A DNA stretch of 64,000 nucleotides from an uncultured Candidatus Berkelbacteria bacterium. Its GTDB lineage: Bacteria > Patescibacteriota > UBA1384 > UBA12157 > JAENIV01. Each line of letters starts with the position of its first letter. Position 1 is the stretch's first letter. The notes below the pieces were generated by a model. It saw only the letters and a list, made by a program, of their open reading frames with translations, was not told where the DNA came from and did no database searches. The translations under genes and the position numbers were made by a program. Shown here one piece after another: positions 1 through 64,000 of the stretch. The stretch is taken from contig OY969116.1 of NCBI GenBank assembly GCA_963698075.1, positions 862,131 to 926,130 on the forward strand. Direction: 5' to 3'.

Positions 1-1310
1 GCAAAGAGTCACTCAAAGTTGCCGAAAAAGCGGTTGAGGCCCCGGTTAAAAAAGCCGAAGAATTTTGGCATAAGCTCGGACCGGGACTAACCACCGGCGC
101 GGCTGATGATGATCCCTCTGGGGTGGCGACTTATTCCCAGCAGGGCGCTAAATACGGCTTTCAATTATTATGGCTGGCGCCGCTAACTTTTCCCTTGATG
201 GCTGTTGTTCAAGAAATCTGCGCCCGTATCGGCCTGGCCACCGGTCGGGGTTTGGCCGCCAATATCAAAAATCATTTTCCCCGCTGGGTTTTATTTACCA
301 CTGCCGGTCTTCTATTGGTCGCCAATTCCTTTAACATCGGCGCTGATTTAGGTGGTATGGCCAAGGCAACCCAACTTCTTGCCCCGGCAATTCCGTTTTG
401 GCTTTTGATTTTCGGCTTCGTCGTTTTAAGCGGCTTAATGCAGATTTTTATTTCTTACACCAAATATGCTCGCTATTTAAAATATCTGGCTTTAACTTTG
501 ATTGTCTACATTATCACTGCCTTTACCCTCAAGGGCTTTCCGTGGCTTGAGGTTTTCAAACACGCTTTTTCGCCCACGCTTAATTTTAGCAAAGAACAAT
601 TTATTTTAATCACCGGGATTTTAGGGACGACGATCTCGCCATATTTGTTTTTTTGGGAGACTTCTCAAGAAGTTGAGGAACGCATCGCGAATGGCAAAAC
701 CACTATTCATGAACGTCAAGATGTTGCAAGAACCGAGATTCGCAAGATGCGCACTGATGTTTGGACAGGAATGTTTTTTTCCAATTTAGTAATGTTTTTT
801 ATTGTCGCTGTCTGCGGGGCAACTTTGTTTGCTCACGGGATAACTAATATCAACAGTGCTGCTGATGCGGCAGCGGCTCTTAAACCCTTGGCGGGCAATT
901 TTTCCTCCTTGCTTTTTGCCTTGGGCATTATAACCACCGGACTTTTAGGCATCCCGGTTTTGGCCGGCAGCGCTTCTTACGCGATTTCGGAAAGTTTGGG
1001 TTGGCGAGAAGGCTTAAATCTTCGTCTTCGCCAAGCCGCCTATTTTTACGGCATGATTATTTTGGCCATGCTTATCGGTTTGTTTATTAATTTTGTGGGC
1101 CTCGATCCAATTAAAGCCCTAATTTACGCCGCCGTGATCAATGGTTTGGTCGCGCCGGTGATTATGATTCTCATTATGCTTCTTTCCGGCAGACACGAGA
1201 TCATGAATCATTGGGTTAACGGTCCCTGGACAAAAACCATCGGCTGGCTGGCCACAGCTTTCATGATTATTACTGGTTTAATTACGATTTATTCAATTTT
1301 CGGGGAATAA
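1..1310 (+). CDS. mntH: Nramp-family divalent metal (Mn2+/Fe2+) transporter. The 5' end lies upstream of the window.
   Basis: The reading frame is open from nt 3. It carries the Nramp signature GPG-x-DDP (EFWHKLGPGLTTGAADDDPSG) and is polytopic. The ORF track begins at an internal GTG. Confidence 0.78.
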   Translation, partial: KESLKVAEKAVEAPVKKAEEFWHKLGPGLTTGAADDDPSGVATYSQQGAKYGFQLLWLAPLTFPLMAVVQEICARIGLATGRGLAANIKNHFPRWVLFTTAGLLLVANSFNIGADLGGMAKATQLLAPAIPFWLLIFGFVVLSGLMQIFISYTKYARYLKYLALTLIVYIITAFTLKGFPWLEVFKHAFSPTLNFSKEQFILITGILGTTISPYLFFWETSQEVEERIANGKTTIHERQDVARTEIRKMRTDVWTGMFFSNLVMFFIVAVCGATLFAHGITNINSAADAAAALKPLAGNFSSLLFALGIITTGLLGIPVLAGSASYAISESLGWREGLNLRLRQAAYFYGMIILAMLIGLFINFVGLDPIKALIYAAVINGLVAPVIMILIMLLSGRHEIMNHWVNGPWTKTIGWLATAFMIITGLITIYSIFGE

Positions 1311-1311
1311 A

Positions 1312-1968
1312 ATGGGCATATTGTATATTGTGGGTACCCCCATCGGCAATTTGGAAGATATTACTTTAAGGGCTTTACGAATTTTAAAAGAAGTTGATTT
1401 AATTGCCTGTGAGGATACTCGCCGGACAAGCATTTTGTTAGAGCATTATAATATCCGTCAGCCGATGGTTTCTTTTCATCAACATTCAAAACTGCAAAAA
1501 ATTGACTATCTTGTGGATAAACTAAAATCGGGCCAAAATATTGCTATAGTCACGGATGCCGGCACCCCCGGTATTTCTGATCCTGGTGGCGTCTTGATAG
1601 CCGAGGCGATAAAGCATAAGATAGAAATAGAGCCAATTCCCGGCCCGTCGGCTCTGACAACGATGTTGTCGATTGCTGGAATTGGAGCCGAGAAATTTTT
1701 GTTTTTAGGCTATTTTCCCAAGAAAAAAGGCCGCCAAACACTTTTGAAAAATTTAAAAAAATTTCCCTTTCTGATCGTCTTTTTTGAATCGCCGTACAGA
1801 ATTCAGCGGACCCTCGAAGATATCCAAAAATATTTAGATAATCCCGAAGTAATTATTGGCCGCGAATTAACCAAAAAATTCGAAGAAATTTTACGCGGAA
1901 AAATTTCCGAAGTTTTACCGAAAATCCGACCTCAAGGTGAATTCGTAATAATTATCAACCATGAATAA
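1312..1968 (+). CDS. rsmI: 16S rRNA (cytidine1402-2'-O)-methyltransferase, tetrapyrrole methylase fold
   Basis: N-terminus ILYIVGTPIGNLEDIT ... ACEDTRRT ... DAGTPGISDPG is typical of RsmI. Confidence 0.85.
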   Translation: MGILYIVGTPIGNLEDITLRALRILKEVDLIACEDTRRTSILLEHYNIRQPMVSFHQHSKLQKIDYLVDKLKSGQNIAIVTDAGTPGISDPGGVLIAEAIKHKIEIEPIPGPSALTTMLSIAGIGAEKFLFLGYFPKKKGRQTLLKNLKKFPFLIVFFESPYRIQRTLEDIQKYLDNPEVIIGRELTKKFEEILRGKISEVLPKIRPQGEFVIIINHE

Positions 1969-3373
1969 CGAATCAAAATCAAAAGCTGATGTTTTTTTTG
2001 TCACCACCGCCATTGATTACGCCAGTGATCTTCCCCACGTCGGTCATGCCCAAGAAAAAATTGCCGCCGATATTTTGGCACGCTATTGGCGCCGCCGCGG
2101 CCGCGAAGTTTTCTTTCTGACGGGCACCGATGAACATGGCCTCAAAGTTTTTCAAGCTGCCCAAAAAAAAGGTCAAGAGCCAAAACAGTTTGTCGATGAT
2201 ATTGCCTTAAAATATCAAGCCACTTGGTCAGCCCTTGAAATCAAATACGATAATTTTCTGCGCACCACTGATCCGGAACATGAAAAATATGTCCAAGAAT
2301 TTGTCCAAAAACTCTATGAACTTGGCGAGGTCTACAAAGATCGCTACCAGGGACTTTACTGCGTTGGTTGTGAGGAATATAAAGTTAAAAGTGAATTATT
2401 GCCTGGAAATCTTTGCCCGACTCACAAAACTCCTTGCCAAGCAGTTTTCGAAGATGTCTATTTTTTCCGGCTTTCTAAATACAAACAACAAATTTTAGAC
2501 ATTATTAAACAAAAGAAAATTATCATCGAGCCCGAAACGCGGAGAAATGAGATCATTAGTTTCTTGACCAAAGAGCCCTTGCAAGATTTAGCGATTTCTC
2601 GTTCCAAAGTCAGCTGGGGAATTCCCATTCCCTGGGATACAACGCAGACCATTTATGTTTGGGTTGATGCCCTCTTAAATTACCTCACTGGTTCCCGTGG
2701 TAATTGGCCGCCGTCATTGCATATAATCGGCAAAGATATTTTTCGTTTCCACTGTATCATCTGGCCGGCGATGCTCTTGGCCGTCGGTTTAGAACTGCCG
2801 CGCAAAATTTTTATCCATGGTTTTTTATCCGTTGATGGTGAACGGATTTCTAAAACTCGTGGCAATGTGATTGATCCCTTACAAATTGCCAAAATTTATG
2901 GCGTTGATCCCCTACGCTATTTTTTGTTTCGCGAAACGCCCTTTTTTCAAGACGGTGACTTTTCTGTTGACCGTTTTGAGAGGCGATACAAAGCCGATCT
3001 GGCCAACGACCTAGGTAATTTAATCCAAAGAGTTTTAATTTTAGCCAGTCAAAATAAAATTAACTGGCAATATCGGACCATTACCAAGCCCTTTCATCAG
3101 ATCGATCAAGCCATCGAGGATTTAAAATTCGATCGAGCCTTGGAATTGATTTGGGACATCATTACTGAGGCCAACAAACGGATTGATGCTGAAAAACCCT
3201 GGGAATTGGCCAAAACCAACCCAAAAAGATTGACAGAAATTATCAGTCAACTATTGCAGGCGCTTTCTCAAATCGCTTACGAACTTGAACCATTTATGCC
3301 GGAGACCGCTTGGTCAATTATCGAGCAGCTTAAAAGCCTCAAACCCTATGTCCTTTTTCCGAGAAAGAAATAA
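1961..3373 (+). CDS. metG: Methionyl-tRNA synthetase (short class I form)
   Basis: HIGH-type motif (PHVGHA), KMSKS-type motif (RISKTRG) and zinc-knuckle cysteines. Overlaps the rsmI stop. Confidence 0.9.
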   Translation: MNNESKSKADVFFVTTAIDYASDLPHVGHAQEKIAADILARYWRRRGREVFFLTGTDEHGLKVFQAAQKKGQEPKQFVDDIALKYQATWSALEIKYDNFLRTTDPEHEKYVQEFVQKLYELGEVYKDRYQGLYCVGCEEYKVKSELLPGNLCPTHKTPCQAVFEDVYFFRLSKYKQQILDIIKQKKIIIEPETRRNEIISFLTKEPLQDLAISRSKVSWGIPIPWDTTQTIYVWVDALLNYLTGSRGNWPPSLHIIGKDIFRFHCIIWPAMLLAVGLELPRKIFIHGFLSVDGERISKTRGNVIDPLQIAKIYGVDPLRYFLFRETPFFQDGDFSVDRFERRYKADLANDLGNLIQRVLILASQNKINWQYRTITKPFHQIDQAIEDLKFDRALELIWDIITEANKRIDAEKPWELAKTNPKRLTEIISQLLQALSQIAYELEPFMPETAWSIIEQLKSLKPYVLFPRKK

Positions 3374-3384
3374 AGGAGGATTTT

Positions 3385-4224
3385 TTGTTCCCATTTATTG
3401 CCACTGTCACGCAGGCCGCCGGCATCATTGTTGATAAAATAATTTTGACTCGCCGGAGGATGGAGCTTCACGTTTACATCCCGGTTCTTTTTTTATTTCT
3501 GTTTTTACTCACTGGCATTTTGATGCCGTTTTTTGGCAACATTAGTTTAGACATTTTCCGGCCTTACTATTTAATAATCTTCTTGGCCATGATAATCTGC
3601 GCCTTGATTTGGAACGTTTTTTACTACAAAGGTGCCCAGGCGGAAAAAGTTCATGAATTTGAACTCATCATTATGTTCCAGCCATTGCTAACGATTCTTT
3701 TGGCGGCGATATTGATTGAAAAAAATACCAATATTCACCTCCTCATCGCCTCGGTCCTGGCATCCTTGGCGCTGATTTTTTCTCATCTTAAAAGAAATCA
3801 CTTTGAAATTTCCGCCGCCGGCAAGGGTCTCATTTTGGCGGTCGTTTTTATATCTGTGGAGATCATTTTACAAAAGATAATGCTTGAAGTTTTATCGCCA
3901 GTGGCTTTGTATTTTATCCGCACCGGGATTATTTTTCTCTTTTTCATGTTTTTTTATCGGCCGCATATTAGACAAGTAGCCAATACCAATGCCTTGCTGA
4001 TTTTGACGACTTCGGCTTTGGGCGTTGCTCAGATGGTAACCAAATTTTACGGCTTTGAGGTTTACGGGGTGATTTACACTTCTTTAATTTTGATTTTATC
4101 GCCAATTTTGGTCTATATTATCTCGACGATCGCCTTACACGAGCACGTCAAAGCAAGAACAATAATCTCTGGCTTAGTGATTTTAGGTTGTATCATTTAC
4201 GCGACGGTTTTTAATTTAAGATAG
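3385..4224 (+). CDS. Polytopic membrane protein, possibly a DMT/EamA-like transporter
   Basis: About 8-10 hydrophobic helices. TTG start, 5 nt after an AAGGAGG RBS. Confidence 0.45.
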   Translation: MFPFIATVTQAAGIIVDKIILTRRRMELHVYIPVLFLFLFLLTGILMPFFGNISLDIFRPYYLIIFLAMIICALIWNVFYYKGAQAEKVHEFELIIMFQPLLTILLAAILIEKNTNIHLLIASVLASLALIFSHLKRNHFEISAAGKGLILAVVFISVEIILQKIMLEVLSPVALYFIRTGIIFLFFMFFYRPHIRQVANTNALLILTTSALGVAQMVTKFYGFEVYGVIYTSLILILSPILVYIISTIALHEHVKARTIISGLVILGCIIYATVFNLR

Positions 4225-4247
4225 AATAAGATCTAAATAATACGAAA

Positions 4248-4285
4248 CAAGCCGCAGGCTCGAAAGCCTGCGGCTTGTATGTTGT
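4248..4285 (+). terminator. Rho-independent terminator after the membrane-protein gene
   Basis: GCCGCAGGC-TCGAAA-GCCTGCGGC hairpin followed by a T-rich run. Confidence 0.6.
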
Positions 4286-4306
4286 GTTCTCCACCTCCTT
4301 GTGGGG

Positions 4307-5632
4307 TTAGTGCGAAGGCCACTTCTCGCGGAATGGATCATCCGACTCCCGCGAGTAGAAGATGGCGATCAAGTGGCGCTGCCAGCCCATGAAGCCATCG
4401 GGCCAGAGGCGGACGTCCAGCCAATCCCCGGGCGGGACACGCATCGGCGGGTCAGCCCAGGGGTTTTCCCATACCCACATCTGCCAGGCATCGTGGATGT
4501 CAGTGCCAACGTTGTCCTTGCTCTGGCCGTTGAGTTCCCAGGAAGGCAGAGCCACCTTGAACTCCCGGGTCGGCAGGAAGGCTGGGGCGCGACTGCCATA
4601 GAAGCCCTCGCGGACCGTCAGGACAACCTCAGCTTTCGGATCGCGGGGAGACCTCTCGGCTTTGAAGACTTGGTATTCTCCTTGCCGAAGGTCCCAGGCC
4701 GAGTGAACGTAGTTCGGGCTGAATTTGGCCATGCCAGTGGTCAAGAGCCAAGCCGTCACCACCAGGCCGACTGCGAGATAGAAGCCGAAGGTCAGTCTCG
4801 CTATTTCCGGCTCGTTGTCCCAACCGCGCCGCAAGGGACCCTCGTGACTGACGCGAGCCAGCTCATAGCTCTTGATAAAGAGCGCCGAGCAGGCAAAGAC
4901 GAGCCAGTCGCGAGAGAGCAGAGAGTAGACCAGGGGCAGGGCCCAGTAGCGCTGTTCCATCAGTTCATAGAGGTGGCCGTGCCACTTAGGGTCGAGCTTC
5001 TTCTCCAAGATGTCTTCCGCCAGTCCGAGGACCAGGAGGACGACCAGAAAGGCGCCCGCCACGTTGAGCTCCAGGTTGATGGTCAGGAATGTCGGATTGG
5101 AGACGAAACTCTCGTGAAAGAACCTCGTCCCCACGAAGCTTCGGACCGCGAAGATGATCGGATCGGCCAAGAGAACCGCCAAAAGCATTACTGTCGTGGC
5201 CAAACCATGATTGGCGCGATCGATCTTTTCACGGACAAAGCAGACAAGGACCAAGGGAATCAGGAAATTGGCTAGGGGCGGGTGGGCGAGAATCAGGAGT
5301 GACCCCGCCAAACCCCAACCAATACCCAGGACCTTATCCGCTCCTCGAAACCAGACCAGACCGTGGTCGACGAGCAGGTCAGCCACCTTCATCTGGATAC
5401 CAAAGAAGATGGCCAGGGCTCCGACAAGGAGCTCTGTTGGGAGATACACCCCGGCGGCAACGATAGCGATGAGGCTAACCGTACCAGCCAGGGACACCAG
5501 GGCGGCAATATAGGTCAGACGACTGCGGGCCCAGGTGACGATTACAGGGACCCCGAGAACTCGGGGCATAGTCAGGCTTCTGACTGTCACAGCGTGCCTC
5601 CATATAGAGTCAAGGTTCAAATCGTCCCACAT
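4307..5632 (-). CDS. GC-rich (about 58%) polytopic membrane protein with a roughly 150-aa soluble C-terminal domain. Family not recognised.
   Basis: 441-aa ORF with coherent transmembrane-helix periodicity. A near-consensus promoter lies on the minus strand just upstream. Composition is foreign to the surrounding genome. Confidence 0.6.
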   Translation of the reverse strand: MWDDLNLDSIWRHAVTVRSLTMPRVLGVPVIVTWARSRLTYIAALVSLAGTVSLIAIVAAGVYLPTELLVGALAIFFGIQMKVADLLVDHGLVWFRGADKVLGIGWGLAGSLLILAHPPLANFLIPLVLVCFVREKIDRANHGLATTVMLLAVLLADPIIFAVRSFVGTRFFHESFVSNPTFLTINLELNVAGAFLVVLLVLGLAEDILEKKLDPKWHGHLYELMEQRYWALPLVYSLLSRDWLVFACSALFIKSYELARVSHEGPLRRGWDNEPEIARLTFGFYLAVGLVVTAWLLTTGMAKFSPNYVHSAWDLRQGEYQVFKAERSPRDPKAEVVLTVREGFYGSRAPAFLPTREFKVALPSWELNGQSKDNVGTDIHDAWQMWVWENPWADPPMRVPPGDWLDVRLWPDGFMGWQRHLIAIFYSRESDDPFREKWPSH

Positions 5633-5646
5633 CTTTGGGACATTGA

Positions 5647-5675
5647 ATTATAGCATAAATTGGTCTAAAAGTCAA
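5647..5675 (-). promoter_or_regulatory. Sigma70-like promoter for the minus-strand membrane-protein gene (TTGACT-17-TATAAT)
   Basis: The reverse complement reads TTGACTtttagaccaatttatgcTATAAT, about 15 nt before the ATG at 5632. Confidence 0.5.
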
Positions 5676-5773
5676 GGAATTATAATGCAGTTATAAGGAG
5701 GGATTTTGATAATATGTAAAGTTGACCTTTACTATGCTCAACACCCGCAAATCATAAAAATGTCAATACTCAC

Positions 5774-5809
5774 TTGACAAAATTGGTAAAATGTGATAAG
5801 ATGTGATAA
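5774..5809 (+). promoter_or_regulatory. Divergent sigma70-like promoter (TTGACA-17-TAAGAT) with tandem TGTGATAA repeats across the -10 element, followed by a roughly 75-nt hairpin-containing leader
   Basis: TTGACAaaattggtaaaatgtgaTAAGAT. TGTGATAA sits at 5792-5799 and 5802-5809. The leader hairpin is CAAGCG-GAAAT-CGCTTG. Confidence 0.45.
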
Positions 5810-5880
5810 TCAAGCGGAAATCGCTTGAGCGAACCTGAAAACCCGCCGGTGACGAGGTAAATCGGGAAAGGAGGTGGCCC

Positions 5881-6486
5881 ATGCGCTACCTGACAATAGC
5901 TGTACTGGTGGTAATGCTGTTGGGACTAGGGGTTTCTGCTTACGGGGCCCACGTTGAGGAGCCGGGGATCAACCTCGAGTCCATCAACATGGGTTACGAC
6001 CTCGAGCGGACCCCCGATGGCAACGAGACGACCGAGCTCTACGAGAACTTCTCGTTCTGCAACAAGACCTACCGAGTGAAGCTCTCTCTCGAGTACTACT
6101 CTGACGGCTATGACCGCTACACCCTCTACGCCGGCAAGAAGTCCAGCCCGACTATGGGACTGGTGCGCTGGGATGATTCGAGCCGCTTGTGGCTCGGCTT
6201 CAACCACGTCCAGCCCATCTCGAACGAGCTGACACTGATCCTCCGGCCGCTCAAAGGAGTCAATGCCGCCACCTGCGACCGCGCCTATCTCATCGCTGAC
6301 TACCAACTGAAGGGCGAACATCTGGGCGCGATGTTCCTGGCGGTGGGAATCGAGGGCGACGGCAAGGCCGAGGACTACTACCTTGGTCCCACTTACCGCG
6401 ATGGCGGCTGGAGCTTCTGGGCCGCCACACACCTGACCAAGGACGATTTCTACCTGGACGCCAGCTACTCAATGGCGTTCAAGTAG
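5881..6486 (+). CDS. Secreted protein (signal peptide MRYLTIAVLVVMLLGLGVSAYGA) with beta-rich composition resembling small outer-membrane proteins
   Basis: Signal peptide plus an AGGAGG RBS. GC-rich island gene. The beta-barrel-like assignment is inference only. Confidence 0.55.
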   Translation: MRYLTIAVLVVMLLGLGVSAYGAHVEEPGINLESINMGYDLERTPDGNETTELYENFSFCNKTYRVKLSLEYYSDGYDRYTLYAGKKSSPTMGLVRWDDSSRLWLGFNHVQPISNELTLILRPLKGVNAATCDRAYLIADYQLKGEHLGAMFLAVGIEGDGKAEDYYLGPTYRDGGWSFWAATHLTKDDFYLDASYSMAFK

Positions 6487-6510
6487 GGAACAACGACTAC
6501 TGACTAACCA

Positions 6511-6545
6511 GGCAGACAGGCCTTCAAACTTATGGCCTGTCTGCC
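6511..6545 (+). terminator. Perfect 12-bp stem terminator
   Basis: GGCAGACAGGCC-ttcaaacttat-GGCCTGTCTGCC followed by a T-containing tail. Confidence 0.6.
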
Positions 6546-6619
6546 CCATTTTCTCCTGATTCCATCCACGGATGGAGCCAGAAGACGAATGTTGTACCTG
6601 AACAAGGGAGGAAACCCTG

Positions 6620-6763
6620 ATGAACAAGAGATGGTTTCTTTTCGCCGTTATCGTCCTTGCCTGGATCGCTGTGGTTGTTCTGGGAGTCAAGTATGCCCCG
6701 TGGTCGTTTGCCGTCCTCGGCGGCGTCATCATTCTGCTCCTTATCTTGCGGAAGAGGAGGTGA
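6620..6763 (+). CDS. 47-aa hydrophobic membrane peptide (MNKRWFLFAVIVLAWIAVVVLGVKYAPWSFAVLGGVIILLLILRKRR)
   Basis: Below the ORF-track length cut-off. GGGAGG RBS 7 nt upstream. Its TGA stop is embedded in the RBS of the next gene. The overlapping long-frame ORF translates to low-complexity R/P/C-rich sequence. Confidence 0.5.
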   Translation: MNKRWFLFAVIVLAWIAVVVLGVKYAPWSFAVLGGVIILLLILRKRR

Positions 6764-6768
6764 GAGAG

Positions 6769-7413
6769 ATGATGAAGGTGCTTAGAGGCTCCTGCCTGGT
6801 TGCGAGTGGTGTGAAGGAGAAGGACGTATCCTCCTTCCTTCAGGAATGGGACCGGATAGGAGCGGAGCTGATTTCGGTAGAGAGGATCGGTATCAAGAAT
6901 CCTCGCTATCGAGTTCTCGCCTTCCTGCCCAATGGTCCGAATCATTCCTTTGCTTTGACCCACAGGTCTAAAGGCATTCACAATCTGGGTCAGGGCAAAC
7001 TGGTACGGAGCGAGACCGGAGCTGTCCGATTTGTGCCGGAGCGTTACCCCTACCCGGATGCCCAAGAAGTGGGTCGAGGTAGTAGCCGCGTAACCATGTA
7101 CACGGACCGGGACGGAAGGGTACACTTCAGCTTTCTGATACCCGGAACCCACTACCGGTGGCTGCACTGGATCGTTGATCCTCGCCGGATCGGTCCAAGG
7201 CAATTGCCATCAGGCTTTTTCCAATGGGACTTGGGTCTGCCCCAGCGCCGCCTGAGTTTACTAGCAAGTTTCGCGCTGGCGAAAGACACTGGGCGATGCC
7301 TGACACTCCACATGCAAGACCAGTACGGCAAGTTTCACGAACTTCCGGTCGAGAAGCGCGTGGCCAAGGTTCTTGGCCTTCGCGACTGTAACCCTCGAGA
7401 CGAGAGGAGGTGA
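6769..7413 (+). CDS. Hypothetical protein (214 aa) of the GC-rich island
   Basis: ATG preceded by GAGGAGGTGAGAGAG. Same frame as track ORF 6532..7413, but the region upstream of 6769 looks non-protein-like. Confidence 0.5.
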   Translation: MMKVLRGSCLVASGVKEKDVSSFLQEWDRIGAELISVERIGIKNPRYRVLAFLPNGPNHSFALTHRSKGIHNLGQGKLVRSETGAVRFVPERYPYPDAQEVGRGSSRVTMYTDRDGRVHFSFLIPGTHYRWLHWIVDPRRIGPRQLPSGFFQWDLGLPQRRLSLLASFALAKDTGRCLTLHMQDQYGKFHELPVEKRVAKVLGLRDCNPRDERR

Positions 7414-7418
7414 GAGAG

Positions 7419-8254
7419 ATGCCTGAAGAGCCCAAAGATGGCTATCTGATCATCATCAGAGATGTTCGGCACGGCGATTTCGTGGGACTGCTACCGCCTT
7501 TGTTCTGGCAGCCAACGGCGCGACTGTCCACTTGGTCTCCCGAAACGAAGAGAAGCTCGAGCAGATCGCCCACAACATCACCCATTTCCTTGAGGAGGTT
7601 AGGGAGGATCAAGTCGAACGATCAGCCGTTGATCTCCTTGATGAAGGGCAAGTCACGGCGTTCGTGGACGCCTTGCCGAAGAATAAACGGATCTTTTGGG
7701 TCCAGTCTATCGGCATGGGAGCCGGTACTTACCAACTCAAGGACGGAAACCCGTATCTGCATCTTGAGGATATCCCGCTCGAACTTCTTGAGCTGGAATC
7801 GACAACTGTGCTCAAGGGAACACACATCCTGATGCAGAAGCTACTGCCGGTGTTCCGTGAGCAAAACAGTCGCTTCGGAATGGAGACGAGGATTGCGATT
7901 GTAAGTTCGATGTCAGCAATCCGAGGCTATAACGTTGGCGGGACGCACTGCGCAGCCAAGGGCGCGATCAGCCGATATGCCAATGCGGCCATGCTCGACC
8001 TCTGGAAAGAAGGTATCTATGTTACCGATGTCAGGCCAGGGGTCGTCGACACCGGGATGTACGATTCGGAAGCGGTTCAGAAGGCAGTCCTGGAGATCGA
8101 CGCGGAATATGGCAATCACTGGAACCAGAATGGCCTTCAACTTGCTCCGCCCATCGCCGTCGGTTACGCCATCGCTACTGCGCTGACCATTCCCGCTCAC
8201 ATTCCGTCAATCAATCTGGTGGCGCAGGGGCAATTCCCGAACGAGGGGTCGTAA
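7419..8254 (+). pseudogene. SDR-family (short-chain dehydrogenase-like) gene that is frameshifted and degenerate
   Basis: The frame from 7419 encodes ...LIIIRDVRHGDFVG and then needs a -1 shift near 7486 to continue TATAFVLAANGATVHLVSRNEEKLEQ..., which aligns in register with the Rossmann region. The catalytic region reads SSMS...GGTHCAAK, with His in place of the Tyr of the YxxxK motif. Confidence 0.45.
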
Positions 8255-8278
8255 ATCTTAACAACTGAAAATAGATCT

Positions 8279-8317
8279 TGCCCACCATAGCCTTGGGCGA
8301 AGGTGGGCCTTTTCTCC
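8279..8317 (+). terminator. Terminator after the SDR-like gene
   Basis: GCCCACC-atagccttgggcgaa-GGTGGGC followed by CTTTTCTCC. Confidence 0.55.
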
Positions 8318-8377
8318 CGGTTATCACTACGGTGGTAGCTGGAAGCAAAAGAATGTACCTGAACAAAGGAGAAGCCA

Positions 8378-8572
8378 ATGTCGGCTTTTATGGGTGTGAA
8401 GACCAAAGACCGGAAGGGCAGGATCGTCGGGATCACACCGGATGTCGCCGCCGGTATGATATTTCTAGGGCTGGTAACGCCGGTCAGAAAGGTCGTTCAA
8501 CCAACACGCAAGAAGAAGGGGAAGGTTGCCTCGAAGCGCAAATCGGCGAAACGAAAAAAGAAGAGAGGCTGA
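8378..8572 (+). CDS. 64-aa protein with a strongly basic Lys/Arg-rich tail
   Basis: AAGGAGA RBS. Preceded by the same ATGTACCTGAACAAAGGAG module that precedes the 47-aa peptide gene. Confidence 0.45.
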   Translation: MSAFMGVKTKDRKGRIVGITPDVAAGMIFLGLVTPVRKVVQPTRKKKGKVASKRKSAKRKKKRG

Positions 8573-8573
8573 G

Positions 8574-8909
8574 ATGGCCAAGATTCTGCTCTGGAACGTG
8601 CCGGCGGAGTATCGCGAGGCGCTGGAGAAGGAAGCGAGACCGTTCGTGTCGCTGGAGACCCTAGAGATCGATGAAGTTTCTGGTATCAACCAATTTGATA
8701 GCAAAGCCAAAGAGGCGACTGCTTCAGGTAGGCCCTATACTCAGATTGTAGCTTTCTTGACAGAGCCATCCAATGTGAGAGGGGCGCTGGATGTACTCAG
8801 TGAGCGGGCGACAGAAATGCAGGCTGATGTAATCTGTCACACAGCGCTGGTTCCGCTTCCCGACTTCATCGCCGAGTTCAATCGCACCTTCCACCCGTGG
8901 AAGAAGTGA
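8574..8909 (+). CDS. Hypothetical protein (112 aa, MAKILLWNVPAEYREALEKE...)
   Basis: The ATG lies 1 nt after the upstream TGA, giving translational coupling. A terminator follows at 8938-8972. Confidence 0.5.
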   Translation: MAKILLWNVPAEYREALEKEARPFVSLETLEIDEVSGINQFDSKAKEATASGRPYTQIVAFLTEPSNVRGALDVLSERATEMQADVICHTALVPLPDFIAEFNRTFHPWKK

Positions 8910-8937
8910 CATCACATCATCAAGGAGAGGGATCAAT

Positions 8938-8972
8938 GAGGTCCGCCTTTGGTGGACCTCTTCTTTTTCCCT
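8938..8972 (+). terminator. Terminator closing the GC-rich island
   Basis: AGGTCCGCC-tttggt-GGACCT followed by cttctttttcc. Confidence 0.55.
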
Positions 8973-9021
8973 GCAAATCAGCTATATTATAAATAGTATG
9001 GTTGTCAGGGACGGAGGAAAG

Positions 9022-9792
9022 ATGGCAATAGAGTATGATAAGTTTAAAAATCTGGGCCTGGCTGCGGGTTTAAGCGACAATGAAACCAAAATGTATTTGG
9101 CAATTTTGGAAATGGGGCCCTCGGCGATTCAAAAAGTCGCCCAAAAAGTCGGCCTTTCAAGAGTGGCCAGCTACACCATTGCCGAACAACTCATCCAAAA
9201 AGGTTTAGCCAGTTGGTTTAAAAAAGATAAAAAAAGATATGTATCCGTCGAAAATCCTGACTATATTTTAGAACTTATTAAACGTCGCGAGAGCGAACTC
9301 GAAGAAGAAAGAACCAAAATTCGCAAACTTCTGCCTGAACTTAAAACCTATTATCGCTTAGCCGGCAAACGGCCCGAAGTCAGATTTTATGAAGGTGTTG
9401 AAGGGTTAAAGGCGATTTATGAAGATACCTTAAATTCTCAAAAAGACCTTTTAGTTTACTCTGACCTTGCTGCCACTGAACGATTGATTCCGGACATGAA
9501 GTTTTGGAACAATTATGTCAGGCGAAGGGTCAAACTCGGCATCAACGCTAAAGGGATTTGTCCGCGCACCCCGGAAACCGTGGCTTTGGATAAAAAAAGC
9601 CCCCAAGAATTGCGGGAGATTCGTTTCCTGCCAGAGGGCGAAACTTTTGGACCCACCGAACTCTATATTTACGGCGATAAAATTGCCCTGCTTTCGTTCG
9701 AGCGCGAAATCGTCGGTGTCGTCATCGAAAATAGGGAACTAGCCGAAACCCAACGGAAAATCTACACGAGGATGTGGCAGAGCCTTAAGTAA
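9022..9792 (+). CDS. TrmB-family HTH transcriptional regulator
   Basis: The N-terminal wHTH (ETKMYLAILEMGPSAIQKVAQKVGLSRVASYTIAEQLIQKG) is typical of TrmB. GGAGG RBS. Confidence 0.7.
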   Translation: MAIEYDKFKNLGLAAGLSDNETKMYLAILEMGPSAIQKVAQKVGLSRVASYTIAEQLIQKGLASWFKKDKKRYVSVENPDYILELIKRRESELEEERTKIRKLLPELKTYYRLAGKRPEVRFYEGVEGLKAIYEDTLNSQKDLLVYSDLAATERLIPDMKFWNNYVRRRVKLGINAKGICPRTPETVALDKKSPQELREIRFLPEGETFGPTELYIYGDKIALLSFEREIVGVVIENRELAETQRKIYTRMWQSLK

Positions 9793-9875
9793 ACAAACTA
9801 CAACTTAAAGTATAAAGATGATATCATTTAAGTTTTTTCTTGAAGTTTTAACATTTGCGTTTTAAACTTTTAGTT

Positions 9876-10649
9876 ATGTATGTAGATACGCACGCCCATC
9901 TCAATTTTGAGGCGTTCGAAAAAGATTATCGTGATGTAATCAATCGCGCTTTGGCGGCTGATGTAAAGGGCATAATTAATGTTGGTTCTAATTTTGAAAC
10001 GTCAAAGAAAGCGATTGAGATCGCGGAAAAATATGACAAAGGGGTTTACGCCGCCATCGGTCTTCATCCGATCCACGTCAAGGATGAAGAGTTTGATGAA
10101 GCGGCTTTTTTGAAACTGGCCAAAAACAAAAAAGTCGTGGCGCTGGGGGAGACGGGCTTGGATTACTATTATGATAAGTCATCAGCCAAGCTTCAAAAAG
10201 AAATCTTTCGCAAATTTTTACAAATGTCGCATGCGGTTTCGAAACCCGTGATTTTACACTCGCGGGATGCCGGCGAGGATGTTTTGTCAGTACTGATGGA
10301 GGAGCGGCCCGAACCGCGGGGTGTGATGCATTGTTTTCCGGGCGATTGGCCGTATGCGAAAGTGATTCTGGATATGGGCTTATACCTTTCCTTCACCGGC
10401 CTCATCACTTTTTCTAAAAACTATGGAACTTTTGAGGTAATTAAAAATACGCCTTTAGATCGCTTAATGATTGAAACCGACTGCCCATTTATGACACCCG
10501 AGCCATATCGGGGGAAAAGAAACGAGCCAGCTTTTGTTATCGAAGTCGCCAAAAAAATCGCCGAAATAAAAAAATTACCTTTAGAAAAAGTTGCTGAACA
10601 AACTTCAAAGAATGCAATCAAACTTTTTAAATTAGAAATTAATGGTTAA
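9876..10649 (+). CDS. tatD: TatD-family metal-dependent hydrolase (DNase)
   Basis: DTHAHL start, a GxHP motif, and conserved His and Asp positions. Confidence 0.85.
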   Translation: MYVDTHAHLNFEAFEKDYRDVINRALAADVKGIINVGSNFETSKKAIEIAEKYDKGVYAAIGLHPIHVKDEEFDEAAFLKLAKNKKVVALGETGLDYYYDKSSAKLQKEIFRKFLQMSHAVSKPVILHSRDAGEDVLSVLMEERPEPRGVMHCFPGDWPYAKVILDMGLYLSFTGLITFSKNYGTFEVIKNTPLDRLMIETDCPFMTPEPYRGKRNEPAFVIEVAKKIAEIKKLPLEKVAEQTSKNAIKLFKLEING

Positions 10650-11517
10650 AAGACTAAATAGAAAAAATTTTCACATAATCAGAAAAGTTCATTATGACCG
10701 GCGAGAGCGATATATTTGTCTAATTCTCAAACGAAATAATCAGAAGTTTTTTTACAAAGAACTAAATAATGATCGGCCGGATAAATTTAAAGAGCAGATT
10801 GATTTTCAAAAAAGAGTAGAAGAAAGCCAAACGGAAATCATTTTACCAAAATTAATAGATTATAAGCTTGGTGCTGAAAAAAGTTGGGCGCTTTGGGAAT
10901 ATTTACCCGGAAAACATTTAGCTGATTGGAAACCTAAAAAGATAAGACAACTGGCCAATTGGCTGGAACCGATTGTTGAGGTTTTAATTCAAATGTTAAA
11001 AATCAAACCCTTGGAGGGAAATTATCATATCTCTGAAATTATGCTCGAGAGAGCCGAAGGGTGGTCAAAAGAACCGGTCCTGCAAGGTTTTTATTCCGAA
11101 TCATTTAAAAATAAAATTATCTTCCTGATTAACAAAAACCATTCCAAACTAATCAATGGTTTTAATCATTCGGATTTTGTTCCTTGGCACATGCACGAAC
11201 TAAAATTTCCCAAATTTTACCTTGTGGATTATGAGAATTGTAAAGGAAAACCTTTGTATTATGATTTAGCCCATTTTTATCACCGGCTCTATACGAAACT
11301 TGGAGAGCCAAAAATTGCTGATAAATTTCTGGAAATCTTTTTTAAAAGAGCAAAATTACCGCCTGATTTTGAAGCGATATTTTCGACAATTTTAGGCCAC
11401 CGAATTATGGCGGGATTTTTTGACTGCCTTGTTAATAAAGATGGAACTGATATTAAATTACATCAAAAACTATTGGATAATTATCTTAAGACTACAAAAA
11501 ATAGAAAGGGAAAATGA
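10642..11517 (+). CDS. Protein-kinase-like fold phosphotransferase (aminoglycoside/choline kinase family)
   Basis: Brenner-like motif HSDFVPWHM ... LVDYEN. Confidence 0.5.
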   Translation: MVKRLNRKNFHIIRKVHYDRRERYICLILKRNNQKFFYKELNNDRPDKFKEQIDFQKRVEESQTEIILPKLIDYKLGAEKSWALWEYLPGKHLADWKPKKIRQLANWLEPIVEVLIQMLKIKPLEGNYHISEIMLERAEGWSKEPVLQGFYSESFKNKIIFLINKNHSKLINGFNHSDFVPWHMHELKFPKFYLVDYENCKGKPLYYDLAHFYHRLYTKLGEPKIADKFLEIFFKRAKLPPDFEAIFSTILGHRIMAGFFDCLVNKDGTDIKLHQKLLDNYLKTTKNRKGK

Positions 11518-11693
11518 AGAAATCATTTCATCATGGACCTTCAAGTGCGGTGTACGGGCTCGGATTTATCGGCGCGGCAATTTGGTTTATCAGCCAAGCG
11601 CACGGTTTTTGGCCGATCGTTTTAGCAATTTTGAAAGCCATCGTCTGGCCAGCATTTTTGGTCTACCAGGCCTTCCAATTTTTGGCAAAATAG
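11514..11693 (+). CDS. 59-aa small membrane protein (MKKSFHHGPSSAVYGLGFIGAAIWFISQAHGFWPIVLAILKAIVWPAFLVYQAFQFLAK)
   Basis: ATGA overlap with the upstream gene. Two predicted transmembrane helices. Below the ORF-track cut-off. The 117-aa track ORF in another frame is not protein-like. Confidence 0.45.
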   Translation: MKKSFHHGPSSAVYGLGFIGAAIWFISQAHGFWPIVLAILKAIVWPAFLVYQAFQFLAK

Positions 11694-11696
11694 CAT

Positions 11697-11730
11697 CAGC
11701 CGATTTGACCCCCGGCGATTTGGGGGGGGG
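11697..11730 (+). repeat. Copy 1 of the AGCCGATTTGAC-family motif (cagccgatttgacccccggcgatttggggggggg)
   Basis: Begins 4 nt after a TAG stop. Contains the hairpin CCCCC-ggcgattt-GGGGG. Confidence 0.6.
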
Positions 11731-11786
11731 CGTGGTCTGCCGGCGGCAATTGGCCCAGAATTTGGTTTCCTAAGCATTAAACAAAC

Positions 11787-11809
11787 GCCACCTGCGATAT
11801 GCGGGTGGC
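11787..11809 (-). terminator. Terminator for the minus-strand zinc-ribbon gene
   Basis: GCCACCTGC-gatat-GCGGGTGGC. Confidence 0.5.
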
Positions 11810-11834
11810 AAGACGAAATGAAAAGTTGGATCTT

Positions 11835-12227
11835 CTACAGGCTATGGGTGTGGGTTCTGACCGTGAAGTAATGGCAACGCGGACATTTGTGGTGGGTGAA
11901 ATGCCGGCCATAACCAGGTTCCTCAGCCACTTGTTCCATAGGAATAAGACATTTGGGACATAACGCAGCATTCGAATGATCTTCCAGAATGCCACACTCC
12001 AAACATCTAACCTGGAACCGGTGCGGACCCGACGGTACAAACAGAGGAGCGGTGATGAGCTTTTTTTCCTCATCAGACCATACCAACCAACCCAAGAATT
12101 CCCACCGATGTTCACAGACCATCGTCTCCTCAGCAACAGTCATCCAGGGTTCTCCCTTTTTCTTGTGGATATCAGTCCAATTAAATATTACTCCAAATCC
12201 AGATAAAATCAACTCAAAAGAGGCCAA
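11835..12227 (-). CDS. Small zinc-ribbon protein, GC-rich (three CxxC pairs: CLECG...CPKC...CPRC)
   Basis: 130-aa ORF with a TTG start; the alternative internal ATG gives 11835..12143. Cys spacing is typical of zinc ribbons. GC is about 50% against a 38% background. Confidence 0.45.
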   Translation of the reverse strand: MASFELILSGFGVIFNWTDIHKKKGEPWMTVAEETMVCEHRWEFLGWLVWSDEEKKLITAPLFVPSGPHRFQVRCLECGILEDHSNAALCPKCLIPMEQVAEEPGYGRHFTHHKCPRCHYFTVRTHTHSL

Positions 12228-12237
12228 TTTAAAAGCT

Positions 12238-12270
12238 ATTCTATTATTCTATAGAATATGCGAATATCAT
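12238..12270 (+). repeat. Palindromic element copy 1: ATTCTATTATTCTATAGAATATGCGAATATCAT
   Basis: Contains the perfect 14-bp palindrome TATTCTATAGAATA. An identical 28-nt core occurs at 23934. Confidence 0.7.
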
Positions 12271-12318
12271 TTAAAAATCATATTACATTCCCTCAAAAAA
12301 ATCACCCAGGTAATATTA

Positions 12319-13260
12319 TTAATTCTTCCTAATTGTAAACTTCCCAGTTTTAGAACGAGAAACCACACCTTTTTTATGATGAAAACTCTCAATTTTTTCC
12401 GCGTCAAAATGTTTATGGATTTGCGGTTCGAGGTCTTGGATTTTCGCGCAGGCCTCTAAATAATCACAAATCATATTATCAATTTCAATTTCTTTTTGAT
12501 TTTTGCCTTTAGGCATGCTATTTGATTTTTGATTTTGAAACTTCTGTTTCATCAAGGGACAGAGATGCGCGTACTCACAATAATCGCATAAAAAATTATG
12601 TTTTGGCCGCCACTCGTTTTCTTTTTCAATTTTCTCGGCAGTTTTGACTATTTCTTCTTTGATTTGCTCGACTTCATCCGGTCTTCTTTTGGTTGTCATT
12701 TGTGAATCGTGTTTTAAATAATATAAAGTCAGGCGAATCTCTTTGGCTTCGGGCCATAAGTTTTCCACTGCCAAATGATAAATGCAAAGTTGTTTATCGC
12801 GATTAACATCATCTTGAGAAGGTAACTGTTTACTGGTTTTATAATCGATGACTTCAAAAGCACCAATGGGCAGTTTATCGACGCGATCAATCATTCCCGA
12901 TAAAGTATGCTCGCCCACGGGAATTTGAAAGCGTTTTTCGGTTGAGACAATATTTCGCAAGCCGGGTTTGTGACCAGCATGAAATTTATCGAGCATTTGT
13001 TTTCCCCAATCAAAATATTGTTTGGCTTGAGCGGGATTTTTAAAAACCTCGTCGCGCCAGTTGTTTTTGAGATATTCTAAAAGCTCCTCCCGAGGCGGCA
13101 TAATTGGGTCTTTTTTTAAAGCATATTGAACCACTTCGTGAATTAAAGAACCAAAAAAAAGCTCGGGCTTTTCGGGAACCTTAATCCGATCAATGTATTG
13201 GAATTTATATTTGGCCGGACAACGATTAAAAGTTACTAAAGCCGAATAGGAAATGCGCAT
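12319..13260 (-). CDS. Cas4/RecB-family PD-(D/E)XK nuclease with a 4-Cys Fe-S cluster signature
   Basis: N-terminal Cys (RCPAKYKF), motif II EVIDYK, motif III QLCIY, and the C-terminal motif C-x2-C-x5-C (CDYCEYAHLC). No CRISPR array or cas genes are nearby. Confidence 0.7.
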   Translation of the reverse strand: MRISYSALVTFNRCPAKYKFQYIDRIKVPEKPELFFGSLIHEVVQYALKKDPIMPPREELLEYLKNNWRDEVFKNPAQAKQYFDWGKQMLDKFHAGHKPGLRNIVSTEKRFQIPVGEHTLSGMIDRVDKLPIGAFEVIDYKTSKQLPSQDDVNRDKQLCIYHLAVENLWPEAKEIRLTLYYLKHDSQMTTKRRPDEVEQIKEEIVKTAEKIEKENEWRPKHNFLCDYCEYAHLCPLMKQKFQNQKSNSMPKGKNQKEIEIDNMICDYLEACAKIQDLEPQIHKHFDAEKIESFHHKKGVVSRSKTGKFTIRKN

Positions 13261-13350
13261 GAGTTTATTCTATCCTTAAAACTCGTCCTTAGCAAGAAAA
13301 TGTGCTAAAATAAAAAATGGATTTCGGGTTCAATCCATTTAAATAAAAGT

Positions 13351-13854
13351 ATGAAAAATTGGTTGTGGGTGACTTTAATTATTGCTCTTTTTCTCGTCGG
13401 TTTAGCTGGCGGCATCATTTATTGGTCTCTCGTTAAGACAAAAAATATCGCCAACTCCGCTTTAGACGCCGCTAAAAATGCCGAGAGTGTGACGACTCCC
13501 ACGCCTTCTCCTTCGATTTCTACAATACCGGTAGCACTGAATATGCCCTCTGCCGACGTTGCCGGCGAAGATCTCGCCGATGTCCCACGTTACAGCGGTT
13601 CGATGAGGACGGGCTACGATAAAAATGATGATGGCACCGAGATTAACCTCGAATACATTACCTCTTCCAGTACCAAAGAAATTCTCGATTTTTATAAAAA
13701 AACCCTGGTTGACAATGGTTGGACACTTTTTGCCGAAGGCTCCCAAAATTTAAATTTTTCGAAAAGTCAGACTGATGTCTCGATTGAAATCATTGAGGCA
13801 AACAACAATCTTATCCAATATCGTATTCATTCTTTTCGAACTCAAGGGGAATAA
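13351..13854 (+). CDS. Membrane-anchored hypothetical protein with a Ser/Pro/Thr linker
   Basis: N-terminal transmembrane helix followed by a soluble domain. Confidence 0.5.
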   Translation: MKNWLWVTLIIALFLVGLAGGIIYWSLVKTKNIANSALDAAKNAESVTTPTPSPSISTIPVALNMPSADVAGEDLADVPRYSGSMRTGYDKNDDGTEINLEYITSSSTKEILDFYKKTLVDNGWTLFAEGSQNLNFSKSQTDVSIEIIEANNNLIQYRIHSFRTQGE

Positions 13855-13917
13855 ATCTTTTTGCGGGACTTGACAAAACTCTATATATAATCTAATATAT
13901 ATTTAGAAAGGACGATT

Positions 13918-14112
13918 ATGAATAAAAATATTAATGTCTATAATTTACAGGCCAATATTTCCAAGGTTTTGAAAGAAACCGAAAAAGGCGCTGTTTATGA
14001 GGTAAATCGTTATTCAAAACCAGTGGCGGTTTTGATCTCTTACAAAAATTACCTCAAGCTCAAAGGCGAGTGCAAACATTGTATTGAAGATTTAAGGAAA
14101 TTGGTTAAATGA
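13918..14112 (+). CDS. Phd/YefM-like antitoxin-fold protein (64 aa)
   Basis: Matches the Phd/YefM N-terminal pattern NxSKVLxxxEKGxxxEVxRxSKPVAVLIS. Its stop overlaps the iscS start (ATGA). Confidence 0.5.
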   Translation: MNKNINVYNLQANISKVLKETEKGAVYEVNRYSKPVAVLISYKNYLKLKGECKHCIEDLRKLVK

Positions 14113-15290
14113 AAGTATATTTGGACTATGCGGCGACATCGCCGGACAAAAAAGAGGTGTTTCTGGCAATGACGCCATATTTTAAAGAATATTTTGGTAA
14201 CCCTTCGAGCATTCATGCCTGGGGACAGACGGCGCGGAAAGCCATCGATGAATCTAGGGCGACCATTGCTAAATTTTTAAATTGCCAGAGTGAAGAGATA
14301 ATTTTTACCGGCAGCGGCTCGGAGGCGGATAATTTGGCAATCACCGGGCTTATAGATGGCCTCGGGGTAAAAATTAAACCCCATATCATTACCAGCGCCT
14401 TCGAACATCATGCTGTTCTCAAAACCTGCGAGGATTTGAAGAAAAAAGGATTGGCTGAAGTGACCTACATTCGGCCAAATAAAGAGGGGATTATTGAAGC
14501 CGCTACAGTCAAAAAAGCCATCAAGCCAAATACGGTTTTGGTTTCGATTATGTATGTTAACAACGAAATCGGCACCATCCAGCCGATTCGCGAAATCGGC
14601 AAAATGATCGAGAAAAAGAATCACGACCGCCAGCAAAAGATTTATTTCCATACTGATGCCGTTCAAGCCGCCGAATATTTGCCAATGGACGTCGATTATT
14701 TACACGTTGATTTGCTTACCATCGCTGGTCACAAGATTGGCACGCCGAAAGGTGTTGGTTTGCTTTATATCCGCAAAGGCACGCCGCTTACTTCCATTAT
14801 TCATGGCGGCGAACAAGAAAAGGGCCTACGCGCCGGCACGGAAAATGTGCCATATATAATTGGTATGGCTACCGCCATCCAATTAATTAAAAATTTAAAA
14901 TTTAAAATTAAAAATTTAGAGAAACTAAGAGATTATTTTATCAAGCGCATCATAAAAGAAATTCCCGAAGTCTATCTCAATGGTTCTGAAACCCTCCGCG
15001 CCCCCCATATTGTTAATTTTTATTTTAAAAATATTGAAGGCGAATCGATTGTCTTGGGAATGGATCTGGAAGGGGTCGCTTGTTCAACCGGCTCGGCTTG
15101 CACTTCACAAAGCTTAGAGCCCTCCCACGTTATCATGGCAATTTTCAATGATCATTTCAGAGCCGCCGGTTCAGTGAGATTCTCTTTTTCAAAACTGACC
15201 ACCAAAAAAGATTTAGATTTTGCGATTACTAAACTTAAAAAAGTTGTCGCCCACTTAAGAAAAATTAGCCCATACGGAAAGAGAGGTTAA
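14109..15290 (+). CDS. iscS: Cysteine desulfurase (class V aminotransferase, IscS/NifS)
   Basis: PLP-lysine region (TIAGHKIGTPKG) and the catalytic Cys loop SSGSACTS. Confidence 0.9.
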   Translation: MKVYLDYAATSPDKKEVFLAMTPYFKEYFGNPSSIHAWGQTARKAIDESRATIAKFLNCQSEEIIFTGSGSEADNLAITGLIDGLGVKIKPHIITSAFEHHAVLKTCEDLKKKGLAEVTYIRPNKEGIIEAATVKKAIKPNTVLVSIMYVNNEIGTIQPIREIGKMIEKKNHDRQQKIYFHTDAVQAAEYLPMDVDYLHVDLLTIAGHKIGTPKGVGLLYIRKGTPLTSIIHGGEQEKGLRAGTENVPYIIGMATAIQLIKNLKFKIKNLEKLRDYFIKRIIKEIPEVYLNGSETLRAPHIVNFYFKNIEGESIVLGMDLEGVACSTGSACTSQSLEPSHVIMAIFNDHFRAAGSVRFSFSKLTTKKDLDFAITKLKKVVAHLRKISPYGKRG

Positions 15291-15291
15291 G

Positions 15292-15756
15292 ATGGCGATC
15301 GAAAAGTTGTATAGCCAAAAAGTCATGGAGCATTTCTTACATCCGCGAAATATGGGAGTGATAAAAAATCCTTCCGGCATTGGTCGGGTTGGTAATCCCG
15401 TTTGCGGCGACGTGATGGAGCTTTATATAAAAGTTAAAAGTCAAAAGGCAAAAGGCAAAAATAAAAACATTAACAATGAGGATAATGCTATTATCACTGA
15501 TGTCAAATTTAAAACCTTTGGTTGCGGGGCAGCGATTGCCAGTTCTTCGATGATGACGGAAATGATTAAGGGCAAAACTCTTAAGGAAGCGCTAAAAGTA
15601 ACTAACTCGGCGGTGGCTGATGCCTTGGGCGGTCTGCCGCCAATCAAAAGGCACTGCTCGGTTTTAGCCAAAGAAGCACTCGAAAAAGCCCTGGCCGATT
15701 GGCTCGCCTCGCGGCGAAGCGGGCAAAAAAATTTGTCCAAGAACAATCGCCATTAA
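15292..15756 (+). CDS. iscU: Fe-S cluster assembly scaffold IscU/NifU-like
   Basis: NPVCGD, TFGCGAAIASS and HCS motifs. Confidence 0.85.
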   Translation: MAIEKLYSQKVMEHFLHPRNMGVIKNPSGIGRVGNPVCGDVMELYIKVKSQKAKGKNKNINNEDNAIITDVKFKTFGCGAAIASSSMMTEMIKGKTLKEALKVTNSAVADALGGLPPIKRHCSVLAKEALEKALADWLASRRSGQKNLSKNNRH

Positions 15757-15789
15757 AAAAAGATTGTGCTATTATGAAAGAAAGGATGA

Positions 15790-16749
15790 TTGATGATCAC
15801 CTGGATCGATATTTTAATCATTGTCGTGATTATTTTTTATGCCCTTGATGGCTATCGTCAGGGTTTTTGGAAAATTATCCTCGACATTTTGACAGTGATT
15901 ATCTCTTTGGTTATCGCTTTGAAATTCTATCCTTTAGCCGGAAATCTTTTTGTTGCCTGGGGCCTCGATATCAATCTTGCCCGGCCAGTTGGCTTTTTTG
16001 TCCTCTGGACCGTGACTCAAATAATTTTTTATCTTTTGGCCATTCTAATTTTTCATTATTTCCCCAAATATTCTGAAGGGAGAAAAACGGGGAAGATTTT
16101 GGGAATTTTCCCGGGAATCATTAAAGGTTTAATGATCGTTGCCATTTTCTTGATTATTTTAATCACCCTGCCTTTCGCGACCTCATTTAAAAATACTTTA
16201 TCGAAATCTCTCATTGCTGGTCCTTTAATCAAATCGACCGCCAGAATTGAAGGTCAAATGGCCAAAATATTTGGTCAATTAAATAATTCCTTTACATTTT
16301 TAACCGTTGCTCCCGGAAATGAAGAAGAAATTACCCGGTTAAATTTCCAAACCAATGACTTTAACATTGATTCCACAGGTGAGGAGATGTTGGTTTCTTT
16401 AGTCAATAACGAAAGACAAAAAGCGGGTCTGGCACCATTGACCACGGATCTATTACTCAGAAACGTCGCTCGTGCGCACTCAATGGATATGCTCCGGAAC
16501 GGTTATTTTGCTCACAAAAGTCTCTCTGGCGAAACGCCGTATGATCGCCTGACCGCTGCCAATGCTAATTTTCGCCTGGTAGGCGAAAATTTGGCCTTAG
16601 CGCCATCGATTGATTTGGCCCACATCGGCCTGATGAACTCTCCTTCTCATCGAGAAAATATTTTGGATCCTGACTACAAACGGATTGGTATCGGGGTGAT
16701 TGATGCCGATCCTTATGGTAAAATGATTACTCAAATTTTTACTGACTAG
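15790..16749 (+). CDS. Fusion of a CvpA-family membrane domain with a C-terminal CAP/SCP (PR-1-like) domain
   Basis: The N-terminal four transmembrane helices are CvpA-like. The C-terminal HSMDM...GYFAHKS...GENLA...MNSPSHRENIL motifs match the CAP domain. Confidence 0.6.
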   Translation: MMITWIDILIIVVIIFYALDGYRQGFWKIILDILTVIISLVIALKFYPLAGNLFVAWGLDINLARPVGFFVLWTVTQIIFYLLAILIFHYFPKYSEGRKTGKILGIFPGIIKGLMIVAIFLIILITLPFATSFKNTLSKSLIAGPLIKSTARIEGQMAKIFGQLNNSFTFLTVAPGNEEEITRLNFQTNDFNIDSTGEEMLVSLVNNERQKAGLAPLTTDLLLRNVARAHSMDMLRNGYFAHKSLSGETPYDRLTAANANFRLVGENLALAPSIDLAHIGLMNSPSHRENILDPDYKRIGIGVIDADPYGKMITQIFTD

Positions 16750-16758
16750 AAAGCGGTA

Positions 16759-17553
16759 ATGATTTTAAAAGGCAAACCAATAGCCGAAAAAATCTATGCC
16801 AGGTTAGTTAAGGATATTGCTTTGCTTAAACAAAAAAATCTTATCCCGACTTTAGCAGTTATCTTAGCAGGTGAAGATCCAGCTAGTTTGACTTACGTGC
16901 GCGCCAAAGAAAAAAGGGCAAGGATTCTGGGAATAAATTTTAAACTTTTTCATCTCACGGGGATTGCCCCCGAAAGTAAAATTTCCGAGCTAATTGGTGA
17001 CCTTAATAAAAATAAAAATGTCTGCGGCATTGTTCTGCAATTGCCATTGCCAGAAGGATTGGACACTGATAAAATTTTAAGAGCAATTTCGCCTGAAAAA
17101 GATATTGATGGTTTTTCGGGAAAATATCCAGCGCCAACACCATCGGCAATTTTGGAAATTTTTAAATATTATGATATTGGCCTCCAAGATAAAAAAATTG
17201 TTATCGTGGGTTTTGGTCGTTTGGTGGGCAAACCTCTTGAAAAACTAATGCGTAAGCTGAATATTCAGCTAATAATTTGTACTTCAAGTAGTGACATCGC
17301 CTCCGAAACCCTTGACGCCGATATAATTATTTCCGCCACCGGCATTCCGAGTTTAATTAAGCCGGAAATGGTTTCTGAAAAAGCGGTCGTCATTGACGCT
17401 GGCACCGCCGAAAGTCTAGGCGAAATCCGCGGCGATGTCGACCCAAAAGTTTATGAAAAAGTTCTCGCCTACTCTCCCGTCCCTGGCGGCGTCGGCCCAG
17501 TGACAGTGGCGTGTTTGATGAAGAATCTCATTGAAGCGGCCAAAAAAGCTTAA
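16759..17553 (+). CDS. folD: Bifunctional methylene-THF dehydrogenase/cyclohydrolase
   Basis: Canonical FolD layout, with KxKxxxxGI, SxxYxxxK-like and PGGVGP motifs. Confidence 0.9.
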   Translation: MILKGKPIAEKIYARLVKDIALLKQKNLIPTLAVILAGEDPASLTYVRAKEKRARILGINFKLFHLTGIAPESKISELIGDLNKNKNVCGIVLQLPLPEGLDTDKILRAISPEKDIDGFSGKYPAPTPSAILEIFKYYDIGLQDKKIVIVGFGRLVGKPLEKLMRKLNIQLIICTSSSDIASETLDADIIISATGIPSLIKPEMVSEKAVVIDAGTAESLGEIRGDVDPKVYEKVLAYSPVPGGVGPVTVACLMKNLIEAAKKA

Positions 17554-17555
17554 TT

Positions 17556-18062
17556 ATGAAAGATTTAGTTGTCCAAGAAGTAATTGAACAGAAAATTTAT
17601 TTAATCAGAAGCCAAAAAGTAATGATGGATCGCGATTTGGCGGTTCTTTATGGCGTACCGACCAAAAGATTGAATGAAGCGGTTAAAAGAAATCAGAAGA
17701 GATTTCCCTCGGATTTCGCATTTTTACTGACATGGAAAGAAACAACAGGTTTAAGGTCGCAAATTGCGACCTTAAAGAATAAAGAGCATGCAAAATACCG
17801 ACCTTACGTTTTTACGGAACAAGGTGTAGCCATGTTATCCAGTGTTCTAAATAGCGAGCGCGCCATCCAAGTTAATATTCAAATCATTCGGACCTTTATT
17901 AAACTGCGCAAACTTTTAGCCACACATGCGGATCTATTAAAGAAAATTGAAGCAATGGAACGCGGCTACGACCGGCAGTTCCGCATCGTTTTTGAAATCT
18001 TAGAAGAACTACGCGAATCATCTAAAAAACAAATCAAAAAAATCGGCTTTAAGTTAAAATAA
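17556..18062 (+). CDS. ORF6N-domain protein (phage anti-repressor-like)
   Basis: IRSQKVMMDRDLAVLYGVPTKRLNEAVKRNQKRFPSDFAF is the ORF6N signature. Confidence 0.65.
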   Translation: MKDLVVQEVIEQKIYLIRSQKVMMDRDLAVLYGVPTKRLNEAVKRNQKRFPSDFAFLLTWKETTGLRSQIATLKNKEHAKYRPYVFTEQGVAMLSSVLNSERAIQVNIQIIRTFIKLRKLLATHADLLKKIEAMERGYDRQFRIVFEILEELRESSKKQIKKIGFKLK

Positions 18063-18071
18063 AGGAGAAAA

Positions 18072-18521
18072 ATGGCATTAATTTATGAAACAGAAAACTT
18101 TATTGTTGAGGCCGCTGACAAGCCGCATGTGACAAGAACTGATGGCGGACATATTCGAATTCTTCCAAAAAAAGAAGTTGTGGACCGGACTGAACTAAGT
18201 CCAGAAAAAGCCAAAGAATTGATGCGGTTGACAATGATTGTCGGCGAAGCAATGGCGCAGGGCTTGAATAATCGCGGTGTCAATATTGGGCGGATTAATT
18301 ATCAAGACATGGGAAATTGGACGCCAACATTTCATATCCAAATTTATGGCCGTGCCAAAGATGCGAAAATTCAAAAATTCGGCGATGCAGTTCAGCTGCC
18401 TCAGCGCGATACCGGCTTCTACGATAATTTTGAACCGCTCAACGTTGGCGATATCGCCGAAATCCGAAAATTGATTGAAGAAATTTCAAAAAGGGATAAA
18501 TATAATTTAAAAAACTGGTAG
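18072..18521 (+). CDS. HIT-like (histidine-triad superfamily) protein with a variant triad
   Basis: HIT-fold pattern with HIQIYGR in place of HxHxH. Confidence 0.4.
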   Translation: MALIYETENFIVEAADKPHVTRTDGGHIRILPKKEVVDRTELSPEKAKELMRLTMIVGEAMAQGLNNRGVNIGRINYQDMGNWTPTFHIQIYGRAKDAKIQKFGDAVQLPQRDTGFYDNFEPLNVGDIAEIRKLIEEISKRDKYNLKNW

Positions 18522-18538
18522 CCGATTTGACACCCCGC
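18519..18538 (+). repeat. Copy 2 of the AGCCGATTTGAC-family motif (TAGccgatttgacaccccgc)
   Basis: Fused to the TAG stop of the upstream gene. 22 nt upstream of the next ATG. Confidence 0.6.
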
Positions 18539-18553
18539 TTGCGAGGGAAAATT

Positions 18554-18988
18554 ATGGATCTGATTAGTATTAAAAAAATCACAAGTTCAAAAGAATTAAA
18601 AGATGCTTTTAAAATTCGCCACAAAGTTTTTGTAATCGAACAAAAAGTCGATCCAGCTTTAGAGATTGATGGTTTAGATGAAGAATGTGATCAGTTTTTG
18701 GTATATTATGAGAGCCGGCCGATTGGTACCGCTCGGGTGAGATATCTCGATAGTAATGAAGCGAAAATAGAAAGAATGGCCATTCTGAAAGAATTTCGGG
18801 GCAAAAATATCGGGAGCGAGCTCTTAAAATTTATTATGGGTTATCTTAAAAATAAAAGAATTAAAACAGCAGTTTTAAATGCACAAATTCATGCAAAGAA
18901 ATTTTATGGAAAATTCGGTTTTAAAGGGGAGGATGCTGTTTTTAAAGAAGCCGGTATCGATCATGTAGAAATGAAGAAGGATTTATGA
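18554..18988 (+). CDS. GNAT-family N-acetyltransferase
   Basis: Acetyl-CoA-binding motif RGKNIGSELL. The track start at 18527 is a TTG inside the repeat motif, so the ATG at 18554 is preferred. Confidence 0.7.
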   Translation: MDLISIKKITSSKELKDAFKIRHKVFVIEQKVDPALEIDGLDEECDQFLVYYESRPIGTARVRYLDSNEAKIERMAILKEFRGKNIGSELLKFIMGYLKNKRIKTAVLNAQIHAKKFYGKFGFKGEDAVFKEAGIDHVEMKKDL

Positions 18989-19590
18989 AACTATATTTAA
19001 CTTCAGTGGCATCACAATCACTTGATAAAATTGTGCAAGAACTGCCTCAAAAGCCGGCGGAGCTTAAAGTTCTTTTTATTCCCACCGCGGCCGATACTTA
19101 TGCAAAAGACAATCGGCCGTGGTTTGATGCTGACCGCGATAAATTTATTGAACTTGGATTTAAGCTTGAAGATTTTGATTTGAAAGGGAAATCCGAAGAC
19201 GAAGTCCGCGCGGCTCTATCGAAAACCGACATCATTTTCGTCTCCGGCGGGAACACTTTTTATTTACTTGAACATGTCAAAAAAAGTGGCTTTGATAAAG
19301 TTTTGAGGGAGCTAAAAGATAGCGATAAAATCTACATTGGTTCGAGTGCCGGTTCAATCATTCTTGGCCCGAATATCGAACCGATCAAATCCTTCGACGA
19401 TCCCTCCGCCGCCAAATTGGATAATTATGACGGCATCGGTCTTGTTGACTTCGTCGTTCTGCCCCATTGGGGCAAAGAAAAATACGCCGCAAGGCAAGAA
19501 AAAGTCATCAAAGAATTTGATAAAAAATATAAACTCAAGCCAATTAAAGATGGGGAGATGATAACGGTTCAGGTCTTGAGGCGTTATTAA
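18985..19590 (+). CDS. pepE: Peptidase S51 (dipeptidase E-like; class I glutamine amidotransferase fold)
   Basis: IIFVSGGNTFYLL ... IGSSAGSII matches the S51 catalytic Ser region. Confidence 0.7.
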   Translation: MKLYLTSVASQSLDKIVQELPQKPAELKVLFIPTAADTYAKDNRPWFDADRDKFIELGFKLEDFDLKGKSEDEVRAALSKTDIIFVSGGNTFYLLEHVKKSGFDKVLRELKDSDKIYIGSSAGSIILGPNIEPIKSFDDPSAAKLDNYDGIGLVDFVVLPHWGKEKYAARQEKVIKEFDKKYKLKPIKDGEMITVQVLRRY

Positions 19591-19599
19591 GGAGTAAAA

Positions 19600-19944
19600 A
19601 TGTTAGAACAAGAAAAAGGAATGCCTTCTAGGGAAGAAATCATAGCTGAGATTAGGCGTCAGCTAAGTGTTGGAGGTTTATTAGGAAAACATGAAATTGC
19701 CGAGCAAGTTGAGGCAATTGATTGGGCGGGTCGTACGGAGTTGGAAAGACAAAAAACATTTTATCAAAGTAAAATTACTGCGACGGAGAAAAATCTCTCT
19801 TCAGAACCCAAGGGTCCAGCTATGAGGGAAATGGAGCGAGCTGGATCGAGACGAATTGGACATTATGAGAGAATGGTGTCTTTGTTGGATCAACTGATTA
19901 CCTTGACTCCCGAAGAGGAAGAGTCTAAAGCCGATCTAAGATAG
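19600..19944 (+). CDS. Hypothetical protein (114 aa)
   Basis: AGGAG RBS. No recognisable domain. Confidence 0.45.
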   Translation: MLEQEKGMPSREEIIAEIRRQLSVGGLLGKHEIAEQVEAIDWAGRTELERQKTFYQSKITATEKNLSSEPKGPAMREMERAGSRRIGHYERMVSLLDQLITLTPEEEESKADLR

Positions 19945-19954
19945 GGAGATGGTC

Positions 19955-19978
19955 AACACCTCAACGGGGTGAGGTGTT
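19955..19978 (+). repeat. 24-nt hairpin element AACACCTCAACGGGGTGAGGTGTT (copy 1)
   Basis: A 9-bp stem that acts as an intergenic terminator. The reverse complement occurs at 23897. Confidence 0.6.
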
Positions 19979-19990
19979 AGGGAGGAGAAA

Positions 19991-20218
19991 ATGAAAAGAA
20001 TATTGATTATCTTGGGAATTATTATTTTGGCTGGCATGCTTTATTTTGCCGGTAAATATACTTACTATTATATTCAGGTTAAACAAATCAATACTTTTGA
20101 TGCTTGTGTCAAAGCCGGATATAAAATTACAATATATCCGAACGGAACAGACCCTTCGAAATGCACTTTGCCCGACGGCCGCGAACTTTTTGATAAAGTT
20201 TATGGGCCGGATAATTAA
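19991..20218 (+). CDS. Small membrane-anchored protein (75 aa)
   Basis: GGGAGGAG RBS and an N-terminal transmembrane helix. Confidence 0.45.
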   Translation: MKRILIILGIIILAGMLYFAGKYTYYYIQVKQINTFDACVKAGYKITIYPNGTDPSKCTLPDGRELFDKVYGPDN

Positions 20219-20221
20219 ATC

Positions 20222-20243
20222 TAGCCGATTTGACAGCGGGGAC
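20222..20243 (+). repeat. Copy 3 of the AGCCGATTTGAC-family motif (TAGccgatttgacagcggggac)
   Basis: Starts 3 nt after the upstream TAA stop. About 90 nt upstream of a GC-rich gene. Confidence 0.6.
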
Positions 20244-20324
20244 TATAAATGGGCTTGCTCTGCAGGCCATTTTATGGTATAACAACATCAGCCCGAAAGG
20301 GGAGTCAACAAGGAGGATAAACCG

Positions 20325-20819
20325 ATGAAGGTCGGGAAGATCATCTGGGATGTCGTGAAGGTCGTCTTGATGGTCGCTGTCGTGGTACTCGTTGTCTGGT
20401 TCTATCTTGGGGTACACCACAGCATGGTTGAGCAAGCTGCTTTCATGGCGAAAGCCAAGGCAAGCCAGACCATGATGCCTCGCGAACACATCTACATCGA
20501 TCCTCATCAGGTAGTGAAGATCCGCGAGATGCCGCTCGGTAGCCGTGGCTGGGCAATCGCTGAAGCGATTGTTGTTGGCAAAGGGGGTCGGTGTCTTCTT
20601 GACCTTGATGAATACGTAGAACTCAAGGTTAAGCCGGACCGCCCGGCGGTGGAACTCCGTTACCGAAAAGACGGCTTCTACGAGGCGACCGTTCTCGACA
20701 GTAGTATCAGTTGGGAACCGAAGGACGTAACCGGGTCCGAACATGAGAGCGATAGGAGCCTCTGCTATTTCCCACTCCGCGTCAGCTTCGCTGACAGCCA
20801 GAAGGCTGACGCGCGATGA
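20325..20819 (+). CDS. GC-rich (about 58%) membrane-anchored hypothetical protein
   Basis: AAGGAGG RBS and an N-terminal transmembrane helix. Bracketed by motif copies 3 and 4 and by the perfect palindromic terminator GGGCGGCGGCACGTGCCGCCGCCC (20838-20861). Confidence 0.5.
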   Translation: MKVGKIIWDVVKVVLMVAVVVLVVWFYLGVHHSMVEQAAFMAKAKASQTMMPREHIYIDPHQVVKIREMPLGSRGWAIAEAIVVGKGGRCLLDLDEYVELKVKPDRPAVELRYRKDGFYEATVLDSSISWEPKDVTGSEHESDRSLCYFPLRVSFADSQKADAR

Positions 20820-20894
20820 GCGCTCGTGACTTCACGTGGGCGGCGGCACGTGCCGCCGCCCACCAAACTTTACTTAAAATTATTAAAATATTTC

Positions 20895-20916
20895 AGCCGA
20901 TTTGACAGCGGGGATA
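20895..20916 (+). repeat. Copy 4 of the AGCCGATTTGAC-family motif (agccgatttgacagcggggat)
   Basis: Copies 3 and 4 share a roughly 30-nt match that extends into an A/T-rich tail. Confidence 0.6.
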
Positions 20917-20957
20917 ATTAAATAATCCACGAGGGTAGGGCGTTTGCGAGGAGAAAA

Positions 20958-21506
20958 ATGAAGCAGGAAATTGATCAAATCAAACAAGGCCATACTGAAA
21001 TTCAAAAAGCGATAAAATATCTAGTTGATTCATGTTTGGATGAAAATGGGATATCGAAAATTGCTAATCCCAAGCCGGTTGTCCTGCATTCAATAAGAGT
21101 CGGGATGATTTTGTTAAATTACAATTATTCAAAAGAAATTGTAATAGCGGGGATCTTACATGACGTGATTGAGGATGCAGAAATTTCAAAAGAAAAAATC
21201 GCTGAAAAATTTGGGAATAAAATCGCGGCGATTGTTTGGGTGGTTTCGCACGATGCAAATATCGCCGATGACCAATTGAGAACAAAGACTTTGCACTCAA
21301 ATATGAAAGAAGCTGGAAAAGATACGGTGATTGTTTCCATCGCCGATCATATTGATAATTTTCCGTATTTAATATATGCCAAAGATGACGAAGAGCGCGA
21401 ATGGGTTCGTACAAAATGGCTTAAATTTTTCGATGAAGTTGCGTTATTGGCAAAAGACGAGCCAATTTATGAAGAGCTAAAAGAACAAATTGAGAAAATT
21501 AGATAG
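20958..21506 (+). CDS. Stand-alone HD-domain small alarmone ((p)ppGpp) hydrolase, RelA/SpoT N-terminal hydrolase-like
   Basis: HSIRVGMIL ... AGILHDVIED ... FG..IAAIV..VSH matches the RelA/SpoT HD hydrolase pattern. There is no synthetase domain. Confidence 0.6.
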   Translation: MKQEIDQIKQGHTEIQKAIKYLVDSCLDENGISKIANPKPVVLHSIRVGMILLNYNYSKEIVIAGILHDVIEDAEISKEKIAEKFGNKIAAIVWVVSHDANIADDQLRTKTLHSNMKEAGKDTVIVSIADHIDNFPYLIYAKDDEEREWVRTKWLKFFDEVALLAKDEPIYEELKEQIEKIR

Positions 21507-21530
21507 CCGATTTGACACCCGGCGATTAAA
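21504..21530 (+). repeat. Copy 5 of the AGCCGATTTGAC-family motif (TAGccgatttgacacccggcgattaaa)
   Basis: Fused to the TAG stop of the hydrolase gene. 26 nt upstream of the next ATG. Confidence 0.6.
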
Positions 21531-21543
21531 TGAAAGGAGAAAA

Positions 21544-21789
21544 ATGACGACCATATGGGTTATCTTAGGAATCATATCGTTGGTACTTTTGACGATATAC
21601 TGGAAAAATAGAAATGCAGTTTGGGGCGGGTTAACTGCTGGAATAATCATTGCATTAATAATAGCGTTAGTATTTCTGTTTAAAGGTAATGGATTTAATT
21701 GGTACGTTTTAATTAAAGGCGCAATTATCGGAACAATTGCAGGAGTGCTCGCTGAGTTATTAGGCGTGTTAGGTAAAAAAAATAAATAA
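21544..21789 (+). CDS. Small membrane protein (82 aa, two to three transmembrane helices)
   Basis: AGGAGA RBS. The ATG at 21544 is preferred over the track start at 21490. Confidence 0.5.
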   Translation: MTTIWVILGIISLVLLTIYWKNRNAVWGGLTAGIIIALIIALVFLFKGNGFNWYVLIKGAIIGTIAGVLAELLGVLGKKNK

Positions 21790-21816
21790 TTTTTCTTGGC
21801 GCTTCTTTAAAACACA

Positions 21817-22956
21817 ATGAATGTAGAATTCAAAAAAAATAGTAGATACACCTGTGAATATTTTAGTGTGGACTGGCTCAGAAAGGAAATCGAAGATTTT
21901 AGATCACTTAGAAGCGACTATCCCAGTGATTCGATTTGTGCACTGAATTTGTCTTTTGAGTCTAAGACGCATCCGCTCGTTAAAGATATATTGAGTTCTC
22001 ACGCAAGTATACCTAAGGCTCTCGATTTTTCTCTCAATAATCCGAAGTCTCAAGGTGGAATCTCTTTGTGCCTGCTGGGCAGAGATCTCCATTTGCTCAA
22101 GGAGGAGATGGCTCGAAAAGGAAGACGGATCATTAAGAGTCTCCAGGACCCAAATAATTATGAAACTGTTCGATTTGAATTAGCAGTTGCTGCTGCTCAT
22201 AAAATAATTGGTCTAACATCAGATTTTGCTTCTGTGAACTCTGATAAGCCTGATTTAAAAATATCAAACGGTGAAAATTATTTTTTTGCTGAGTGTAAGT
22301 CTAAACAAAATCTTTTCGGATCAACTATTCTTGAATTAGCAGAGGATTTGTTTTTAAGACTACGAGAAAATAAGGATGAAAATAAAATGATAAAAATACC
22401 CTTTTCTCTACTCAGTGAAAGTGCTGGCGAAATCATCCAAAAACTTTCTCAGAAGCTTCCACCGATAAATCCTCAACTAAAATCGAAATTTACTGCATGG
22501 GGGCATTTCAAAGGTGCTACCTATCTAACCGATACAGCAGATTATCTAGTTATTTCTGATGGTAAAACAAAAAACTTAATTTTAATCGAAAAAAGGCGTT
22601 GGAACGGAATACCTAAATTCTATTTTGATAATCTAGATGATGCTATTAAAAAATCTTATGAAGCTGATAAACCTTATGTAGTTTATATTGATCCGGGAAT
22701 ATACGCTGAGGAAATCCATTCTAAAGAAAAAGCGAAAGAAATGCTACAAACAATTTACGAAGATTATAAAAACCAAGTTAGTTCCATTGTGCTGTTCAGA
22801 TTTCGTCCGTTTGCTGACGCAAAAAATAAAATCTGTTGGGGTAAAGGGTTTTTTGTCTACGGAGCTTGTCAGAGGTCACCTGCTAGATTTTTTGGAAGCG
22901 AAAAGGAAGATCACTTTTTATATATTCGTGATTCAGGATTGGAAATTACTGAATAA
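21817..22956 (+). CDS. Hypothetical 379-aa protein whose N-terminal region carries a PD-(D/E)XK-like nuclease motif
   Basis: The helix ELAVAAAH is followed by DKPDLKISNGENYFFAECKSK, which reads as PD...(13 aa)...ExK. This gene is unusually AT-rich. A terminator hairpin follows at 23007-23036. Confidence 0.45.
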   Translation: MNVEFKKNSRYTCEYFSVDWLRKEIEDFRSLRSDYPSDSICALNLSFESKTHPLVKDILSSHASIPKALDFSLNNPKSQGGISLCLLGRDLHLLKEEMARKGRRIIKSLQDPNNYETVRFELAVAAAHKIIGLTSDFASVNSDKPDLKISNGENYFFAECKSKQNLFGSTILELAEDLFLRLRENKDENKMIKIPFSLLSESAGEIIQKLSQKLPPINPQLKSKFTAWGHFKGATYLTDTADYLVISDGKTKNLILIEKRRWNGIPKFYFDNLDDAIKKSYEADKPYVVYIDPGIYAEEIHSKEKAKEMLQTIYEDYKNQVSSIVLFRFRPFADAKNKICWGKGFFVYGACQRSPARFFGSEKEDHFLYIRDSGLEITE

Positions 22957-23048
22957 GAGTTAGACCAAAATTATTTAAATAGAAAAATCAAGAAAGCGCC
23001 AAAGAAATCCCAGGTGAGATAGACAATGTCATCTCACGGGATAAATAA

Positions 23049-23069
23049 CCGCACTCTGCCGGCGGCGGG
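23049..23069 (+). repeat. Left direct repeat of mini-island D (ccGCACTCTGCCGGCGGcggg)
   Basis: CGCACTCTGCC + GGCGG recurs at 23541-23560. The 12-mer TCTGCCGGCGGC also sits at the left edge of island B (11737-11748). Confidence 0.55.
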
Positions 23070-23126
23070 AGGTCTCGGTAAAAGCGAAGGGAGGAGACAA
23101 GCTCCTCCCATTTGGGCGGGCATCTT

Positions 23127-23477
23127 TCAGCCGCCTCGTTCTGCTCGGACTCTGGCCTGGGCTGCAACGTAGGCCTCCTCGTGGGCGCGGTACTCGGGGC
23201 TGTCGACTGGTATCCCGCGGGCCAACAGGTTCATCCCTTCTGACATCAGGCGAAGCTCTTCGGCCTCGGCCTCGGTCGGTGCCGCGTTCAGGCGGTTGAG
23301 CGGCGGGATTCGCGCCTTCTCGGCGTCCGAGAAGCCATCGACATTCACTTGTGGGATACTCGGGGTGCTGGATGCCGTTCCTGTGACGGCGTCGTGGCCA
23401 TAGCCACAGCTGAAGCAACGGTAGCGGCCATGGTCATCCTCGACAACCATCTCCTCTTTACAGCGAGGGCATTTCAT
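23127..23477 (-). CDS. Small zinc-ribbon protein, GC-rich (about 65%); MKCPRCKEEM...CFSCGY
   Basis: 116 aa, with two CxxC pairs at the N-terminus and an acidic/Ala-rich tail. Its own terminator hairpin is GGGAGGAG-acaagc-TCCTCCC at 23086-23110. Confidence 0.5.
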   Translation of the reverse strand: MKCPRCKEEMVVEDDHGRYRCFSCGYGHDAVTGTASSTPSIPQVNVDGFSDAEKARIPPLNRLNAAPTEAEAEELRLMSEGMNLLARGIPVDSPEYRAHEEAYVAAQARVRAERGG

Positions 23478-23540
23478 GGCAGTCCTTTCCTGAAGTCGGG
23501 ATCTAACTATATATTAATAGAAAAATTTTTTTAAACAAGC

Positions 23541-23560
23541 TCGCACTCTGCCAGGCGGAC
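23541..23560 (+). repeat. Right direct repeat of mini-island D (tCGCACTCTGCCaGGCGGac)
   Basis: See the left repeat. The two are 492 bp apart and enclose the terminator, the gene and the promoter region. Confidence 0.55.
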
Positions 23561-23577
23561 AGTGATATAATAAAAAT

Positions 23578-23898
23578 ATGATTTACATAATTATTGCTCT
23601 TATCGTTGGTTTTGGGCTCGGGTGGTTTTTGAAACCGAGAGAGAGCCGCCCCAGTGAGATACAAAAAAATCTCACGGGGCAAGGATTTATCAGCGAATCG
23701 GTGGAGAAGAAAGAGGAGAATTTAGCAAAAGCAAGAGTATACATTAAAGGCAAGGAAAAGATCACCAATGATGAGCTTCAAAAAGCCCTTGGCGTTTCCG
23801 ACGCAACAATTGTTAGATATTTAGACGAACTCGAAAAAGAAGGTCTCATTAAACAGGTCGGCAAAACCGGCAAGTATACTTACTACGAAGTTCTCTAA
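23578..23898 (+). CDS. Membrane-anchored winged-HTH protein (DeoR/MarR-like HTH at the C-terminus)
   Basis: N-terminal transmembrane helix. ITNDELQKALGVSDATIVRYLDELEKEGLIKQ is a classic wHTH. Confidence 0.55.
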   Translation: MIYIIIALIVGFGLGWFLKPRESRPSEIQKNLTGQGFISESVEKKEENLAKARVYIKGKEKITNDELQKALGVSDATIVRYLDELEKEGLIKQVGKTGKYTYYEVL

Positions 23899-23920
23899 CA
23901 CCTCATCCCGTTGAGGTGTT
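23897..23920 (+). repeat. 24-nt hairpin element copy 2 (AACACCTCATCCCGTTGAGGTGTT), in inverted orientation relative to copy 1
   Basis: Its reverse complement differs from copy 1 by one nucleotide. Confidence 0.6.
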
Positions 23921-23933
23921 AAATCTAGACGAT

Positions 23934-23966
23934 ATTCTATTATTCTATAGAATATGCGAATGTCAT
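23934..23966 (+). repeat. Palindromic element copy 2: ATTCTATTATTCTATAGAATATGCGAATGTCAT
   Basis: 28/28-nt identity with copy 1 at 12238, then one mismatch, then TCAT. Confidence 0.7.
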
Positions 23967-24110
23967 CAAGAATAAACAGAGTCATCTAGCACACTTCGAT
24001 TAAAATTTAATCTAAGTGGATAGAATTTAGTTGAAGCCGCGAAAAATCATTGACTTCATATTGTTTTTTTGATAAATTTTCATTAGAACTCTTTAAGGGG
24101 GTGAACAGCG

Positions 24111-24563
24111 GTGGAAAGAACAATTGAGAGACCAAGACCAACAGGTCTTTGTGATCATCGAGAATTGTGCGGTCTTTGGAACGCTATTATGCATGTTCTT
24201 CATGAAGTCGCTGTTTACGAACCCGGCTGTGGTCAATGGCTCATTCCACTCACCATCAAAGGATTCTATTTAAGTACTTTGGGGGAGTTCTTCCATCAAG
24301 AATTTGACGAACCATTTGAGCAACTTACGCCCGATGAAATGGTCGAGCAAGTTCTTGAAGGCGTTAAGGATAATCTTCCTTCGACTGTTATCCGTTCAGT
24401 CATTGAAGCTATCCTTGAGGCCAGGAGGAAACGTGGGAAAGAGATTGATCCGTATGATGTGGCTCTGGGCGAAGTGGCAGTTGGGCTAGGCGTTTGGGCA
24501 AGACAACTTCTACCTGATTGGATTCACTATCGTGATTTGCTTCTGTCTCGGTCTCGGTTTTAG
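24111..24563 (+). CDS. Hypothetical protein (150 aa, GC about 46%)
   Basis: GTG start 7 nt after an AGGGGG RBS. A TTGACT-17-TAAATT promoter lies upstream. A terminator hairpin plus T-run lies at 24545-24590. Confidence 0.45.
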   Translation: MERTIERPRPTGLCDHRELCGLWNAIMHVLHEVAVYEPGCGQWLIPLTIKGFYLSTLGEFFHQEFDEPFEQLTPDEMVEQVLEGVKDNLPSTVIRSVIEAILEARRKRGKEIDPYDVALGEVAVGLGVWARQLLPDWIHYRDLLLSRSRF

Positions 24564-24662
24564 GACCGAGACTTTTTCTTATCGGAAAGATATGTTAAAA
24601 TAGTTCTACTATGAAGGAGAAGAATTCTCTTTCAGAGAAAAATATGGTAGAATATTTTTACT

Positions 24663-25808
24663 ATGGTTAAGAAAAAAAGAGTTATTATCGCTATGTCTGG
24701 CGGGGTGGATTCGTCAGTGGCCGCGGCTTTACTTAAAAAACAAGGCTACGAAGTAATTGGTATTTTTATGAAGCTTTGGTCCCCCTCCGCTGAAGCTACG
24801 GGGGATAAATCCGATAAAGAAACAGGGACGGCGGCTCGGTCAGTTTGCCATAAATTAGACATCCCTTTTTATGTCGTCAATTTCCAAAAAGAATTTAAAT
24901 ATGCGGTCGTGGATTATTATGTCAAAGAGTACGAAGAAGGTCGAACCCCAAATCCTTGCGTGATTTGTAATCGCGACATCAAGGGCGAAATTTTAATGCG
25001 CAAAGCTCTTGAAATGGAAGCCGATTTTTTAGCCACCGGACACTATGCCCGCCGCGTAGCGGCGGGAAATCCTAAGCTCGAAATCCGAAATCCGAAACTC
25101 AAGGAATACTATTTATATACTGCTAAAGACAAAACAAAAGATCAGACTTATTTTTTATGGACGCTGACTCAAAAACATTTAGCAAAATTATTATTTCCTA
25201 TCGGCGATTATACCAAAATAGAAGTTCGCCAGATGGCCAAGAGATGGCAATTGCCGACCGCCGCCCGTAAAGAATCTCAAGGAATCTGTTTTATTCCTGA
25301 CCGTGACATTTGCGGCTTCTTGCGGCGGCATGCCAAAAAGTTGACCAAGCCAGGACCGATATTCGACAAAACGGGTAAAAAATTGGGTCTTCATAATGGT
25401 TTAATCGATTATACTATCGGTCAACGCGAACGCTTGGGAATTGGTGGTTCTCGAGCGTATTATGTGGTAAAATTAAATAGACGCGATAATAGTTTGATTG
25501 TTGGCGCAGAAGAAGATCTTTATGCGAAAGAATTAATCGCGAGGGATTTGAATTGGATTCGGCCACAAATAAGCGAGCAAATAGAATTGTCAAAAATTGG
25601 TGGGAGTATCCGCTACGGTCATCCAATTGAAGCATGTAAAATCGATTTTGAAAGTAATGATCAAGTTAAAGTAATTTTCGACGAGCCCCAGCGAGCCATT
25701 GCCCCCGGACAATCGATTGTTTTCTACCTGCCTTGCCGGCAGGCAGGTAACAGTGATGAAGTTTTGGGCGGCGGCATTATCAAGGAGTCACTTGAAAGTA
25801 TTCACTAA
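24663..25808 (+). CDS. mnmA: tRNA-specific 2-thiouridylase
   Basis: PP-loop SGGVDSSV and the conserved catalytic cysteines. Confidence 0.9.
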   Translation: MVKKKRVIIAMSGGVDSSVAAALLKKQGYEVIGIFMKLWSPSAEATGDKSDKETGTAARSVCHKLDIPFYVVNFQKEFKYAVVDYYVKEYEEGRTPNPCVICNRDIKGEILMRKALEMEADFLATGHYARRVAAGNPKLEIRNPKLKEYYLYTAKDKTKDQTYFLWTLTQKHLAKLLFPIGDYTKIEVRQMAKRWQLPTAARKESQGICFIPDRDICGFLRRHAKKLTKPGPIFDKTGKKLGLHNGLIDYTIGQRERLGIGGSRAYYVVKLNRRDNSLIVGAEEDLYAKELIARDLNWIRPQISEQIELSKIGGSIRYGHPIEACKIDFESNDQVKVIFDEPQRAIAPGQSIVFYLPCRQAGNSDEVLGGGIIKESLESIH

Positions 25809-26988
25809 ATTAACCAAAATCTTTGGCATTATCATTGTTGCCCTGGTTTTTTATTTCCTTGGGTATCTCGTTGGTCATCGAAATATTGTCTTCGAACAAA
25901 ATCTTAAACCGACGATTGTTAACACCAATCTTGGTCAACCAAAAGACGTTGATTTTTCCACTTTTTGGGATGCCTGGAAACTGGTCACTGATAAATACGT
26001 CGGTCAATATTCCGCACAAGAGATGGTTCGTGGTGCCATCAAGGGCATGGTTGAATCTCTTGGCGATCCTTACTCGGCCTTTATGGAACCGGGTACTAAT
26101 CAAATGTTCTTGGAGGATTTGTCTGGAGAAATCCAGGGAATTGGTGCGGAAATTACTTTAAAGGACGGCAAGCTTTTAGTCGTCTCACCCTTAGATGGCT
26201 CGCCTGCCAAAAATGCCGGTCTTAAGCCCCAGGATGAAATTTTAGAAATTGACGGCGAGAAAACTAACGATATGTCTCTTGATGAGGCGATAGGTAAAAT
26301 TCGCGGTAAGGCAGGGACTGAAGTAACCCTTTTAATTAACCGTTCGGGATTTAGTACTCCGAAAGAATTTAAAATTAAACGGGCGATAATTGTCATCAAA
26401 TCAGTTCAGTCTGAAATGAAGGGGAATGTGGCTTATATCAAAATCACCCAATTCGGCGATGATACTTCGACCTTGGCCAAACAAGCGGCTGACGAGATCG
26501 CTAGTAAAAATCCTCATTCAATCATCCTCGACCTGCGCGACAATCCCGGCGGTTATTTGGATTCAGCCGTTGATGTGGCTTCGCTTTTTATGAACAAAGG
26601 TGTCGTGGTCAAAGAACAAGACAAAAATGGCCGGATTGAAGAACTCCAAACTACCCTTGAAGGAAAATTGGCAAAATATCCGATTTTCGTCTTGGTCAAT
26701 GAAGGTTCAGCCTCGGCCTCGGAAATTGTCGCTGGTGCCTTAAGAGATAGTCGCGGAGCCTTAATTATTGGTAAAAAGACTTTTGGCAAGGGTTCGGTGC
26801 AAGAATTGGAAACCTTAAAAGACAATTCCGCCTTACGCTTGACCGTGGCTAAATGGTTAACTCCCAAAGGCAAGACGATTGATAAAGAAGGCATTAGTCC
26901 CGATATTGAAGTCAATTTATCGAACGAGGATCAAGCCGCTGGCCGCGATCCGCAACTTGATCGGGCTTTAGAGGAAGCGAGTCGATGA
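25756..26988 (+). CDS. ctpA: C-terminal processing peptidase (S41 family, with PDZ domain), membrane-anchored
   Basis: PDZ region and the S41 catalytic motif TFGKGSVQ. The start is uncertain: either the ATG at 25756 or the TTG at 25792 after AAGGAG. Confidence 0.8.
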   Translation: MKFWAAALSRSHLKVFTKLTKIFGIIIVALVFYFLGYLVGHRNIVFEQNLKPTIVNTNLGQPKDVDFSTFWDAWKLVTDKYVGQYSAQEMVRGAIKGMVESLGDPYSAFMEPGTNQMFLEDLSGEIQGIGAEITLKDGKLLVVSPLDGSPAKNAGLKPQDEILEIDGEKTNDMSLDEAIGKIRGKAGTEVTLLINRSGFSTPKEFKIKRAIIVIKSVQSEMKGNVAYIKITQFGDDTSTLAKQAADEIASKNPHSIILDLRDNPGGYLDSAVDVASLFMNKGVVVKEQDKNGRIEELQTTLEGKLAKYPIFVLVNEGSASASEIVAGALRDSRGALIIGKKTFGKGSVQELETLKDNSALRLTVAKWLTPKGKTIDKEGISPDIEVNLSNEDQAAGRDPQLDRALEEASR

Positions 26989-27431
26989 AGAAAGTAGTTA
27001 AATCTATGCAAGTTTTATTAATCAAAGATGTTGCCAATTTGGGTCAAGCAGGGGAAATCAAGGATGTCAAGCCAGGATATGCCCGCAATTTTTTAATTTT
27101 AAAAAAATTCGCCGTTTTGCCGAGTGATCCCCAATCTCAAGATTTTCTTCGCGAAAGAGCCAAGAGAAAGCAAGAATCAAAAGCCCAAAAGGATATGACA
27201 TTGTCAAAATTTGACGAATTGACAAATAAAAAAATTGTTTTTAAAGTCAAAGTCAATAAAAAGGGAGTGTCTTTTAAAGCCGTTGGTGCCAAAGACATTG
27301 CTAAAAAACTGGACATAATGGAGGATTGGGTAAAAACAGAGCCGATTAAAGCTCTCGGTGACCATCCAGTTTTAATCAAATCGGGGGATTTAAAGACTCA
27401 AGTTTTAGTTGCCTTAATTCCTGAGAAGTGA
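26985..27431 (+). CDS. rplI: Ribosomal protein L9
   Basis: MQVLLIKDVANLGQAGEIKDVKPGYARNFLI is the L9 N-terminus. The alternative start is 27006. Confidence 0.85.
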   Translation: MKKVVKSMQVLLIKDVANLGQAGEIKDVKPGYARNFLILKKFAVLPSDPQSQDFLRERAKRKQESKAQKDMTLSKFDELTNKKIVFKVKVNKKGVSFKAVGAKDIAKKLDIMEDWVKTEPIKALGDHPVLIKSGDLKTQVLVALIPEK

Positions 27432-27456
27432 TAGATTCAAATTACAAGGAGGGGTT

Positions 27457-28239
27457 GTGGATGATGATAATTTAGAAAAACCATTGAAAATGCCCGAAAG
27501 TGGGGGCGTTGATTATTCCAATCTTTCCCAGCCTGAACCGATGGGGGGAAGAAACGCCCAAGTTACTGGACCGACATACTTCGCCCGCCCGCCACGTCAG
27601 TCAGTAAGTCCCAAGCCGAGTGCCAATCAACCCCCGCCTGCCGGTCCTTCCGGGCGACGGCTTCAACCGATAGAAGATCAAGAACCCAGAAATCCCCTTG
27701 TTTCTTTAATTCTGATGATTTTTTTAAGTCTGATATTAGTGCTGGGCATTCTCGTTTTTATTTCCTGGAAAGGTTGGATTTCTTTGGGAGGGCTTGAAAA
27801 ACTTTGGGGAGGTGGGGAAAAAGCCTTGCCAACACCGACGGCTGCCATTTCGGTTGAACCTTCTTTGACAGTTTCTGAGTCACCCACAGCCAACACGTCG
27901 CCCGTGGTCACCACCAATGTCAATGATCAAACGCGCAAAGCTGATTTAGCTAAGATTAAAGAAGCTTTAGTAAAATATTTTGCTGATAATAACCAATTTC
28001 CACTAGCCACGACAGGAGTAAAAACATCAGATCCGGCGAGCATTCTAGCTCTAGCCTTAGTTCCAAAATACCTCGATAAACTGCCGGATGATCCGCTGGC
28101 ACCCCAATATTATTATAGCTATAAATCAGACGGTCAAAGTTTTGAATTAACGTGTGTGTTGGAGGACAAAACCGATCCCGAGGGCGTAAATGTTGGCCAA
28201 TTCTATATATACAAATTGACAGGTTCCAAGGGGACCTAA
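27457..28239 (+). CDS. Membrane protein with a disordered N-terminus and a C-terminal region resembling the T2SS pseudopilin (GspG-like) globular domain
   Basis: C-terminus PDDPLAPQYYYSYKSDGQSFELTCV. There is no N-terminal prepilin leader. Confidence 0.35.
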   Translation: MDDDNLEKPLKMPESGGVDYSNLSQPEPMGGRNAQVTGPTYFARPPRQSVSPKPSANQPPPAGPSGRRLQPIEDQEPRNPLVSLILMIFLSLILVLGILVFISWKGWISLGGLEKLWGGGEKALPTPTAAISVEPSLTVSESPTANTSPVVTTNVNDQTRKADLAKIKEALVKYFADNNQFPLATTGVKTSDPASILALALVPKYLDKLPDDPLAPQYYYSYKSDGQSFELTCVLEDKTDPEGVNVGQFYIYKLTGSKGT

Positions 28240-28253
28240 AGAAAGGAGAATTA

Positions 28254-28805
28254 ATGATTGCTTTGTGGATTATTTTGGGCATCGTGGGGGTGCTCATCCT
28301 CTGGTTTATTATTGTTTTTAACGGTATTGTTTCTTTGCGTAATCGTACCCAAGAGGCTTGGTCGGATATTGACGTTCAGCTTAAACGCCGACACGATTTG
28401 ATTCCTAATTTAGTTGAAACAGTTAAAGGCTATGCCAAACATGAAAAGGAATTGTTTGAAAAGGTCACTGAGGCAAGGGCTTCAGCGATGCAGGCCAAGG
28501 GGGCTAAAGACGCCGCTGCCAAAGAAAATGTTTTGACCAATACCCTAAAATCAGTTTTTGCCGTTGCTGAAAATTATCCCCAACTGCGCGCTTCAGAGAA
28601 CTTTCAGAAACTTCAGGATGAATTGACAGACACGGAAAACAAAATCGAAGCCGCCCGCCGATTCTACAATGGTAATGTCCGCGATTTCAACATCAAGATC
28701 CAAGTTTTCCCCAATTCAATGGTTGCCGGCATGACTGGTTCCAAAGCATTTGAATTATTCGGCGCTGCCGAGGGCGAAAAAGCCACTCCCGAAGTCAAAT
28801 TCTAA
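28254..28805 (+). CDS. lemA: LemA-family protein
   Basis: One N-terminal transmembrane helix and the LemA coiled-coil pattern. Paired with htpX. Confidence 0.8.
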   Translation: MIALWIILGIVGVLILWFIIVFNGIVSLRNRTQEAWSDIDVQLKRRHDLIPNLVETVKGYAKHEKELFEKVTEARASAMQAKGAKDAAAKENVLTNTLKSVFAVAENYPQLRASENFQKLQDELTDTENKIEAARRFYNGNVRDFNIKIQVFPNSMVAGMTGSKAFELFGAAEGEKATPEVKF

Positions 28806-28809
28806 CATT

Positions 28810-29730
28810 ATGTATAAGGATATAGATTCTAATAAGAGGAGGACAGCTTTCCTTTTGGGTTTTTTCCTCATTTTTGTCATTGGGCTCGGCTATTTATTAA
28901 GTTGGATTTTTGATAATCAATTTATATTGGTGATTGCCGTCATTATCGCCGTTACCCAAGCCTTAGTCTCTTATTATTATTCCGATTCGATCACGCTGGC
29001 GGTTTCCGGGGCAAAGGAAGTTCCGCGAAAAGAACCCTATTTAGATTTGCATCGGGTGGTGGAAAATCTTGCGATTACGGGTGGACTACCCAAACCGAAA
29101 ATTTATATTATCGACGATTCAGCACCGAACGCTTTTGCCACCGGCCGCGACCCCAAACATGCTTCGATTGCGGTAACATCTGGATTGTTGGAAAAGTTAA
29201 ATAAAACCGAGCTCGAAGGCGTGATTGCCCACGAACTTTCACATGTTGGCAACTACGATATTCGTTTGATGACGGTGGTCGTAGTTTTGGTGGGCGTGGT
29301 GGCGCTTTTATCCGATTTCTTTTTACGTTGGACATGGTTTGGAGGTCGGCGTCGCAGTGATGGTGATAGCGGTCAGTTGGGGTTAATACTATTTATTATC
29401 GCCATTGCGATGGCTATTCTGGCACCGCTGGCGGCGACTTTAATCCAATTGGCCATTTCGCGCAAACGTGAATTTTTAGCCGATGCCTCCGGGGCGTTGT
29501 TAACGCGCTATCCCGAGGGTTTGGCCTCGGCGCTCGAAAAAATATCTAAAGACCGTGGACCTTTGGGAGTCGCCAACAAAGCCACCGCCCATCTTTATAT
29601 AGTGAATCCGTTTAAAGAAAATGCCGAAGGCGACGGCCACGGTAGCCGCGGCTGGTTTGCTGGTTTATTCGATACCCATCCGCCAGTGGAAGAGCGAATT
29701 AAAAGATTAAAGGCGATGATTTCGAAATGA
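28810..29730 (+). CDS. htpX: Zinc metalloprotease HtpX (M48)
   Basis: HELSH zinc motif and four transmembrane helices. Confidence 0.85.
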   Translation: MYKDIDSNKRRTAFLLGFFLIFVIGLGYLLSWIFDNQFILVIAVIIAVTQALVSYYYSDSITLAVSGAKEVPRKEPYLDLHRVVENLAITGGLPKPKIYIIDDSAPNAFATGRDPKHASIAVTSGLLEKLNKTELEGVIAHELSHVGNYDIRLMTVVVVLVGVVALLSDFFLRWTWFGGRRRSDGDSGQLGLILFIIAIAMAILAPLAATLIQLAISRKREFLADASGALLTRYPEGLASALEKISKDRGPLGVANKATAHLYIVNPFKENAEGDGHGSRGWFAGLFDTHPPVEERIKRLKAMISK

Positions 29731-31715
29731 CCAAAGAAGCAGCTAAACAAAGAATTGAAAAGTTGCGGGAGCTGATTGAAAAATATCGCTATTCTTATCA
29801 TGTGCTTGATAAATCGCTCGTTTCCGATGAAGTAAATGATTCCCTCAAACATGAATTGCAAGAATTAGAGAATCAATATCCAGAACTAATTACCCCTGAT
29901 TCGCCGACACAAAGAATCGCCGGTGAGGCATTAGAAAAATTTACTAAAGTTACTCACGAAAGGCCGATGCTTTCTTTGACCGATGCTTTTTCATTTGAAG
30001 AACTTAAGGACTGGGAAACTCGGAATGCAAAAGTTATCGAGGGTGACTTTTCATATTTTACAGAACTTAAAATAGATGGGTTAGCCGTTTCATTAGTTTA
30101 TGAAAACGGGCGATTTGTCAGAGGTGCGACCCGGGGCGATGGCCGGGTGGGCGAGGATGTGACCCAAAATCTAAAAACAGTTGAAGCGATCCCGCTTAAA
30201 CTAACAACTGACAACCAACAACTAACAACTACTATCGAAGTTCGTGGAGAAGCTTATATGCCAATCGAAATATTTAAAAAATTAAATATTAAATATCAAA
30301 AAGAGGGGAAAGCGCTTTTGGCCAATCCGAGAAATGCGGCGGCTGGCTCTATTCGTCAATTAAATCCAAAAATAACCGCAGAGAGAAAATTATCTTTTAT
30401 CGCCTGGGATTTATTTGGCCTGGAAACAAAAACTCATGAAGAATCGCATAAAATTTTACATGAATTGGGTTTTAAGACCATCAAAGAAAATCAATATTGT
30501 CGAAATTTGGAAGAAGTCGAAACATTCAAACAAAAAATGGAAAAAGTTCGTGAGAGATTACCTTTCCAAATCGATGGGATAGTTGTCCAAGTCAATGATA
30601 ATGATTTGAAAGCGCGTTTGGGGATAGTTGGCAAAGCGCCTCGGGGAATGATTGCCTATAAGTTTGCGCCCGAAGAGGCAACGACGATTATCGAAGACAT
30701 TATTGTCAATGTCGGTCGCACGGGTACGCTCACGCCAGTCGCGGTTTTAAAACCGGTGTTAATTGCCGGTTCAACGATCTCCCGGGCAACTTTGCATAAT
30801 GAAGACGAAATCCGCAAAAAAGATATTCGTATTGGGGATACGGTTGTAGTTCACAAAGCCGGCGATGTCATTCCTGAAGTTGAAAAAGTAATTAAAGAAT
30901 TGCGGCCGAAAAATGCGCGTGAATTTCATTTTCCTAAAACTTGTCCTAAATGCGGAGGAAAAGTAGTCCGTGAAGAAGGTAAAGCGGCATATAAATGCAC
31001 AAACAAAAAATGTTTTACTATCCAGCGCCGCGGCTTAGAGCATTTTGTTTCACGAGCCGCGTTCGATATGGCTGGCCTAGGACCAAAAATCATTGATAAA
31101 TTCATCGAAGAAGGTTTAATCAAAGACGCAGCTGATTTATTCAAATTAAAAGTGGGCGATATCGAACCTTTGGAGCGTTTTGCCGAAAAGAGCGCCCAAA
31201 ATGTTGTTGATACCATTCAATCTCATAAGAAAATCTCCTTGGCGCGTTTCATTTATGCCTTAGGGATTCCCAATGTTGGCGAAGAAACGGCGATTGATTT
31301 GGCAGAGCGTTTTCGGACAATTGATAATTTACGTAAGGCTAGTTTGGAAGAAATTGATGCTCTCCACGATGTCGGTGGGATAGTTGCCAAAAGCATTTAT
31401 GAATGGTTTCAAGACAGAGGGAATTTAAATTTTATTGATCGCTTAATTAGCGCCGGCATTGACATTGAAAAGGAAGCGATTCATGAAGGCAAATTGTCCG
31501 GCAAGATTTTTGTGCTGACCGGCGGTCTGGAAACAATGACTCGCGATGAAGCCAAAGAAAAAATCCGCGCGCTCGGCGGAGATATTTCCGAATCGGTTTC
31601 CAAAGAAACGGATTTTGTCATCGCCGGTTCCGAGCCGGGCGAAAAATATTCGCGCGCCAAAGAATTTGGTGTTAAAATAATAAATGAAAAGGAATTTTCG
31701 GAACTTACTAAGTGA
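29727..31715 (+). CDS. ligA: NAD-dependent DNA ligase
   Basis: Adenylation motif ELKIDG, OB fold, zinc finger (CPKCGG), HhH and BRCT domains. Confidence 0.95.
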   Translation: MTKEAAKQRIEKLRELIEKYRYSYHVLDKSLVSDEVNDSLKHELQELENQYPELITPDSPTQRIAGEALEKFTKVTHERPMLSLTDAFSFEELKDWETRNAKVIEGDFSYFTELKIDGLAVSLVYENGRFVRGATRGDGRVGEDVTQNLKTVEAIPLKLTTDNQQLTTTIEVRGEAYMPIEIFKKLNIKYQKEGKALLANPRNAAAGSIRQLNPKITAERKLSFIAWDLFGLETKTHEESHKILHELGFKTIKENQYCRNLEEVETFKQKMEKVRERLPFQIDGIVVQVNDNDLKARLGIVGKAPRGMIAYKFAPEEATTIIEDIIVNVGRTGTLTPVAVLKPVLIAGSTISRATLHNEDEIRKKDIRIGDTVVVHKAGDVIPEVEKVIKELRPKNAREFHFPKTCPKCGGKVVREEGKAAYKCTNKKCFTIQRRGLEHFVSRAAFDMAGLGPKIIDKFIEEGLIKDAADLFKLKVGDIEPLERFAEKSAQNVVDTIQSHKKISLARFIYALGIPNVGEETAIDLAERFRTIDNLRKASLEEIDALHDVGGIVAKSIYEWFQDRGNLNFIDRLISAGIDIEKEAIHEGKLSGKIFVLTGGLETMTRDEAKEKIRALGGDISESVSKETDFVIAGSEPGEKYSRAKEFGVKIINEKEFSELTK

Positions 31716-31868
31716 GGGGATATGCGCAAGATTCTATTGCTGGAGATTGCTGTCAGTTTAATGGCAATTTTATTAGTTATCGCCATAAGTTATTGGGCTT
31801 TTCGGACCGATAAATTTTTACCTAAAGCCAGCACAAATGAAATCCAAAAAAAATAATGAGGAGGAGAA

Positions 31869-32663
31869 TTGAAACCAAACAAAACCAGACTCAAGGTTCT
31901 ATTGATTATTTTGGGGATCCTAATTATTGCGTTTGGCATTGTTTTTTACAAATACGGACCCTATTCAGAAGCTGCAAGAGGCGGGATTAAAGGAAAACCA
32001 ACTAGTTCGCCAACATTGACACCGACCAGCTCGGCGTTGCCCATCTCGCCAAAACCATCACCCAGTCCATCGTCGGTAGTCTCGCCATCGCCTTCGACGA
32101 CCGCAACGCCTGCCATTTTATTTTCTGATGATTTTTCCGGGACGCTTTCGAAATGGCAAGTAGTTTATGAAAAAGCTAGTATTTCCAATGGTCAGTTAGA
32201 TTTAATTCCTCTGATTCAAACCTACAATTCTCCGTCAGATACCCACGCACCCTTAATTGTCGCCGGTGATGTTGCTTGGAAAGACTATATTTTCAATGTT
32301 TCCATGAAAACCGTCAGGCAACTTCGACCTTCAAATCCCAACCCCTGGGAAGTCGGCTGGTTGATTTTCCGTTACGTTGATTCTAAAAATTTCTATTATT
32401 TTATTCAAAAGACCAATGGCATTGAATTGGGAAAACTCGTCAATGGTAGTCAGCAGTTTCTTTATACCGCCGGCACGCCAAAACTGACAATCGGTTCAAC
32501 CCATACCTACAAGGTTGTCCTTAAAGGAACAAACATTAAAATCTATATTGATGGTGTGCAAGTGGTCAATGTTAATGATAGTTCATTTTCAGCCGGGAAA
32601 ATTGGGCTCTATAATGAGGATGCCGAAACCTTGTCTGATAATGTTTTAGTGACCTCAAATTAG
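31869..32663 (+). CDS. Membrane-anchored protein with a Pro/Ser/Thr linker and a C-terminal LamG/DUF1080-like jelly-roll domain
   Basis: TTG start after GGAGGAG. The C-terminal domain pattern is W..Y....NG.L.L ... KIYIDG. Confidence 0.5.
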   Translation: MKPNKTRLKVLLIILGILIIAFGIVFYKYGPYSEAARGGIKGKPTSSPTLTPTSSALPISPKPSPSPSSVVSPSPSTTATPAILFSDDFSGTLSKWQVVYEKASISNGQLDLIPLIQTYNSPSDTHAPLIVAGDVAWKDYIFNVSMKTVRQLRPSNPNPWEVGWLIFRYVDSKNFYYFIQKTNGIELGKLVNGSQQFLYTAGTPKLTIGSTHTYKVVLKGTNIKIYIDGVQVVNVNDSSFSAGKIGLYNEDAETLSDNVLVTSN

Positions 32664-32727
32664 GTCTTAATATGCGAAACCCGCCTTCGCATGAAGCTCT
32701 GGCGGGTGATCAGCTGGGATGGCGTAT

Positions 32728-33561
32728 TTAGAAGTTGGAAGTGAAGTTAAGGGCTTTTGCCTTGACCAATCTTCTTAGGAGTTCGATTCTGGGCGTTAGA
32801 ATCGAGTCCAAATCAAGCTGTCGAGTTTGGAAGACAGGCAGTTCTTTCCTCCCGAATCTTTGTCTGGGAGTTATCTCGGTAACCTGATGAGGATCTTTGG
32901 TCACTCGTGGATCCCGGAGACCCTCCATGACCAGGATATCGACATATTGTCTCTGAGTGATACGAGCATCTAAGGTAACTGGTCGAATGATGGCGGAATA
33001 GATGTTGCGTACAATGACGAACTCTCTAAAGTATGCCAGTTTGCCTTGCTCTTGTAGGGCCTGAAACACTTTCCAGTAGTTTATCACTGATTGAATGTCC
33101 TTGATATTAGGAACAAAGAGCATTCTTCGATCTGTACCGAAAGTATCCAACAGGGGATCAGTTTCAGCAATAAACTCAGCGTGGACTTCATCCATTGGTT
33201 GAACTTCAAGGAGCTCGATCTCGCCGCTTGTCAGGAGAATTGGTTCGCCCTCGGCTGGTTCATAGACTTTGCCAAGCTCTTCTTTTGGTACAGCGATACC
33301 GCATGTTTGGCAGAAGAATCCCTGTTTAGCTTGTCCAACTTTTTTGATGACTGTTCTTCTGCGATCTGGTCTCTCGACTGCCACCCTCGTTTTGGGTTTC
33401 GTTGCCATTGGAAGGTCGAGACGTTGCTTGCATTTAATGTGAATAGGGGAGAGGGTTAACTCTTCAGGTTTTTCAGACTCGGCTGAGAAAAGTCTTCCCG
33501 AAACCACAAGATCTTGGAAAACGATCTTTCCCGTCCATTGTGCTCGTGTTCTGGCAGCCAC
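32728..33561 (-). CDS. ku: Ku-domain protein (NHEJ end-binding), GC about 50%
   Basis: N-terminus RAQWTGKIVFQDLVVSGRLFSA aligns with Ku IWKGSISFGLVNIPVKLYSA. CQTCG...GKVYEP...GEPILLTSGEIELL and FIAETDPLLDTFG...GKLAYFREFVIVRNIYSAIIRPV match the Ku core. Confidence 0.7.
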   Translation of the reverse strand: MAARTRAQWTGKIVFQDLVVSGRLFSAESEKPEELTLSPIHIKCKQRLDLPMATKPKTRVAVERPDRRRTVIKKVGQAKQGFFCQTCGIAVPKEELGKVYEPAEGEPILLTSGEIELLEVQPMDEVHAEFIAETDPLLDTFGTDRRMLFVPNIKDIQSVINYWKVFQALQEQGKLAYFREFVIVRNIYSAIIRPVTLDARITQRQYVDILVMEGLRDPRVTKDPHQVTEITPRQRFGRKELPVFQTRQLDLDSILTPRIELLRRLVKAKALNFTSNF

Positions 33562-33651
33562 CCGAGGTGCTCCTTTCGATGTTGTCTAGCGATAGAATTA
33601 TATAATTTAAAATTGCAAAAATCAAGAGCAAAGTGTAAAATCAAAACTGAT

Positions 33652-33948
33652 ATGGCCAAAATTTCTAAAGACGACCTCGAGCATGTCGCCAATCTTGCTC
33701 GTTTGGAACTAAATTCCGAAGAAAAAGCCAAGTTCACTGAACAACTCGGGTCGGTTTTGGAGTATTTTGAAAAACTCGACACCGCCGACACTTCGGAAGT
33801 GGCGGCGATTGATCAAATCAATAATATGGAAAACGTGACGGCGGCGGATAAAATTGGCGAAAAATATGACCGTGATGAACTGCTTGCCAACGCGCCCAAG
33901 CAAGAAGACGGATTTATTAAAGTGAAAGCAATATTTGAAGAAAAATGA
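33652..33948 (+). CDS. gatC: Glu-tRNA(Gln) amidotransferase subunit C
   Basis: ISKDDLEHVANLARLELNSEEKAKFTEQLGSVLEYFEKL matches GatC. Confidence 0.85.
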   Translation: MAKISKDDLEHVANLARLELNSEEKAKFTEQLGSVLEYFEKLDTADTSEVAAIDQINNMENVTAADKIGEKYDRDELLANAPKQEDGFIKVKAIFEEK

Positions 33949-35384
33949 ATCTCAATAAACTAACGTTAAAAGAGGCATCAGAAAAACTCAAAAGTGACGA
34001 GATATCATCGGCCGAGATTGTTGACGATTGTTTGGAAAGAATCGAAAAACATGACAAAGATATTAATGCCTATTTGACGGTCTTATCGGACGAGGCCAAG
34101 AAGGCGGCGGAAGAATCGGATAAGAGCCATAAATGGAAAAGCGAAATTGACGGTTTGTCGATTGCAGTTAAAGATGTTATTTGTACCAAGGGCGTGAAGA
34201 CCACGGCCGCCAGTAAAATTTTGGAAGATTTTGTGCCGCCGTATGACGCGACGGTAATATCTAAACTTAAAAACGCGGGTGCGATAATTATTGGTAAAAC
34301 CAACTGCGATGAATTTGCGATGGGTTCGTCTACGGAAAACTCGGCCTATAAAATTACCAAAAATCCATGGGATACCTCGCGCGTACCGGGCGGTTCATCC
34401 GGCGGTTCGGCAGCCGCGGTTGCCTCGGATATGTGTATCGCGGCGTTAGGATCTGATACTGGAGGATCGATAAGACAGCCGGCTAGTTTATGCGGTGTGG
34501 TCGGATTGAAGCCAACCTATGGTACAGTGTCACGATATGGACTGATGGCAATGGCTTCATCGCTTGATCAAATCGGCGTGTTCGCAAAGACAGTGGGGGA
34601 TGCGGAAATACTCTTTAACATCATTGCTGGTTACGATCCGATGGACTCAACATCAATTCAAAATGCAAAATTCTCAGCCAAGGGCCGATCAGCCTTGGGC
34701 TGGAAAATCGGGGTTCCGAAAGAATATTTTGGCAAAGGATTAGACGAGGGTGTCAAGAAAGTTATTGAAGATGCGATTGAGAAACTCAAAAAAGAGGGAA
34801 ATGAAATTATTGAAATCAGTTTGTCTAACGCTGAATATGCCCTTGAAGTATACTATATTATTATGTTTGTCGAGGTTTCTTCAAATTTGGCGCGCTACGA
34901 TGGAATAAAATACGGCCATAGTACAAAAGAGGCGAAAGATTTGTTGGAAGTTTATTTTAAGAGCCGAGCTGAAGGATTTGGGGATGAAGCTAAGCGTCGA
35001 ATAATTTTAGGCAACTACGCGTCGTCGGCTGGCTATATTGATCAATATTATGCTAAAGCACAGAAAGCACGGTCATTAGTCAAAAAAGATTTTGATGAGG
35101 CATTTAAGAAAGTGGATTTAATCTTGGGTCCGGTTTCGCCAACAACGGCATTTAAAATCGGTGAAAAAACTAACGATCCTTTACAAATGTATTTATCAGA
35201 CATTTATACTATTTCAATTAATTTAGCCGGGCTTCCGGCGATGTCAGTGCCCGCGGGATTATCAAATGGTTTGCCTGTAGGATTGCAAATCATCGGACCG
35301 GTGTTGAGTGAAAACAATATTTTTTCATTGGGAAAAATATTTGAGGGGGTCAGAGGTGAATTACAAAGTGCGCCGATACAATAG
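33945..35384 (+). CDS. gatA: Glu-tRNA(Gln) amidotransferase subunit A (amidase signature)
   Basis: GGSSGGSAAAVA amidase signature. Confidence 0.95.
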   Translation: MNLNKLTLKEASEKLKSDEISSAEIVDDCLERIEKHDKDINAYLTVLSDEAKKAAEESDKSHKWKSEIDGLSIAVKDVICTKGVKTTAASKILEDFVPPYDATVISKLKNAGAIIIGKTNCDEFAMGSSTENSAYKITKNPWDTSRVPGGSSGGSAAAVASDMCIAALGSDTGGSIRQPASLCGVVGLKPTYGTVSRYGLMAMASSLDQIGVFAKTVGDAEILFNIIAGYDPMDSTSIQNAKFSAKGRSALGWKIGVPKEYFGKGLDEGVKKVIEDAIEKLKKEGNEIIEISLSNAEYALEVYYIIMFVEVSSNLARYDGIKYGHSTKEAKDLLEVYFKSRAEGFGDEAKRRIILGNYASSAGYIDQYYAKAQKARSLVKKDFDEAFKKVDLILGPVSPTTAFKIGEKTNDPLQMYLSDIYTISINLAGLPAMSVPAGLSNGLPVGLQIIGPVLSENNIFSLGKIFEGVRGELQSAPIQ

Positions 35385-35838
35385 TGAACATCATAAGAAG
35401 TCAACCGAAGTCCAAATTGTGGAAGGTTTTTTCAAGGCAATTTGGTGGATTATTTCTTTGCCGTTTAGATTAATCTTCGGCCGAAAAAAAGTTTCCGTTC
35501 AGCCCGGCGTCAGTTTGGATAGGGGATACATCCAAACTAAATGGCAGGAAATCGAGCAATTGATACAATTGGGTCGGCCGTCCAATTACGCCCGGGCGGT
35601 TTTGGAGGCCGATAAATTGCTCGATCACATCTTAAAAGGATTCAGGGCGCCGGGAATGACGATGGCTGATCGGCTCAAAGCGTCGCAAAATAAATTTAGC
35701 AAAGAAGGTTATGATGCGGCCTGGAAAGCCCACAAAGTCAGAAACGAATTAGTCCACAACAGCCAATTTGAATTAATGGATTATAGCGCCAAAAATGCCA
35801 TCAATAATTTTAAAAAAGCGATAGACGAATTAATTTAA
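35368..35838 (+). CDS. Membrane-anchored protein with a C-terminal HEPN-like Rx4H motif (KVRNELVHN)
   Basis: The start is uncertain: GTG at 35368 or 35356, overlapping the gatA end. N-terminal transmembrane helix. The HEPN assignment rests on the motif alone. Confidence 0.35.
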   Translation: MRRYNSEHHKKSTEVQIVEGFFKAIWWIISLPFRLIFGRKKVSVQPGVSLDRGYIQTKWQEIEQLIQLGRPSNYARAVLEADKLLDHILKGFRAPGMTMADRLKASQNKFSKEGYDAAWKAHKVRNELVHNSQFELMDYSAKNAINNFKKAIDELI

Positions 35839-35872
35839 TCTCTCGACTTTGCTCGAGATAAAGGAGAAAAAA

Positions 35873-36181
35873 ATGGAACAAGAGCATGGATTTGATCGGG
35901 ATCCGTCTGAAGATCTTGTCGGGGCCGAACAATTAATATACGAAGTATTAATGGCAAAAACCAATTTTAATAGTCCCGCAGAAGCCGTACCAATGGCTAA
36001 AAGTATTTTCCATTGTATTGATTCTCTACAGGGAAGAAATACCCATGCTAAAGGTTATTCTAATCCTAAAGCTGAATTATCCGCTGATTTAATTAGTCCT
36101 GGTGAATTGGCATTGGAGGCCGGTATTGGGAGGGATTTATCTAGAGCGATTTTGGTCAGACTTAATATTCTCAAAGAATAA
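35873..36181 (+). CDS. Hypothetical protein (103 aa)
   Basis: AAAGGAG RBS. No recognisable domain. Confidence 0.4.
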   Translation: MEQEHGFDRDPSEDLVGAEQLIYEVLMAKTNFNSPAEAVPMAKSIFHCIDSLQGRNTHAKGYSNPKAELSADLISPGELALEAGIGRDLSRAILVRLNILKE

Positions 36182-36183
36182 TT

Positions 36184-37581
36184 ATGAATTTAAAAACCGT
36201 CATTGGGCTGGAGATACACGTTCAGCTCAAAACTAAATCAAAAATGTTTTGTAGGTGCGACAATAATGCTGAAAATGCCGCGCCGAATACTTTGGTTTGT
36301 CCGATTTGTATGGGGCTCCCGGGAACTTTGCCGGTGGCGAATAAACAAGCAATTGAATGGACTCTCAAAACCGGCTTGGCTTTAAATTGCCAAATTGCCG
36401 ATTTTTCTCGTTTTGACCGCAAACACTATTTTTATCCCGATTTGCCAAAGGGTTATCAGATTTCACAGTACGACAAGCCGTTTTGCACCGGTGGGTTTTT
36501 GGAAATCGATGTGGCTGGTGAACTCAAAAAAGTCGGCATTCGTCGAGTTCATCTTGAAGAAGATGCCGGTAAGTTAGTTCATCCTTCCGGCAAAAACTAT
36601 TCTCTGGTTGATTTAAATCGCGCTGGCACGCCTTTAATGGAAGTTGTTAGCGAGCCAGAAATCAACTCACCGCAAGAAGCCAAAATTTTTATGCAGGAAT
36701 TACGCTCAATTTTGCGCTATTTAGATGTCTCTGACGCCGATATGGAAAAGGGACATCTACGCTGTGATGCCAATATCTCGATCGAAGAAGATGACAAAGA
36801 AGGAGTCCCAATTGAAATTAAAAATATGAATAGTTTTAGAATGGTCGAGCGGGCATTATCGTACGAAGAAAAGCGCCAAAAAGAAGAGATCGAAAAGGGA
36901 AATAAAGTTGAAAAAGAAACGCGTGGTTGGATTGATGCCAAAGGCATCACCATCTCGCAAAGAGGCAAGGAATATGCCCAAGATTACCGCTATTTTCCTG
37001 AACCGGATTTGCCGCCATATGAGCCAGCCAAACTTTTCGATCTTAAAAAATTAAAAGAAGAATTGCCAGAATTACCGGCTCTCAAGCGTAGTAAATATAT
37101 AGAAATGGGTTTGCCGATTCAAGACGCGGCCATTATTTCCATAGACAATACAATGGCTGCCTATTTTGAAAAAGTGGCCGAAAAAGTTTCGCCGAAATTA
37201 GCCGCCAATTGGATAATTAATGAGTTAAAAAGCGAAGGAATTTTGGATATCGCGCCAGAGAATCTAATAATGCTTTTAGAAAAAATTGAGAGCAACGAAA
37301 TCTCCAGTAAAATAGCCAAAGACGTTTTTGCCGAAATGCATTCCACCGGCAAAAAACCAGACGAAATTATTGCTGAAAAAAGCCTTAAACAAATTGGCGG
37401 TGAAGATGAACTTGGTCGTATTATTGACGAAGTCATTTTAGAAAATAAAAAAACCGTTGCTGATTATCAAAAAGGCAAAAAAGAAGCCTTAGGATTTTTA
37501 GTTGGTAAAGTAATGCAAAAAACTTCCGGTCAGGCCAATCCCCAAGTTGTCAATCAACTACTAGAAGAAAAATTAAGCTGA
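36184..37581 (+). CDS. gatB: Glu-tRNA(Gln) amidotransferase subunit B
   Basis: Canonical GatB N-terminus (IGLEIHVQL) and the C-terminal YqeY-like domain. Confidence 0.95.
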   Translation: MNLKTVIGLEIHVQLKTKSKMFCRCDNNAENAAPNTLVCPICMGLPGTLPVANKQAIEWTLKTGLALNCQIADFSRFDRKHYFYPDLPKGYQISQYDKPFCTGGFLEIDVAGELKKVGIRRVHLEEDAGKLVHPSGKNYSLVDLNRAGTPLMEVVSEPEINSPQEAKIFMQELRSILRYLDVSDADMEKGHLRCDANISIEEDDKEGVPIEIKNMNSFRMVERALSYEEKRQKEEIEKGNKVEKETRGWIDAKGITISQRGKEYAQDYRYFPEPDLPPYEPAKLFDLKKLKEELPELPALKRSKYIEMGLPIQDAAIISIDNTMAAYFEKVAEKVSPKLAANWIINELKSEGILDIAPENLIMLLEKIESNEISSKIAKDVFAEMHSTGKKPDEIIAEKSLKQIGGEDELGRIIDEVILENKKTVADYQKGKKEALGFLVGKVMQKTSGQANPQVVNQLLEEKLS

Positions 37582-37628
37582 CTTGTAATATTTTTTATTT
37601 GCGCTAAAATATATTTCACAAGGAGTTT

Positions 37629-38813
37629 ATGATGCCTAAAAAAATAAACTATTTAGATGATGCCAAAAAATTTCCCAAGAAATTGCGCCGTGGCGGCGTT
37701 TTTATGGTTATTTTTCTGGTGTTGGCCTTTCTCATGGGAGTGGTTGGGGGCACAGGTGCAATTTTACTTCTTTCCTCTAATAGTAAATTTCAAAACGCCC
37801 TGGGGATTAAGGGTTCAAATTTAAATATCGCCACCACTAAAACTGAAAAACTACGCTTAGAGGAATCTTCGGCGATTATTGACTCCTCCAAAAAAGTTAC
37901 CCCGGCAGTGGTTTCTATCACCACTAGTCAAAATGTTTTGGATTTTTTTGGAAGAACGATTGAAGAACAAGGAGGTGGAACTGGTTTTATAGTTACTAAT
38001 GATGGTCTTATTATAACTAATAAACATGTCGCTGAAGCCGGAAGTTCTCTTTCGGTTTTAACTGCTGATGGCAAAGACTATCAAGCTAAAGTGGTGGCTG
38101 AAGATCCGACCAATGATTTGGCAATTTTAAAAATCGAGGCTCAAGGTTTGCCCGTGGTTGATTTAGGGAATTCTGATGATTTACAAATTGGCCAATGGGT
38201 TATTGCCGTGGGTAATGCCTTAGGCCAACTTCAAAATACGGTCACTGTCGGGGTCATTTCTGCTCGCGAAAGACAGCTCATCGCTGGCGGAGGAGGAACA
38301 CAGGAACAATTGAATAATTTGCTCCAAACCGATGCCGCTATCAATTCTGGTAATTCGGGTGGACCGCTGGTCAATTTGGCCGGGCAAGTTATTGGCATCA
38401 ACACCGCCGTGGCCTCCAATGCCCAAAATATTGGTTTTGCCATTCCGATTAATCAAGCCAAAAGCGCCTTAGATTCTTACAAAAAAAGCGGGAAAATTAT
38501 CAAGCCATTTTTAGGAGTTCGGTACGTTACCGTCAACAAAGAAATTGCTCAATCGCAAAATCTCTCGGTTGATTACGGCGCTTTTTTGGTGGGCACGAGT
38601 AATCAAAGTGCCATCGTTGCCGGTTCACCGGCTGACAAGGCCGGCCTAAAAGATGGCGATATCATTTTAGAAATCAATGGTGATCGAATTGATGAAAATC
38701 ACCCACTTGCAGGATTGATAGATAATTTTCAACCTGGCGACACGGTCGATTTAAAAATTCTTCGAGCGGGCCATGAAAGCACTCTTAAATTAAAATTGGG
38801 CTCAACTGAATAA
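37629..38813 (+). CDS. htrA: HtrA/DegP-family serine protease with PDZ domain
   Basis: Catalytic triad regions (TNKHV; DLAILKI; GNSGGPLVN) and a C-terminal PDZ domain. Confidence 0.85.
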   Translation: MMPKKINYLDDAKKFPKKLRRGGVFMVIFLVLAFLMGVVGGTGAILLLSSNSKFQNALGIKGSNLNIATTKTEKLRLEESSAIIDSSKKVTPAVVSITTSQNVLDFFGRTIEEQGGGTGFIVTNDGLIITNKHVAEAGSSLSVLTADGKDYQAKVVAEDPTNDLAILKIEAQGLPVVDLGNSDDLQIGQWVIAVGNALGQLQNTVTVGVISARERQLIAGGGGTQEQLNNLLQTDAAINSGNSGGPLVNLAGQVIGINTAVASNAQNIGFAIPINQAKSALDSYKKSGKIIKPFLGVRYVTVNKEIAQSQNLSVDYGAFLVGTSNQSAIVAGSPADKAGLKDGDIILEINGDRIDENHPLAGLIDNFQPGDTVDLKILRAGHESTLKLKLGSTE

Positions 38814-38961
38814 TCCTCTTGACAACCAAGCTTGTTGATCTATGCTTTAAATAGAGGGGAAATTGAGGATTTATTTTTTTGGTTTATTAGAAAGTTCTAA
38901 CAAGGGACAGTCTTGAGGACTGTTCTTTTGGATATGTACCTTAGCACAAGGGGGTAGACCG

Positions 38962-39270
38962 ATGGCAAGGGTGGATACTGACCGAAGCGCTATTCCTTTT
39001 CCTTTGAGCTATTGTCTAATTTGCGGGGCTTCGCTCCCTGTCTTGATCAGTAGCGATAACGACAGATGGGTTCAGGAAATCTCCTGTCGGGTTTGCCGTT
39101 CGATGAAAGGTAGGATCTATCTTAGACCCGACTCTCTTTTGGCCGAGGGTTGGGTAGCGCTCGGCGATATCAAGATGGTATATGAACCAGCCTTTCTTTT
39201 GCATCATCCGGAAATTGAAGTCCATCAAGATAGAACAATGGTCAAAGTCTGGCTTGCCAAAGCGATCTAA
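38962..39270 (+). CDS. Small zinc-ribbon protein on a GC-rich insert (CLICG ... CRVCRS)
   Basis: 102 aa with two CxxC pairs. A TTGACA-16-TATGCT promoter lies at 38818-38846. A terminator hairpin lies at 39271-39303. Confidence 0.45.
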   Translation: MARVDTDRSAIPFPLSYCLICGASLPVLISSDNDRWVQEISCRVCRSMKGRIYLRPDSLLAEGWVALGDIKMVYEPAFLLHHPEIEVHQDRTMVKVWLAKAI

Positions 39271-39303
39271 GTCCCGTATTCTACTGAGCGGAATGCGGGA
39301 CTT

Positions 39304-40200
39304 TTAGTCACAAAATTTTTTGAGTTTGAGATTTTTATCAGCTTGAGATAAAGAATCAATGATTCTTTCTAAATTACCATCCATAATATTTTCGATTTTT
39401 GACCAAGATTTTTTGATTCTGTGGTCAGTGATTCGGTCCTGCGGAAAGTTATAAGTTCTAATTTTTTCTGAACGGTCGCCGGTGCCAATTTGGAGACGTC
39501 GATTTTCGCCTCGTTCTTTTTCTTGCTTTTCTTCTTCGAGAGCCAAGAGTCGCGAACGCAGGACCTTGAGCGCTTTTTCGCGATTTTTGATTTGTGAGCG
39601 TTCATCTTGGCAAGTGACAATCATGCCAGTGAGCAGATGAGTGATGCGGACAGCGGAATCGGTTGTGTTAACCCCCTGGCCGCCATGGCCGCGCGAACGA
39701 TAAACGTCAATGCGAATATCTTGAGGATTAATTTTAATATCAACCCCTTCGGCTTCGGGAAGGACGGCAACAGTGGCGGCCGAAGTATGTAGGCGGCCAG
39801 ATTTTTCAGTTTTTGGCACTCGTTGAACTCGATGAACACCTGATTCGAATTTTAAGTTTTCATAAGAACCTGGTCCAGTCACTTCAGCGGTTAGGTTTTT
39901 GATGCCTCCAAGCGATGTCCGGTCAGAATCTAAAATGCTGAAATACCAACCCTTTTTTTCGGCGAAGCGTTGATACATCCTTAATAATTCCCCGGCAAAA
40001 AGTTCAGCTTCATCCCCGCCAATGGCGGGGCGGATTTCAAGAAAGACATCCTGTTTAGTATCATTGGATGTCGTCATTTTGAGTGCATTACTTTTGATTG
40101 ATTCAATTTCTTCTTTGGCTAACTCGCGGATTGCGGGGTCATTGCTCGAGCGATATAGTTCTTCAGCTTCTTTGAGTTGCCTTTTTAGCTCTTCGTTCAT
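39304..40200 (-). CDS. prfA: Peptide chain release factor 1 (short form; tripeptide PKT in place of PAT/PVT)
   Basis: GGQ motif ([17 protein letters not shown]). [29 protein letters not shown] aligns with the RF1 PxT region. Confidence 0.8.
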
Positions 40201-40432
40201 TTTTTTTGCCTTTTTTTGCTCTCATTTCTTCGGCTTTTCTGACTCTACTTCGGAATTTATCGACTCGACCGGCGGTGTCAATAAATTTAGCAGTACCGGT
40301 ATAGAAAGGGTGACATGCTGAGCAAACTTCAACATGCAATTCAGGCACAGTCGAACCGACTTCAAAAGTATTGCCGCAAGCGCAGGTAACTTTGGTCCTA
40401 GGATAATACTTAGGATGTATGTCTTTCTTCAT
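40163..40432 (-). CDS. rpmE: Ribosomal protein L31 with a basic C-terminal extension
   Basis: [10 protein letters not shown]..., CxCG...CSxCHPFYTG. The 3' end overlaps the prfA start by 38 nt through an A-rich run. Confidence 0.8.
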
Positions 40433-40573
40433 AATAAGTCTTTTCTAAATGGGTGAATACTTGTCCCTCCGAAATTCGCACCGTCATAACAGAATGTAAT
40501 TCGTTTGACGGTAAAAATGAAGGGGGATCTTTTTTCATACGAAAATATTGTAGCACGAGATTCGTTTCATGTA

Positions 40574-40606
40574 AAGATTACGCCCTCGTCTACGACGAGG
40601 GCGTAA
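40574..40606 (-). terminator. Perfect 15-bp palindromic hairpin terminator for the minus-strand gene 40610..40972
   Basis: GATTACGCCCTCGTC-TAC-GACGAGGGCGTAATC. Confidence 0.6.
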
Positions 40607-40609
40607 TCA

Positions 40610-40972
40610 CTAGTCCTTATCGGGAACGGCCGCAAAGTACAACAGCTTACAGTTTGGGCACCAGCCCATCAGATCGTTGTAGTATCGCTCCTCGCCGGTG
40701 GCGGTGAGAAATGCGACACAAATCATCAGCACTGGCATCTTACAACGAAGACAGTCAATGATAGGGTATCTGATAATCCTGCGCAGGATTCGCTGGGATC
40801 GGCTGACCTTGCGGATGAAGAGTCCAGTAATGTTTTCGCGGCTCAATCCTAGACTCTTCTTGGCAGAAGCCAACTGTTCCAATAACCCCACTATCTCGGC
40901 GTCTGGCATCCGCACGCCGAGCTCAGACTTCACCGGAATTCCGTCTACCAACCAACAGCGTCGTTCCATCAC
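40610..40972 (-). CDS. Sigma-70 region-4-like HTH fused to a C-terminal zinc ribbon (120 aa), GC-rich insert
   Basis: SLGLSRENITGLFIRKVSRSQRILRR resembles the sigma70_r4 HTH. The C-terminus carries two Cys pairs (CLRC ... CPNC). Confidence 0.45.
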   Translation of the reverse strand: MMERRCWLVDGIPVKSELGVRMPDAEIVGLLEQLASAKKSLGLSRENITGLFIRKVSRSQRILRRIIRYPIIDCLRCKMPVLMICVAFLTATGEERYYNDLMGWCPNCKLLYFAAVPDKD

Positions 40973-41505
40973 GGCTGACCTCCGAGTTGGGATGCCACTG
41001 CCGCCCGGCAGTGGGTTCAGCAGCCGAAAGGCCTATCCCATAACATCGGAAGATCATAACAACATGCCTATATGGCATTTTATTTCGATTGAGGAACAAT
41101 TGGCCCATGTGACCTTGCTAATATTAGCATAAACCTTGTCAAAAGTCAAGCCAGGCAAAGTCCGCTTTCGGCGGACCGCCTGGCGCAGACCCGGCAGATG
41201 ACACACTGCAATAACAGGACGTAGTCCGTTTTGCAGTAAGGAATTGTGCGGGGTCAAGGTAATCAATCCATTGATTAAGATTGCGGAATATGCTAAGATT
41301 TCTTTGCGGCGGGAAGCCATATATTTTTTAGTCATTATATATTAGAATAGTATTAAGCAACCGCATAAAGTTATGGCGGGTGCGGCCCCATAAAATTGCT
41401 TTCTTTGCAACCTATTACACAGTGTAAGCAAAGAAGCGCAATTTACGGGGCTTCCTGAACTTTCTTTCTGCTTTCGCAGAAGCGAAATTCAGGAGTGGAA
41501 GGAAT

Positions 41506-42246
41506 ATGCCGATGCCAAGCTTAACTGAATTACTTGAAGCCGGGGCGCATTACGGACATAAAAAAGAACGTTCATATCCCCGAGCCAAAAAGTTTACCTA
41601 CACAATCCGTGATAGTATTTATGTTATTGATTTGGAAAAAACCATTGCCCACTTAAAATTAGCTCTTGATTGGCTCCAACAAGCGACTCATTCGGGAAAG
41701 ATCATATTATTTGTTGGGACTAAACGTCAGGCAAAAGAAGCAGTCAAAAAAACCGCTCAAAATCTCAAGATGCCCTATATTGTCGCCCACTGGCTCGGCG
41801 GGACATTGACAAATTTCGAAACTATCAATAAAAGTTTAAAGAAACTTTCTGAATTAGATGAGCTTATAAAATCAGAGGATTTTGCCAAATATACGAAAAA
41901 AGAAAGAAAAAGAATCGAAGAAAAAAGAATTAAACTCAATGCTCTTTTTGAGGGCTTAAAAAATTTATCCAAATTGCCTGATATTTTATTCGTGGTTGAT
42001 ACCGCCAAGGAAAATGTGGCGGTGTTAGAAGCAAGACGGATGAATATTCCGATTGTCGGTATTTGCGATACCAACGCCAACCCAGATTTAATTGATTATC
42101 CCATCCCGGCCAATGATGATTCTGAAAAATCGATCAAGCTAATTCTTGGAAAAATAGAAGAAGGGTTAAAAGTGAAAAAAACCGAAGAAAAAGACGAAGA
42201 AGCTAAAAAGACGATCAAAAAAGTTTTTAAAAAAAGGAGCAAATAA
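41506..42246 (+). CDS. rpsB: Ribosomal protein S2
   Basis: Canonical S2 sequence. A TTGATT-17-TAAGAT promoter and a long leader hairpin lie at about 41440-41495. Confidence 0.95.
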   Translation: MPMPSLTELLEAGAHYGHKKERSYPRAKKFTYTIRDSIYVIDLEKTIAHLKLALDWLQQATHSGKIILFVGTKRQAKEAVKKTAQNLKMPYIVAHWLGGTLTNFETINKSLKKLSELDELIKSEDFAKYTKKERKRIEEKRIKLNALFEGLKNLSKLPDILFVVDTAKENVAVLEARRMNIPIVGICDTNANPDLIDYPIPANDDSEKSIKLILGKIEEGLKVKKTEEKDEEAKKTIKKVFKKRSK

Positions 42247-42702
42247 ATGATTACGGCCGAACAAATTGCCAAACTCAGAGCTGAAACTGGGGCCGGAGTG
42301 ATGGATTGTAAAAAAGCTTTAGAAGATTCCGATGGCGATTACATTAAAGCCAAAAAGTTGTTAGCCCAGAGTGCCCAAACCATTGCCAAGAAAAAAGCCG
42401 AAAGAAATGCCGAGCAGGGATTGATTGAATGTTATTGCCATGGCGGGAAAATCGGCGTGATTTTAGAACTAGCCTGTGAGACTGATTTTGTGGCCAGAAA
42501 TGATGAATTTAAAAATTTAGCTCATGAACTGGCGATGCAAATCGCTTCGATGAATCCGCAAAATGTGGAAGAATTAATGAGCGAAAATTATATTCGCGAC
42601 GAATCTTTAACGATCCGTCAATTAATTGAACAGACAATTGCCAAAATTGGTGAAAATATTCAAGTCAAAAGATTTACGCGATTTGAGTTGGGGGAAGGCT
42701 AA
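42247..42702 (+). CDS. tsf: Elongation factor Ts (short form)
   Basis: ITAEQIAKLRAETGAGVMDCKKAL is the EF-Ts N-terminal UBA-like region. Confidence 0.85.
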   Translation: MITAEQIAKLRAETGAGVMDCKKALEDSDGDYIKAKKLLAQSAQTIAKKKAERNAEQGLIECYCHGGKIGVILELACETDFVARNDEFKNLAHELAMQIASMNPQNVEELMSENYIRDESLTIRQLIEQTIAKIGENIQVKRFTRFELGEG

Positions 42703-43259
42703 TGTATCAAAATATCCTACGCAATCTCAGAATGAAAATGCAAGAGACTCAAGATAAACTGACGGAGAGCTTTCGTTCTCTTCGCACCGGTAAAGCCAAT
42801 TCTGCCTTGGTGGAAAATATTATTGTCTCTTACTACGGGACCAAAGTGCCTTTAAAACAAATGGCCAATATCTCGATTCCTGACACGAATTCGATTACCA
42901 TCCAGCCATGGGATAATAATTCCCTTGGAGACATCGAGCAGGCCTTGCGTAATTCAGAAACCGGCCTCAATCCAATAAATGACGGCCGTTTGATTAGATT
43001 AAGTCTTCCTCCGATGACTGCCGAAAGAAGAGAGGAATTAGTCAAAATGCTCCATCAAACTGCCGAGGAATGTCGTATCGCTTTGCGCAACCTGCGTGAA
43101 GAAGCTTGGAAAGAAATCAAAAAACAAGAAAGCCAGAAACAAATTACCGAAGATGATCGTTACGATGCCGAAAAGGAATTGAATAAATTGATTGAAGATT
43201 TTAATCTCAAAATCAATGATCTCATTGAGGCCAAAGAAAAAGAATTGAGGACAGTCTGA
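42702..43259 (+). CDS. frr: Ribosome recycling factor
   Basis: Full-length match to the RRF pattern. Confidence 0.9.
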   Translation: MYQNILRNLRMKMQETQDKLTESFRSLRTGKANSALVENIIVSYYGTKVPLKQMANISIPDTNSITIQPWDNNSLGDIEQALRNSETGLNPINDGRLIRLSLPPMTAERREELVKMLHQTAEECRIALRNLREEAWKEIKKQESQKQITEDDRYDAEKELNKLIEDFNLKINDLIEAKEKELRTV

Positions 43260-44314
43260 TGTTAATAAGCATCTTAACTTTTGTCGCTATCTTGGTAATT
43301 CTCATTCTTATTCATGAATTTGGCCATTTTATTATTGCCAAAGCTATTGGAGTTAAAGTTCAAGAATTCGCTTTTGGTTTCCCCCCAAGATTATTTAGTA
43401 TTGTCCGTGGAGGGACGCGTTATTCTTTTAATCTGATTCCTTTGGGGGGTTATGTCAGTCTTCTTGGCGAGGACGAAGCAGTTCTCAAGCCAGGTTCTTT
43501 TTATTCAAAAAAAGTTTGGCAAAAAATTCTCATCGTCGGCACCGGTGTGATCATGAATTTTCTTTTGGCGATTATTGTTCTCGCTATTGGGTTTAGTATT
43601 GGTATGACTCCACTCGTGTCCGATCCGGCTTCTTTACCGGGAGCCAAAACCTCCCAAGTAATGATTGTTGAAGTCGTTTCTGGTTCTCCGGCTTCTCAAA
43701 TTGGTCTGGAAAGAGGTTACATTTTAAACGGCTTTGCTTCTCCCTCTGATTTGCAGCAATTTACGCGCTCTCATGCCGGCCAAACTATTGATCTTTCGGT
43801 CCAAAAAAATGGTAATACTGAAGTTCGTAAAGTTACTTTAACTTCTGGGGACGCGCCGTTGGGAGTGGGCGCTGTTTCTATTACCCGTGTCAAACAACCT
43901 TTTTTCCAAGCTATCAAATCCGCTGTCATCGAAGTTGGTCGCAGTATCATTGTCGTTTTTCAGGTTCTCTGGATGATCATCAAAAGTGTTTTTACGACAG
44001 GTACTGCTGGGGAAGCTGGCGCTGGGGTGGTCGGACCATTTGGTCTTTACAACTATACTAGCGAGGCTGTCAAATTGGGCTTTATTTATGTTTTACAACT
44101 CTTAGCCATTCTTTCAATAAATTTGGGGATCATTAATATTCTGCCCTTTCCGGCTTTAGATGGGGGGAAAGTTCTTTTTCTGGGGCTTGAAGGCATTTTC
44201 AGGAAAAAGGTTATTCGTCAAGAAGTGGAAAATCTTATCCATACCATCGGCTTTATTTTGCTAGTTATCTTGCTTTTGGCAATTACCTTTAGAGATATAT
44301 TACGCTTTCGCTAA
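43259..44314 (+). CDS. rseP: Site-2 protease RseP (M50) with PDZ domain
   Basis: HEFGHF zinc motif, a PDZ domain, and a C-terminal LDGG-containing helix. Confidence 0.85.
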   Translation: MLISILTFVAILVILILIHEFGHFIIAKAIGVKVQEFAFGFPPRLFSIVRGGTRYSFNLIPLGGYVSLLGEDEAVLKPGSFYSKKVWQKILIVGTGVIMNFLLAIIVLAIGFSIGMTPLVSDPASLPGAKTSQVMIVEVVSGSPASQIGLERGYILNGFASPSDLQQFTRSHAGQTIDLSVQKNGNTEVRKVTLTSGDAPLGVGAVSITRVKQPFFQAIKSAVIEVGRSIIVVFQVLWMIIKSVFTTGTAGEAGAGVVGPFGLYNYTSEAVKLGFIYVLQLLAILSINLGIINILPFPALDGGKVLFLGLEGIFRKKVIRQEVENLIHTIGFILLVILLLAITFRDILRFR

Positions 44315-44436
44315 ACTAAAAACTAAAAACTCAAATGTTAAAGTTTTCAGTTAAAACAAAAATGATTAAATCCTTTATCATTTAAATTGAAGCTTTAAGT
44401 TTTGCCATTTAAGCTTTAACATTATAGAATTAAATT

Positions 44437-45654
44437 ATGCGATATTCTCAAAGCTTCATTAAAACCTTTAAAGAAACACCGCGCGAGGCAGAAAATGCTT
44501 CATCAGCCTTGCTTTTACGTGGCGGTTTCATTGACCAGGAAACAAGCGGCATTTATTCTCTGTTGCCCCTTGGTTGGAAAGTAATCCAAAAAATTTCTCA
44601 AATTATCCGTGAAGAAATGGATGCGATTGGCGGGCAGGAAGTATTTCTACCTTCGATACAACCCAAAGAACTTTGGGAGGAAACAGGACGTTGGAGCACC
44701 ATGGACCCTCCTTTGTTTAAATTTAAAGACCGTCATGAAAAAGATTTTGCCTTGGGCTCAACCCACGAAGAGGTAATTGTTGATCTTGTCCGCGATCGAA
44801 TCTCTTCCTATAAAGAACTGCCGCAGATGCTTTATCAAATCCAAACTAAATTTCGTAACGAACAACGCTCGACGGGCGGACTTTTGAGGGTAAAGGAATT
44901 TTTAATGAAAGATGCTTATAGTTTCCATGCTGACCACGAGGATTTTGAAAAATATTATCAAAAAATGGTTGAAGCATATCGCAAAATTTTCAAAAAAGTT
45001 GGCGTTGAAGTAAGAATGGTCGAAGCGCATTCCGGTTCGATTGGTGGTAAACGTTCAAACGAATTTATGATTCTTTCTGAAACAGGCGAAGACGAAGTTT
45101 TTATTTGCGGCTCCTGCGACTACGCTGTCAACGCCGAACTGACTACTGATATTAAAGCTTGTCCGGCCTGTGCTGGCGCGGTTAAATCGGCCAACGCTAT
45201 CGAGGTAGCCCACATTTTCGATTTGGGCGATCTTTATTCAACTAAAATGAATGGCCTTTTCACTGACAAAGATGGCAAACAAAAATCCTATTTTATGGGA
45301 TGTTATGGCATCGGCATCGGCCGGCTTTTAGCTTCGATTATAGAGGTAAGTCATGATAATAATGGCATTATCTGGCCTGAGCAAGTTGCCCCTTATCAAG
45401 TTTATTTGGCTGATTTAACAAACAGGAAGGCAAATAAAGTTTACGACGAACTGACGAAGTCAGGAATCGAGGTTTTGTATGATGATCGTCCGGAGTCTGC
45501 CGGCGTTAAATTTTCCGACGCCGATTTGTTGGGGTTACCTTATCGAGCCGTCGTCTCTGAAAAAACTGGCGACAAAATTGAGGTAAAAAAACGCGATAGT
45601 AAAAAGTCAAGTCTGATAACGCTTGACAAGTTTATTGAACAATTGCGACAATAA
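44437..45654 (+). CDS. proS: Prolyl-tRNA synthetase (short class II form without the editing insertion)
   Basis: Class II motifs, FRNEQRSTGGLLRVKEF, and a C-terminal anticodon-binding domain. Confidence 0.9.
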   Translation: MRYSQSFIKTFKETPREAENASSALLLRGGFIDQETSGIYSLLPLGWKVIQKISQIIREEMDAIGGQEVFLPSIQPKELWEETGRWSTMDPPLFKFKDRHEKDFALGSTHEEVIVDLVRDRISSYKELPQMLYQIQTKFRNEQRSTGGLLRVKEFLMKDAYSFHADHEDFEKYYQKMVEAYRKIFKKVGVEVRMVEAHSGSIGGKRSNEFMILSETGEDEVFICGSCDYAVNAELTTDIKACPACAGAVKSANAIEVAHIFDLGDLYSTKMNGLFTDKDGKQKSYFMGCYGIGIGRLLASIIEVSHDNNGIIWPEQVAPYQVYLADLTNRKANKVYDELTKSGIEVLYDDRPESAGVKFSDADLLGLPYRAVVSEKTGDKIEVKKRDSKKSSLITLDKFIEQLRQ

Positions 45655-45685
45655 TAAAGACAAAAATAAATAGTAAGGAGGTTTG

Positions 45686-45919
45686 ATGGACGAAGACAAA
45701 ACGACCACGCCAGCAGCTGCAGGTGATTCTGGCTCTGATGATACTGGCGCCATGCCAGTAGAAGAGGAGGAAGAGAAACCAACGCCTGCCGGAGAAGGAG
45801 AAGTCGCTGAACCAGCGATAGGTGAACCAGCTGCAGGCGAAGAAGAAAAGAGTGAAGTACCGGCCGCGCCGGCTGGCGATTTGGGCGAAGAGGCCAAAGG
45901 CGAAAAGCCGGAAGAGTAA
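45686..45919 (+). CDS. Small acidic, Pro/Ala/Glu-rich disordered protein (77 aa)
   Basis: AAGGAGG RBS. A strong terminator follows (AAAAACCCCT-gcgattatg-AGGGGTTTTTG, 45938-45970). Confidence 0.4.
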   Translation: MDEDKTTTPAAAGDSGSDDTGAMPVEEEEEKPTPAGEGEVAEPAIGEPAAGEEEKSEVPAAPAGDLGEEAKGEKPEE

Positions 45920-46009
45920 TTTTCAAAATTTTATACAAAAACCCCTGCGATTATGAGGGGTTTTTGTTATTGACAGAAGAACCATTTAATGATACATTTT
46001 TTTCTGTAC

Positions 46010-46530
46010 GTTAAGTTTACCCACCGTAGTCCCGCCAAGCGGGACGAAGGTGGGAATTAGAGATGAGGAAAGGGGGCAGCCATGGGTAGGTGGATAGCGA
46101 TTCTGCTGGCCATACTGGCCTTGATACTGGCCAGTGGGGTTCGATAATGATCGGGTAGCTGCGTCTGGGTGCGAGGTGCCGAGGAAGCACGATGCGTCGT
46201 GTGAGGCGAAGTCCCCGTCCTGGATAATGATACTCGAAAAAGGGTATCAGCCTCGCACCCTCGAGCTGCCAGGTTAAAAACCGGGGCTCGGGCCGAGCCC
46301 ACAAACCACAAGACACGGTGAGTTAAGATGGCATCCCGAAAGGGATAGCTACGACAAGCCGACTCCAACGTGGTTTACCACCAAAGAGGATACAAAGGTT
46401 TCGTTTCTGCTGGGGATGTTTCCCCAGTTGGTAACGGTTCCTTCCCCTGCCTGGTAGCTCTTTCGAGCCCGCGACGAAGCGCGGTCGCGCTTCGTCGCCT
46501 CATCCCTGATTCTTAAGATTTTAATGGCTC
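46010..46530. ncRNA. Candidate structured RNA of unknown class (GC about 57%, non-coding)
   Basis: No frame on either strand gives a protein-like translation. A closing helix GATGAGG/CCTCATC spans about 440 nt. Perfect hairpins include GCGACGAAGCGCG-gtc-CGCGCTTCGTCGC, ATCCC-GAAA-GGGAT, CTGGGGA-tgtt-TCCCCAG and GGGCTCG-ggc-CGAGCCC. There is a long-range pairing GGGTGCGAGG/CCTCGCACCC. I could not match RNase P or tmRNA consensus motifs. Confidence 0.35.
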
Positions 46531-46592
46531 ACCTCTTGAGCCGTTAGATTTAAGATAGACTTTGAACTAAAAGTGTGGTAAACTATCGCCAT

Positions 46593-48551
46593 ATGGAGTT
46601 TAAGATATCCTCAAAATTCAAACCTGCCGGTGATCAGCCGCAGGCGATTGACGAATTGGTGGCAGGTCTTAAGAAAGGCAATAAACATCAGACTCTTTTG
46701 GGTGTCACCGGTTCCGGCAAGACTTTTACGATGGCTAATGTAATTGAAAAAGTCCAGCGGCCAACTTTAGTAATTGCCCACAATAAAACGCTCGCAGCCC
46801 AATTGGCGGCGGAATTTCGCGCCTTTTTCCCCAACAGCGCGGTCGAATATTTTGTCTCCTACTATGATTATTATCAGCCCGAGGCCTATTTACCGACGAC
46901 TGATATCTACATTGAAAAAGAAGTTGAAATCAATGAAGAAATTGATCGTCTGCGGCATGCCGCCACCCAGGCATTACTCGCGCGGCGGGATGTAATTATT
47001 GTCGCCTCGGTCTCTTGTATCTATGGCTTAGGCAGCCCCGAGTTGTATCGCGAGAGCTTTTTAAGTTTAAAGATCGGTCAGCGAATATCACGCGACGAAA
47101 TTATCCATAAACTGATTGATTTATACTTTTCACGTTCCGAGATTCTCGGCCGGGGTAAGTTTCGCGTTCACGGCGAAATCATTGATATTGTGCCAGCCGA
47201 TCAGGAAGTCGTTATTCGTTTAGAAATACATTCCAATATTCTGCAGAATGTCGGAATATTTGATATGGTGTCGATGAGAAAATTGTTAGCGGAAAAAGAA
47301 ATTACACTTTATCCGGCCAAGCATTTTGTAGTTGATGAGCCGACGATGGCGCAAGCGATTGGCGAAATCGAGAAAGAATTGGAAGAAAGATTAAAATATT
47401 TTGAAAAAGAAGGCAAAATTATTGAAGCCGAACGTTTGCGTCGCCGCACCCGTTATGATTTAGAACTTTTGCGCGAAATTGGTTATTGTCCGGGAATCGA
47501 GAATTATTCGCGATACTTAACTGGCCGCCGCGAAGGCCAGGCGCCTTATACCCTCATCGATTATTTTCCCGAAGGCTATTTATTGATCATTGATGAATCA
47601 CACGTGACCGTGCCTCAACTTAATGGGATGTATGAAGGTGATAAATCGCGTAAAGATTCTTTGGTTGAACATGGGTTTCGTTTGCCGAGCGCTCGCGACA
47701 ATCGGCCGTTAAAATTTCCGGAATTTTTGGGCAAAATTAATCAAGTTATTTATACTTCAGCCACTCCGGCCAAATTTGAGCGGGAAAAATCAAACCAAAT
47801 CGTCGAACAAATTATTCGCCCAACCGGCTTAGTTGATCCGGAAGTTGAAGTTCGGCCAATTATTGGTCAAGTTGATGATTTAGTCAAAGAAATTCAAGAA
47901 AGAACTCGCCACGGCGAGCGGGTTTTGGTGACGACCTTGACCAAGCGTATGGCAGAAGATTTATCAGAACATCTCAAAGAAGCTGGCATCCGTGCCGAAT
48001 ATTTACATAGTGAAGTTCAAACTTTGGATCGGGTTGGGATTTTGGATAATCTTCGCAAAGGCGAATTTGATGTTTTAGTTGGCGTTAACTTATTGCGAGA
48101 GGGATTGGATTTGCCAGAAGTATCATTGGTGGCGATTTTAGATGCCGACAAAGAAGGATTTTTGCGAAGTGATGTTTCTTTGATCCAAACCATCGGTCGG
48201 GCGGCACGTAATGTCCGCGGTAAAGTGATTTTGTATGCCGATAACATCACCGGCTCAATGAAGAGAGCGATTTCGGAAACCATCCGCCGCCGCCAGATGC
48301 AAATTGAGTTTAATAAAAAACATCATATTACTCCCAAGACTATCCAAAAAGCGATTCAAACGATTATTGATCACGAACTCAAACCAGAAGTGACGCGCGA
48401 GTATATTAACCTCGAAAATTTAGAAGATGTCCCAGTTGTCATTAAAGCCAAAACTGAAGAAATGAAAAAAGCCGCTAAGGAATTGCGCTTTGAAGAAGCG
48501 GCTATTTTAAGAGATGAGATTGTTCAGTTAAAGAGATTAAGAATTAGATAG
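46593..48551 (+). CDS. uvrB: Excinuclease ABC subunit B
   Basis: Walker A GVTGSGKT and the helicase motifs. A TG-extended -10 (tgGTAAACT) lies 9 nt upstream of the ATG, suggesting a leaderless or short-leader mRNA. Confidence 0.95.
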   Translation: MEFKISSKFKPAGDQPQAIDELVAGLKKGNKHQTLLGVTGSGKTFTMANVIEKVQRPTLVIAHNKTLAAQLAAEFRAFFPNSAVEYFVSYYDYYQPEAYLPTTDIYIEKEVEINEEIDRLRHAATQALLARRDVIIVASVSCIYGLGSPELYRESFLSLKIGQRISRDEIIHKLIDLYFSRSEILGRGKFRVHGEIIDIVPADQEVVIRLEIHSNILQNVGIFDMVSMRKLLAEKEITLYPAKHFVVDEPTMAQAIGEIEKELEERLKYFEKEGKIIEAERLRRRTRYDLELLREIGYCPGIENYSRYLTGRREGQAPYTLIDYFPEGYLLIIDESHVTVPQLNGMYEGDKSRKDSLVEHGFRLPSARDNRPLKFPEFLGKINQVIYTSATPAKFEREKSNQIVEQIIRPTGLVDPEVEVRPIIGQVDDLVKEIQERTRHGERVLVTTLTKRMAEDLSEHLKEAGIRAEYLHSEVQTLDRVGILDNLRKGEFDVLVGVNLLREGLDLPEVSLVAILDADKEGFLRSDVSLIQTIGRAARNVRGKVILYADNITGSMKRAISETIRRRQMQIEFNKKHHITPKTIQKAIQTIIDHELKPEVTREYINLENLEDVPVVIKAKTEEMKKAAKELRFEEAAILRDEIVQLKRLRIR

Positions 48552-48648
48552 TAGATTTTTGATTTAATTAATGATATAATAACATCGCACATTTAATAAA
48601 TTGTATAGGGAAACCCGCGAAAAGCGGGTACTATTTGCGTTTATGTAC

Positions 48649-48718
48649 GACCCCAGCATAACTCCTTCCTGACTTATTGAACTACGTTCAATCACGCAGG
48701 AGCGTCGTATGCGGGGCA
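48649..48718 (+). repeat. Structured repeat R, copy 1 (about 70 nt, three nested helices, central palindrome TTGAAC-TAC-GTTCAA)
   Basis: Outer helix CCCCAGCATA/TATGCGGGG. Middle helix CTCCTTCCTG/CAGGAGCG. Inner hairpin perfect. Confidence 0.6.
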
Positions 48719-48767
48719 GGCAAAATCATCATGTATGACAAAATTATAATTCGCGGAGCTCGAGAAC

Positions 48768-48836
48768 ACCCCAGCACAAAAGCTTACTGGTTTACAGAAC
48801 TACGTTCTGTCACGCCGTGCGCTTTATGCGGGGCAA
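48768..48836 (+). repeat. Structured repeat R, copy 2 (diverged; inner hairpin ACAGAAC-TAC-GTTCTGT), 13 nt upstream of the uvrA ATG
   Basis: Same three-helix layout as copy 1, with compensatory base changes in the stems. Confidence 0.6.
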
Positions 48837-48848
48837 GTAATTTAAAAA

Positions 48849-51665
48849 ATGTTACAAAATATTATTATTAAAGGCGCGCGCGAACATAACCTGAAGAATA
48901 TCGATTTAGTTTTGCCGCGGAACAAATTTATCGTTTTTACCGGACTTTCCGGATCAGGAAAGTCGACTTTGGCGTTTGACACGATTTACGCTGAAGGTCA
49001 ACGTCGCTACTTAGAATCGCTTTCAAGTTATGCGCGGCAATTCTTAGGTCAAATGGAAAAACCCAATATCGAATCAATCGAAGGATTATCGCCGGCGATT
49101 TCAATTGACCAAAAAGCCGCCTCCCACAACCCCCGCTCAACCGTGGGCACGGTAACCGAAATCTATGATTATTTAAGAGTTCTTTTTGCTCGCATCGGCG
49201 TACCTCATTGTCCGATCGGCGGCGAGCCAATCACTAAACTTTCTGTCGAGCAGATGGTAGAAAGAATCCTCGACATCGGCGAAGACAATCAAATCAAAAT
49301 CTTGGCGCCAATTGTGCGTGGTAGAAAAGGCGAGTATCACACTTTGTTTGAAAATTTATTCAAGCAAGGATTTTCCAAAGTCCGCGTCAATGGCAAGGTG
49401 CGCAAACTTACCGAAAAGATTCCCTTAGAAAGATATGAGCAACACACCGTTGAAGTTTTAATTGACGAGGTCGAGGTCTCATCGGAAAATATCGCGCGAA
49501 TCACTGACGATATCGAACAGTCGCTCAAATTGGCTGACGGCTTGGTAACAATTGTTCATCAAAAAAATGAACAAACTTTCAATCAAAAATTATCTTGTCC
49601 GATTCATGGCGCCAGTATTCCCGAAATTGAGCCACGGATATTTTCATTTAATAGTCCTTTCGGCGCTTGCCCGGAATGCGATGGCTTGGGCGCCAAAAAA
49701 GAAATTGATGTCAACTTGATTATTCCGGATAAAAATTTATCAATTGCTCAGGGCGCAATTATGCCGCTTTCCTACAAACCCAATAATTATTACGGCGTGG
49801 TTTTGCGAGCGGCGGCTGACCGTCTGGGTTTTTCTGAACACACACCAATTTCCAACATGCCAGATGAAAGATTGAATGATATTTTGTTCGGCACTGGCGA
49901 TATCCAAACTTTGCGCATTCGCTACTGGACTCACGGTCAGGCACGGACTTTTTGGATTAATTTTGAAGGGATTATTCCTTTACTCGAACGCCGCTATCGC
50001 CAAACAGAATCTGACAATGTTCGCCGCGAGATTGAACGTTATATGAGCCAAACGCCATGTCCTCTCTGCCAGGGCGCGCGGTTAAAAAAAGAAAGTCTGC
50101 TAGTCAAAATCGCCGGTCAAAATATCTCCCAAGTGACAGCAATGTCAGTGGCTAAGGCCCTGGAATTTTTTGAAGGTTTAGAGTTATCAAAGCGCGAGAT
50201 TCTTATTGCCGAAAAAATCTTAAATGAAATCAAAAACCGCTTAAAATTTCTGGTCAATGTTGGCTTGGATTATTTGACTTTGGATAGAGCGGCGTTTACT
50301 TTGGCCGGCGGGGAAGCACAACGTATCCGGCTGGCATCTCAGATCGGTTCGGGGCTAGTCGGTGTTTTGTATATTCTCGATGAGCCATCAATCGGTTTGC
50401 ACGCCCGCGATAATATTCGTTTATTGGAAACTCTCAAACATTTGCGCGATTTGGGCAATACAGTTTTAGTCATTGAGCATGATGAAGAAACCATGCGCGA
50501 GGCAGATGAAATTGTCGATATCGGGCCAGGGGCCGGCAAGAGTGGCGGTCAAATTGTGGCTCAAGGAAACGCCGAGGATATTATCGCCAATCCCGAATCA
50601 ATTACCGGCCAATATTTGTCAGGCAAAAAGAAAATCGAAATTCCTGAAAGTCGCCGCAAGATTAAAGATAAATATCTCACTATCATCGGCGCTGGCGAAA
50701 ATAATTTGAAGAATCTCACCATCCATATTCCCTTGGGCGTTTTTGTTGGTGTCACCGGCGTCTCCGGCTCGGGCAAGTCAACTTTAGTCAATGAGATTTT
50801 GTATAAAGCCCTGGCCCGAAAACTGACGGGTGCTTTGGAACGACCTGGCAAACACGCCCGCATTGAAGGCGCGGAATTTTTAGATAAAGCCATTATTATT
50901 GATCAATCGCCGATTGGCCGAACCCCGCGCTCAAACCCGGCAACTTACACCAATCTTTTTACCCCGATTCGCGAACTATTTTCCAAAACCCGTGAAGCGA
51001 GAATGCGCGGCTATAGCCCCGGCCGTTTTTCTTTTAATGTTGCTGGTGGTCGCTGCGATAATTGCGAGGGCGATGGTTTGATCAAAATCGAAATGCATTT
51101 TATGCCCGATATATACATTCCTTGTGATGTCTGCGATGGCAAACGTTTTAATCGCGAAACCTTGGAAGTCAAATACAAAGAAAAAAATATCGCCGATGTT
51201 TTGGCAATGACGGTTGACGAAGCCTTGGAATTTTTCCGCGACATTCCCAAAATCGCCGATATTTTAGAAATTTTAAAAGACGTTGGTTTGGGCTATATTC
51301 ATTTGGGGCAGGCAGCAACGACTTTATCCGGTGGAGAAGCCCAGCGCGTCAAATTGGCCGAAGAATTGGCGCGCCGGGCAACTGGCAAAACCTTATATAT
51401 TTTAGACGAACCAACTACCGGATTGCACTTCGACGATATTAAAAAATTATTAGCGGTTTTACAAAGATTGGTTGATACGGGAAATACGGTTGTCATTATC
51501 GAACACAATTTGGACGTCATTAAACAAGTTGACTATATTATTGATTTAGGTCCCGAAGGCGGGGATGATGGTGGCCGCCTCATCGCCACTGGCAGTCCCG
51601 AAGACATCACCAAAATCGAAAAATCATATACTGGGCAGTATTTAAAAAAAGTCCTTAAAAAATAA
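48849..51665 (+). CDS. uvrA: Excinuclease ABC subunit A
   Basis: Two ABC ATPase modules and zinc-finger cysteines. 938 aa. Confidence 0.95.
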   Translation: MLQNIIIKGAREHNLKNIDLVLPRNKFIVFTGLSGSGKSTLAFDTIYAEGQRRYLESLSSYARQFLGQMEKPNIESIEGLSPAISIDQKAASHNPRSTVGTVTEIYDYLRVLFARIGVPHCPIGGEPITKLSVEQMVERILDIGEDNQIKILAPIVRGRKGEYHTLFENLFKQGFSKVRVNGKVRKLTEKIPLERYEQHTVEVLIDEVEVSSENIARITDDIEQSLKLADGLVTIVHQKNEQTFNQKLSCPIHGASIPEIEPRIFSFNSPFGACPECDGLGAKKEIDVNLIIPDKNLSIAQGAIMPLSYKPNNYYGVVLRAAADRLGFSEHTPISNMPDERLNDILFGTGDIQTLRIRYWTHGQARTFWINFEGIIPLLERRYRQTESDNVRREIERYMSQTPCPLCQGARLKKESLLVKIAGQNISQVTAMSVAKALEFFEGLELSKREILIAEKILNEIKNRLKFLVNVGLDYLTLDRAAFTLAGGEAQRIRLASQIGSGLVGVLYILDEPSIGLHARDNIRLLETLKHLRDLGNTVLVIEHDEETMREADEIVDIGPGAGKSGGQIVAQGNAEDIIANPESITGQYLSGKKKIEIPESRRKIKDKYLTIIGAGENNLKNLTIHIPLGVFVGVTGVSGSGKSTLVNEILYKALARKLTGALERPGKHARIEGAEFLDKAIIIDQSPIGRTPRSNPATYTNLFTPIRELFSKTREARMRGYSPGRFSFNVAGGRCDNCEGDGLIKIEMHFMPDIYIPCDVCDGKRFNRETLEVKYKEKNIADVLAMTVDEALEFFRDIPKIADILEILKDVGLGYIHLGQAATTLSGGEAQRVKLAEELARRATGKTLYILDEPTTGLHFDDIKKLLAVLQRLVDTGNTVVIIEHNLDVIKQVDYIIDLGPEGGDDGGRLIATGSPEDITKIEKSYTGQYLKKVLKK

Positions 51666-51721
51666 ACGAAAGCCCCCGTAACACTTACGAGGGCGAATGA
51701 GACGTAGTAGTCGCGGCGTCT

Positions 51722-52159
51722 TTATGAAGGTTGAAAGATGGTGGCCCTATCAAACCGACTTAAGGCGCTGATAACTGCTTGATTGCGTTGTTCATAGTAC
51801 TCTTCAAGCGTGACGAACTCAGCAGCAATGGGAGATCCAGGAGTATCGGGGATCTTGACAAAGGAAATCCTGGGCTTGACTGGCCGGTGATATAGGTGAT
51901 GTGCCGCGATGTAGCCATCAACTATTCTTCGAACTTCTCGCTCGGGATGGTTACAGGCCCAGGTCAACAGAAATACAGGCTTGTTTTGGTCCTTGGGATT
52001 CGGCTCAACAACCATGGTAGCTTCTAACTCCAATGAAGCGGGAACTGCGAGATGGGCATTTCTTAACCGATTACGAATTGCTTGACTGTGACTTTGGGGG
52101 AATGAACAGTGATGAAGTACTGCTTGTCTAAGATCGAACGAAATTTCGTACTTCGGCAT
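51722..52159 (-). CDS. Hypothetical protein (145 aa) on a GC-rich insert between uvrA and uvrC
   Basis: Minus-strand ORF with shifted composition. No recognisable domain. Confidence 0.45.
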   Translation of the reverse strand: MPKYEISFDLRQAVLHHCSFPQSHSQAIRNRLRNAHLAVPASLELEATMVVEPNPKDQNKPVFLLTWACNHPEREVRRIVDGYIAAHHLYHRPVKPRISFVKIPDTPGSPIAAEFVTLEEYYEQRNQAVISALSRFDRATIFQPS

Positions 52160-52260
52160 CTGTCCTCTCCTCTTTGAAGGATAACAACATTATAATAAAT
52201 CTACGATTGATGTCAAGAAAATGTTGCGATATATCGCTGAAAGCGTTATAATCGATTGTC

Positions 52261-53466
52261 ATGGAAAACGCAAAACTTTTATTCAAAATCAAAAAATTTC
52301 CTGACACCCCGGGTGTTTATATTATGCGCGATGCGCGACGGCGGCCCTTGTATATTGGCAAGGCGTCATCGCTCAAGCGGCGCGTCTTGTCGTACTTTCA
52401 GCGGCCGCAGGAGACGCGTTTAGAGCAAATGTTGGCGCGAGTATATAGTATCGAAACCAAGAAAACCGATTCAGTTATCGAGGCGCTGTTTTTAGAAAAC
52501 GAACTCATTAAAAAATATAAACCAAAATATAATGTCAAACTTAAAGATGATAAAACTTTTTTGGGCATTTTTATTACCCAAGAAGATTGGCCGCGGATTT
52601 ATCCGGCCAGAATTACCCAGAAATTACCAAAGGGCGAGTTTTACGGCCCATTTCCTTCAGCTGGACAAGTGCGCGAAGCCCTGCAAATTATCCGGAGAAT
52701 TTTTCCATTTAGAGTTTCCTGCACGCCTCTTTCTGGTAAAGCGTGCTTTGAATATCACCTGGGTCAATGCCCGGGGGTCTGCGCGGGCAAAATTAAGGTG
52801 CGAGAATACCAAAAAACGATTCATCAAATTAAATTATTCTTAAAAGGCAAAAAGAAAAGTGTTATTAAAGAACTTGAGAAAGATATGAGACAGGCGGCCA
52901 AAGACACGGATTTTGAAAAGGCGGCGAAAATTCGCGACCGAATTTTCGCTCTCCGTCACATCCAAGACGTTGCTTTAATCCAAGAAGAAGATCTGCGTCA
53001 TCCCGAAGATATTCCGAGCCGGATTGAAGCCTATGACGTCTCCAATATCTCCGGTTCTTTTGCTGTTGGTTCGATGGTTGTTTTTAGCGAAGGTTTAGTT
53101 GATAAAAGCCAATATCGCAAATTTAAGATCCAAATTTCCGAAGCTTGGAAAAGAGGGGCTGACGATGTCGCGGCCCTTAAAGAGATTCTCTCGCGCCGAC
53201 TTAATCATACCGAATGGCCATATCCTGATTTAATTTTAATCGATGGCGGCAAAGGACAAGTAAATGGTGCGCGCGAAATCTTAAAAGCCCGACGGCTTAG
53301 CATTCCGATCGTTGGTATTGCCAAAGGGCCGGAGCGGGATAAAGATGAAGTTATCGGTTTGGAGAATCTTCCCATCGATAAAAAATTGCTTCTGCGCGTC
53401 CGCGACGAAGCCCATAGGTTTGCCGTGCAATATTATCGGTTGAGACATAGAAAAAACTTAAAATAA
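52261..53466 (+). CDS. uvrC: Excinuclease ABC subunit C, short form (GIY-YIG + Cys motif + UvrB-interaction helix + RNase H-like endonuclease domain; no HhH tail)
   Basis: GVYIMRDARRRPLYIGKA is the GIY-YIG motif. A TTGCGA-17-TATAAT promoter overlaps the palindrome GCGATATATCGC. Confidence 0.8.
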   Translation: MENAKLLFKIKKFPDTPGVYIMRDARRRPLYIGKASSLKRRVLSYFQRPQETRLEQMLARVYSIETKKTDSVIEALFLENELIKKYKPKYNVKLKDDKTFLGIFITQEDWPRIYPARITQKLPKGEFYGPFPSAGQVREALQIIRRIFPFRVSCTPLSGKACFEYHLGQCPGVCAGKIKVREYQKTIHQIKLFLKGKKKSVIKELEKDMRQAAKDTDFEKAAKIRDRIFALRHIQDVALIQEEDLRHPEDIPSRIEAYDVSNISGSFAVGSMVVFSEGLVDKSQYRKFKIQISEAWKRGADDVAALKEILSRRLNHTEWPYPDLILIDGGKGQVNGAREILKARRLSIPIVGIAKGPERDKDEVIGLENLPIDKKLLLRVRDEAHRFAVQYYRLRHRKNLK

Positions 53467-53545
53467 ATAGTATAGTGGAACTAAAGGCTAGATCCGCCGT
53501 TGGCGGATCGCCCGGCCGCACTTGGTGCGGCATAGGGAGGTAATT

Positions 53546-54355
53546 TTGCATCGTCCTCTTATTGTTGCTAATTGGAAAATGAATACAACGCTCGCTGATT
53601 CAATCGTTTTGGCAACGCAGATTAAAAATGCCGTTTCGGATTTGGATGTTGAAGTTGTTCTTTGCCCACCTTTTATCTGGCTGGTACCCTTGGCGGAAAT
53701 TTTAGAACATGCCCCGGCTAATATCTCGCTTGGAGCTCAAAATATGTGGTTTGCCGATAAAGGACCAATGACTGGCGAAATTTCCCCTTTAATGCTTAAA
53801 GGTTTAGCCAAATATGTAATTTTAGGTCACAGTGAACGTCGGCTTCATTTTAGTGAATCAAATGCTCTTATTAATGATAAGATCCATGCCGCTCTCCAAT
53901 ATGGAATTACCCCGATTGTCTGTGTCGGCGAACTAAAAAAAATGCAGGAAATAAAACGGGCGCGGGGAAGACCGACAAAATTAGAGGCGAGATCAAATAT
54001 CCTTCAGCAATTAGAAAGCGTCCTAAAAGGGATAAGCCATGAAAATATTGAAAAAATTGTTTTTTGTTATGAGCCTGTCTGGGCGATAAGTAAAGGGACG
54101 CCAGAATCTCGTAACCCGGCGGATGGCGCTTATTCAAACTTAGTCATCGAAAAATTAAGAAATGAAGTCTTGGCCAGAAAATATGGTCAGACGATTGCTG
54201 AGCAGGCCCGATTTATTTACGGCGGCTCAGTTGACGCGTCAAATATTAATGAATTTCTTTTCCAACCGGAAATTGACGGTGCCTTAGTCGGTGGAGCTTC
54301 TTTAAATGCCAAAGAATTTATCATGATTTGCCAGGAGGCAAGCGGGAGAGAATAA
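53546..54355 (+). CDS. tpiA: Triosephosphate isomerase
   Basis: VANWKMN, GHSERR and the catalytic-Glu region. TTG start 5 nt after GGGAGG. Confidence 0.85.
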   Translation: MHRPLIVANWKMNTTLADSIVLATQIKNAVSDLDVEVVLCPPFIWLVPLAEILEHAPANISLGAQNMWFADKGPMTGEISPLMLKGLAKYVILGHSERRLHFSESNALINDKIHAALQYGITPIVCVGELKKMQEIKRARGRPTKLEARSNILQQLESVLKGISHENIEKIVFCYEPVWAISKGTPESRNPADGAYSNLVIEKLRNEVLARKYGQTIAEQARFIYGGSVDASNINEFLFQPEIDGALVGGASLNAKEFIMICQEASGRE

Positions 54356-55185
54356 TGTTAGTTTCGTCAAAGCAAATGGTTCTTGAGGCTAGGGCTAAAA
54401 AATACGCCATCGGTTGTTTTAATACTTCAGATTTAGAAATTACTAAAGCGATCATTCGGGCGGCTGAGGCCCAAAAATCACCGATAATCATTGCCACCTC
54501 GCCTAAAGCCATCGAATATGCCGGGCTCGAGACTTTAGCTTCAATCATTCGATCCGAGGCCGAGAATACCCAAATCCCGGTAGCTTTGCACTTGGATCAT
54601 GGCCTTACTTTGGACATGGTGGAAAATTGTCTAAACATTGGCTATACTTCGGTGATGTTTGACGGTTCGGGATCCGATTTAGAACACAATGAAATCCTGA
54701 CTCGTCAGGCGGTGGAAATGGCTCATTCTCATGATGTCCCTTGCGAAGGCGAACTCGGGTCTTTGGGTAAGGCCGGCCAAAACCGCAGTCGATTAACTAA
54801 CCCTGATGATGTGATTGAATTCGTCCAAAAAACCAGTATCGATTATTTGGCCATTTCCATTGGTTCTGAGCACGGCATTGGGGAAAATGAGGTCTTAGAC
54901 ATTAAATTGCTAAAAAAGATCAATTCATTGACCCACGCCCCGCTCGTTTTACATGGTGCCTCAGGCGTGTCTCGTGATGATATTAAGAAGGCAATCCAGA
55001 ATGGAATCGCTAAAATTAATATTGATACTGATATTCGCCATACTTTCTCTAAATCCATTCGCGAAATTCTAAGGCAAAATACCCAGGAAAAAGATCCTCG
55101 CGAGATTTTATCCGAAGTGATGAATGACGTTCAAAAATTGATTGAAGCAAAAATTAAATTGTATGGGTCAAATAATAAAATATGA
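54355..55185 (+). CDS. fba: Class II fructose-bisphosphate aldolase
   Basis: LHLDHG and the other zinc-binding His positions. Confidence 0.85.
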   Translation: MLVSSKQMVLEARAKKYAIGCFNTSDLEITKAIIRAAEAQKSPIIIATSPKAIEYAGLETLASIIRSEAENTQIPVALHLDHGLTLDMVENCLNIGYTSVMFDGSGSDLEHNEILTRQAVEMAHSHDVPCEGELGSLGKAGQNRSRLTNPDDVIEFVQKTSIDYLAISIGSEHGIGENEVLDIKLLKKINSLTHAPLVLHGASGVSRDDIKKAIQNGIAKINIDTDIRHTFSKSIREILRQNTQEKDPREILSEVMNDVQKLIEAKIKLYGSNNKI

Positions 55186-56192
55186 CATATGAAATTGTTA
55201 CAATTGGTGATTGTATGCGGGATATTTTCCTTTTTCCTGATGTCACAGAGATGGAAAAACCGGCTCGAGGTGAAAAAATCAGAGAGAACTCGGAATTTGA
55301 AAAATATCTCGTTTTTGGCCTCGGTGACAAAATCACGATATCCGATGTTGAATTTTCTGTCGGCGGCACGGCCGCTAATGTTGCCTCAGGCCTTTCAAAA
55401 TTAAGTTTTAAAACAGCGATTATTTCTGCGGTTGGCTCGGATCATGCCGGTATCGATGTTAGAGAAAAGTTACAAACTCAAAAAGTTTCAACCAGTCTCA
55501 TCAAGGTCTATCATAGTAAAAAAACCAGCTTTTCTGTTATTGTGTCGTACAAGGGCGAACGAACAATTTTTGTTTATCACGCTTACGAGCCCCAAAATTT
55601 CCATTTACCAGAGAATCTTGATACACGCTGGCTTTATCTAGGGCCGATGGCTAAGGATTTTGAAAGATTGTTCGATCAGGTCGTTGCCGAGGTGGTCAAA
55701 AAAGACCTGAAAGTTGCCGTCAATCCGGGGGCGGTGCAAATAGAAGCTGGTCTTCATTCATTCGGTGGTCTTTTAAGATTAATAGACATAATTTTTTTAA
55801 ATCGTGAGGAGGCCCAAAAATTATCCGGGTTACCTGGCGTGTCGGATATTCGCGATTTGGCCAAGATAATTCTTGCTCAAGGGCCAAAAATCGTGGTCAT
55901 CACTTGTGGTAAAGAGGGCGCCTATGCTTATAATGGCTTGGATTTTTATCGGGTTGGTGCTTACCCGGCCCACCGCGTTGATGCCACTGGCGCCGGCGAT
56001 GCCTTTGCGGCCGGTTTTCTTGCTGGTATAATAGAAGAGCAAAATCTTCCGACTTCGCTAAAGTGGGGCGTCATTAATTCAGCTTCAGTGATTGGAAAAA
56101 TCGGCGCCCAAGAAGGTTTGCTTTCAAAAGGAATTATAAAGAGGAGGGCAAAGGAGTATCGATGGCCCGCCGACACCTTGCGATTTTCCTGA
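55182..56192 (+). CDS. PfkB-family sugar or sugar-phosphate kinase
   Basis: GGTAANVA N-terminal motif and the C-terminal DATGAGDAF anion hole. Confidence 0.75.
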   Translation: MTYEIVTIGDCMRDIFLFPDVTEMEKPARGEKIRENSEFEKYLVFGLGDKITISDVEFSVGGTAANVASGLSKLSFKTAIISAVGSDHAGIDVREKLQTQKVSTSLIKVYHSKKTSFSVIVSYKGERTIFVYHAYEPQNFHLPENLDTRWLYLGPMAKDFERLFDQVVAEVVKKDLKVAVNPGAVQIEAGLHSFGGLLRLIDIIFLNREEAQKLSGLPGVSDIRDLAKIILAQGPKIVVITCGKEGAYAYNGLDFYRVGAYPAHRVDATGAGDAFAAGFLAGIIEEQNLPTSLKWGVINSASVIGKIGAQEGLLSKGIIKRRAKEYRWPADTLRFS

Positions 56193-56560
56193 AAGGCGTG
56201 GCAGAAAAGGTTTTATCCGGCCAAAAATCCGTCGAAATAAGACTCAGCCAGAATCAAATTGCCCCCTATTTAGAAGTTCAAAAAAAAGACGAGATTCTCT
56301 TGAAAATTTCCGGCGGCAAAATAATTGGCAAAGCAATCGTGGATAATTGTTTATATTACGAAATTTCTAATCAAATAACAGTTAATATGCTTCGAGAAAA
56401 TTATCGAGAAGAGGCCGCCATGGATGAAAAATTCTGGGATACTCATAGGAATGCTCGCTTTGCCACGGTAATCTTTCTTAAAAAACCAACCAAATTTTTA
56501 ATGCCCGTGGTCTTCAAGAAACGTGATCGAAGGCCATGGGTCGTGATGGAGGAGAAATGA
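56162..56560 (+). CDS. ASCH/PUA-like domain protein
   Basis: Short beta-barrel pattern (KSVEIRLS ... ILLKISGGKIIGKAIV). Confidence 0.4.
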   Translation: MARRHLAIFLKGVAEKVLSGQKSVEIRLSQNQIAPYLEVQKKDEILLKISGGKIIGKAIVDNCLYYEISNQITVNMLRENYREEAAMDEKFWDTHRNARFATVIFLKKPTKFLMPVVFKKRDRRPWVVMEEK

Positions 56561-57585
56561 CACGCATGCAAATAGCTATTAATGGTTTTGGTCGAATTGG
56601 CCGAACTTTTTTTCGCGCCGCTTATGCGTTGCATCCGAAAGAATTTAACATCGTTGCTGTTAATGATTTGGGTGATATTGAAACACTGGCGCATTTATTA
56701 AAATATGATTCTTCCTACGGCGAGTTTGCCGGTCAAGTCAAAGTTAAGGGTGATAAATTAATGGTCGATGACAAGGAAATTACGGTCTTATCAGAAAAAG
56801 AGCCTGCCAATTTACCTTGGAAAGATTTAGGGGTGGATCTGGTCATCGAGTCCACCGGCGTCTTTACCGATCGCGAAGCCGCCTCTGCCCACGTCAAAGC
56901 TGGCGCCAAAAATGTGATTATCACCGCACCAGCCGAAGGTGAGAAACCAATCAAAACGATTATTTTGGGCGTCAATGAAGAAGAGTTTAATCCAAGTGAG
57001 GATATTTTATCGATGGCCTCCTGCACGACGAATGCCCTGGCGCCAGTGGCTGATGTTTTGCATAAAAATTTCGGCGTTCTAAAATCATCAATGACGACAA
57101 TCCATTCTTATACGATGGACCAACGTTTACAAGATGATGCTCACAAAGATCTTCGTCGTGCCCGGGCAGCTAGCTTATCAATCATTCCCACCACCACTGG
57201 AGCAACGATCGCTGCCACCGCCGTTATTCCTGACTTAAAAAACAAAATGAATGGGATTTCTTATCGAGTACCGACAGCCACCGTCTCTTTACTGGAATTC
57301 GTTGCTTTAGTCTCAAAGAACGTGACTGTCGAAGAGGTTAACGCGGCTTACAAGAATGCCGCCGATGATCCCAAAACCCAAGGAGCGATTGCCGTTTCAA
57401 ATAAACCCTTGGTTAGCGCTGATTTTAAAGGTGATCCTCACGGGGCCATCATCGACCTCTTGTCAACTCAGGTAATTGATGGTAATCTTGTAAGAGTAGT
57501 GGCTTGGTATGATAATGAATTGGGGTATTCCTACCGTTTAGCAGAATTTTGCAAATATATAGAAGAAAAAACCATAAGGAGTTAA
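56557..57585 (+). CDS. gap: Glyceraldehyde-3-phosphate dehydrogenase (type I)
   Basis: INGFGRIGR, and SCTTNALAP carrying the catalytic Cys. Confidence 0.9.
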   Translation: MTRMQIAINGFGRIGRTFFRAAYALHPKEFNIVAVNDLGDIETLAHLLKYDSSYGEFAGQVKVKGDKLMVDDKEITVLSEKEPANLPWKDLGVDLVIESTGVFTDREAASAHVKAGAKNVIITAPAEGEKPIKTIILGVNEEEFNPSEDILSMASCTTNALAPVADVLHKNFGVLKSSMTTIHSYTMDQRLQDDAHKDLRRARAASLSIIPTTTGATIAATAVIPDLKNKMNGISYRVPTATVSLLEFVALVSKNVTVEEVNAAYKNAADDPKTQGAIAVSNKPLVSADFKGDPHGAIIDLLSTQVIDGNLVRVVAWYDNELGYSYRLAEFCKYIEEKTIRS

Positions 57586-58002
57586 ATGCGTAAAGATTGG
57601 ATTTTAATTGGTATTATTGGGCTGATTTTAATTGTCGGTCTGGGATTAATTGGCTATCTTAAATTATCCAAAAAACAAGTCATTGCCAATCCCGAACCCT
57701 CTGCCTCTGGCCAAGCAATTGCCGGTGCTGTCACAGCCGAATATTTTAGCGAAGATGCCAAAGTTATGTATTTTTATTCTGATTTCTGTCATTGGTGTCA
57801 GAAAGAAATGTCAGACGTTTTGCCTGATTTAGGCAAGGAAGGTTATCGTCTAAAACCAATGGACGTCGCGACCAACCCAAATTTAGGGAACCAATATAAT
57901 ATCACTGGTACGCCCACGTTTGTGGCCGCCAATGGTGATCGATTAGTTGGTTATCAAGAAGCCGCCGCTTTAAAAGCTTTTCTTGATCAACATAAAGAAT
58001 AA
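57586..58002 (+). CDS. Membrane-anchored thioredoxin-fold protein (CHWC active site)
   Basis: CxxC in a thioredoxin-fold context. N-terminal transmembrane helix. Confidence 0.6.
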   Translation: MRKDWILIGIIGLILIVGLGLIGYLKLSKKQVIANPEPSASGQAIAGAVTAEYFSEDAKVMYFYSDFCHWCQKEMSDVLPDLGKEGYRLKPMDVATNPNLGNQYNITGTPTFVAANGDRLVGYQEAAALKAFLDQHKE

Positions 58003-58031
58003 AATTTTTTAAAAAATAAACCGACAAAAAA

Positions 58032-58232
58032 ATGCAGAAACTTAAAAAGGGCCAGCGAATTACAATTGGATTGATAATTTTGGCTATGGGCACTCTTATT
58101 TTGGGGGCTGATCGTCTTTTTGTTTCCGCCGACAACGCCAATTACGGTCAATCAATGACAGTTTTAACCATTGTTGCTCTTTTTTTCTTTTTGATTGCCG
58201 CCATTTGGCTTTTTAGAACAACATTCGATTAG
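58032..58232 (+). CDS. Small membrane protein (66 aa)
   Basis: Two predicted transmembrane helices. Confidence 0.4.
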   Translation: MQKLKKGQRITIGLIILAMGTLILGADRLFVSADNANYGQSMTVLTIVALFFFLIAAIWLFRTTFD

Positions 58233-58249
58233 TTCGATAAAGAGGGTTA

Positions 58250-59662
58250 ATGGCAGTGGAAATCAATGAAAAAAACTTTGAAATAAAACCTCGTCAAAAT
58301 GTTCTCCAGAGTCAAAAATGTCAAAATTTTCGCGATTTTGAAGACGTAGCGCTTTCTCGCGATGAATCAAAATGTATTGGCTGCGGCCTTTGCCGAACCG
58401 CATGTTTGGAATACAACAATTTGGGTATTCCAGTGGAGACAAAAGTTGGTGATTGTACCTATTTCCGTCCAGATGGGAAATTAAAGGTTTCCGAAAGCAA
58501 TTGTACTCGTTGCGGCCAGTGTGTCATGGCTTGTCCAACAGGGACCTTGCAAGAAAAAGATAATATTGAGGATGTAAAAAAAGCCCTCGCTGATCCTGAT
58601 AAAATTGTTGTGGCCCAAACCGCACCTTCTTCAAGAGTCAGTCTGGCCGAAAGTTTTGGCGGCGCGCCGGGAGAGATTTTGGAAGGACAGATGGTAGCTG
58701 CTTTAAAAAAACTCGGCTTTGATTACGTTTTTGATGTTAATTTGGGAGCAGATTTTACCACTTTTGAGGAGGCATATGATCTCAAAGACCGAATTGAGGA
58801 GGGGACGATTCCTCTTTTTACTTCTTGTTGCCCAGCACGGGTAAAATATATTGAAGATTTCCACAAAGACTTGATTGGCAATATTACTTCAGTCCGTTCG
58901 CCTCAGCAATGCCTGGCAGTTTTAATTAACACTTATTTTGCTCAAAAACTTAAATTAGATTATAAAAAAATTATTGTGGTCTCGATTATGCCTTGTATCG
59001 CCAAAAAATTTGAATCGCGGCGCGAAGGCGAAGATAAATCCGGCTACTGGGATGTTGATTGGGTTTTAACCACGCGCGAATTTATTAAAATGGTTAAAGA
59101 AGCGAATATCGATTTAAAAAATATTGAGCCGTCTAAATTTGATTCGCCGTTGGGTGAGGCATCTGGCGCCGGGGCAATCTACGGCGCCGCCGGCGGGGTG
59201 ATGGAATCAGCCATCCGCACTTTTGCCGACATTTTTCATAATGAAAAAATTGATAAAATCGATTACCAAGAATTCCGCGGGATGGAAGGAATTAAAAAAG
59301 CGACAATCAATATCGGCGGCAAAGATATTAAAATTGCTGTTGCTACAGGACTAGCCAACGCGGAAAAAATAATTGCGGAAATAAAACATGGTGAAGTTTA
59401 TCATTACATTGAAGTCATGGCTTGCCCCGGTGGTTGTGTTGGCGGCGGCGGCCAGCCCAAACCGCAAACCCTAGAAATTATTAATAAAAGACGAGAAGCT
59501 TTATATGAAATTGATAAAAAATTATCCATCCGCAAAGCCCACGAAAATCCGGTGCTCCAACAAGTTTATAAAGAATTTTTAGGCTGTCCCGGCTCGGAAT
59601 TAGCCCAAAAATATTTACATACCAATTACAATGTGAGGCAAGCGAGGATTTGTAAAATTTAG
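58250..59662 (+). CDS. hydA: [FeFe]-hydrogenase catalytic subunit (HydA-like) with N-terminal 4Fe-4S ferredoxin domains
   Basis: H-cluster motifs L1 TSCCPAR, L2 MPCIAKKFE and L3 MACPGGCVGGGGQP. Two CxxCxxCxxxCP ferredoxin motifs. Confidence 0.8.
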   Translation: MAVEINEKNFEIKPRQNVLQSQKCQNFRDFEDVALSRDESKCIGCGLCRTACLEYNNLGIPVETKVGDCTYFRPDGKLKVSESNCTRCGQCVMACPTGTLQEKDNIEDVKKALADPDKIVVAQTAPSSRVSLAESFGGAPGEILEGQMVAALKKLGFDYVFDVNLGADFTTFEEAYDLKDRIEEGTIPLFTSCCPARVKYIEDFHKDLIGNITSVRSPQQCLAVLINTYFAQKLKLDYKKIIVVSIMPCIAKKFESRREGEDKSGYWDVDWVLTTREFIKMVKEANIDLKNIEPSKFDSPLGEASGAGAIYGAAGGVMESAIRTFADIFHNEKIDKIDYQEFRGMEGIKKATINIGGKDIKIAVATGLANAEKIIAEIKHGEVYHYIEVMACPGGCVGGGGQPKPQTLEIINKRREALYEIDKKLSIRKAHENPVLQQVYKEFLGCPGSELAQKYLHTNYNVRQARICKI

Positions 59663-59668
59663 GAAAAT

Positions 59669-60193
59669 ATGGCCAAAGTAAAAACTCAAGTTATAGCCAA
59701 AGTCAAATGGGAATCAATTGTGTGGTTTGTAGGATTAATGGCGGTCGTGGCGGTTTTGCCGCACTATGTCCACAATCAATTCATCACCGGGCCGATTGTT
59801 AATGCGGTTTTGTTTATCGCAGTAGTAACATTGGGTGTCGGCAACGCAATATTAATTGGTCTAATTCCATCAGTCGTCGCTTTAATATCGGGATTACTGC
59901 CAGTGCCGCTGGCGCCAATGGTGCCGTTTATAATGATTTCTAACGCAATAATGATTTTAACATTCTCGTATTTTAGAAAAGTAAATTTCTGGGGCGGGGT
60001 TATAGGCGGAACTTTATTTAAGTATGCATTTTTGTATTTAACCTCGACAATCGTGGTTGGTTTAATATCGAATCATAATATTGGCTTGAAAGCCGCGGCT
60101 ACCATGATGGCTTGGCCACAAATCGTGACTGCGATCGCTGGTGGCGTGATTGCGTTTGGGATTTTGAAAATAACTTCTAGGGATTTGAAATAA
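59669..60193 (+). CDS. Polytopic membrane protein, possibly an ECF-transporter S-component-like protein
   Basis: Five to six transmembrane helices. Low-confidence family call. Confidence 0.4.
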   Translation: MAKVKTQVIAKVKWESIVWFVGLMAVVAVLPHYVHNQFITGPIVNAVLFIAVVTLGVGNAILIGLIPSVVALISGLLPVPLAPMVPFIMISNAIMILTFSYFRKVNFWGGVIGGTLFKYAFLYLTSTIVVGLISNHNIGLKAAATMMAWPQIVTAIAGGVIAFGILKITSRDLK

Positions 60194-60214
60194 AAATATC
60201 ACGGAGGAGGCAAT

Positions 60215-60571
60215 ATGCTCGAAGATTTGGTTTTTGTTTCAATTTTCTCATTACTTTTTGGGGTACCAGCTTTAGTAATTTTTTATCTTATTGCCCGAAG
60301 TAGTCCTGGTAATCAAAATATTAATTCTTTTAGTATCCAGGGAATGTTCAAGTTGCTTGCGGAAATAGTCGGCCTCTACTTACTTTTTTGTTCAATTTAT
60401 TTAGCGGTTGTAACAGTTCTTGCATTACCTGGCATTCAAGGCACAGAGGGATTTTCTGCTGTTTTTCTGCTTGGTGGAGATGTAGTAGCATTTATTGTTA
60501 CTATATTAATGACGGTGATATCATTTAGATTAAAAATTGGGCCCAAAGATACCAACATAAACCAAGGATAA
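60215..60571 (+). CDS. Small membrane protein (118 aa)
   Basis: GGAGG RBS. Three to four transmembrane helices. Confidence 0.4.
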   Translation: MLEDLVFVSIFSLLFGVPALVIFYLIARSSPGNQNINSFSIQGMFKLLAEIVGLYLLFCSIYLAVVTVLALPGIQGTEGFSAVFLLGGDVVAFIVTILMTVISFRLKIGPKDTNINQG

Positions 60572-60594
60572 TGACTTTGGAGTTCTAAGACTCT

Positions 60595-61770
60595 ATGAAA
60601 AAAATTCAAGAAGCACAAATTGAAGGAAGGAATATTTTAGTGCGCATTGACACCGATGTGCCGATGGCAAAAGAATGGACTGATGGTCAGACGCGGGAGA
60701 TTTTAGATGACGAGCGCCTGCGCGCCTCTATTCCTACTATCAGATATTTGTTAGAAAAAGACGCCAAAAAAATTGCGATTATGGGCCACGTTGGTCAACC
60801 GAAAGGCGTTGATCTAAATTTTAGTTTGTGGCCAATAGCTAATCAATTATCAGTGCTCTTGGGCTATAAAACCGAATTTTTCAAGCCACAGCTAAACTAT
60901 TGTCTCGATGAAAAAATCATCATTTATGAAAACATGCGTTTTGATCCACGAGAAGAAAAAAACGATCCTGGTCTCGCCCAAGACTTAGCCAAAAATCAAG
61001 ATTTTTTTGTTCAAGATGCTTTTGCCAGTTGTCATCGCGCTCACGCCTCAACCGTTGGAGTGGCAAAATTATTGCCTTCTTACGCCGGGATGGCCGTTCA
61101 AAAAGAAGTGGAAAATCTTTCTCAAGTTATTGCCAGTCCCGCCGAAGGTTGCACCATCATTATTGGTGGTAAAAAAACCGAAGATAAATTACCAATGATT
61201 GCCAACCTTTTAGGCAAGGCGGAAAATTTTTTGATCGGCGGAGTGGTTGCCAATACTTTTTTAGCGGCCAAGGGCTATAATTTGGGAAAATCGCTGATTG
61301 AGACGGAAGTTTTATCTAAGGCAAGAGAAATTTTACAAAAATTTGCCAGCAACCCTTCAAAAAAATTATTAATGCCGGTTGATTTAATATTTTCCAGGTC
61401 GAAAGATATGCCCGTAGATTTAAGACATGAAAATATTGAAGATCTAAATAATATCGATGATTTTTTTGCCGTCGATATCGGGGCGGAGACTACCGCCAAT
61501 TTTCTCGTCACTATCAAAAATTCAAGGACGATTTTTTGGAACGGCAATTTAGGCGTTTCTGAAGTTGAAGAATTTCGGAAAAATACTTGGAAAATTGCCG
61601 AGGCGATTGCCAATTCTCGAGCTCAAAAATACGCTGGCGGCGGTGATACCAGCTCTTTTATTCGCCAAGTGGGCTTGGAAAATAATTTCGATTTTATCTC
61701 CAACGGCGGCGGTGCCACCCTCGAATTTTTGGCCGGTAAACCCCTGCCGGGACTGGAAGTTTTGGAATAA
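60595..61770 (+). CDS. pgk: Phosphoglycerate kinase
   Basis: Canonical PGK N-terminal and C-terminal domain motifs. Confidence 0.9.
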   Translation: MKKIQEAQIEGRNILVRIDTDVPMAKEWTDGQTREILDDERLRASIPTIRYLLEKDAKKIAIMGHVGQPKGVDLNFSLWPIANQLSVLLGYKTEFFKPQLNYCLDEKIIIYENMRFDPREEKNDPGLAQDLAKNQDFFVQDAFASCHRAHASTVGVAKLLPSYAGMAVQKEVENLSQVIASPAEGCTIIIGGKKTEDKLPMIANLLGKAENFLIGGVVANTFLAAKGYNLGKSLIETEVLSKAREILQKFASNPSKKLLMPVDLIFSRSKDMPVDLRHENIEDLNNIDDFFAVDIGAETTANFLVTIKNSRTIFWNGNLGVSEVEEFRKNTWKIAEAIANSRAQKYAGGGDTSSFIRQVGLENNFDFISNGGGATLEFLAGKPLPGLEVLE

Positions 61771-61953
61771 TCGCTCGCCAGTATCCGTCAAAAGATGCCG
61801 GCACTACTTCGACTCCAGCGCGTCGAAGGTGCCTGCTATCTCGGCCAAAAAGTCGCCTGCGGCGACACCATGCTTTTTGGCCTGCGATGGCCACTTTTGA
61901 GGACACTTGGCTTCGCTTTACATAAGAAAAAAAATTGTATATAATATAGTTCT

Positions 61954-63153
61954 ATGGAAATAAAAAAAGAAGATTTACCAAAGTCAAAAGCTAAACTCAC
62001 CATTAAGGTCTCGTCACCGGAAATGCGGGGATTTTTTGCCCGTACTTATAATAAAATTGCGCCGACGATTGAGATTAAAGGTTTTCGGAAAGGGATGGCG
62101 CCGCGTTCAATGACGATTGTCGCCATCGGCGAAAACCGTCTACAGCAAGAAATTATTGACCTAACCTTACGAGAAACTTTCACTGAGGCGCTCAAAAAAG
62201 AAAATCTTATTCCTATCGCATCGCCCAAAATCAATATCAAGATGCTCAAAGATTTAACCGCTGATACCGCTGCCCTCGAATATGAAGCGGAAATTGATTT
62301 ATTGCCAGAAGTTAAACTTGGTGATTACAAAAAAATCAAAATTCAAAGTTCAAAAATCATGCCTCGCGCAGCTGGCAAAATGGAAGTCAGCCAAGACGAG
62401 ATAGATCAGGTTTTATCGCACCTGGCTCGAACGCGGGCCGAGTTTAAAAATATTAGCTGTCCGGTCAAAGAAGGTGACCGTCTCGAAATTAATTTTGAAG
62501 GTTTGGAAAAGGGTGTGAAATTAGAGAATCTTTCGAGCCAAAACTATCCGGTAATTTTGGGCAGTAAAGTTTTGATTCCCGAATTTGAAGCCAAATTAAT
62601 TGGTCTTAAAAAGGGCGATAAAAAAGAATTTAAAGTGATGATGGCGCCAACAGCCAATGATAAAAAACGTCCGATCAATTTCAAAGTCGAAATTTTACAG
62701 ACCCAAGAAGTCATTCTGCCGGAGATTAACGATGAGTTCGCCAAAAAATATCAAAAGAAAGATTTGACCGAGCTTAAAAAAGCAATTAAAGAAGACGTAA
62801 TCAAACAGAAAGAACAACAGCAACAGAGAAATCTTGAAAATGCGGTTTTGGAAGAACTCGTTAAAATTACCCAAGTTGATATTTCTGATAGTCTCATCGC
62901 TCAGGAAATTGATCGTCAAATTAATGAGATCCGCTCACGGACGGCGACAATGGGACTCACTTTTGAAAAATATTTGGAAAATTTAAAGAAAACTGAAGGG
63001 GAATTTCGAGAAAGTCTCAAACCTCAAGCGGAAAAAACGATTAAAATTGGTCTAGCTTTGGGCGAGATTATCAAAAAAGAGGGGATGGATTCCAAAGACA
63101 AAGAAGCCGGGAAGAAAGCTTTGGATAAGTTGATCTCTTATGCGATAAAGTAG
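61954..63153 (+). CDS. tig: Trigger factor (short form)
   Basis: N-terminal ribosome-binding GFRKG motif and the PPIase/C-terminal arms. A TTTACA-17-TATAAT promoter lies immediately upstream. Confidence 0.85.
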   Translation: MEIKKEDLPKSKAKLTIKVSSPEMRGFFARTYNKIAPTIEIKGFRKGMAPRSMTIVAIGENRLQQEIIDLTLRETFTEALKKENLIPIASPKINIKMLKDLTADTAALEYEAEIDLLPEVKLGDYKKIKIQSSKIMPRAAGKMEVSQDEIDQVLSHLARTRAEFKNISCPVKEGDRLEINFEGLEKGVKLENLSSQNYPVILGSKVLIPEFEAKLIGLKKGDKKEFKVMMAPTANDKKRPINFKVEILQTQEVILPEINDEFAKKYQKKDLTELKKAIKEDVIKQKEQQQQRNLENAVLEELVKITQVDISDSLIAQEIDRQINEIRSRTATMGLTFEKYLENLKKTEGEFRESLKPQAEKTIKIGLALGEIIKKEGMDSKDKEAGKKALDKLISYAIK

Positions 63154-63340
63154 TATCGTTCGCCCCAGCCACGCCAAAACATACCGGGCCTAAAATTTCC
63201 CCAGCGAGGAAATTTGACCCTACGCGCTCGGCCTCGCTCTTGACCGTGCAGCTCGGCCTGCGCGAGTTAGTTTTGGGTGGCATGCGGCTCACTTGACAAA
63301 TCAAGAAATGTAAACTATACTTAACATCGAAAAGGAAACA

Positions 63341-63940
63341 ATGAAAGAAGACACAACTAATCAGTATTTAGTGCCGATGGTGCTCGAAAAAAGCCAGTTT
63401 GGCGAACGGGCGTACGATATTTATTCGCGATTGCTTAAAGACCGAATCATTTTTATCGGCGGGCCGATTGATGATGCGGTGGCTAATCTCGTGATGGCGC
63501 AGTTACTTTTCTTGGATGCTGAGGATCCGAAAAAAGATATTTCGATCTATATTAATTCGCCGGGTGGGGTAGTCACCGCCGGAATGGCAATTTATGATAC
63601 AATTCAATATGTTAAAGCTGATGTCTCGACGATTTGTATTGGTCAAGCCGCTTCCGCCGCCGCCATATTATTAACCGCCGGCACTAAAGGCAAACGCTAC
63701 GGCTTGCCTCAGTCTCGAGTGATGATTCATCAAGTGATGGGCGGCGCTGAAGGTCAGGCAACGGACGTTGAAATCCAAACCCGCGAGATTTTGCGAATTA
63801 AAAAAGCCATCAATGAAATCTTGGCCAAACATACCGGTAAAACACTGACAACAATCGAAAAAGACACTGACCGCGATTTCTATATGACGGCCGCTGAAGC
63901 GAAAAAATACGGAATCATCGATCAGGTTATTAAACAGTAG
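63341..63940 (+). CDS. clpP: ATP-dependent Clp protease proteolytic subunit
   Basis: Catalytic Ser in [11 protein letters not shown], plus the His and Asp positions. A TTGACA-17-TATACT promoter lies at about 63292-63320. Confidence 0.95.
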
Positions 63941-63945
63941 AAGCC

Positions 63946-64000
63946 AACCCCGTACAATTCCTTCCTGACTTATTGAATTACATTCAATCACGCAGGAGCG
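63946..64000 (+). repeat. Structured repeat R, copy 3 (partial; the window ends inside it), directly after clpP
   Basis: Near-identical to copy 1 except for compensatory changes in the inner hairpin (TTGAAT-TAC-ATTCAA). Confidence 0.55.

Follow-up and report, generated by a model that had tools for sequence, protein, structure and literature searches.

How a single zinc-ribbon gene came to lie between direct repeats in a GC-rich segment of the chromosome of a Berkelbacteria-like CPR bacterium is the question raised by this locus. Bacteria of the CPR (Patescibacteria) have tiny genomes and few recognisable mobile elements, and their routes of gene exchange are mostly unknown. Here, we analysed the whole stretch of 64,000 nucleotides that holds the segment, hereafter the window, together with related loci, which are given L numbers. 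On balance, we regard segment 23049-23558 as a non-autonomous, horizontally exchanged single-gene cassette whose gain and loss probably occur through site-specific recombination at a short, imperfectly palindromic site, catalysed by an enzyme provided in trans. A site-specific insertion with target duplication, or a tiny mobile cassette, had been suggested in the preliminary description, and the repeats in further copies, the empty sites and the mobility of the segment support that suggestion.

The repeats and the gene they enclose

An exact 11-mer, CGCACTCTGCC, occurs at 23050-23060 and 23542-23552 and nowhere else in the window. GGCGG follows directly 3' of the left copy (23061-23065) and, after one A, the right copy (23554-23558); the repeats had been placed at 23049-23069 and 23541-23560, which is correct within 1-2 nt. 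Both copies form the edges of a segment of 61-63% GC in a genome of 43% GC (host genomes, about 42%), and a GC island at about 23008-23493 has 61% GC versus 43% for the whole window. The contents first described between the repeats, namely a terminator hairpin, a 116-aa minus-strand zinc-ribbon gene and a promoter region, were all found (table 1), with the gene at 63% GC and not the 65% originally given. The cassette is a complete expression unit, comprising promoter, Shine-Dalgarno sequence, gene and intrinsic terminator.

Table 1. Features of the cassette and its junctions (positions in the window)
Feature	Position	Strand	Remarks
Left (terminator-side) site copy, CCGCACTCTGCCGGCGGCGGGAGGTCT	23049-23075	+	attL-like junction; better conserved of the two copies
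Intrinsic terminator of the cassette gene	23079-23109	-	8-bp G+C-rich stem (23089-23109), then T-tract; hairpin GGGAGGAGCTTGTCTCCTCCC
Cargo ORF, 116 aa	23127-23477	-	N-terminal CxxC...CxxC zinc ribbon, C-terminal helical hairpin; 63% GC
Shine-Dalgarno sequence, GGAAAGGA	23483-23490	-	6 nt 5' of ATG; by sequence inspection
AT-rich sigma-70-like promoter	23506-23535	-	TTTAAA, 18 nt, TATAGT
Right (promoter-side) site copy, TCGCACTCTGCCAGGCGG	23541-23558	+	attR-like junction; adjoins the wHTH gene promoter
Extended -10 element, TGATATAAT, of the neighbouring wHTH regulator gene (23578-23898)	23563-23571	+	Outside the cassette; chromosomal side of the right junction

Taken from the window alone, the repeat is only marginally significant: an exact direct repeat of at least 11 nt at a spacing of 300-700 nt arises in 3.5% of Markov-resampled regions (P ~0.035), and two matches were reached in 6 of 100 shuffles. 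What shows it to be real is its persistence in relatives, at either edge of the cassette. The site is an imperfect palindrome of 17-30 nt, with arms of about 7-9 nt, a centre of 5-7 nt and the core C(G/A)CACT(C/T)TGCC(A/G)G. Its single form is a small imperfect hairpin with a bulged base, CCCGC-A-CT/CTGCC/AG-GCGGG (z -2.3 to -2.6); the left copy also folds into a bulged hairpin, and the right copy is degenerate and folds weakly. The sequence TCTGCCGGCGGC does recur at the edge of island B (11736-11747), as had been noticed, but the proposed link to that island is unproven because island B lacks a second copy; with this 12-mer alone in common, island B was rejected as a sister cassette.

The cargo gene and its terminator are under selection, with a dN/dS of 0.10-0.21 among five orthologues and compensatory changes in the terminator stem (A:T in the window versus G:C in L002, L003 and L005; an extra A:T pair in L001). 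The Shine-Dalgarno sequence is near-invariant in the four aligned copies (GGGAAAGG in L001, AGGAAAGG in the others), and the promoter region is nearly identical in the window, L001, L002 and L003 (alignment A1) and also present in L005. Beyond the right junction, the extended -10 element of wHTH reads TG(G/A)TATAAT in L052, L054 and L055, TGGTATAAC in L053 and TGGTAAAAT in L026. The AlphaFold2 model of the cargo protein (pLDDT 87) has no PDB match at E <=0.001. Nothing in Pfam matches the protein at the curated cutoff; sub-threshold or weak matches to generic zinc ribbons occur in Pfam, PHROGs and NCBIfam, none of them giving a function. All source-named members of its family come from Patescibacteria; DDHGRF, IPQV and IPPINRL are conserved motifs of the protein. 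A phage origin was rejected, given that no relatives were found in viral contigs and that the sole PHROGs match is weak, covers 25 residues and belongs to a family without known function. A distant homologue in L004 (46% identity) was considered as a second cassette and does not lie within a cassette of the same type. The protein may be a small nucleic-acid- or protein-binding factor, and is unlikely to be a recombinase.

Copies and empty sites in related bacteria

The cassette is present in at least five related CPR lineages and is bounded by the repeats wherever both ends can be read, with exactly two site cores per cassette locus. The search for further repeat-flanked copies was successful at both ends in L001, L002 and L003 and on the terminator side in L005, L039 and L044; the left copy is conserved in all six. 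The right copy changes more quickly than the left; in L005 it has almost decayed, leaving a trace on the promoter side. In alignment A1, the sequences are similar from the outer edge of one repeat to that of the other and no further, and the comparison shows that the repeats delimit the conserved unit. What lies beyond them varies: on the promoter side, wHTH (window and L002), a small TM gene (L003), the mnmA side (L001) or a GNAT gene (L005); on the terminator side, a 379-aa ORF, a 112-aa ORF, an ACT_7 gene or a 23S_rRNA_IVP gene. ENA, NCBI and JGI data, derived from different samples, yielded this structure in independent assemblies, complete with the repeats at both ends. Four independent contigs (L005, L039, L044 and L054) have a terminus within 15 nt of a site core, as expected if the assembly graph forked at a point of recombination; L054 begins with the right-copy sequence, followed by wHTH.

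The cassette is much less diverged than the core genes that flank it. For the same genome pairs, the synonymous difference pS is 0.31-0.46 in the cassette versus 0.60-0.81 in core genes, and identity at third codon positions is 0.59-0.78 versus 0.37-0.51. Cassette and core genes give conflicting trees: by core genes, the nearest relative of the window is L003 and the farthest L001, whereas by the cassette the nearest is L001. These comparisons bear out the mobility first proposed and show transfer of the cassette between lineages. Its copies are not of recent date (dS 0.39-1.7), and present-day activity of the cassette is therefore unproven.

Empty sites, which had been proposed as a check, do exist. 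In L052 and L053, without the cassette, CCGCACTCTGCCAGGCGGG(A/G) occurs a single time, with the accessory-gene array on one side and the wHTH gene on the other; the left copy aligns with this single site and the right copy with the wHTH-proximal sequence. L055 also lacks the cassette and carries a variant site directly 5' of the wHTH promoter. The site is single in these cassette-free relatives. In L052 and L053 the cassette position is occupied by a 130-nt non-coding segment, X, bracketed by the full site and a partial site, TGCC(A/G)GGCG. Given segment X, simple insertion would need a further deletion, unless the cassette and X are alternative fillings of the position. Among the relatives compared, no strictly isogenic empty site and no circular or excised form were observed.

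The folD-mnmA region and the site elsewhere

The cassette lies, inverted with respect to neighbouring genes, in a hypervariable region between folD and mnmA that holds an array of small accessory genes (GNAT, NUDIX, HIT, Lactamase_B and similar). Two further insertions in this region are seen in filled and empty states, each with its own palindromic repeat of 25-40 nt. One is a PaaX_M gene, which in L053 lies between copies of a 31-nt palindromic repeat, TTCCATAATAACACGATCG...TATTTGGGA, present once in L052. This site resembles an 11-6-11 layout (CCATAATAACA CGATCG TGGTATTTGG(G)), and the mismatches between its copies are clustered, three being adjacent, as expected if attP and attB arms differ. 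The other comprises a TM gene and island C, present in the window and defined by comparison with L003; hairpins of the form ACACCTCA...TGAGGTGT occur in the window at 19956 and 23898, and one of them is the duplicated site of this insertion. All three repeat types are palindromic. In the same region, a 26-nt motif, AGCCGATTTGAC...GATTA, follows nearly every same-strand gene. We rejected the cassette site as a variant of this array motif: although the core TYTGMCRGCGG has four matches versus 0.31 expected, pairwise similarity to the motif is no better than in shuffles, and a sequence model of the motif (12 copies) recovers all known copies at E <=3e-5 and leaves the cassette sites unmatched up to E 10.

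The insert-flanking sites of the region fall into at least three families, namely the cassette's site, the 31-nt PaaX_M site and the ACACCTCA hairpin. Quite speculatively, and with rather little expectation that it will hold, we suggest that the folD-mnmA region of these CPR genomes could be a new cassette-capture platform, where small genes would be gained and lost singly at short palindromic sites of diverse sequence, each insert coming to lie between two of them. A single enzyme that recognises structure would operate it, perhaps Xer-like or Y1 HUH, but not IntI or any cassette integrase known so far.

Scans of genomes and metagenomes with the left-copy 20-mer, CCGCCGCYGGCAGAGTGCGG, gave 16 matches in species-representative genomes and 22 in JGI metagenomes, and an 18-mer gave four in viral contigs. 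Apart from L039 and L044, which carry the same cassette, the matches are singles in unrelated GC-rich DNA with no shared flanks. A widespread repeat was accordingly rejected; in public collections the left-copy form recurs meaningfully only with the cassette, and so there is no sign of the site capturing other cargo. Viral scans for the single-site form and for the array motif returned chance matches only. ARAGORN and Rfam found no tRNA or tmRNA gene and no RNA family anywhere in the window, which dismisses a tRNA, tmRNA or structured-RNA target as well as an rRNA nature of the GC-rich islands, and L052 and L053 gave no credible Rfam match. No recombinase, integrase or transposase was recognised among the 46 ORFs scanned with Pfam, a part of the ORFs in the window, nor a recombinase among the gene calls of L001-L003, L026 and L028.

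Possible routes of gain and loss, and comparison with known systems

In the mechanism we favour, a site carried by the cassette would have recombined with its chromosomal counterpart in a conservative, site-specific reaction, the two direct copies being the resulting attL-like and attR-like junctions; a further exchange between them would release the cassette, with a single site left behind. The reaction would be site-specific, with the enzyme acting in trans; candidates are an Xer-like tyrosine recombinase or a Y1 HUH enzyme such as those encoded in the arrays of relatives. A dedicated enzyme may also be dispensable. The repeats could be short patches of homology, with DNA from related strains, of site-cassette-site form, replacing site-X-site by a RecA-type double crossover, or a cassette circle re-entering by a single crossover at repeats of 20-30 nt. 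We rate this as rather unlikely. Segment X is bracketed by a full and a partial site, so that the cassette and X look like alternative fillings of one slot; no recombinase was seen among the scanned window ORFs; a pilin-like T2SSG protein makes DNA uptake plausible; and HD_4, 94% identical between the window and L003 versus about 70% for core genes, points to frequent local exchange. However, L055 has a single variant site and L052 the PaaX_M repeat once, and a double crossover cannot make a second copy. RecA-dependent recombination has an efficient lower limit of homology, and 17-30 nt is at or under it. In addition, the three adjacent PaaX_M mismatches are better explained by attP and attB arms that already differed than by decay once a homologous event had occurred, and homologous recombination has no need of palindromes, which all three repeat types are.

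Transfer as single-stranded DNA is a quite improbable alternative: an IS200/IS605-like or RAYT-like Y1 HUH transposase would have moved a hairpin-bounded unit, a passenger-bearing relative of palindrome-associated elements, and placed it beside a resident hairpin, which would put hairpins on both flanks of the cargo. L026 has two Y1_Tnp genes in the same array, one of which (6489-7181) lies between identical 26-nt direct hairpin copies, AAAGGACACCTCGTAGGTGTCCTTTT, a gene-between-hairpins layout like that of the cassette; the related hairpins in the window, one duplicated at TM and island C, and the bulged hairpin of the single site are also compatible with it. Yet the cassette hairpin and the one beside Y1_Tnp have unrelated sequences, folding of the promoter-side copy is poor, no conserved tetranucleotide stands beside the repeat copies and the 46 scanned window ORFs include no Y1_Tnp; moreover, the empty sites of L052 and L053 keep a hairpin where a classical IS200/IS605 insertion leaves none. 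Still less probable, to our minds, is an immobile, vertically inherited gene whose repeats are a regulatory or promoter module, such as a wHTH operator, and whose GC content and conservation stem from selection. The site is palindromic as operators are, the right copy adjoins the wHTH extended -10 element, and its right half, GGCG(G/A)AGTCTG-TATAAT, recurs 5' of other genes. Against this, cassette and core trees disagree, synonymous divergence in the cassette is 2-5 times below that of core genes, neighbours differ on both sides with similarity stopping exactly at the repeats, and close relatives without the cassette keep one site; the wHTH gene is not adjacent in L001, L003 and L005, and the left copy sits after the terminator, facing a convergent gene. 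A chance match, which an 11-mer repeated this closely in about 3.5% of window-only simulations might suggest, or an island produced by a chimeric assembly, is effectively refuted by the independent ENA, NCBI and JGI assemblies with repeats at both ends.

Site-specific recombination in trans, our preferred reading, has precedents in dif modules of Acinetobacter plasmids and in IMEX, small and often single-gene units with palindromic sites that lack a recombinase of their own, are exchanged among replicons and rely on a housekeeping tyrosine recombinase in trans; the dif modules have 28-bp XerC/XerD sites (11-6-11) in alternating orientation (PMC6449649, PMC13141974, PMC12907356). The cassette is likewise small, free of a recombinase and placed between short palindromic sites. 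Its sites are direct, however, about 17-30 nt long with arms of 7-9 nt and with no established similarity to known dif sites, and it resides in a CPR chromosome whereas dif modules reside on plasmids.

The cassette falls outside the definitions of integron cassettes, MITEs and tRNA-targeting islands, in keeping with the initial remark that it fitted no element family known to the first observer; in the literature we searched, elements of this sort are not described from CPR. Integron cassettes carry attC sites (R''-L''...L'-R', 57-141 bp, GTTRRRY core) and a promoterless ORF oriented along the array, and their system includes IntI, attI and Pc. The cassette resembles them as a single-gene unit in a hypervariable array of small genes, ending in a short structured site that folds into a hairpin. 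Its repeat of 17-30 nt, CCGCACTCTGCC(A/G)G..., lacks GTTRRRY/RYYYAAC cores and a long imperfect inverted repeat; no intI or attI was found, nor a Phage_integrase domain in the 46 scanned window ORFs; and it has its own conserved promoter-like region and terminator, an inverted orientation relative to its neighbours and the same site on both sides. MITEs and classical IS elements have terminal inverted repeats and target-site duplications of 2-15 bp; a derivative of these was rejected, as the cassette ends are not paired by inverted repeats and the repeats, of 17-30 nt, are the same across genomic contexts. A tycheposon-like island was discarded too, in a window with no tRNA or tmRNA genes.

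Phage morons are reportedly autonomous promoter-gene-terminator units of deviant composition between unrelated genes. The cassette shares this architecture and a GC deviation, but its surroundings are chromosomal accessory and housekeeping genes, with no phage genes around and no viral relatives, and it has flanking direct repeats and one-repeat empty sites, by which morons are not defined. IS200/IS605 derivatives and REP/RAYT systems have an imperfect hairpin near each end, both on one strand, without terminal inverted repeats or duplication of the target; the cassette ends are likewise imperfect palindromes of one orientation, the left folding as a hairpin and the right weakly, in a layout like that of the Y1_Tnp genes of relatives. 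Unlike IS200/IS605, the cassette has one hairpin at its empty sites, which would be compatible with insertion beside a resident REP; unlike REPs, its site is not dispersed, its two copies in 64 kb both being at the cassette. CIMEs are described as att-flanked, cis-mobilisable remnants of ICEs or IMEs, kilobases long and usually at the ends of tRNAs or conserved genes. The cassette is similarly non-autonomous, with attL-like and attR-like direct repeats and a recombinase proposed to come from elsewhere; it differs in its 0.5 kb, in having no known parent element and in its target, an intergenic palindrome.

Overall, the cassette is a sequence-defined, 0.5-kb single-gene unit that has moved between lineages whose core genes are synonymously saturated. 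Its cargo defines a small zinc-ribbon family under purifying selection. With filled and empty states both seen and the junction site precisely defined, it offers a testable handle on how CPR bacteria acquire accessory genes. If the same logic governs the other folD-mnmA insertions, accessory-gene arrays would be built there in a way that is integron-like and mechanistically distinct; a capture platform, if true, would be a functional analogue of the integron in ultra-small bacteria.

The cassette, its cargo and its copies in relatives

The cassette forms a GC-rich island (61% in a 100-nt sliding profile, against 43% for the whole window) in which a single minus-strand zinc-ribbon gene, with its own promoter-like stretch and terminator, lies between two direct repeats (table). 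These share the exact 11-mer CGCACTCTGCC, of which the 64 kb hold no other copy; in both it is followed by GGCGG, which an additional A precedes in the right, promoter-side copy. The preliminary description of this anatomy was accurate overall, save that its coordinates were off by 1-2 nt and that the GC content of the ORF is 63%, not 65%. About 3.5% of composition-matched simulations give a direct repeat as long and as close; taken by itself, the repeat evidence from the window is only suggestive. The cassette and the start of the adjoining regulator gene (wHTH) are enclosed by a pair of similar palindromes, CCCAGGTGAGAT...ATCTCACGGG; 2 matches to this pattern are seen where 0.00 would be expected, and 54 other loci contain none. 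The second palindrome falls within the coding sequence of wHTH, in a linker (RESRPSEIQKNLTGQ) absent from relatives, where a palindromic element may have inserted in frame.

Among 5.8 billion sequences the cargo protein has only six close relatives; an identical copy is encoded on a contig of 929 kb. Further cassette loci were found in ENA (L001, L002, L003), an NCBI metagenome (L005) and JGI (L039 and L044, equivalent to L003 and L002, respectively). In each recovered locus the gene, at 61-62% GC, sits in host DNA of ~42% GC. In alignment A1 an almost invariant promoter, the Shine-Dalgarno sequence, the ORF, the hairpin and both repeats are all conserved, and similarity is bounded exactly by the outer edges of the two repeats; the genes adjoining the cassette vary between lineages on both sides. 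The site core, CACT(C/T)TGCC(A/G)G, occurs in exactly two copies per complete cassette locus. Thus, the repeats, whose absence from other copies was to have told against the preliminary reading, are conserved at the cassette ends in relatives. The terminator-side copy is nearly invariant and the promoter-side copy is drifting, being almost decayed in L005; in L001 the two agree over ~30 nt.

Pairwise dN/dS in the 116-aa frame is 0.10-0.21, and the terminator stem displays paired substitutions (A:T in the window, G:C in L002, L003 and L005, with an extra A:T pair in L001); judged from these patterns, the unit is functional. The AlphaFold2 model (pLDDT 87), in which a zinc ribbon of four strands leads into two long helices, has no significant match among solved structures. 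Pfam yielded only sub-threshold zinc-ribbon matches to the 116-aa ORF, and PHROG, NCBIfam and viral sequences nothing past weak generic zinc-ribbon matches to the protein. An exhaustive profile search recovered ~65 cluster representatives, of 56-165 aa apart from five far longer proteins matched in several stretches; most members carry an additional N-terminal SYWDxTD segment and the motifs DDHGRF, IPQV(D) and IPPINRL. All members named by a source are Patescibacteria.

Empty sites and movement between lineages

Cassette-free relatives were sought with the wHTH neighbor as anchor. Two such contigs, L026 and L027, lack the site as well as the cassette. Two others, L052 and L053, lack the cassette and carry one site copy, C/ACCGCACTCTGCCAGGCGGGA, between the accessory genes and wHTH, matching the left copy of the cassette base for base. 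In both, the site is followed by a 130-nt non-coding segment, X; at its end nearest wHTH (TGCCGGGCGAAGTCTGGTATAAT), X can be aligned to the right copy and promoter of L002 and the window. In L055, also cassette-free, a variant site, GTACTCTGACGGCGAAAG, lies directly upstream of the wHTH promoter. The empty sites that the preliminary description had proposed to look for are thus found: the site is single without the cassette (L052, L053, and as a variant L055) and double with it. Since X fills the slot in L052 and L053, either insertion was followed by deletion, or a full and a partial site bracket a slot that holds either the cassette or X. An imperfect palindrome, the single site folds into a hairpin with a bulge (z -2.3 to -2.6).

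Four independently assembled contigs have an end ≤15 nt from a site core: L005 breaks off in the terminator-side copy and L039 in the promoter-side copy, the first base of L044 lies 8 nt ahead of the terminator-side copy, and L054 starts exactly at CGCACTCTGCC. As a 20-nt repeat alone is unable to break a k=141 assembly, the breaks suggest graph forks, at which the sequence to one side of the site differs, an indirect sign that suggests population heterogeneity.

The cassette has also diverged less than its hosts. Between the window and L001, L002 and L003, pS is 0.60-0.81 (saturated) for the core genes folD, cvpA, nifU, iscS and mnmA, and 0.31-0.46 for the cassette; over all six pairs of the four genomes, third-position identity is 0.37-0.51 for folD and cvpA and 0.59-0.78 for the cassette. 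In core genes the window is nearest to L003 and most distant from L001, whereas in the cassette it is nearest to L001 and L002 groups with L003, so that the two trees conflict. Lower divergence, tree conflict and foreign GC content together show horizontal exchange after these genomes diverged; given a cassette dS of 0.39-1.7, the transfers are not recent in absolute terms.

The region between folD and mnmA

The 46 window ORFs scanned with Pfam include the order iscS, nifU, cvpA, folD, small accessory genes, mnmA, ctpA and rplI, the gene content of a small-genome bacterium; no rRNA, tRNA or Rfam family was matched in the window. All named homologues of the wHTH regulator are from Patescibacteria or Berkelbacteria. 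The accessory genes of the window are ORF6N, HIT, GNAT, Peptidase_S51, HD_4 and several unknowns; in relatives the folD and mnmA anchors are kept, with NUDIX, His_Phos_1, Creatininase, Lactamase_B, PaaX_M, Y1_Tnp, ACT_7 and others in between. Constant anchors around varying genes place the cassette in a hypervariable region.

Other insertions here are likewise bounded. In L053 a PaaX_M gene just upstream of wHTH lies between 31-nt direct repeats, TTCCATAATAACACGATCG(CCT/TGG)TATTTGGGA, themselves an 11-6-11-like palindrome. Its close relative L052 has this repeat once, with flanks like the outer sides of both L053 junctions, and the two contigs show the filled and the empty state cleanly. In L028, PaaX_M lies in a homologous arrangement with a related 35-nt repeat. 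In the window, an imperfect direct repeat of 25-40 nt stands on either side of the small TM gene and the GC-rich island C, and consists of a ACACCTCA...TGAGGTGT hairpin (ACACCTCAACGGGGTGAGGTGT) and the ribosome-binding site; L003 holds a single copy directly upstream of HD_4 and is thus an empty site for this pair. Of the two Y1_Tnp (IS200/RAYT-like) genes in L026, which encode 224-230 aa, one comes immediately behind folD and has an identical 26-nt hairpin, AAAGGACACCTCGTAGGTGTCCTTTT, on each side. From these three cases, insertion with a palindrome on both sides is a property of the region and not of the cassette alone. The AAAGGACACCTCGTAGGTGTCCTTTT hairpins are related to ACACCTCA...TGAGGTGT hairpins of the window.

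A different 26-nt motif, (T)AGCCGATTTGAC[A/C][C/G]C[C/G]GG.GATTA, stands behind the stop codons of almost all the same-strand accessory genes that lie between folD and mnmA, and often the TAG of the motif is itself the stop. A 10-kb part of the window holds five exact 12-mer cores, the other 54 kb none; island C also lies between two copies. The motif is not a promoter, because the next start codon is too close. Its array resembles integron cassettes in the layout of ORF and 3'-site, unlike them in that no integrase is seen here. Membership of the cassette's site in this motif family was rejected by both a sequence model and shuffles.

Island B is a GC-rich single-gene island whose cysteine-rich 130-aa ORF (CLECG, CPKC, CPRC) has its own terminator hairpin and no match in Pfam, PHROG or NCBIfam. 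Its left edge combines the 26-nt motif, a G-run and a 12-mer, TCTGCCGGCGGC, common to the left repeat of the cassette; the other edge has no second TCTGCCGGCGGC copy. Island A (4.7 kb, 55-59% GC, five or six ORFs) is probably a larger horizontally acquired block; one ORF is a short-chain dehydrogenase, those of 441, 201, 293 and 128 aa have no Pfam match, and it is not rRNA, since Rfam matched nothing. Between the window and L003, HD_4 shares 94% of its nucleotides (dS 0.20), against ~70% for flanking core genes (dS 1.2-1.75); it too has been exchanged, and recently. A promoter-like motif of ~28 nt, TTCTATTATTCTATAGAATATGCGAAT, containing the perfect palindrome TATTCTATAGAATA, occurs in the window beside island B and again after wHTH ahead of a 150-aa ORF, and in relatives upstream of mnmA. 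That ORF, between the wHTH terminator/promoter motif and mnmA, matches no family and is probably another window-specific insertion, because mnmA directly follows the motif in L026 and L053. Farther off, a 277-aa ORF gives a weak Ku70/Ku80 beta-barrel match (23.6 bits, cutoff 25 bits); if real, this small genome would own an end-joining factor. A 76-nt stretch on the margin of a slightly GC-rich segment (40.6-41.3 kb) is 91% identical to a non-syntenic stretch of L001; it may represent one more short non-coding element, conserved or mobile.

Positions of the features in the window and in related contigs (L-numbers)
Feature	Sequence	Positions	Strand	Remark
GC-rich island of the cassette	window	23008-23493		
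CGCACTCTGCC	window	23050-23060; 23542-23552		exact
Terminator hairpin	window	23109-23089	minus	8-bp G+C-rich stem, T-tract
116-aa ORF	window	23477-23127	minus	begins MKCPRC...CFSC
Shine-Dalgarno GGAAAGGA	window	between repeat copies	minus	read from sequence
AT-rich promoter-like stretch	window	23535-23506	minus	from sequence
CCCAGGTGAGAT...ATCTCACGGG	window	23010-23041; 23650-23680		
TM gene	window	19991-20218		
Island C ORF	window	20325-20819		
TM + island C repeat	window	19967-19991; 20933-20957		
TM + island C repeat	L003	within 2165-2265		single
ACACCTCA...TGAGGTGT hairpins	window	19956; 23898		
PaaX_M insertion	L053	290-975	minus	
PaaX_M repeat	L052	within 1160-1262		single
PaaX_M	L028	7212-7880		
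Y1_Tnp genes	L026	6455-7205; 13633-14307		
26-nt motif	window	11698; 18520; 20223; 20895; 21505	plus	from sequence
26-nt motif	L028	4127; 5158; 5731; 6127		from sequence
26-nt motif	L026	7955		from sequence
26-nt motif	L003	~1632-1666	minus	from sequence
26-nt motif	L052	1065-1098		from sequence
26-nt motif	L053	79-120		from sequence
Island A	window	4243-8936		
Island B	window	11700-12240	minus	
Island B terminator	window	11789-11811		
HD_4	window	20958-21506		
HD_4	L003	1662-2210		
150-aa ORF	window	24111-24563		
TTCTATTATTCTATAGAATATGCGAAT	window	12237-12266; 23933-23962		from sequence
TTCTATTATTCTATAGAATATGCGAAT	L026	~8358		from sequence
TTCTATTATTCTATAGAATATGCGAAT	L053	~1345		from sequence
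277-aa ORF	window	32728-33561	minus	
76-nt stretch	window	41184-41258		
76-nt stretch	L001	8571-8646		

Mechanism and kinship of the cassette

Conserved repeats, empty sites and movement between lineages support the preliminary reading of a repeat-bounded insertion or tiny mobile cassette. As its most likely mechanism we favor, with somewhat better than even confidence, conservative site-specific recombination, in which the cassette-borne site would recombine with a chromosomal palindrome through an enzyme supplied in trans. This is preferred because of the palindromic sites, the precise boundaries and the observation of both single and double states, and because the repeat is constant across differing contexts and the mismatches of the PaaX_M repeat are clustered. 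None of the 46 window ORFs scanned contains a recombinase domain, and nothing suggests such a role for the cargo protein. The cassette and X, sharing one slot, might instead be alleles swapped by RecA-type exchange at short homologies, a possible, if doubtful, course. Y1 transposase genes do occur in a relative, and Y1 HUH single-strand transposition next to a resident hairpin would be an improbable origin. A non-mobile gene with duplicated regulatory modules is, next to the evidence of exchange, very improbable, and chance or an assembly artefact, with the same repeats at the cassette ends in relatives, hardly worth considering.

Among known systems, Xer-dependent dif modules and IMEX elements (PMC6449649, PMC13141974), together with att-flanked CIMEs, are closest to the cassette in working. 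A phage moron is alike in anatomy, yet no prophage surrounds the cassette, which rules out membership; an integron array is alike in genomic setting. Also ruled out are an integron cassette (no attC, no IntI, and a promoter of its own), a MITE (no terminal inverted repeats) and a tRNA island (no tRNA). The Xer and IS200/RAYT systems are at most candidate families for it. In our literature searches such elements were nowhere described in CPR. Overall, the cassette belongs to a known kind, the non-autonomous cassette bounded by recombination sites, and is unusual for its kind in being extremely small, a complete expression unit and resident in a CPR chromosome, where it may be part of a wider cassette-capture region.

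Follow-up and report, generated by a model that had tools for sequence, protein, structure and literature searches.

A candidate modular structured RNA gene inserted upstream of uvrB in Berkelbacteria-like bacteria

Long end-to-end helices (19–22 bp, about two turns) around variable structured RNA, patchy among relatives, are established features of rRNA processing stalks and intervening sequences, which are RNase III substrates. Type I toxin mRNAs (hok, tisB, dinQ, aapA1, ibs) combine a small hydrophobic ORF with a strongly folded transcript of 200–500 nt and end pairing beside the ribosome-binding region, and are also patchy. The large RNAs OLE, GOLLD, ROOL and raiA form GC-rich islands in AT-rich genomes; they are 400–600 nt long, with many helices, no coding role and their own transcription unit, and GOLLD and ROOL often lie near tRNA genes. 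REP/BIME and MITE palindromes are intergenic GC-rich hairpins with terminal inverted repeats. To our knowledge, very little is known about the non-coding RNA of candidate-phyla-radiation bacteria, whose tiny genomes leave scant room for ballast.

Here we describe an element upstream of uvrB in an uncultured Candidatus Berkelbacteria bacterium that is like all four groups in these respects, enclosing tRNAs in one species and having an IS200-like transposase gene nearby in two relatives. It differs from rRNA stalks in having no rRNA gene in or beside it, its own promoter and near-invariant arms, cleavage being putative; from type I toxin mRNAs in that one orthologue has no ORF, the substitutions fit a constraint on RNA and no antisense partner was found; from OLE, GOLLD, ROOL and raiA in matching no Rfam model at E ≤ 10, in its very narrow distribution and in its unstable domain content; and from REP/BIME and MITE palindromes in being single copy, without a target duplication, with a promoter included and with strand-specific wobble pairs and compensatory changes. 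Judged from sequence, it is a putative new RNA family without described relatives, of a known general kind: orphan RNAs that are large and structured and lie in GC-rich islands between genes.

The element lies within the window, by which we mean the whole 64-kb stretch of DNA analysed. The best matches of its UvrB are from candidate-phyla-radiation bacteria, the closest named one being a Berkelbacteria MAG (76% identity); a UvrB with 100% identity is encoded on a 929-kb contig. Relatives share the gene order M50 peptidase, proS, small acidic ORF, uvrB, uvrA. A sequence-only reading of this stretch had placed the segment between proS and uvrB; it does lie upstream of uvrB, but proS is one gene further away, separated from it by a 78-aa acidic ORF (45683–45919) and its terminator (45938–45966). 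The low-complexity acidic ORF, 39–98 aa long in relatives, matches no family, and its position between proS and uvrB is conserved across the clade. The proS product (44437–45654), well over the TIGR00409 cut-off in a profile search, is only 405 aa long and matches bacterial profiles of 559–568 aa in two separate stretches, so the editing insertion is apparently missing.

Orthologous inserts occupy the same spot in four Berkelbacteria-like species: the window (45970 to about 46545, plus strand), L081 (5668–5912, a short form; the same copy as in L082 and L098), L103 (6939 to about 7650; element identical in L099) and L104 (3393–3877). The element is absent from this locus, to which the search was confined, in at least 10 related contigs representing seven distinct UvrB lineages. 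At these empty sites (L001, L083–L086, L087/L088, L089/L090, L091, L105 and L108) uvrB is separated from the acidic ORF by 80–155 nt that contain only a terminator and the extended −10 element of uvrB; in L109, an unrelated aminotransferase gene lies in the gap. Since the carriers do not form one clean clade in a UvrB tree, the element must have been gained at least once and lost several times, or else gained repeatedly.

Comparison with the empty sites shows an insert that falls within the interval from the upstream T-tract to the uvrB −10 element, with promoter and terminator included. By sequence, the segment was thus inserted whole, as a predicted plus-strand transcription unit with a near-consensus sigma-70-type promoter, and it forms one complete unit of this kind, which the sequence-only reading did not notice. 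The promoter (45970–45998, plus strand) consists of TTGACA, a 17-nt spacer and TACATT, with TG ahead of the −10 hexamer, and matches consensus at 10 of 12 positions, from which we infer transcription starting near 46005. Homologous promoters (11–12 of 12) precede the 5′ arm of the element in L081, L103 and L104 and are absent from the empty sites. At the other end, L081 and L104 have clear terminator hairpins immediately behind the 3′ arm. The window and L103 have hairpins without a clear T-run there; in the window this is GGCTCA-CCTCT-TGAGCC (46526–46542, plus strand), a possible terminator with a weak T-rich tail that was not called by the terminator scan and belongs to a repeated hairpin family.

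Members of this family, (AAC)GGCTCA-nnnn-TGAGCC(GTT), were seen at 46526–46542 of the window, at 3855–3877 of L104 and at 12176–12204 of L081. A second hairpin, AACACCTCA-nnnn-TGAGGTGTT, recurs in the window (19955–19983 and 23892–23920) and is the element's terminator in L081 (5885–5912). In L103, tandem GCATTGTT octamers (6976–7003) occupy the 5′ leader between promoter and 5′ arm, where L081 has one full unit and a partial one.

The segment is GC-rich, as had been noted (55.9% GC at 46010–46530), although the background is 43.1% over the 64-kb window and not 38% as first stated. Its plus strand (46005–46560) has a predicted minimum free energy (MFE) of −260.6 kcal/mol, compared with −195.9 ± 6.6 kcal/mol for dinucleotide shuffles (z = −9.8; none of 100 as good), and its minus strand gives z = −6.0 against shuffles. 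For the RNA of the window and that of L104 alike, the MFE fold has a terminal helix, P1, that closes a multi-way junction, and the L104 variant (z = −7.1) has the same overall architecture as that of the window.

All four copies carry the 19-bp terminal helix TTAAGAATTAGAGATGAGG / CCTCATCCCTGATTCTTAA(G), a single base differing at its inner end in L104 only. The arms pair over 19 positions that include one U·G pair and one A/C mismatch, both conserved. The 5′ arm is uninterrupted in L081, L103 and L104. In the window it is split into an outer part, TTAAG (46011–46015), which pairs with CTTAA at 46512–46516, and an inner part, AATTAGAGATGAGG (46055–46068), which is identical in all four copies and pairs with CCTCATCCCTGATT at 46498–46511, the U·G pair and the A/C mismatch both lying here; the pairing of GATGAGG (46062–46068) with CCTCATC (46498–46504), proposed in the sequence-only reading, is borne out as part of it. 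The interrupting 39 nt (46016–46054), TTTA followed by the 35-nt hairpin CCCACC-GTA-GTCCCGC-CAA-GCGGGAC-GAA-GGTGGG, are absent from the other three copies. The 3′ arm, CCTCATCCCTGATTCTTAAG (46498–46517), is identical in the window, L081 and L103. Between the 5′ arm and the interior lies a purine-rich joint, AAAGGGGG (46069–46076), in which AAAGG is present in all four copies; it resembles a Shine-Dalgarno sequence, its G-run ending 5 nt before an ATG. The P1 arms are conserved in sequence and do not covary, a point against the reading favoured below; this suggests sequence-specific recognition, a signal at the DNA level being equally possible.

The interior consists of four modules, B to E (plus strand throughout), each with its own closing stem, which are gained, lost or replaced independently across species. 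Module B (46076–46162; window, L081 and L103) is closed by GCAGC/GCTGC and contains a short hairpin over the start codon of a small ORF and a long irregular hairpin; in L104, an unrelated 125-nt hairpin domain takes its place. Module C (46167–46260) has a 10-bp stem, GGGTGCGAGG (46167–46176) with CCTCGCACCC (46251–46260), a further long-range pairing that held up as first read, around a variable interior and a conserved GATAC..GGTATC sub-hairpin. The window, L103 and L104 all have this stem, of which L081 retains the 3′ half only. Module D (46263–46460), which branches and measures about 200 nt, with GAGCTGCCAGG/CCTGGTAGCTC as its closing stem, is missing from L081; it includes the GAAA-loop hairpin ATCCC-GAAA-GGGAT (46333–46346), just as originally described, and shows compensatory changes in three of its helices. 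A covariance model of module D, R1, matched only its two source sequences, the window and L103, among all collected loci. Module E (46471–46498), GCGACGAAGCGC-GGTC-GCGCTTCGTCGC, had been read as a 13-bp stem: the perfect inverted repeat is indeed 13 nt long, but the 4-nt loop leaves only 12 pairs in this GC-rich hairpin, two of them compensatory relative to L103. It is found in the window, L103 and L104 with a different sequence in each, that of L104 being a different hairpin at the same position. In L103, tRNA-Gln(CTG) and tRNA-Ala(TGC) lie within the unit, between modules B and C.

Conservation was gauged against uvrB, whose four-fold degenerate sites are only 42–52% identical among the four genomes, so that neutral sites are near saturation. 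Between copies of the element, the 5′ arm with the joint is 96–100% identical, module B 87–95% and module D 73% by count or 84% by a column measure, giving 73–100% for modules and arms overall. The proS and uvrB stretches that flank the unit are no more similar than mid-uvrB, which makes recent recombinational or horizontal transfer an unlikely source of this similarity.

Base pairing was examined in the same copies. For modules D and E of the window and L103, RNAalifold gave 56 pairs with 100% of cells paired, eight pairs changed on both sides and none broken, a structure derived from the same two sequences on which it was tested, so that the covariation is supportive and not conclusive. When the partners were slid by 1–3 columns as a control, 35–50% of cells paired and 0–2 pairs were changed on both sides. 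Module B forms 26 pairs across three sequences; columns 67/84 run U-A, U·G and C-G, and several of its G·U pairs would become C/A mismatches on the opposite strand. This series and the strand-specific G·U pairs favour a fold of the plus-strand RNA. The covariation as a whole rests on sequence pairs and triplets from four distinct copies, two of them with module D. Within that sample, the comparisons show predicted stems that change by compensatory substitutions and a sequence held far above the neutral level. We infer that the constraint acts on the plus-strand RNA fold and not on a protein.

The sequence-only reading had offered a large structured non-coding RNA of unknown class as one possibility. 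This is supported by the near-consensus plus-strand promoter in all four copies, by the conservation and compensatory changes above, and by the absence of any Rfam match to this copy or its orthologues. No Rfam model matched at gathering score in the whole window; at E ≤ 10, no housekeeping or large RNA family matched 45850–46650 or three copies of the element on both strands, in a comparison that covered the families named in that reading (RNase P, tmRNA, introns, OLE, GOLLD, ROOL, HEARO and 6S). RNase P RNA of types A and B was rejected in this way at both thresholds and so, for three copies at E ≤ 10, were group I and II introns, OLE, GOLLD, ROOL, HEARO, raiA, 6S and SRP RNA. A tmRNA was rejected on negative ARAGORN and Rfam results, ARAGORN finding no tRNA or tmRNA in the window, and because the ends form a plain 19-bp helix and the ORF starts at an ATG of its own and lacks an Ala-rich tail. 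Manual mapping of a cloverleaf onto module B and of a pseudo-tRNA onto module C did not fit.

Searches for homologues beyond the locus gave no match by blastn in phage and plasmid collections or by nhmmer and blastn in 80 uvrB loci from GTDB species; six patterns run against viral contigs (IMG/VR) hit coding regions, by chance only (L106, L107, L110 and L111). Of the six ORFs of at least 21 aa wholly within the element, all except a 22-aa one were translated and fused into a protein query meant to catch miscalled ORFs over homologous elements; it had no database homologue. Searches of the literature on these phyla for structured RNAs or for RNase P RNA returned no papers.

On balance, we think that the segment is probably a functional structured RNA gene without a family, about 510 nt long, single-copy, restricted to a small clade and non-essential. 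The strong promoter would produce a plus-strand RNA whose two ends join in a helix roughly two turns long, fixed in sequence, wobble and mismatch, while the interior would fold as independent domains on a multi-way junction. A stalk that guides maturation or shields the ends is suggested by the fixed sequence of the terminal helix, by domains that are independent of one another and, in L103, by the enclosed tRNAs. Such a stalk would resemble those around rRNAs and rRNA intervening sequences, which RNase III cleaves, and would free or stabilise the RNA domains within it; two tRNAs would have to be excised from the same transcript in L103. By analogy, the helix is probably a maturation or protection stalk, a part of the proposal that we would credit with perhaps half the weight given to the RNA gene itself. 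If the proposal is correct, the element would constitute a new RNA family, its 500-nt gene being under selection and combining a strong promoter with a near-invariant helix and swappable domains; it would provide a natural example of large RNAs assembled from modules, and the tRNA-containing copy in L103 would offer a direct handle on processing of the transcript.

A bolder version, which we put forward tentatively, is that the element represents an undescribed class of large modular RNAs in candidate-phyla-radiation bacteria. The invariant helix and joint would then be a platform, recognised by a dedicated factor or RNase, that carries interchangeable domains and even tRNAs, one domain doubling as the coding region of a membrane peptide.

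The gain and loss of modules, with L081 left without module D and with only one half of stem C, counts against a functional RNA, in which it is unusual, and fits decay. Alternatively, the element may be a mosaic of selfish DNA, in which the gap before uvrB is a hot spot for GC-rich palindromic insertions, whether REP- or MITE-like or akin to rRNA intervening sequences, the 19-bp repeats are the element's ends and the fold is a by-product. We regard this as rather unlikely. Inverted-repeat termini around a variable interior would be expected of such elements, and the locus alternates between presence and absence, with the aminotransferase gene in the L109 gap. The private hairpin in the 5′ arm of the window, the other hairpin inserted at the uvrB start in L081 and L103, and the repetition of the hairpin family behind the 3′ arm, one L081 member of which lies about 90 nt from the IS200-like transposase gene, point the same way. 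However, neither the 64-kb window nor related loci totalling about 1.5 Mb yielded a second copy of any module, where a MITE or REP would be present in many copies. The inverted repeats are present, but the insert reaches beyond them to a homologous promoter and the terminator, and no target-site duplication was found at its boundaries when carrier copies were compared with empty sites. Conservation far above neutral without elevated flanks, compensatory changes and strand-specific G·U pairs also argue against it. Were the element a decaying or selfish insert after all, looking for GC-rich islands would still have detected such elements in these genomes.

The transposase gene itself, which encodes a 222-aa IS200-like Y1 protein, lies between uvrA and uvrC in L081 (in the region 11360–12130) and L104 and has no counterpart at that place in the window; the L081 gene, the one inspected, is flanked on both sides by CATACCAGGTATG..AAATGGTT.

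The earlier statement that the segment has no protein-like frame is roughly true, but it overlooked a small ORF of 21 codons, MGRWIAILLAILALILASGVR plus stop (46082–46147, plus strand), behind the Shine-Dalgarno-like purine-rich run and inside module B. The peptides of the window, L081 (MGRWIAILLAVLVVILAGGVR) and L103 (MGRWIAILLAVPVVILAGGVR) have the same length and resemble a single membrane helix, with MGRW and then GVR on either side of 14 mainly hydrophobic residues. The element might then be a type I toxin-like or dual-function mRNA for a 21-residue hydrophobic membrane peptide, with the fold-back shutting the ribosome-binding site until processing, as in hok, tisB, dinQ and aapA1. The G-stretch that ends 5 nt before the ATG would suit this, as would a P1 5′ arm that stops one base short of the purine-rich run, the retention in the short L081 copy of precisely promoter, arms, ORF and terminator, and the patchy distribution in close relatives. 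Some SOS-linked toxins (tisB, dinQ) adjoin DNA-repair genes, and so does this element.

The substitutions nevertheless make a toxin mRNA unlikely. Every nucleotide of codons 1–10 is identical in the three copies, despite neutral sites that are about 50% diverged and near saturation; beyond codon 10, there are five amino-acid replacements, one synonymous change and a TAA/TAG difference at the stop, and selection on the peptide was rejected on these grounds. The Leu-to-Pro change in L103 is the substitution that restores a C-G Watson–Crick pair of the hairpin, and L104 keeps the arms, the joint and stem C with no equivalent of the ORF, so that the ribosome-binding site and hydrophobic frame expected of a type I toxin occur in three of the four copies. 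Invariant early codons, more replacements than synonymous changes, a pairing-restoring Leu-to-Pro and the lack of an ORF in L104 all point to a constraint on RNA. No minus-strand promoter that could drive an antisense or adjacent antitoxin RNA was found by the promoter scan inside any of the four copies, although such an RNA could be encoded in trans. Two minus-strand ORFs of 99 and 103 aa overlap the element and have no Pfam match. The 21-residue peptide has no homologue or family in our searches. A degenerate pattern of Shine-Dalgarno sequence plus ORF matched 12 metagenome stretches, three of them real (L098, the same contig as L082, and L099 and L103, with identical elements); the others were unrelated N-termini of longer proteins, and no homologous small ORF was found outside this locus. 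Translation of the ORF is unnecessary to explain these observations; most likely the fold gives rise to the frame as a by-product, any function of the frame being secondary.

A structured RNA gene with its own promoter also has to be set against a long cis-regulatory leader of uvrB (and uvrA), whose fold would control read-through from the strong upstream promoter; we consider this quite improbable. The element does lie directly upstream of uvrB on the same strand, and a clear T-run is missing after the 3′ arm in the window and L103. Yet uvrB keeps its own extended −10 in all genomes, whether or not the element is present: in the window it is TGTGGTAAACT (46574–46584, plus strand), at the right edge of the inserted unit and outside the RNA, and at the empty sites a TGnTAAAAT-type element lies directly behind the upstream terminator. 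Good terminators follow the 3′ arm in L081 and L104, with about 170 nt more ahead of uvrB in L104, and most relatives manage without the element; a riboswitch or uvrB leader would be continuous with the regulated mRNA and conserved along with the gene, and these points speak against one. A further hairpin, ATCCGCC..GGCGGAT, has been inserted in L081 (5940–5985) and L103 (7697–7745) ahead of the start codon now used by uvrB, behind what remains of the ancestral start region.

The other possibility raised in the sequence-only reading, a very divergent housekeeping RNA (RNase P RNA, tmRNA, 6S or SRP RNA), is highly improbable: the size suits RNase P RNA or tmRNA and GAGGAAAG (46065–46072) resembles the start of the CR-I motif, being what we take to be its first 8 nt in E. 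coli M1 RNA, but of the P4 helix formed by CR-I (GAGGAAAGUCC) and CR-V (ACAGAA..GGCUUA) only these letters are present, followed by GGGGG, with no complementary 3′ strand found on inspection and no tRNA-like ends to be drawn, there is no covariance-model or ARAGORN hit, and the element is missing from this locus in close relatives, cut down by half in L081 and re-modelled in L104, which has only the terminal helix, joint and one stem in common; an essential RNase P gene would be expected intact in all close relatives.

Two further motifs were noticed in the window. The palindrome GAAYTACRTTC occurs five times (4705–4715, 40492–40502, 48679–48689, 48797–48807 and 63975–63985) against an expectation of 0.1. 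A 53-nt repeat family (48652–48704, 48770–48822 and 63948–64000) accounts for three of the sites, two of its copies being found between uvrB and uvrA, and the motif also occurs upstream of uvrA in L001 (7365–7377); it may serve a repair regulon as its operator, or be a small hairpin RNA motif. A 23–27-nt motif, AGCCGATTTGACA(C/G)C(C/G)GG, which includes a TTGACA hexamer, recurs at 11698, 18520, 20223, 20895 and 21505 and may be a shared promoter with an upstream element.

Follow-up and report, generated by a model that had tools for sequence, protein, structure and literature searches.

The start of uvrA in an uncultured Candidatus Berkelbacteria bacterium is a nested fossil. From 5' to 3' it consists of ATGTACGA, a hairpin repeat R1, CAAAATCATC, nucleotides 1-38 of an old uvrA, a second hairpin repeat R2, TAATTTAAAAA, and then the present ATG. 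R1 and R2 are members of different subfamilies of a dispersed repeat family, here called R. Both were probably inserted in the start of uvrA, with an intact start restored downstream each time. The whole stretch of DNA that was analysed, 64,000 nucleotides long, is called the window; NCBIfam confirms uvrB, uvrA and uvrC in it. Names like L001 refer to other loci collected for comparison.

The genomes of Patescibacteria are very small and compact. Literature searches, covering the best 10 of 659 matches, turned up no account of such hairpin repeats in this group, and Rfam has no match. The R family marks horizontal exchange at the scale of a few dozen nucleotides in core genes, and the first 21 codons of uvrA in the window come from another clade. 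The family also yields a recurrent and unusual gene-start architecture, in which a stranded old start is followed by a hairpin and a new start. In addition it causes start codons to be miscalled: for a related UvrA, the N-terminus given in the annotation, MRGKQSKN, starts within the hairpin.

Table 1 Features of the uvrA locus and R copies in the window, by position. CM is the covariance model of R.
Feature	Position (strand)	Description	Score
Diverged R copy	40457..40528 (-)	25 nt upstream of ORF 40163-40432 (-), rpmE by eye	CM 22.5 bits, E 0.005, filters off
R copy	41183..41254 (-)		CM 33 bits, E 1e-4 and 2.6e-5
Diverged R-like hairpin, weak match	41386..41451 (+)	55 nt upstream of ORF 41506-42246 (rpsB by eye)	CM 19 bits, E 0.03
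uvrB CDS	46575..48551 (+)	658 aa, upstream neighbour	NF003673 UvrB, 1017 bits
Putative uvrA promoter	48572..48580 (+)	extended -10-like box TGATATAAT, ~7 nt 5' of conserved leader start GCACATTT (48587)	
Conserved uvrA leader	48587..48642 (+)	small hairpin ACCCGC-GAAAA-GCGGGT at 48613-48629	
Oldest uvrA start remnant	48643..48650 (+)	ATGTACGA (Met-Tyr-Asp), directly 5' of R1 and severed by it	
R1	48651..48720 (+)	70-nt hairpin repeat, subfamily CTCCTTCCTG...CAGGAGCGTCGT	CM 92.4 bits
CAAAATCATC	48721..48730 (+)	remnant of uvrA nt 9-18 (K-I-I), 3' of R1 insertion point	
Displaced native uvrA 5' end	48731..48768 (+)	nt 1-38, MYDKIIIRGAREH, severed by R2	
R2	48769..48837 (+)	69-nt hairpin repeat, subfamily AAAGCTTACTGG...CCGTGCGCTTT	CM 85.6 bits
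TAATTTAAAAA	48838..48848 (+)	remnant of uvrA nt 39-49 (N-L-K), abuts present ATG	
uvrA CDS	48849..51665 (+)	938 aa	NF001503 UvrA, 1509.7 bits
First 63 nt of present uvrA	48849..48911 (+)	MLQNIIIKGAREHNLKNIDLV, foreign replacement tract by clade comparison	
R copy	63947..64000 (+)	7 nt past stop of ORF 63341-63940 (ClpP by eye), truncated by window end	CM 45 bits, E 2.9e-7

The R repeat family

R1 has the core CCCCAGCA...GGGGCAGG and R2 the core CCCCAGCA...GGGGCAAG, and the two start 118 nt apart. The pattern CCCCAGCA-N40-60-TATGCGGGG is found twice in the window, against zero times in 100 shuffles. Both repeats fold into an outer helix with a bulged A, a middle helix, and an apical helix of 7 bp with a triloop; the folding energies are -28.7 kcal/mol for R1 and -27.8 kcal/mol for R2 (z of -4.0 and -3.5). 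The apical stem is TTGAAC/GTTCAA in R1 and ACAGAAC/GTTCTGT in R2. A first-pass annotation of this DNA had described paired three-helix elements with compensatory stem changes; these are real, and both the fold and the apical stems are as it gave them.

Exact-pattern scans hit 9 loci in species genomes and 37 in metagenomes, with several contigs of one genome matched. With two chance hits removed, these scans gave 34 distinct R sequences, all of which fold as long hairpins. A covariance model of R had 37 hits at E<0.01 among the loci collected. These include three further copies in the window, where there is also a weaker match at 41386-41451, so that the window holds at least five copies, plus the weak sixth. 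The copy at the window end has the outer helix CCCCGTAC instead of CCCCAGCA.

In the alignment of R copies, the paired share of cells is 88%, compared with 71% for shuffles. Double changes occur in 16 of the 22 pairs, and covariation extends to all 7 pairs of the apical helix. It scores 0.325 overall, falling to 0.04-0.05 when the register is slid. A covariation check had been proposed by the first-pass annotation. The flanks A-CCCC…GGGG-CA(A/G)G are invariant, although this is partly set by the search pattern. There are terminal inverted repeats, CCCC(A)GCA / TGCGGGG, and these are the outer helix. On the question of which strand folds, one T·G pair is kept in 35 of 39 copies, and elsewhere G·T and A·C occur 11 and 19 times, which is no excess. 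R folds as DNA on both strands.

These comparisons show one family of hairpin repeats of about 69-85 nt, at no fewer than 30 different loci in Patescibacteria. R is a REP/MITE-like, non-coding family dispersed in many Patescibacteria. The fallback of the first-pass annotation, a 'REP-like element', was close to the mark.

Most copies lie in sense orientation, immediately 5' of a start codon. The neighbours include yebC, fic, rsmH, a GATase gene, a CAP-domain gene, ligA, rpmE, rpsB and clpP. Other copies follow stop codons (clpP, an ABC transporter) or lie within coding sequence, sometimes antisense. Two of the latter are in frame, namely within tsaB in L008 and at the N-terminus in L044. When R-encoded peptides were compared with 5.8 billion proteins, one ORF of 42 aa was the only result.

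Rfam 15 has no match in the window at the gathering score, and none at E<=10 over 48552-48900. A scan of viral contigs for R gave no match, a tRNA/tmRNA scan found none, and Pfam has no domains for two orphan ORFs near R copies (40610-40972 and 51722-52159). R also lacks the RYYYAAC/GTTRRRY cores of an integron attC-like site, and it is no intrinsic terminator, since a U-tract is absent and the 3' flank is A-rich.

Elements with IS200/IS605-type ends (PATE) go in on the 3' side of a fixed tetra- or pentanucleotide. The left flanks of R share no common tetranucleotide. Insertion points resemble A|YAA(A/T), in which the flanking A and AA are set by the search pattern, and no conserved target motif could be made out. 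Comparing filled with empty sites at uvrA and yebC gives a net gain of 69 or 81 nt and no duplication of the target. No parent IS with R-like ends was seen among the loci collected, and no transposase or nuclease tied to R was identified there or in the window. Y1 (IS200/RAYT-like) genes do adjoin uvrA in L005, L013, L050 and L053. The hairpins that flank the Y1_Tnp-like genes of L002, L005, L013 and L053 differ from R, being of the TTAACC…GGTTAA type, which speaks against R as the cognate repeat of a neighbouring Y1 transposase. The 64-kb window has no Y1 gene.

Layers of the uvrA start

The -10-like box upstream of the leader is a putative uvrA promoter. It stands at an equal distance from GCACATT in L001, L002 and L005; a two-hexamer promoter scan made no call at this box. 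The leader is kept in L001, L002, L005, L012, L013, L039, L041 and L053, and its small hairpin has compensatory variants among relatives (TCCGC/GCGGA and GCCGCGC/GCGCGGT). In L001 an RT fragment adjoins the leader, which was the source of the idea of a diversity-generating retroelement. This candidate was dropped, as the differences between uvrA starts are not adenine-specific and include indels.

R1 occupies a position called site ii, between D and KIII of uvrA. The corresponding empty site is found in L013, where the leader continues directly into ATGTACGATAAAATTATTATT and there is no R. CAAAATCATC corresponds to CAAAATTATA at 48739-48748, within the next copy of the start, and to TAAAATTATT in L013. 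R2 occupies site iii, between REH and NLKN, where L001, L002, L005 and L053 have no element. Behind R2, TAATTTAAAAA is identical to uvrA nt 39-49 of L001 and L002, and the same remnant is found in L013 (CAATCTAAAAA), L031 (TAATCTTAACT) and L052 (CAATCTAAAAAT). Empty-site comparison of this kind shows the insertion points in uvrA. Since different pieces of uvrA follow the two hairpins, nt 9-18 in one case and nt 39-49 in the other, R1 and R2 lie at different positions in the gene.

The 10-11 nt 3' of each hairpin are uvrA coding remnants too. An earlier reading had also omitted the third and oldest start remnant, which R1 directly follows.

The duplicated uvrA 5' end that the first-pass annotation reported is real, with the ATG at 48731 reading MYDKIIIRGAREH and the present one at 48849 reading MLQNIIIKGAREHN. 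It had the ages of the two the wrong way round however, taking the copy after R1 as diverged and the start after R2 as the true one. With the functional 5' ends in L001 and L002 the displaced 5' end shares 87-89% identity, and the closest UvrA homologues begin MYEKIIIRGAREHN or MYDKIIIRGAKEHN. The first 63 nt of the present uvrA are only 65-68% identical to their own clade, versus 79-86% for nt 64-2400. They are 84% identical to L053, from another clade, versus 74% for the rest of the gene. These identities show that the native, ancestral start of uvrA is the one lying between the two repeats, and that the divergent first 63 nt in present use are of foreign origin.

The two ATGs are 118 nt apart, and thus out of frame. 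The displaced one opens a uORF of 46 codons that ends at 48871 (ORF 48677-48871 in the ORF listing). Making UvrA by translational bypass, or by in-frame read-through of R, is unnecessary with a complete start downstream, and R1 contains a stop. An exact look-up found no match on record for the UvrA protein of the window.

The double arrangement is not an assembly artefact, because L052, an independent assembly whose UvrA is 89% identical, has the same R1-P-R2-Q order. It differs from the window in having another new 5' tract, with the joint shifted by 1 nt.

Origin of the stranded starts

One layout recurs: nucleotides 1 to x of a gene are followed by R, the gene continues for 8-17 nt, and a new complete 5' end comes last. 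It is found at yebC (L027, L033), fic (L020, L040), the CAP-domain gene (L016) and uvrA (L012, L013, L031). Old and new 5' ends differ mostly by synonymous changes, as expected for orthologues of different lineages. The new start lies 8-12 nt past the hairpin in 9 of 11 cases, and the duplicate usually begins exactly at the ATG. A long target-site duplication is not what is seen, as the 8-17 nt after R continue the gene (NLKN, QIKHRG, TNK) and do not repeat the left flank.

From these alignments we infer the following course of events. Within the first 40 nt of the uvrA frame, one element would have landed behind codon 3 and the other behind codon 13. Either insertion would have parted the then-current start codon from the remaining gene, after which an intact 5' end was presumably re-created 10-11 nt past the hairpin. 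The restoration may have come about by recombination with an uninterrupted uvrA allele of a related lineage. One crossover would then lie in the conserved Walker-A-coding region, from about nt 64 onward, and the other side would be a microhomology joint (A/AT) some 10 nt 3' of the hairpin. Homology-facilitated illegitimate recombination has this form, with one anchor and one microhomology joint. Because uvrA sequence flanks both sides, the block made up of R, ~10 nt and the new 5' end could afterwards move between lineages by ordinary homologous recombination. The supposed intermediate, a uvrA allele with an in-frame R and no duplication, was searched for and none was found.

Chance recombination leaves unexplained why the new start is so close to the hairpin, and why the duplicate begins exactly at the ATG. 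This could be due to a specific break site, to selection for expression, or to later deletion.

The break site leads to another reading, namely that R is an active recombination site. A structure-specific nuclease or recombinase (e.g. HUH/Y1) would nick the DNA ~10 nt past the 3' side of the hairpin. Mending the break with DNA taken up from relatives would repeatedly swap foreign 5' ends into the adjacent housekeeping gene and strand the old start upstream. It is unlikely that this is what happened. In its favour, the joint lies 8-12 nt past R in independent cases (uvrA at two sites, fic at two, and the CAP-domain gene). Close relatives (the window, L052, L013 and L031) share one R site, yet the new 5' tracts that follow it differ widely and the joints are displaced by 1 nt. 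The tract in the window is demonstrably foreign, and there are the Y1 genes next to uvrA in four loci. Those Y1 genes carry other flanking hairpins however, the window has none, and no enzyme is linked to R. No conserved cleavage motif is in evidence either, and selection for expression or later deletions can yield the same layout. If hairpins do direct the replacement of gene starts, this would be a new recombination mechanism, and would let a tiny repeat bring about localised allele capture at the gene starts of Patescibacteria in a manner not described before.

The first-pass annotation had proposed that a single 118-bp unit of R plus the uvrA start was duplicated locally in tandem, and then diverged in place with its hairpins kept by selection. 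The order of parts is indeed the same in both units, which can be aligned end to end with a start-to-start spacing of 118 nt, and L052 shares the R1/R2 pair. This is nevertheless very unlikely. R1 and R2 share 74% identity, but either of them reaches 88-96% with copies from other sites and genomes, so they are not from such a duplication. For R1 the identity is 99% with L041 and 96% with L002 at the same site, and at other loci 91% with L033 (yebC), 89% with L037 and 88% with L014. R2 is 96% identical to L013 at the same site, 95% to L039 (the uvrA 5' UTR site), 93% to L012 (site ii) and 89% to L015, an unrelated locus. By sequence the two belong to different subfamilies. Relatives moreover carry R1 alone (L001, L002, L041) or R2 alone (L013), the tails after R1 and R2 are different pieces of uvrA, and the uvrA part of the second unit resembles another clade more than its own.

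That R is a dedicated cis-regulatory RNA of the uvrA mRNA, like a leader, riboswitch or protein-binding element, is quite improbable, even though it is part of the 5' UTR and comes after a conserved leader, covaries strongly, has a conserved base (CCCC-A-GCA/UGC-GGGG-CAAG), and mostly precedes a start codon in sense orientation. It also occurs at many unrelated genes, after stops, in coding sequence and sometimes antisense. Its interior has been swapped between close relatives at the same uvrA site (L001 and the window are 66% identical), L005 and L053 have no R upstream of uvrA, and Rfam gives no match. Under the preferred reading of inserted repeats, the hairpins are probably just carried along in the ~260-nt 5' UTR of the mRNA, and they may act in mRNA stability or translational coupling.

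The first-pass annotation had raised an SOS operator. On that reading the GAAC-TAC-GTTC of R1 and R2 would be a LexA-type box repressing uvrA. The palindrome is perfect, stands before a classic SOS gene and is found twice here; the 64 kb hold only one other GAAC-N3-GTTC. But this core is not a LexA box, because it is only the tip of the covarying stem and is replaced in other copies. In the orthologous copy of L002, GAACTACGTTC has become GAATTACATTC by a double compensatory change; other copies have the tips GAAATACTTTC, GAATTCCATTC, CCCCGCCAAGCGGGG and CCTATTCCATAGG; and GAAT..ATTC, GAAA..TTTC or unrelated tips stand in its place in orthologues and paralogues. A scan of the window found no other GAAC-N3-GTTC upstream of a gene, and no GAAC-N4-GTTC. 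The suggested enrichment at SOS genes did not appear: R adjoins the unrelated genes named above, uvrB of the window is not preceded by a copy, and the relative L005 lacks it upstream of uvrA. A tblastn search of the 64-kb window for LexA with an approximate query, a weak test, gave no match. The operator reading is hardly credible. With the Gram-positive LexA boxes (GAAC-N4-GTTC), R shares a GAAC…GTTC palindrome upstream of uvrA. The spacing in R is 3 and not 4 however, the sequence is unconserved and covaries as a stem, and it is found at non-SOS genes.

Likeness to known repeat systems

Integrative elements that bring a replacement for the end of their target gene (attL/attR duplications) are named in PMC6382021 and PMC8116780. 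As with these, a displaced native end lies beside a foreign functional copy at uvrA. Unlike in those elements, only a 69-nt hairpin and about 10 nt lie between the copies, and there is no integrase. Homology-facilitated illegitimate recombination in natural transformation is named in the two papers as well. The likeness here is one homologous and one non-homologous junction.

REP/REPIN elements are mobilised by RAYT (Y1 HUH) transposases (PMC3116915, PMC3337134). They share with R a small size (about 70-110 nt) and a long, imperfect hairpin whose base is conserved while its middle varies (PMC3116915, PMC3337134). There are likewise many dispersed copies per genome, mostly intergenic and without a visible target-site duplication, and genomes related to the window have Y1-transposase-like genes. 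R differs in having no GTAG-type tetranucleotide at its 5' foot; the conserved flank is instead the 3' CAAG tail plus the bulged A. No RAYT gene flanked by R was seen among the loci collected or in the window, and the Y1 genes have their own type of hairpin. R is also often inside gene 5' ends, with a duplicated gene start. To our knowledge, such a duplicated start at the element is not a REPIN trait.

Rickettsia palindromic elements (RPE) are also small palindromes that can sit in genes and be read through in frame (PMC10969869). The cases of R that resemble them are tsaB in L008 and the N-terminus in L044, as well as the net insertions of 69 or 81 nt at uvrA and yebC. In-frame translation of R is exceptional however, with one short ORF in the peptide search, and most copies are non-coding. 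Where R disrupts a 5' end, a replacement start accompanies it, and nothing of this kind is described for RPEs.

MITEs, like for example Correia, ERIC, BOX and RUP, similarly are about 70-150 nt long, with terminal inverted repeats and RNA or DNA hairpins (PMC10969869). Bacterial MITEs are co-transcribed in UTRs, and can change the starts and expression of neighbouring genes (PMC10969869). For R, neither a TSD nor a parent IS sharing its ends was found among the loci collected. It is also from a new host group, the Patescibacteria, and its recurrent layout of 5' fragment, R and new 5' end is unusual.

Two interrupted starts in front of uvrA

The gene order proS, uvrB, uvrA, uvrC of the window is common to its relatives. 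The window is a contig of Patescibacteria (CPR): its UvrA has its nearest homologues exclusively in MAGs of Patescibacteria, Berkelbacteria or Saccharibacteria. The spacer between uvrB and uvrA is 297 nt long, and contains two copies of a hairpin repeat, R1 and R2, which start 118 nt apart.

The end pattern of R, CCCCAGCA…TATGCGGGG, has two matches in the window and none in shuffled sequence. Both copies are predicted to fold as three-helix hairpins (z about -4 and -3.5). Between them lies ATGTATGAC…GAACA, which translates to MYDKIIIRGAREH, while the true uvrA start at 48849 reads MLQNIIIKGAREHN. The first-pass annotation had described two structured elements, apical stems diverged by compensatory changes and a uvrA-like start in between, and all of this stands.

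The order of the parts was read by comparing the spacer with empty sites in relatives. On this comparison, the spacer holds a nested series of fossil uvrA starts. Directly after R1 the oldest remnant resumes with 10 further nt of uvrA, CAAAATCATC (K-I-I). Next comes a complete start, which R2 interrupts after nt 38 (…GAACA). Directly after R2 comes TAATTTAAAAA, which is uvrA nt 39-49 (N-L-K), identical to that of the relatives L001 and L002, and this remnant abuts the present ATG. At the R2 site the net gain is 69 nt (CCCCAGCA…GGGGCAAG), and comparing filled with empty sites revealed no target duplication there.

Features of the window. R copies besides R1 and R2 stem from the covariance model; the names clpP, rpmE and rpsB come from reading of translations, not from a family search.
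Feature	Position	Strand	Remark
G+C-rich region	4000-8000		53-56% G+C, about 42% in remainder of window; may be a foreign island
'Mini' R base	23648-23686	+	CCCCAGTGAGAT-ACAAAAAA-ATCTCACGGGGCAAGG; R-like foot and CAAGG tail, short stem only
R copy	40457-40528	-	25 nt 5' of ORF read as rpmE
Orphan ORF	40610-40972	-	120 aa, CxxC…CxxC, no Pfam match; three R-like copies around
R copy	41183-41254	-	
Weak R match	41386-41451		upstream of ORF read as rpsB
Terminator-like hairpin	~45940-45968		at small acidic ORF; then TTGACA-17-TACATT promoter-like site
Non-coding sequence	45990-46560	+	~570 nt, GC-rich, between small acidic ORF and uvrB
Small hairpin motif	46516-46545		AATGGCTCAC…TGAGCC(G/A)TT
uvrB	46575-48551		
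Leader hairpin	48613-48629		normally ATG TAC GAY AAA ATT… directly after it, e.g. in L013 and L053
Oldest start remnant	48643-48650		ATGTACGA; interrupted there by R1
R1	48651-48720		
Complete uvrA start	from 48731		stranded
R2	48769-48837		
uvrA	48849-51665		
Orphan ORF	51722-52159	-	145 aa, no Pfam match
uvrC	52261-53466		
R copy	63947-64000		7 nt past stop of ORF read as clpP; truncated by window end

It had been proposed that a 118-bp unit, R plus the uvrA start, was tandemly duplicated. R1 and R2 are only 74% identical on the family alignment, against 88-99% to copies elsewhere. R1 matches its orthologues in L041 and L002 at 99% and 96% identity, and copies at yebC (L033) and at two further loci at 88-91%. 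For R2, identity is 96% with the copy at the same site in L013, 95% with one in a uvrA 5' UTR (L039), 93% with one at the other uvrA site (L012) and 89% with one at an unrelated locus. In addition, relatives can have one copy only: R1 in L001, L002 and L041, R2 in L013. Local duplication is thus rejected, and neither element is a copy of the other.

In L001, a close relative, the interior at the R1 site is just 66% identical, so the R copy at a given site is open to replacement or conversion by another member of the family. In a further relative, L005 (9875-10000), the position equivalent to R1, after …CTACGA, is taken by an AT-rich inverted repeat, unrelated and ~97 nt long, and the uvrA start comes next. 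There the R1 site was apparently struck by a different element.

The native and the foreign start

The twelve closest UvrA proteins (P0001-P0012, 80-92% identity) begin with MYEKIIIRGAREHN, MYDKIIIRGAKEHN or similar, and match the stranded copy, not the present start. Over its 38 nt, the stranded copy shares 87-89% identity with the functional 5' ends in L001 and L002. In the present uvrA, nt 1-63 are 65-68% identical to its own clade, versus 79-86% for nt 64-2400. Compared with L053, from a different clade, nt 1-63 are 84% identical and the rest of the gene 74%. The first 21 codons in use today are thus an import, with a crossover near nt 64, where the highly conserved LPRNKFIVFTGLSGSGKS-coding stretch starts.

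An independent assembly, L052 (UvrA 89% identical), has the same succession of R1, stranded start, R2 and present start, which excludes an assembly artefact. Its new 5' tract is a different one and its joint is longer by one base, which shows how unusually changeable the sequence behind R2 is.

R also causes start-codon miscalls. The database start of UvrA in L052 (189-212; protein P0002, MRGKQSKN…) is an ATG within the 3' arm of R (TATGCGGGGCAAG). In L001 (1-195), the C-terminal end of an ORF that on reading of its translation resembles a reverse transcriptase (…GIDFLGYVV…) takes the place of uvrB, directly 5' of the uvrA leader.

R as a dispersed repeat family

An exact-pattern scan with the conserved ends of R matched 9 loci in species-representative genomes (Saccharibacteria, Saccharimonadales, Berkelbacteria and other Patescibacteria) and 37 in metagenomes. 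After removal of duplicates and two chance matches (a rubredoxin gene and an archaeal contig), 34 distinct sequences were left, all of which fold as long hairpins. A covariance model made from 19 of these recovers copies beyond the reach of the strict pattern, including further ones in the window. No Rfam family matches R, and a scan of viral sequences gave no match.

Elsewhere, copies adjoin yebC, fic, rsmH, ligA, a glutamine amidotransferase gene and a gene for a CAP-domain secreted protein, and tsaB carries one within the gene (all confirmed by Pfam). From reading of translations only, one copy lies past the stop of an ORF with an ABC transporter-like C-terminus, and L013 has a second copy, 7 nt 5' of a uvrC-like ORF. 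Some copies simply lie within short intergenic spacers, and one is in a 5' UTR (L039). R also occurs in frame without duplication, in tsaB (L008) and in an N-terminus (L044). R is not specific to uvrA; its copies form a dispersed repeat family, and the REP-like alternative in the first-pass annotation is upheld and extended.

The same annotation had suggested an SOS operator, given the GAAC…GTTC core. In a model-based alignment of 41 distinct copies, which is fitted to the model and so favours structure, standard pairs fill 88% of pair cells versus 71% when shuffled, 16 of 22 pairs have changes on both sides, and the covariation score is 0.325 versus 0.04-0.05 with the 3' partners slid. An independent MAFFT/RNAalifold run found double changes in 8 of 16 pairs. 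The hairpin is real, and the core is simply part of its stem.

All seven apical pairs covary. The window has the tip GAACTACGTTC, the orthologous L002 copy has GAATTACATTC, and others have GAAATACTTTC, GAATTCCATTC, CCCCGCCAAGCGGGG or CCTATTCCATAGG. GAAC-N4-GTTC is absent from the window; GAAC-N3-GTTC occurs once more, within a coding region. Given such variable tips, the covarying stem and the missing motif, the LexA operator is rejected. The copies at genes unrelated to DNA damage also make it fail the test for refutation named in the first-pass annotation.

R behaves like REP/REPIN sequences (PMC3116915, PMC3337134), but in the loci examined no RAYT is flanked by R and there is no GTAG foot. 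It likewise resembles small bacterial MITEs and Rickettsia palindromic elements (both PMC10969869), but no TSD and no parent IS were found in these loci, and in-frame translated copies are rare. A literature search found no description of an R-like family in Patescibacteria. R seems to be a new family of repeats, and its phylum has been little explored.

A recurrent layout and how it may arise

What makes R distinctive is a recurrent layout of stranded start, hairpin and new start: the first nucleotides of a gene, R, the next 8-17 nt of that gene, and then a complete new 5' end. At uvrA this is found after codon 3 (window, L001, L002, L041, L052, L012) and after codon 13 (window, L052, L013, L031). 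It recurs across genes: at yebC (L027, L033; MSGHSKWS, R, QIK(HRG), then a new MSGHSKWSQIK…), fic (L020, L040) and a CAP-domain gene (L016). Old and new copies differ chiefly synonymously, as expected if they stem from different lineages. In L033 nearly all third codon bases differ, with the peptide retained.

R, then, is a multi-copy hairpin element that breaks into the first codons of uvrA in two places. Both broken starts persist, and the one in use is a foreign replacement, a clear case of a core gene's start replaced horizontally on a micro-scale.

An insertion near the 5' end would leave too little homology on its left side for clean repair. An uninterrupted allele taken up from a relative could then be joined in no other way than by one homologous crossover in the gene and one microhomology joint upstream, and such joining would leave the old start and R stranded. 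The block of R, ~10 nt and new 5' end, with uvrA sequence on both sides, could then spread by ordinary homologous recombination, which would be why, in the window, the left copy is native and the right one foreign. This passive model does not account for the joint being nearly always 8-12 nt past the hairpin, nor for the new copy mostly beginning exactly at ATG. Both would fit a more active process, in which a structure-specific nick, ~10 nt beyond the hairpin on the 3' side, sets off repair that draws on foreign DNA; we consider this rather unlikely. No enzyme is assignable to R as a partner: L005, L013, L050 and L053 carry Y1 (IS200/RAYT-like) genes directly downstream of uvrA, but these are flanked by other hairpins, and the window has no such gene.

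These Y1 transposase-like genes and one in L002 encode ~220 aa (L005 12888-13556, L013 3995-4660, L053 5940-6635, L050 3386-3508, L002 16417-17079). In the three examined (L002, L005, L013) each lies between TTAACC…hairpin…GGTTAA repeats of its own, which differ from R, and in L005 this REP-like hairpin is also found between uvrB and uvrA. Both orphan ORFs of the window sit where relatives carry such genes.

The non-coding sequence before uvrB has a predicted RNA fold of -262 kcal/mol (z = -9.5 versus shuffles), matches nothing in Rfam and has no similarity in the relatives' loci; it is a candidate for a large structured RNA of no known family. The small hairpin motif, which L005 shares (9778-9810, 1715-1745), marks the ends of non-coding stretches and may represent a further family of repeats or terminators.
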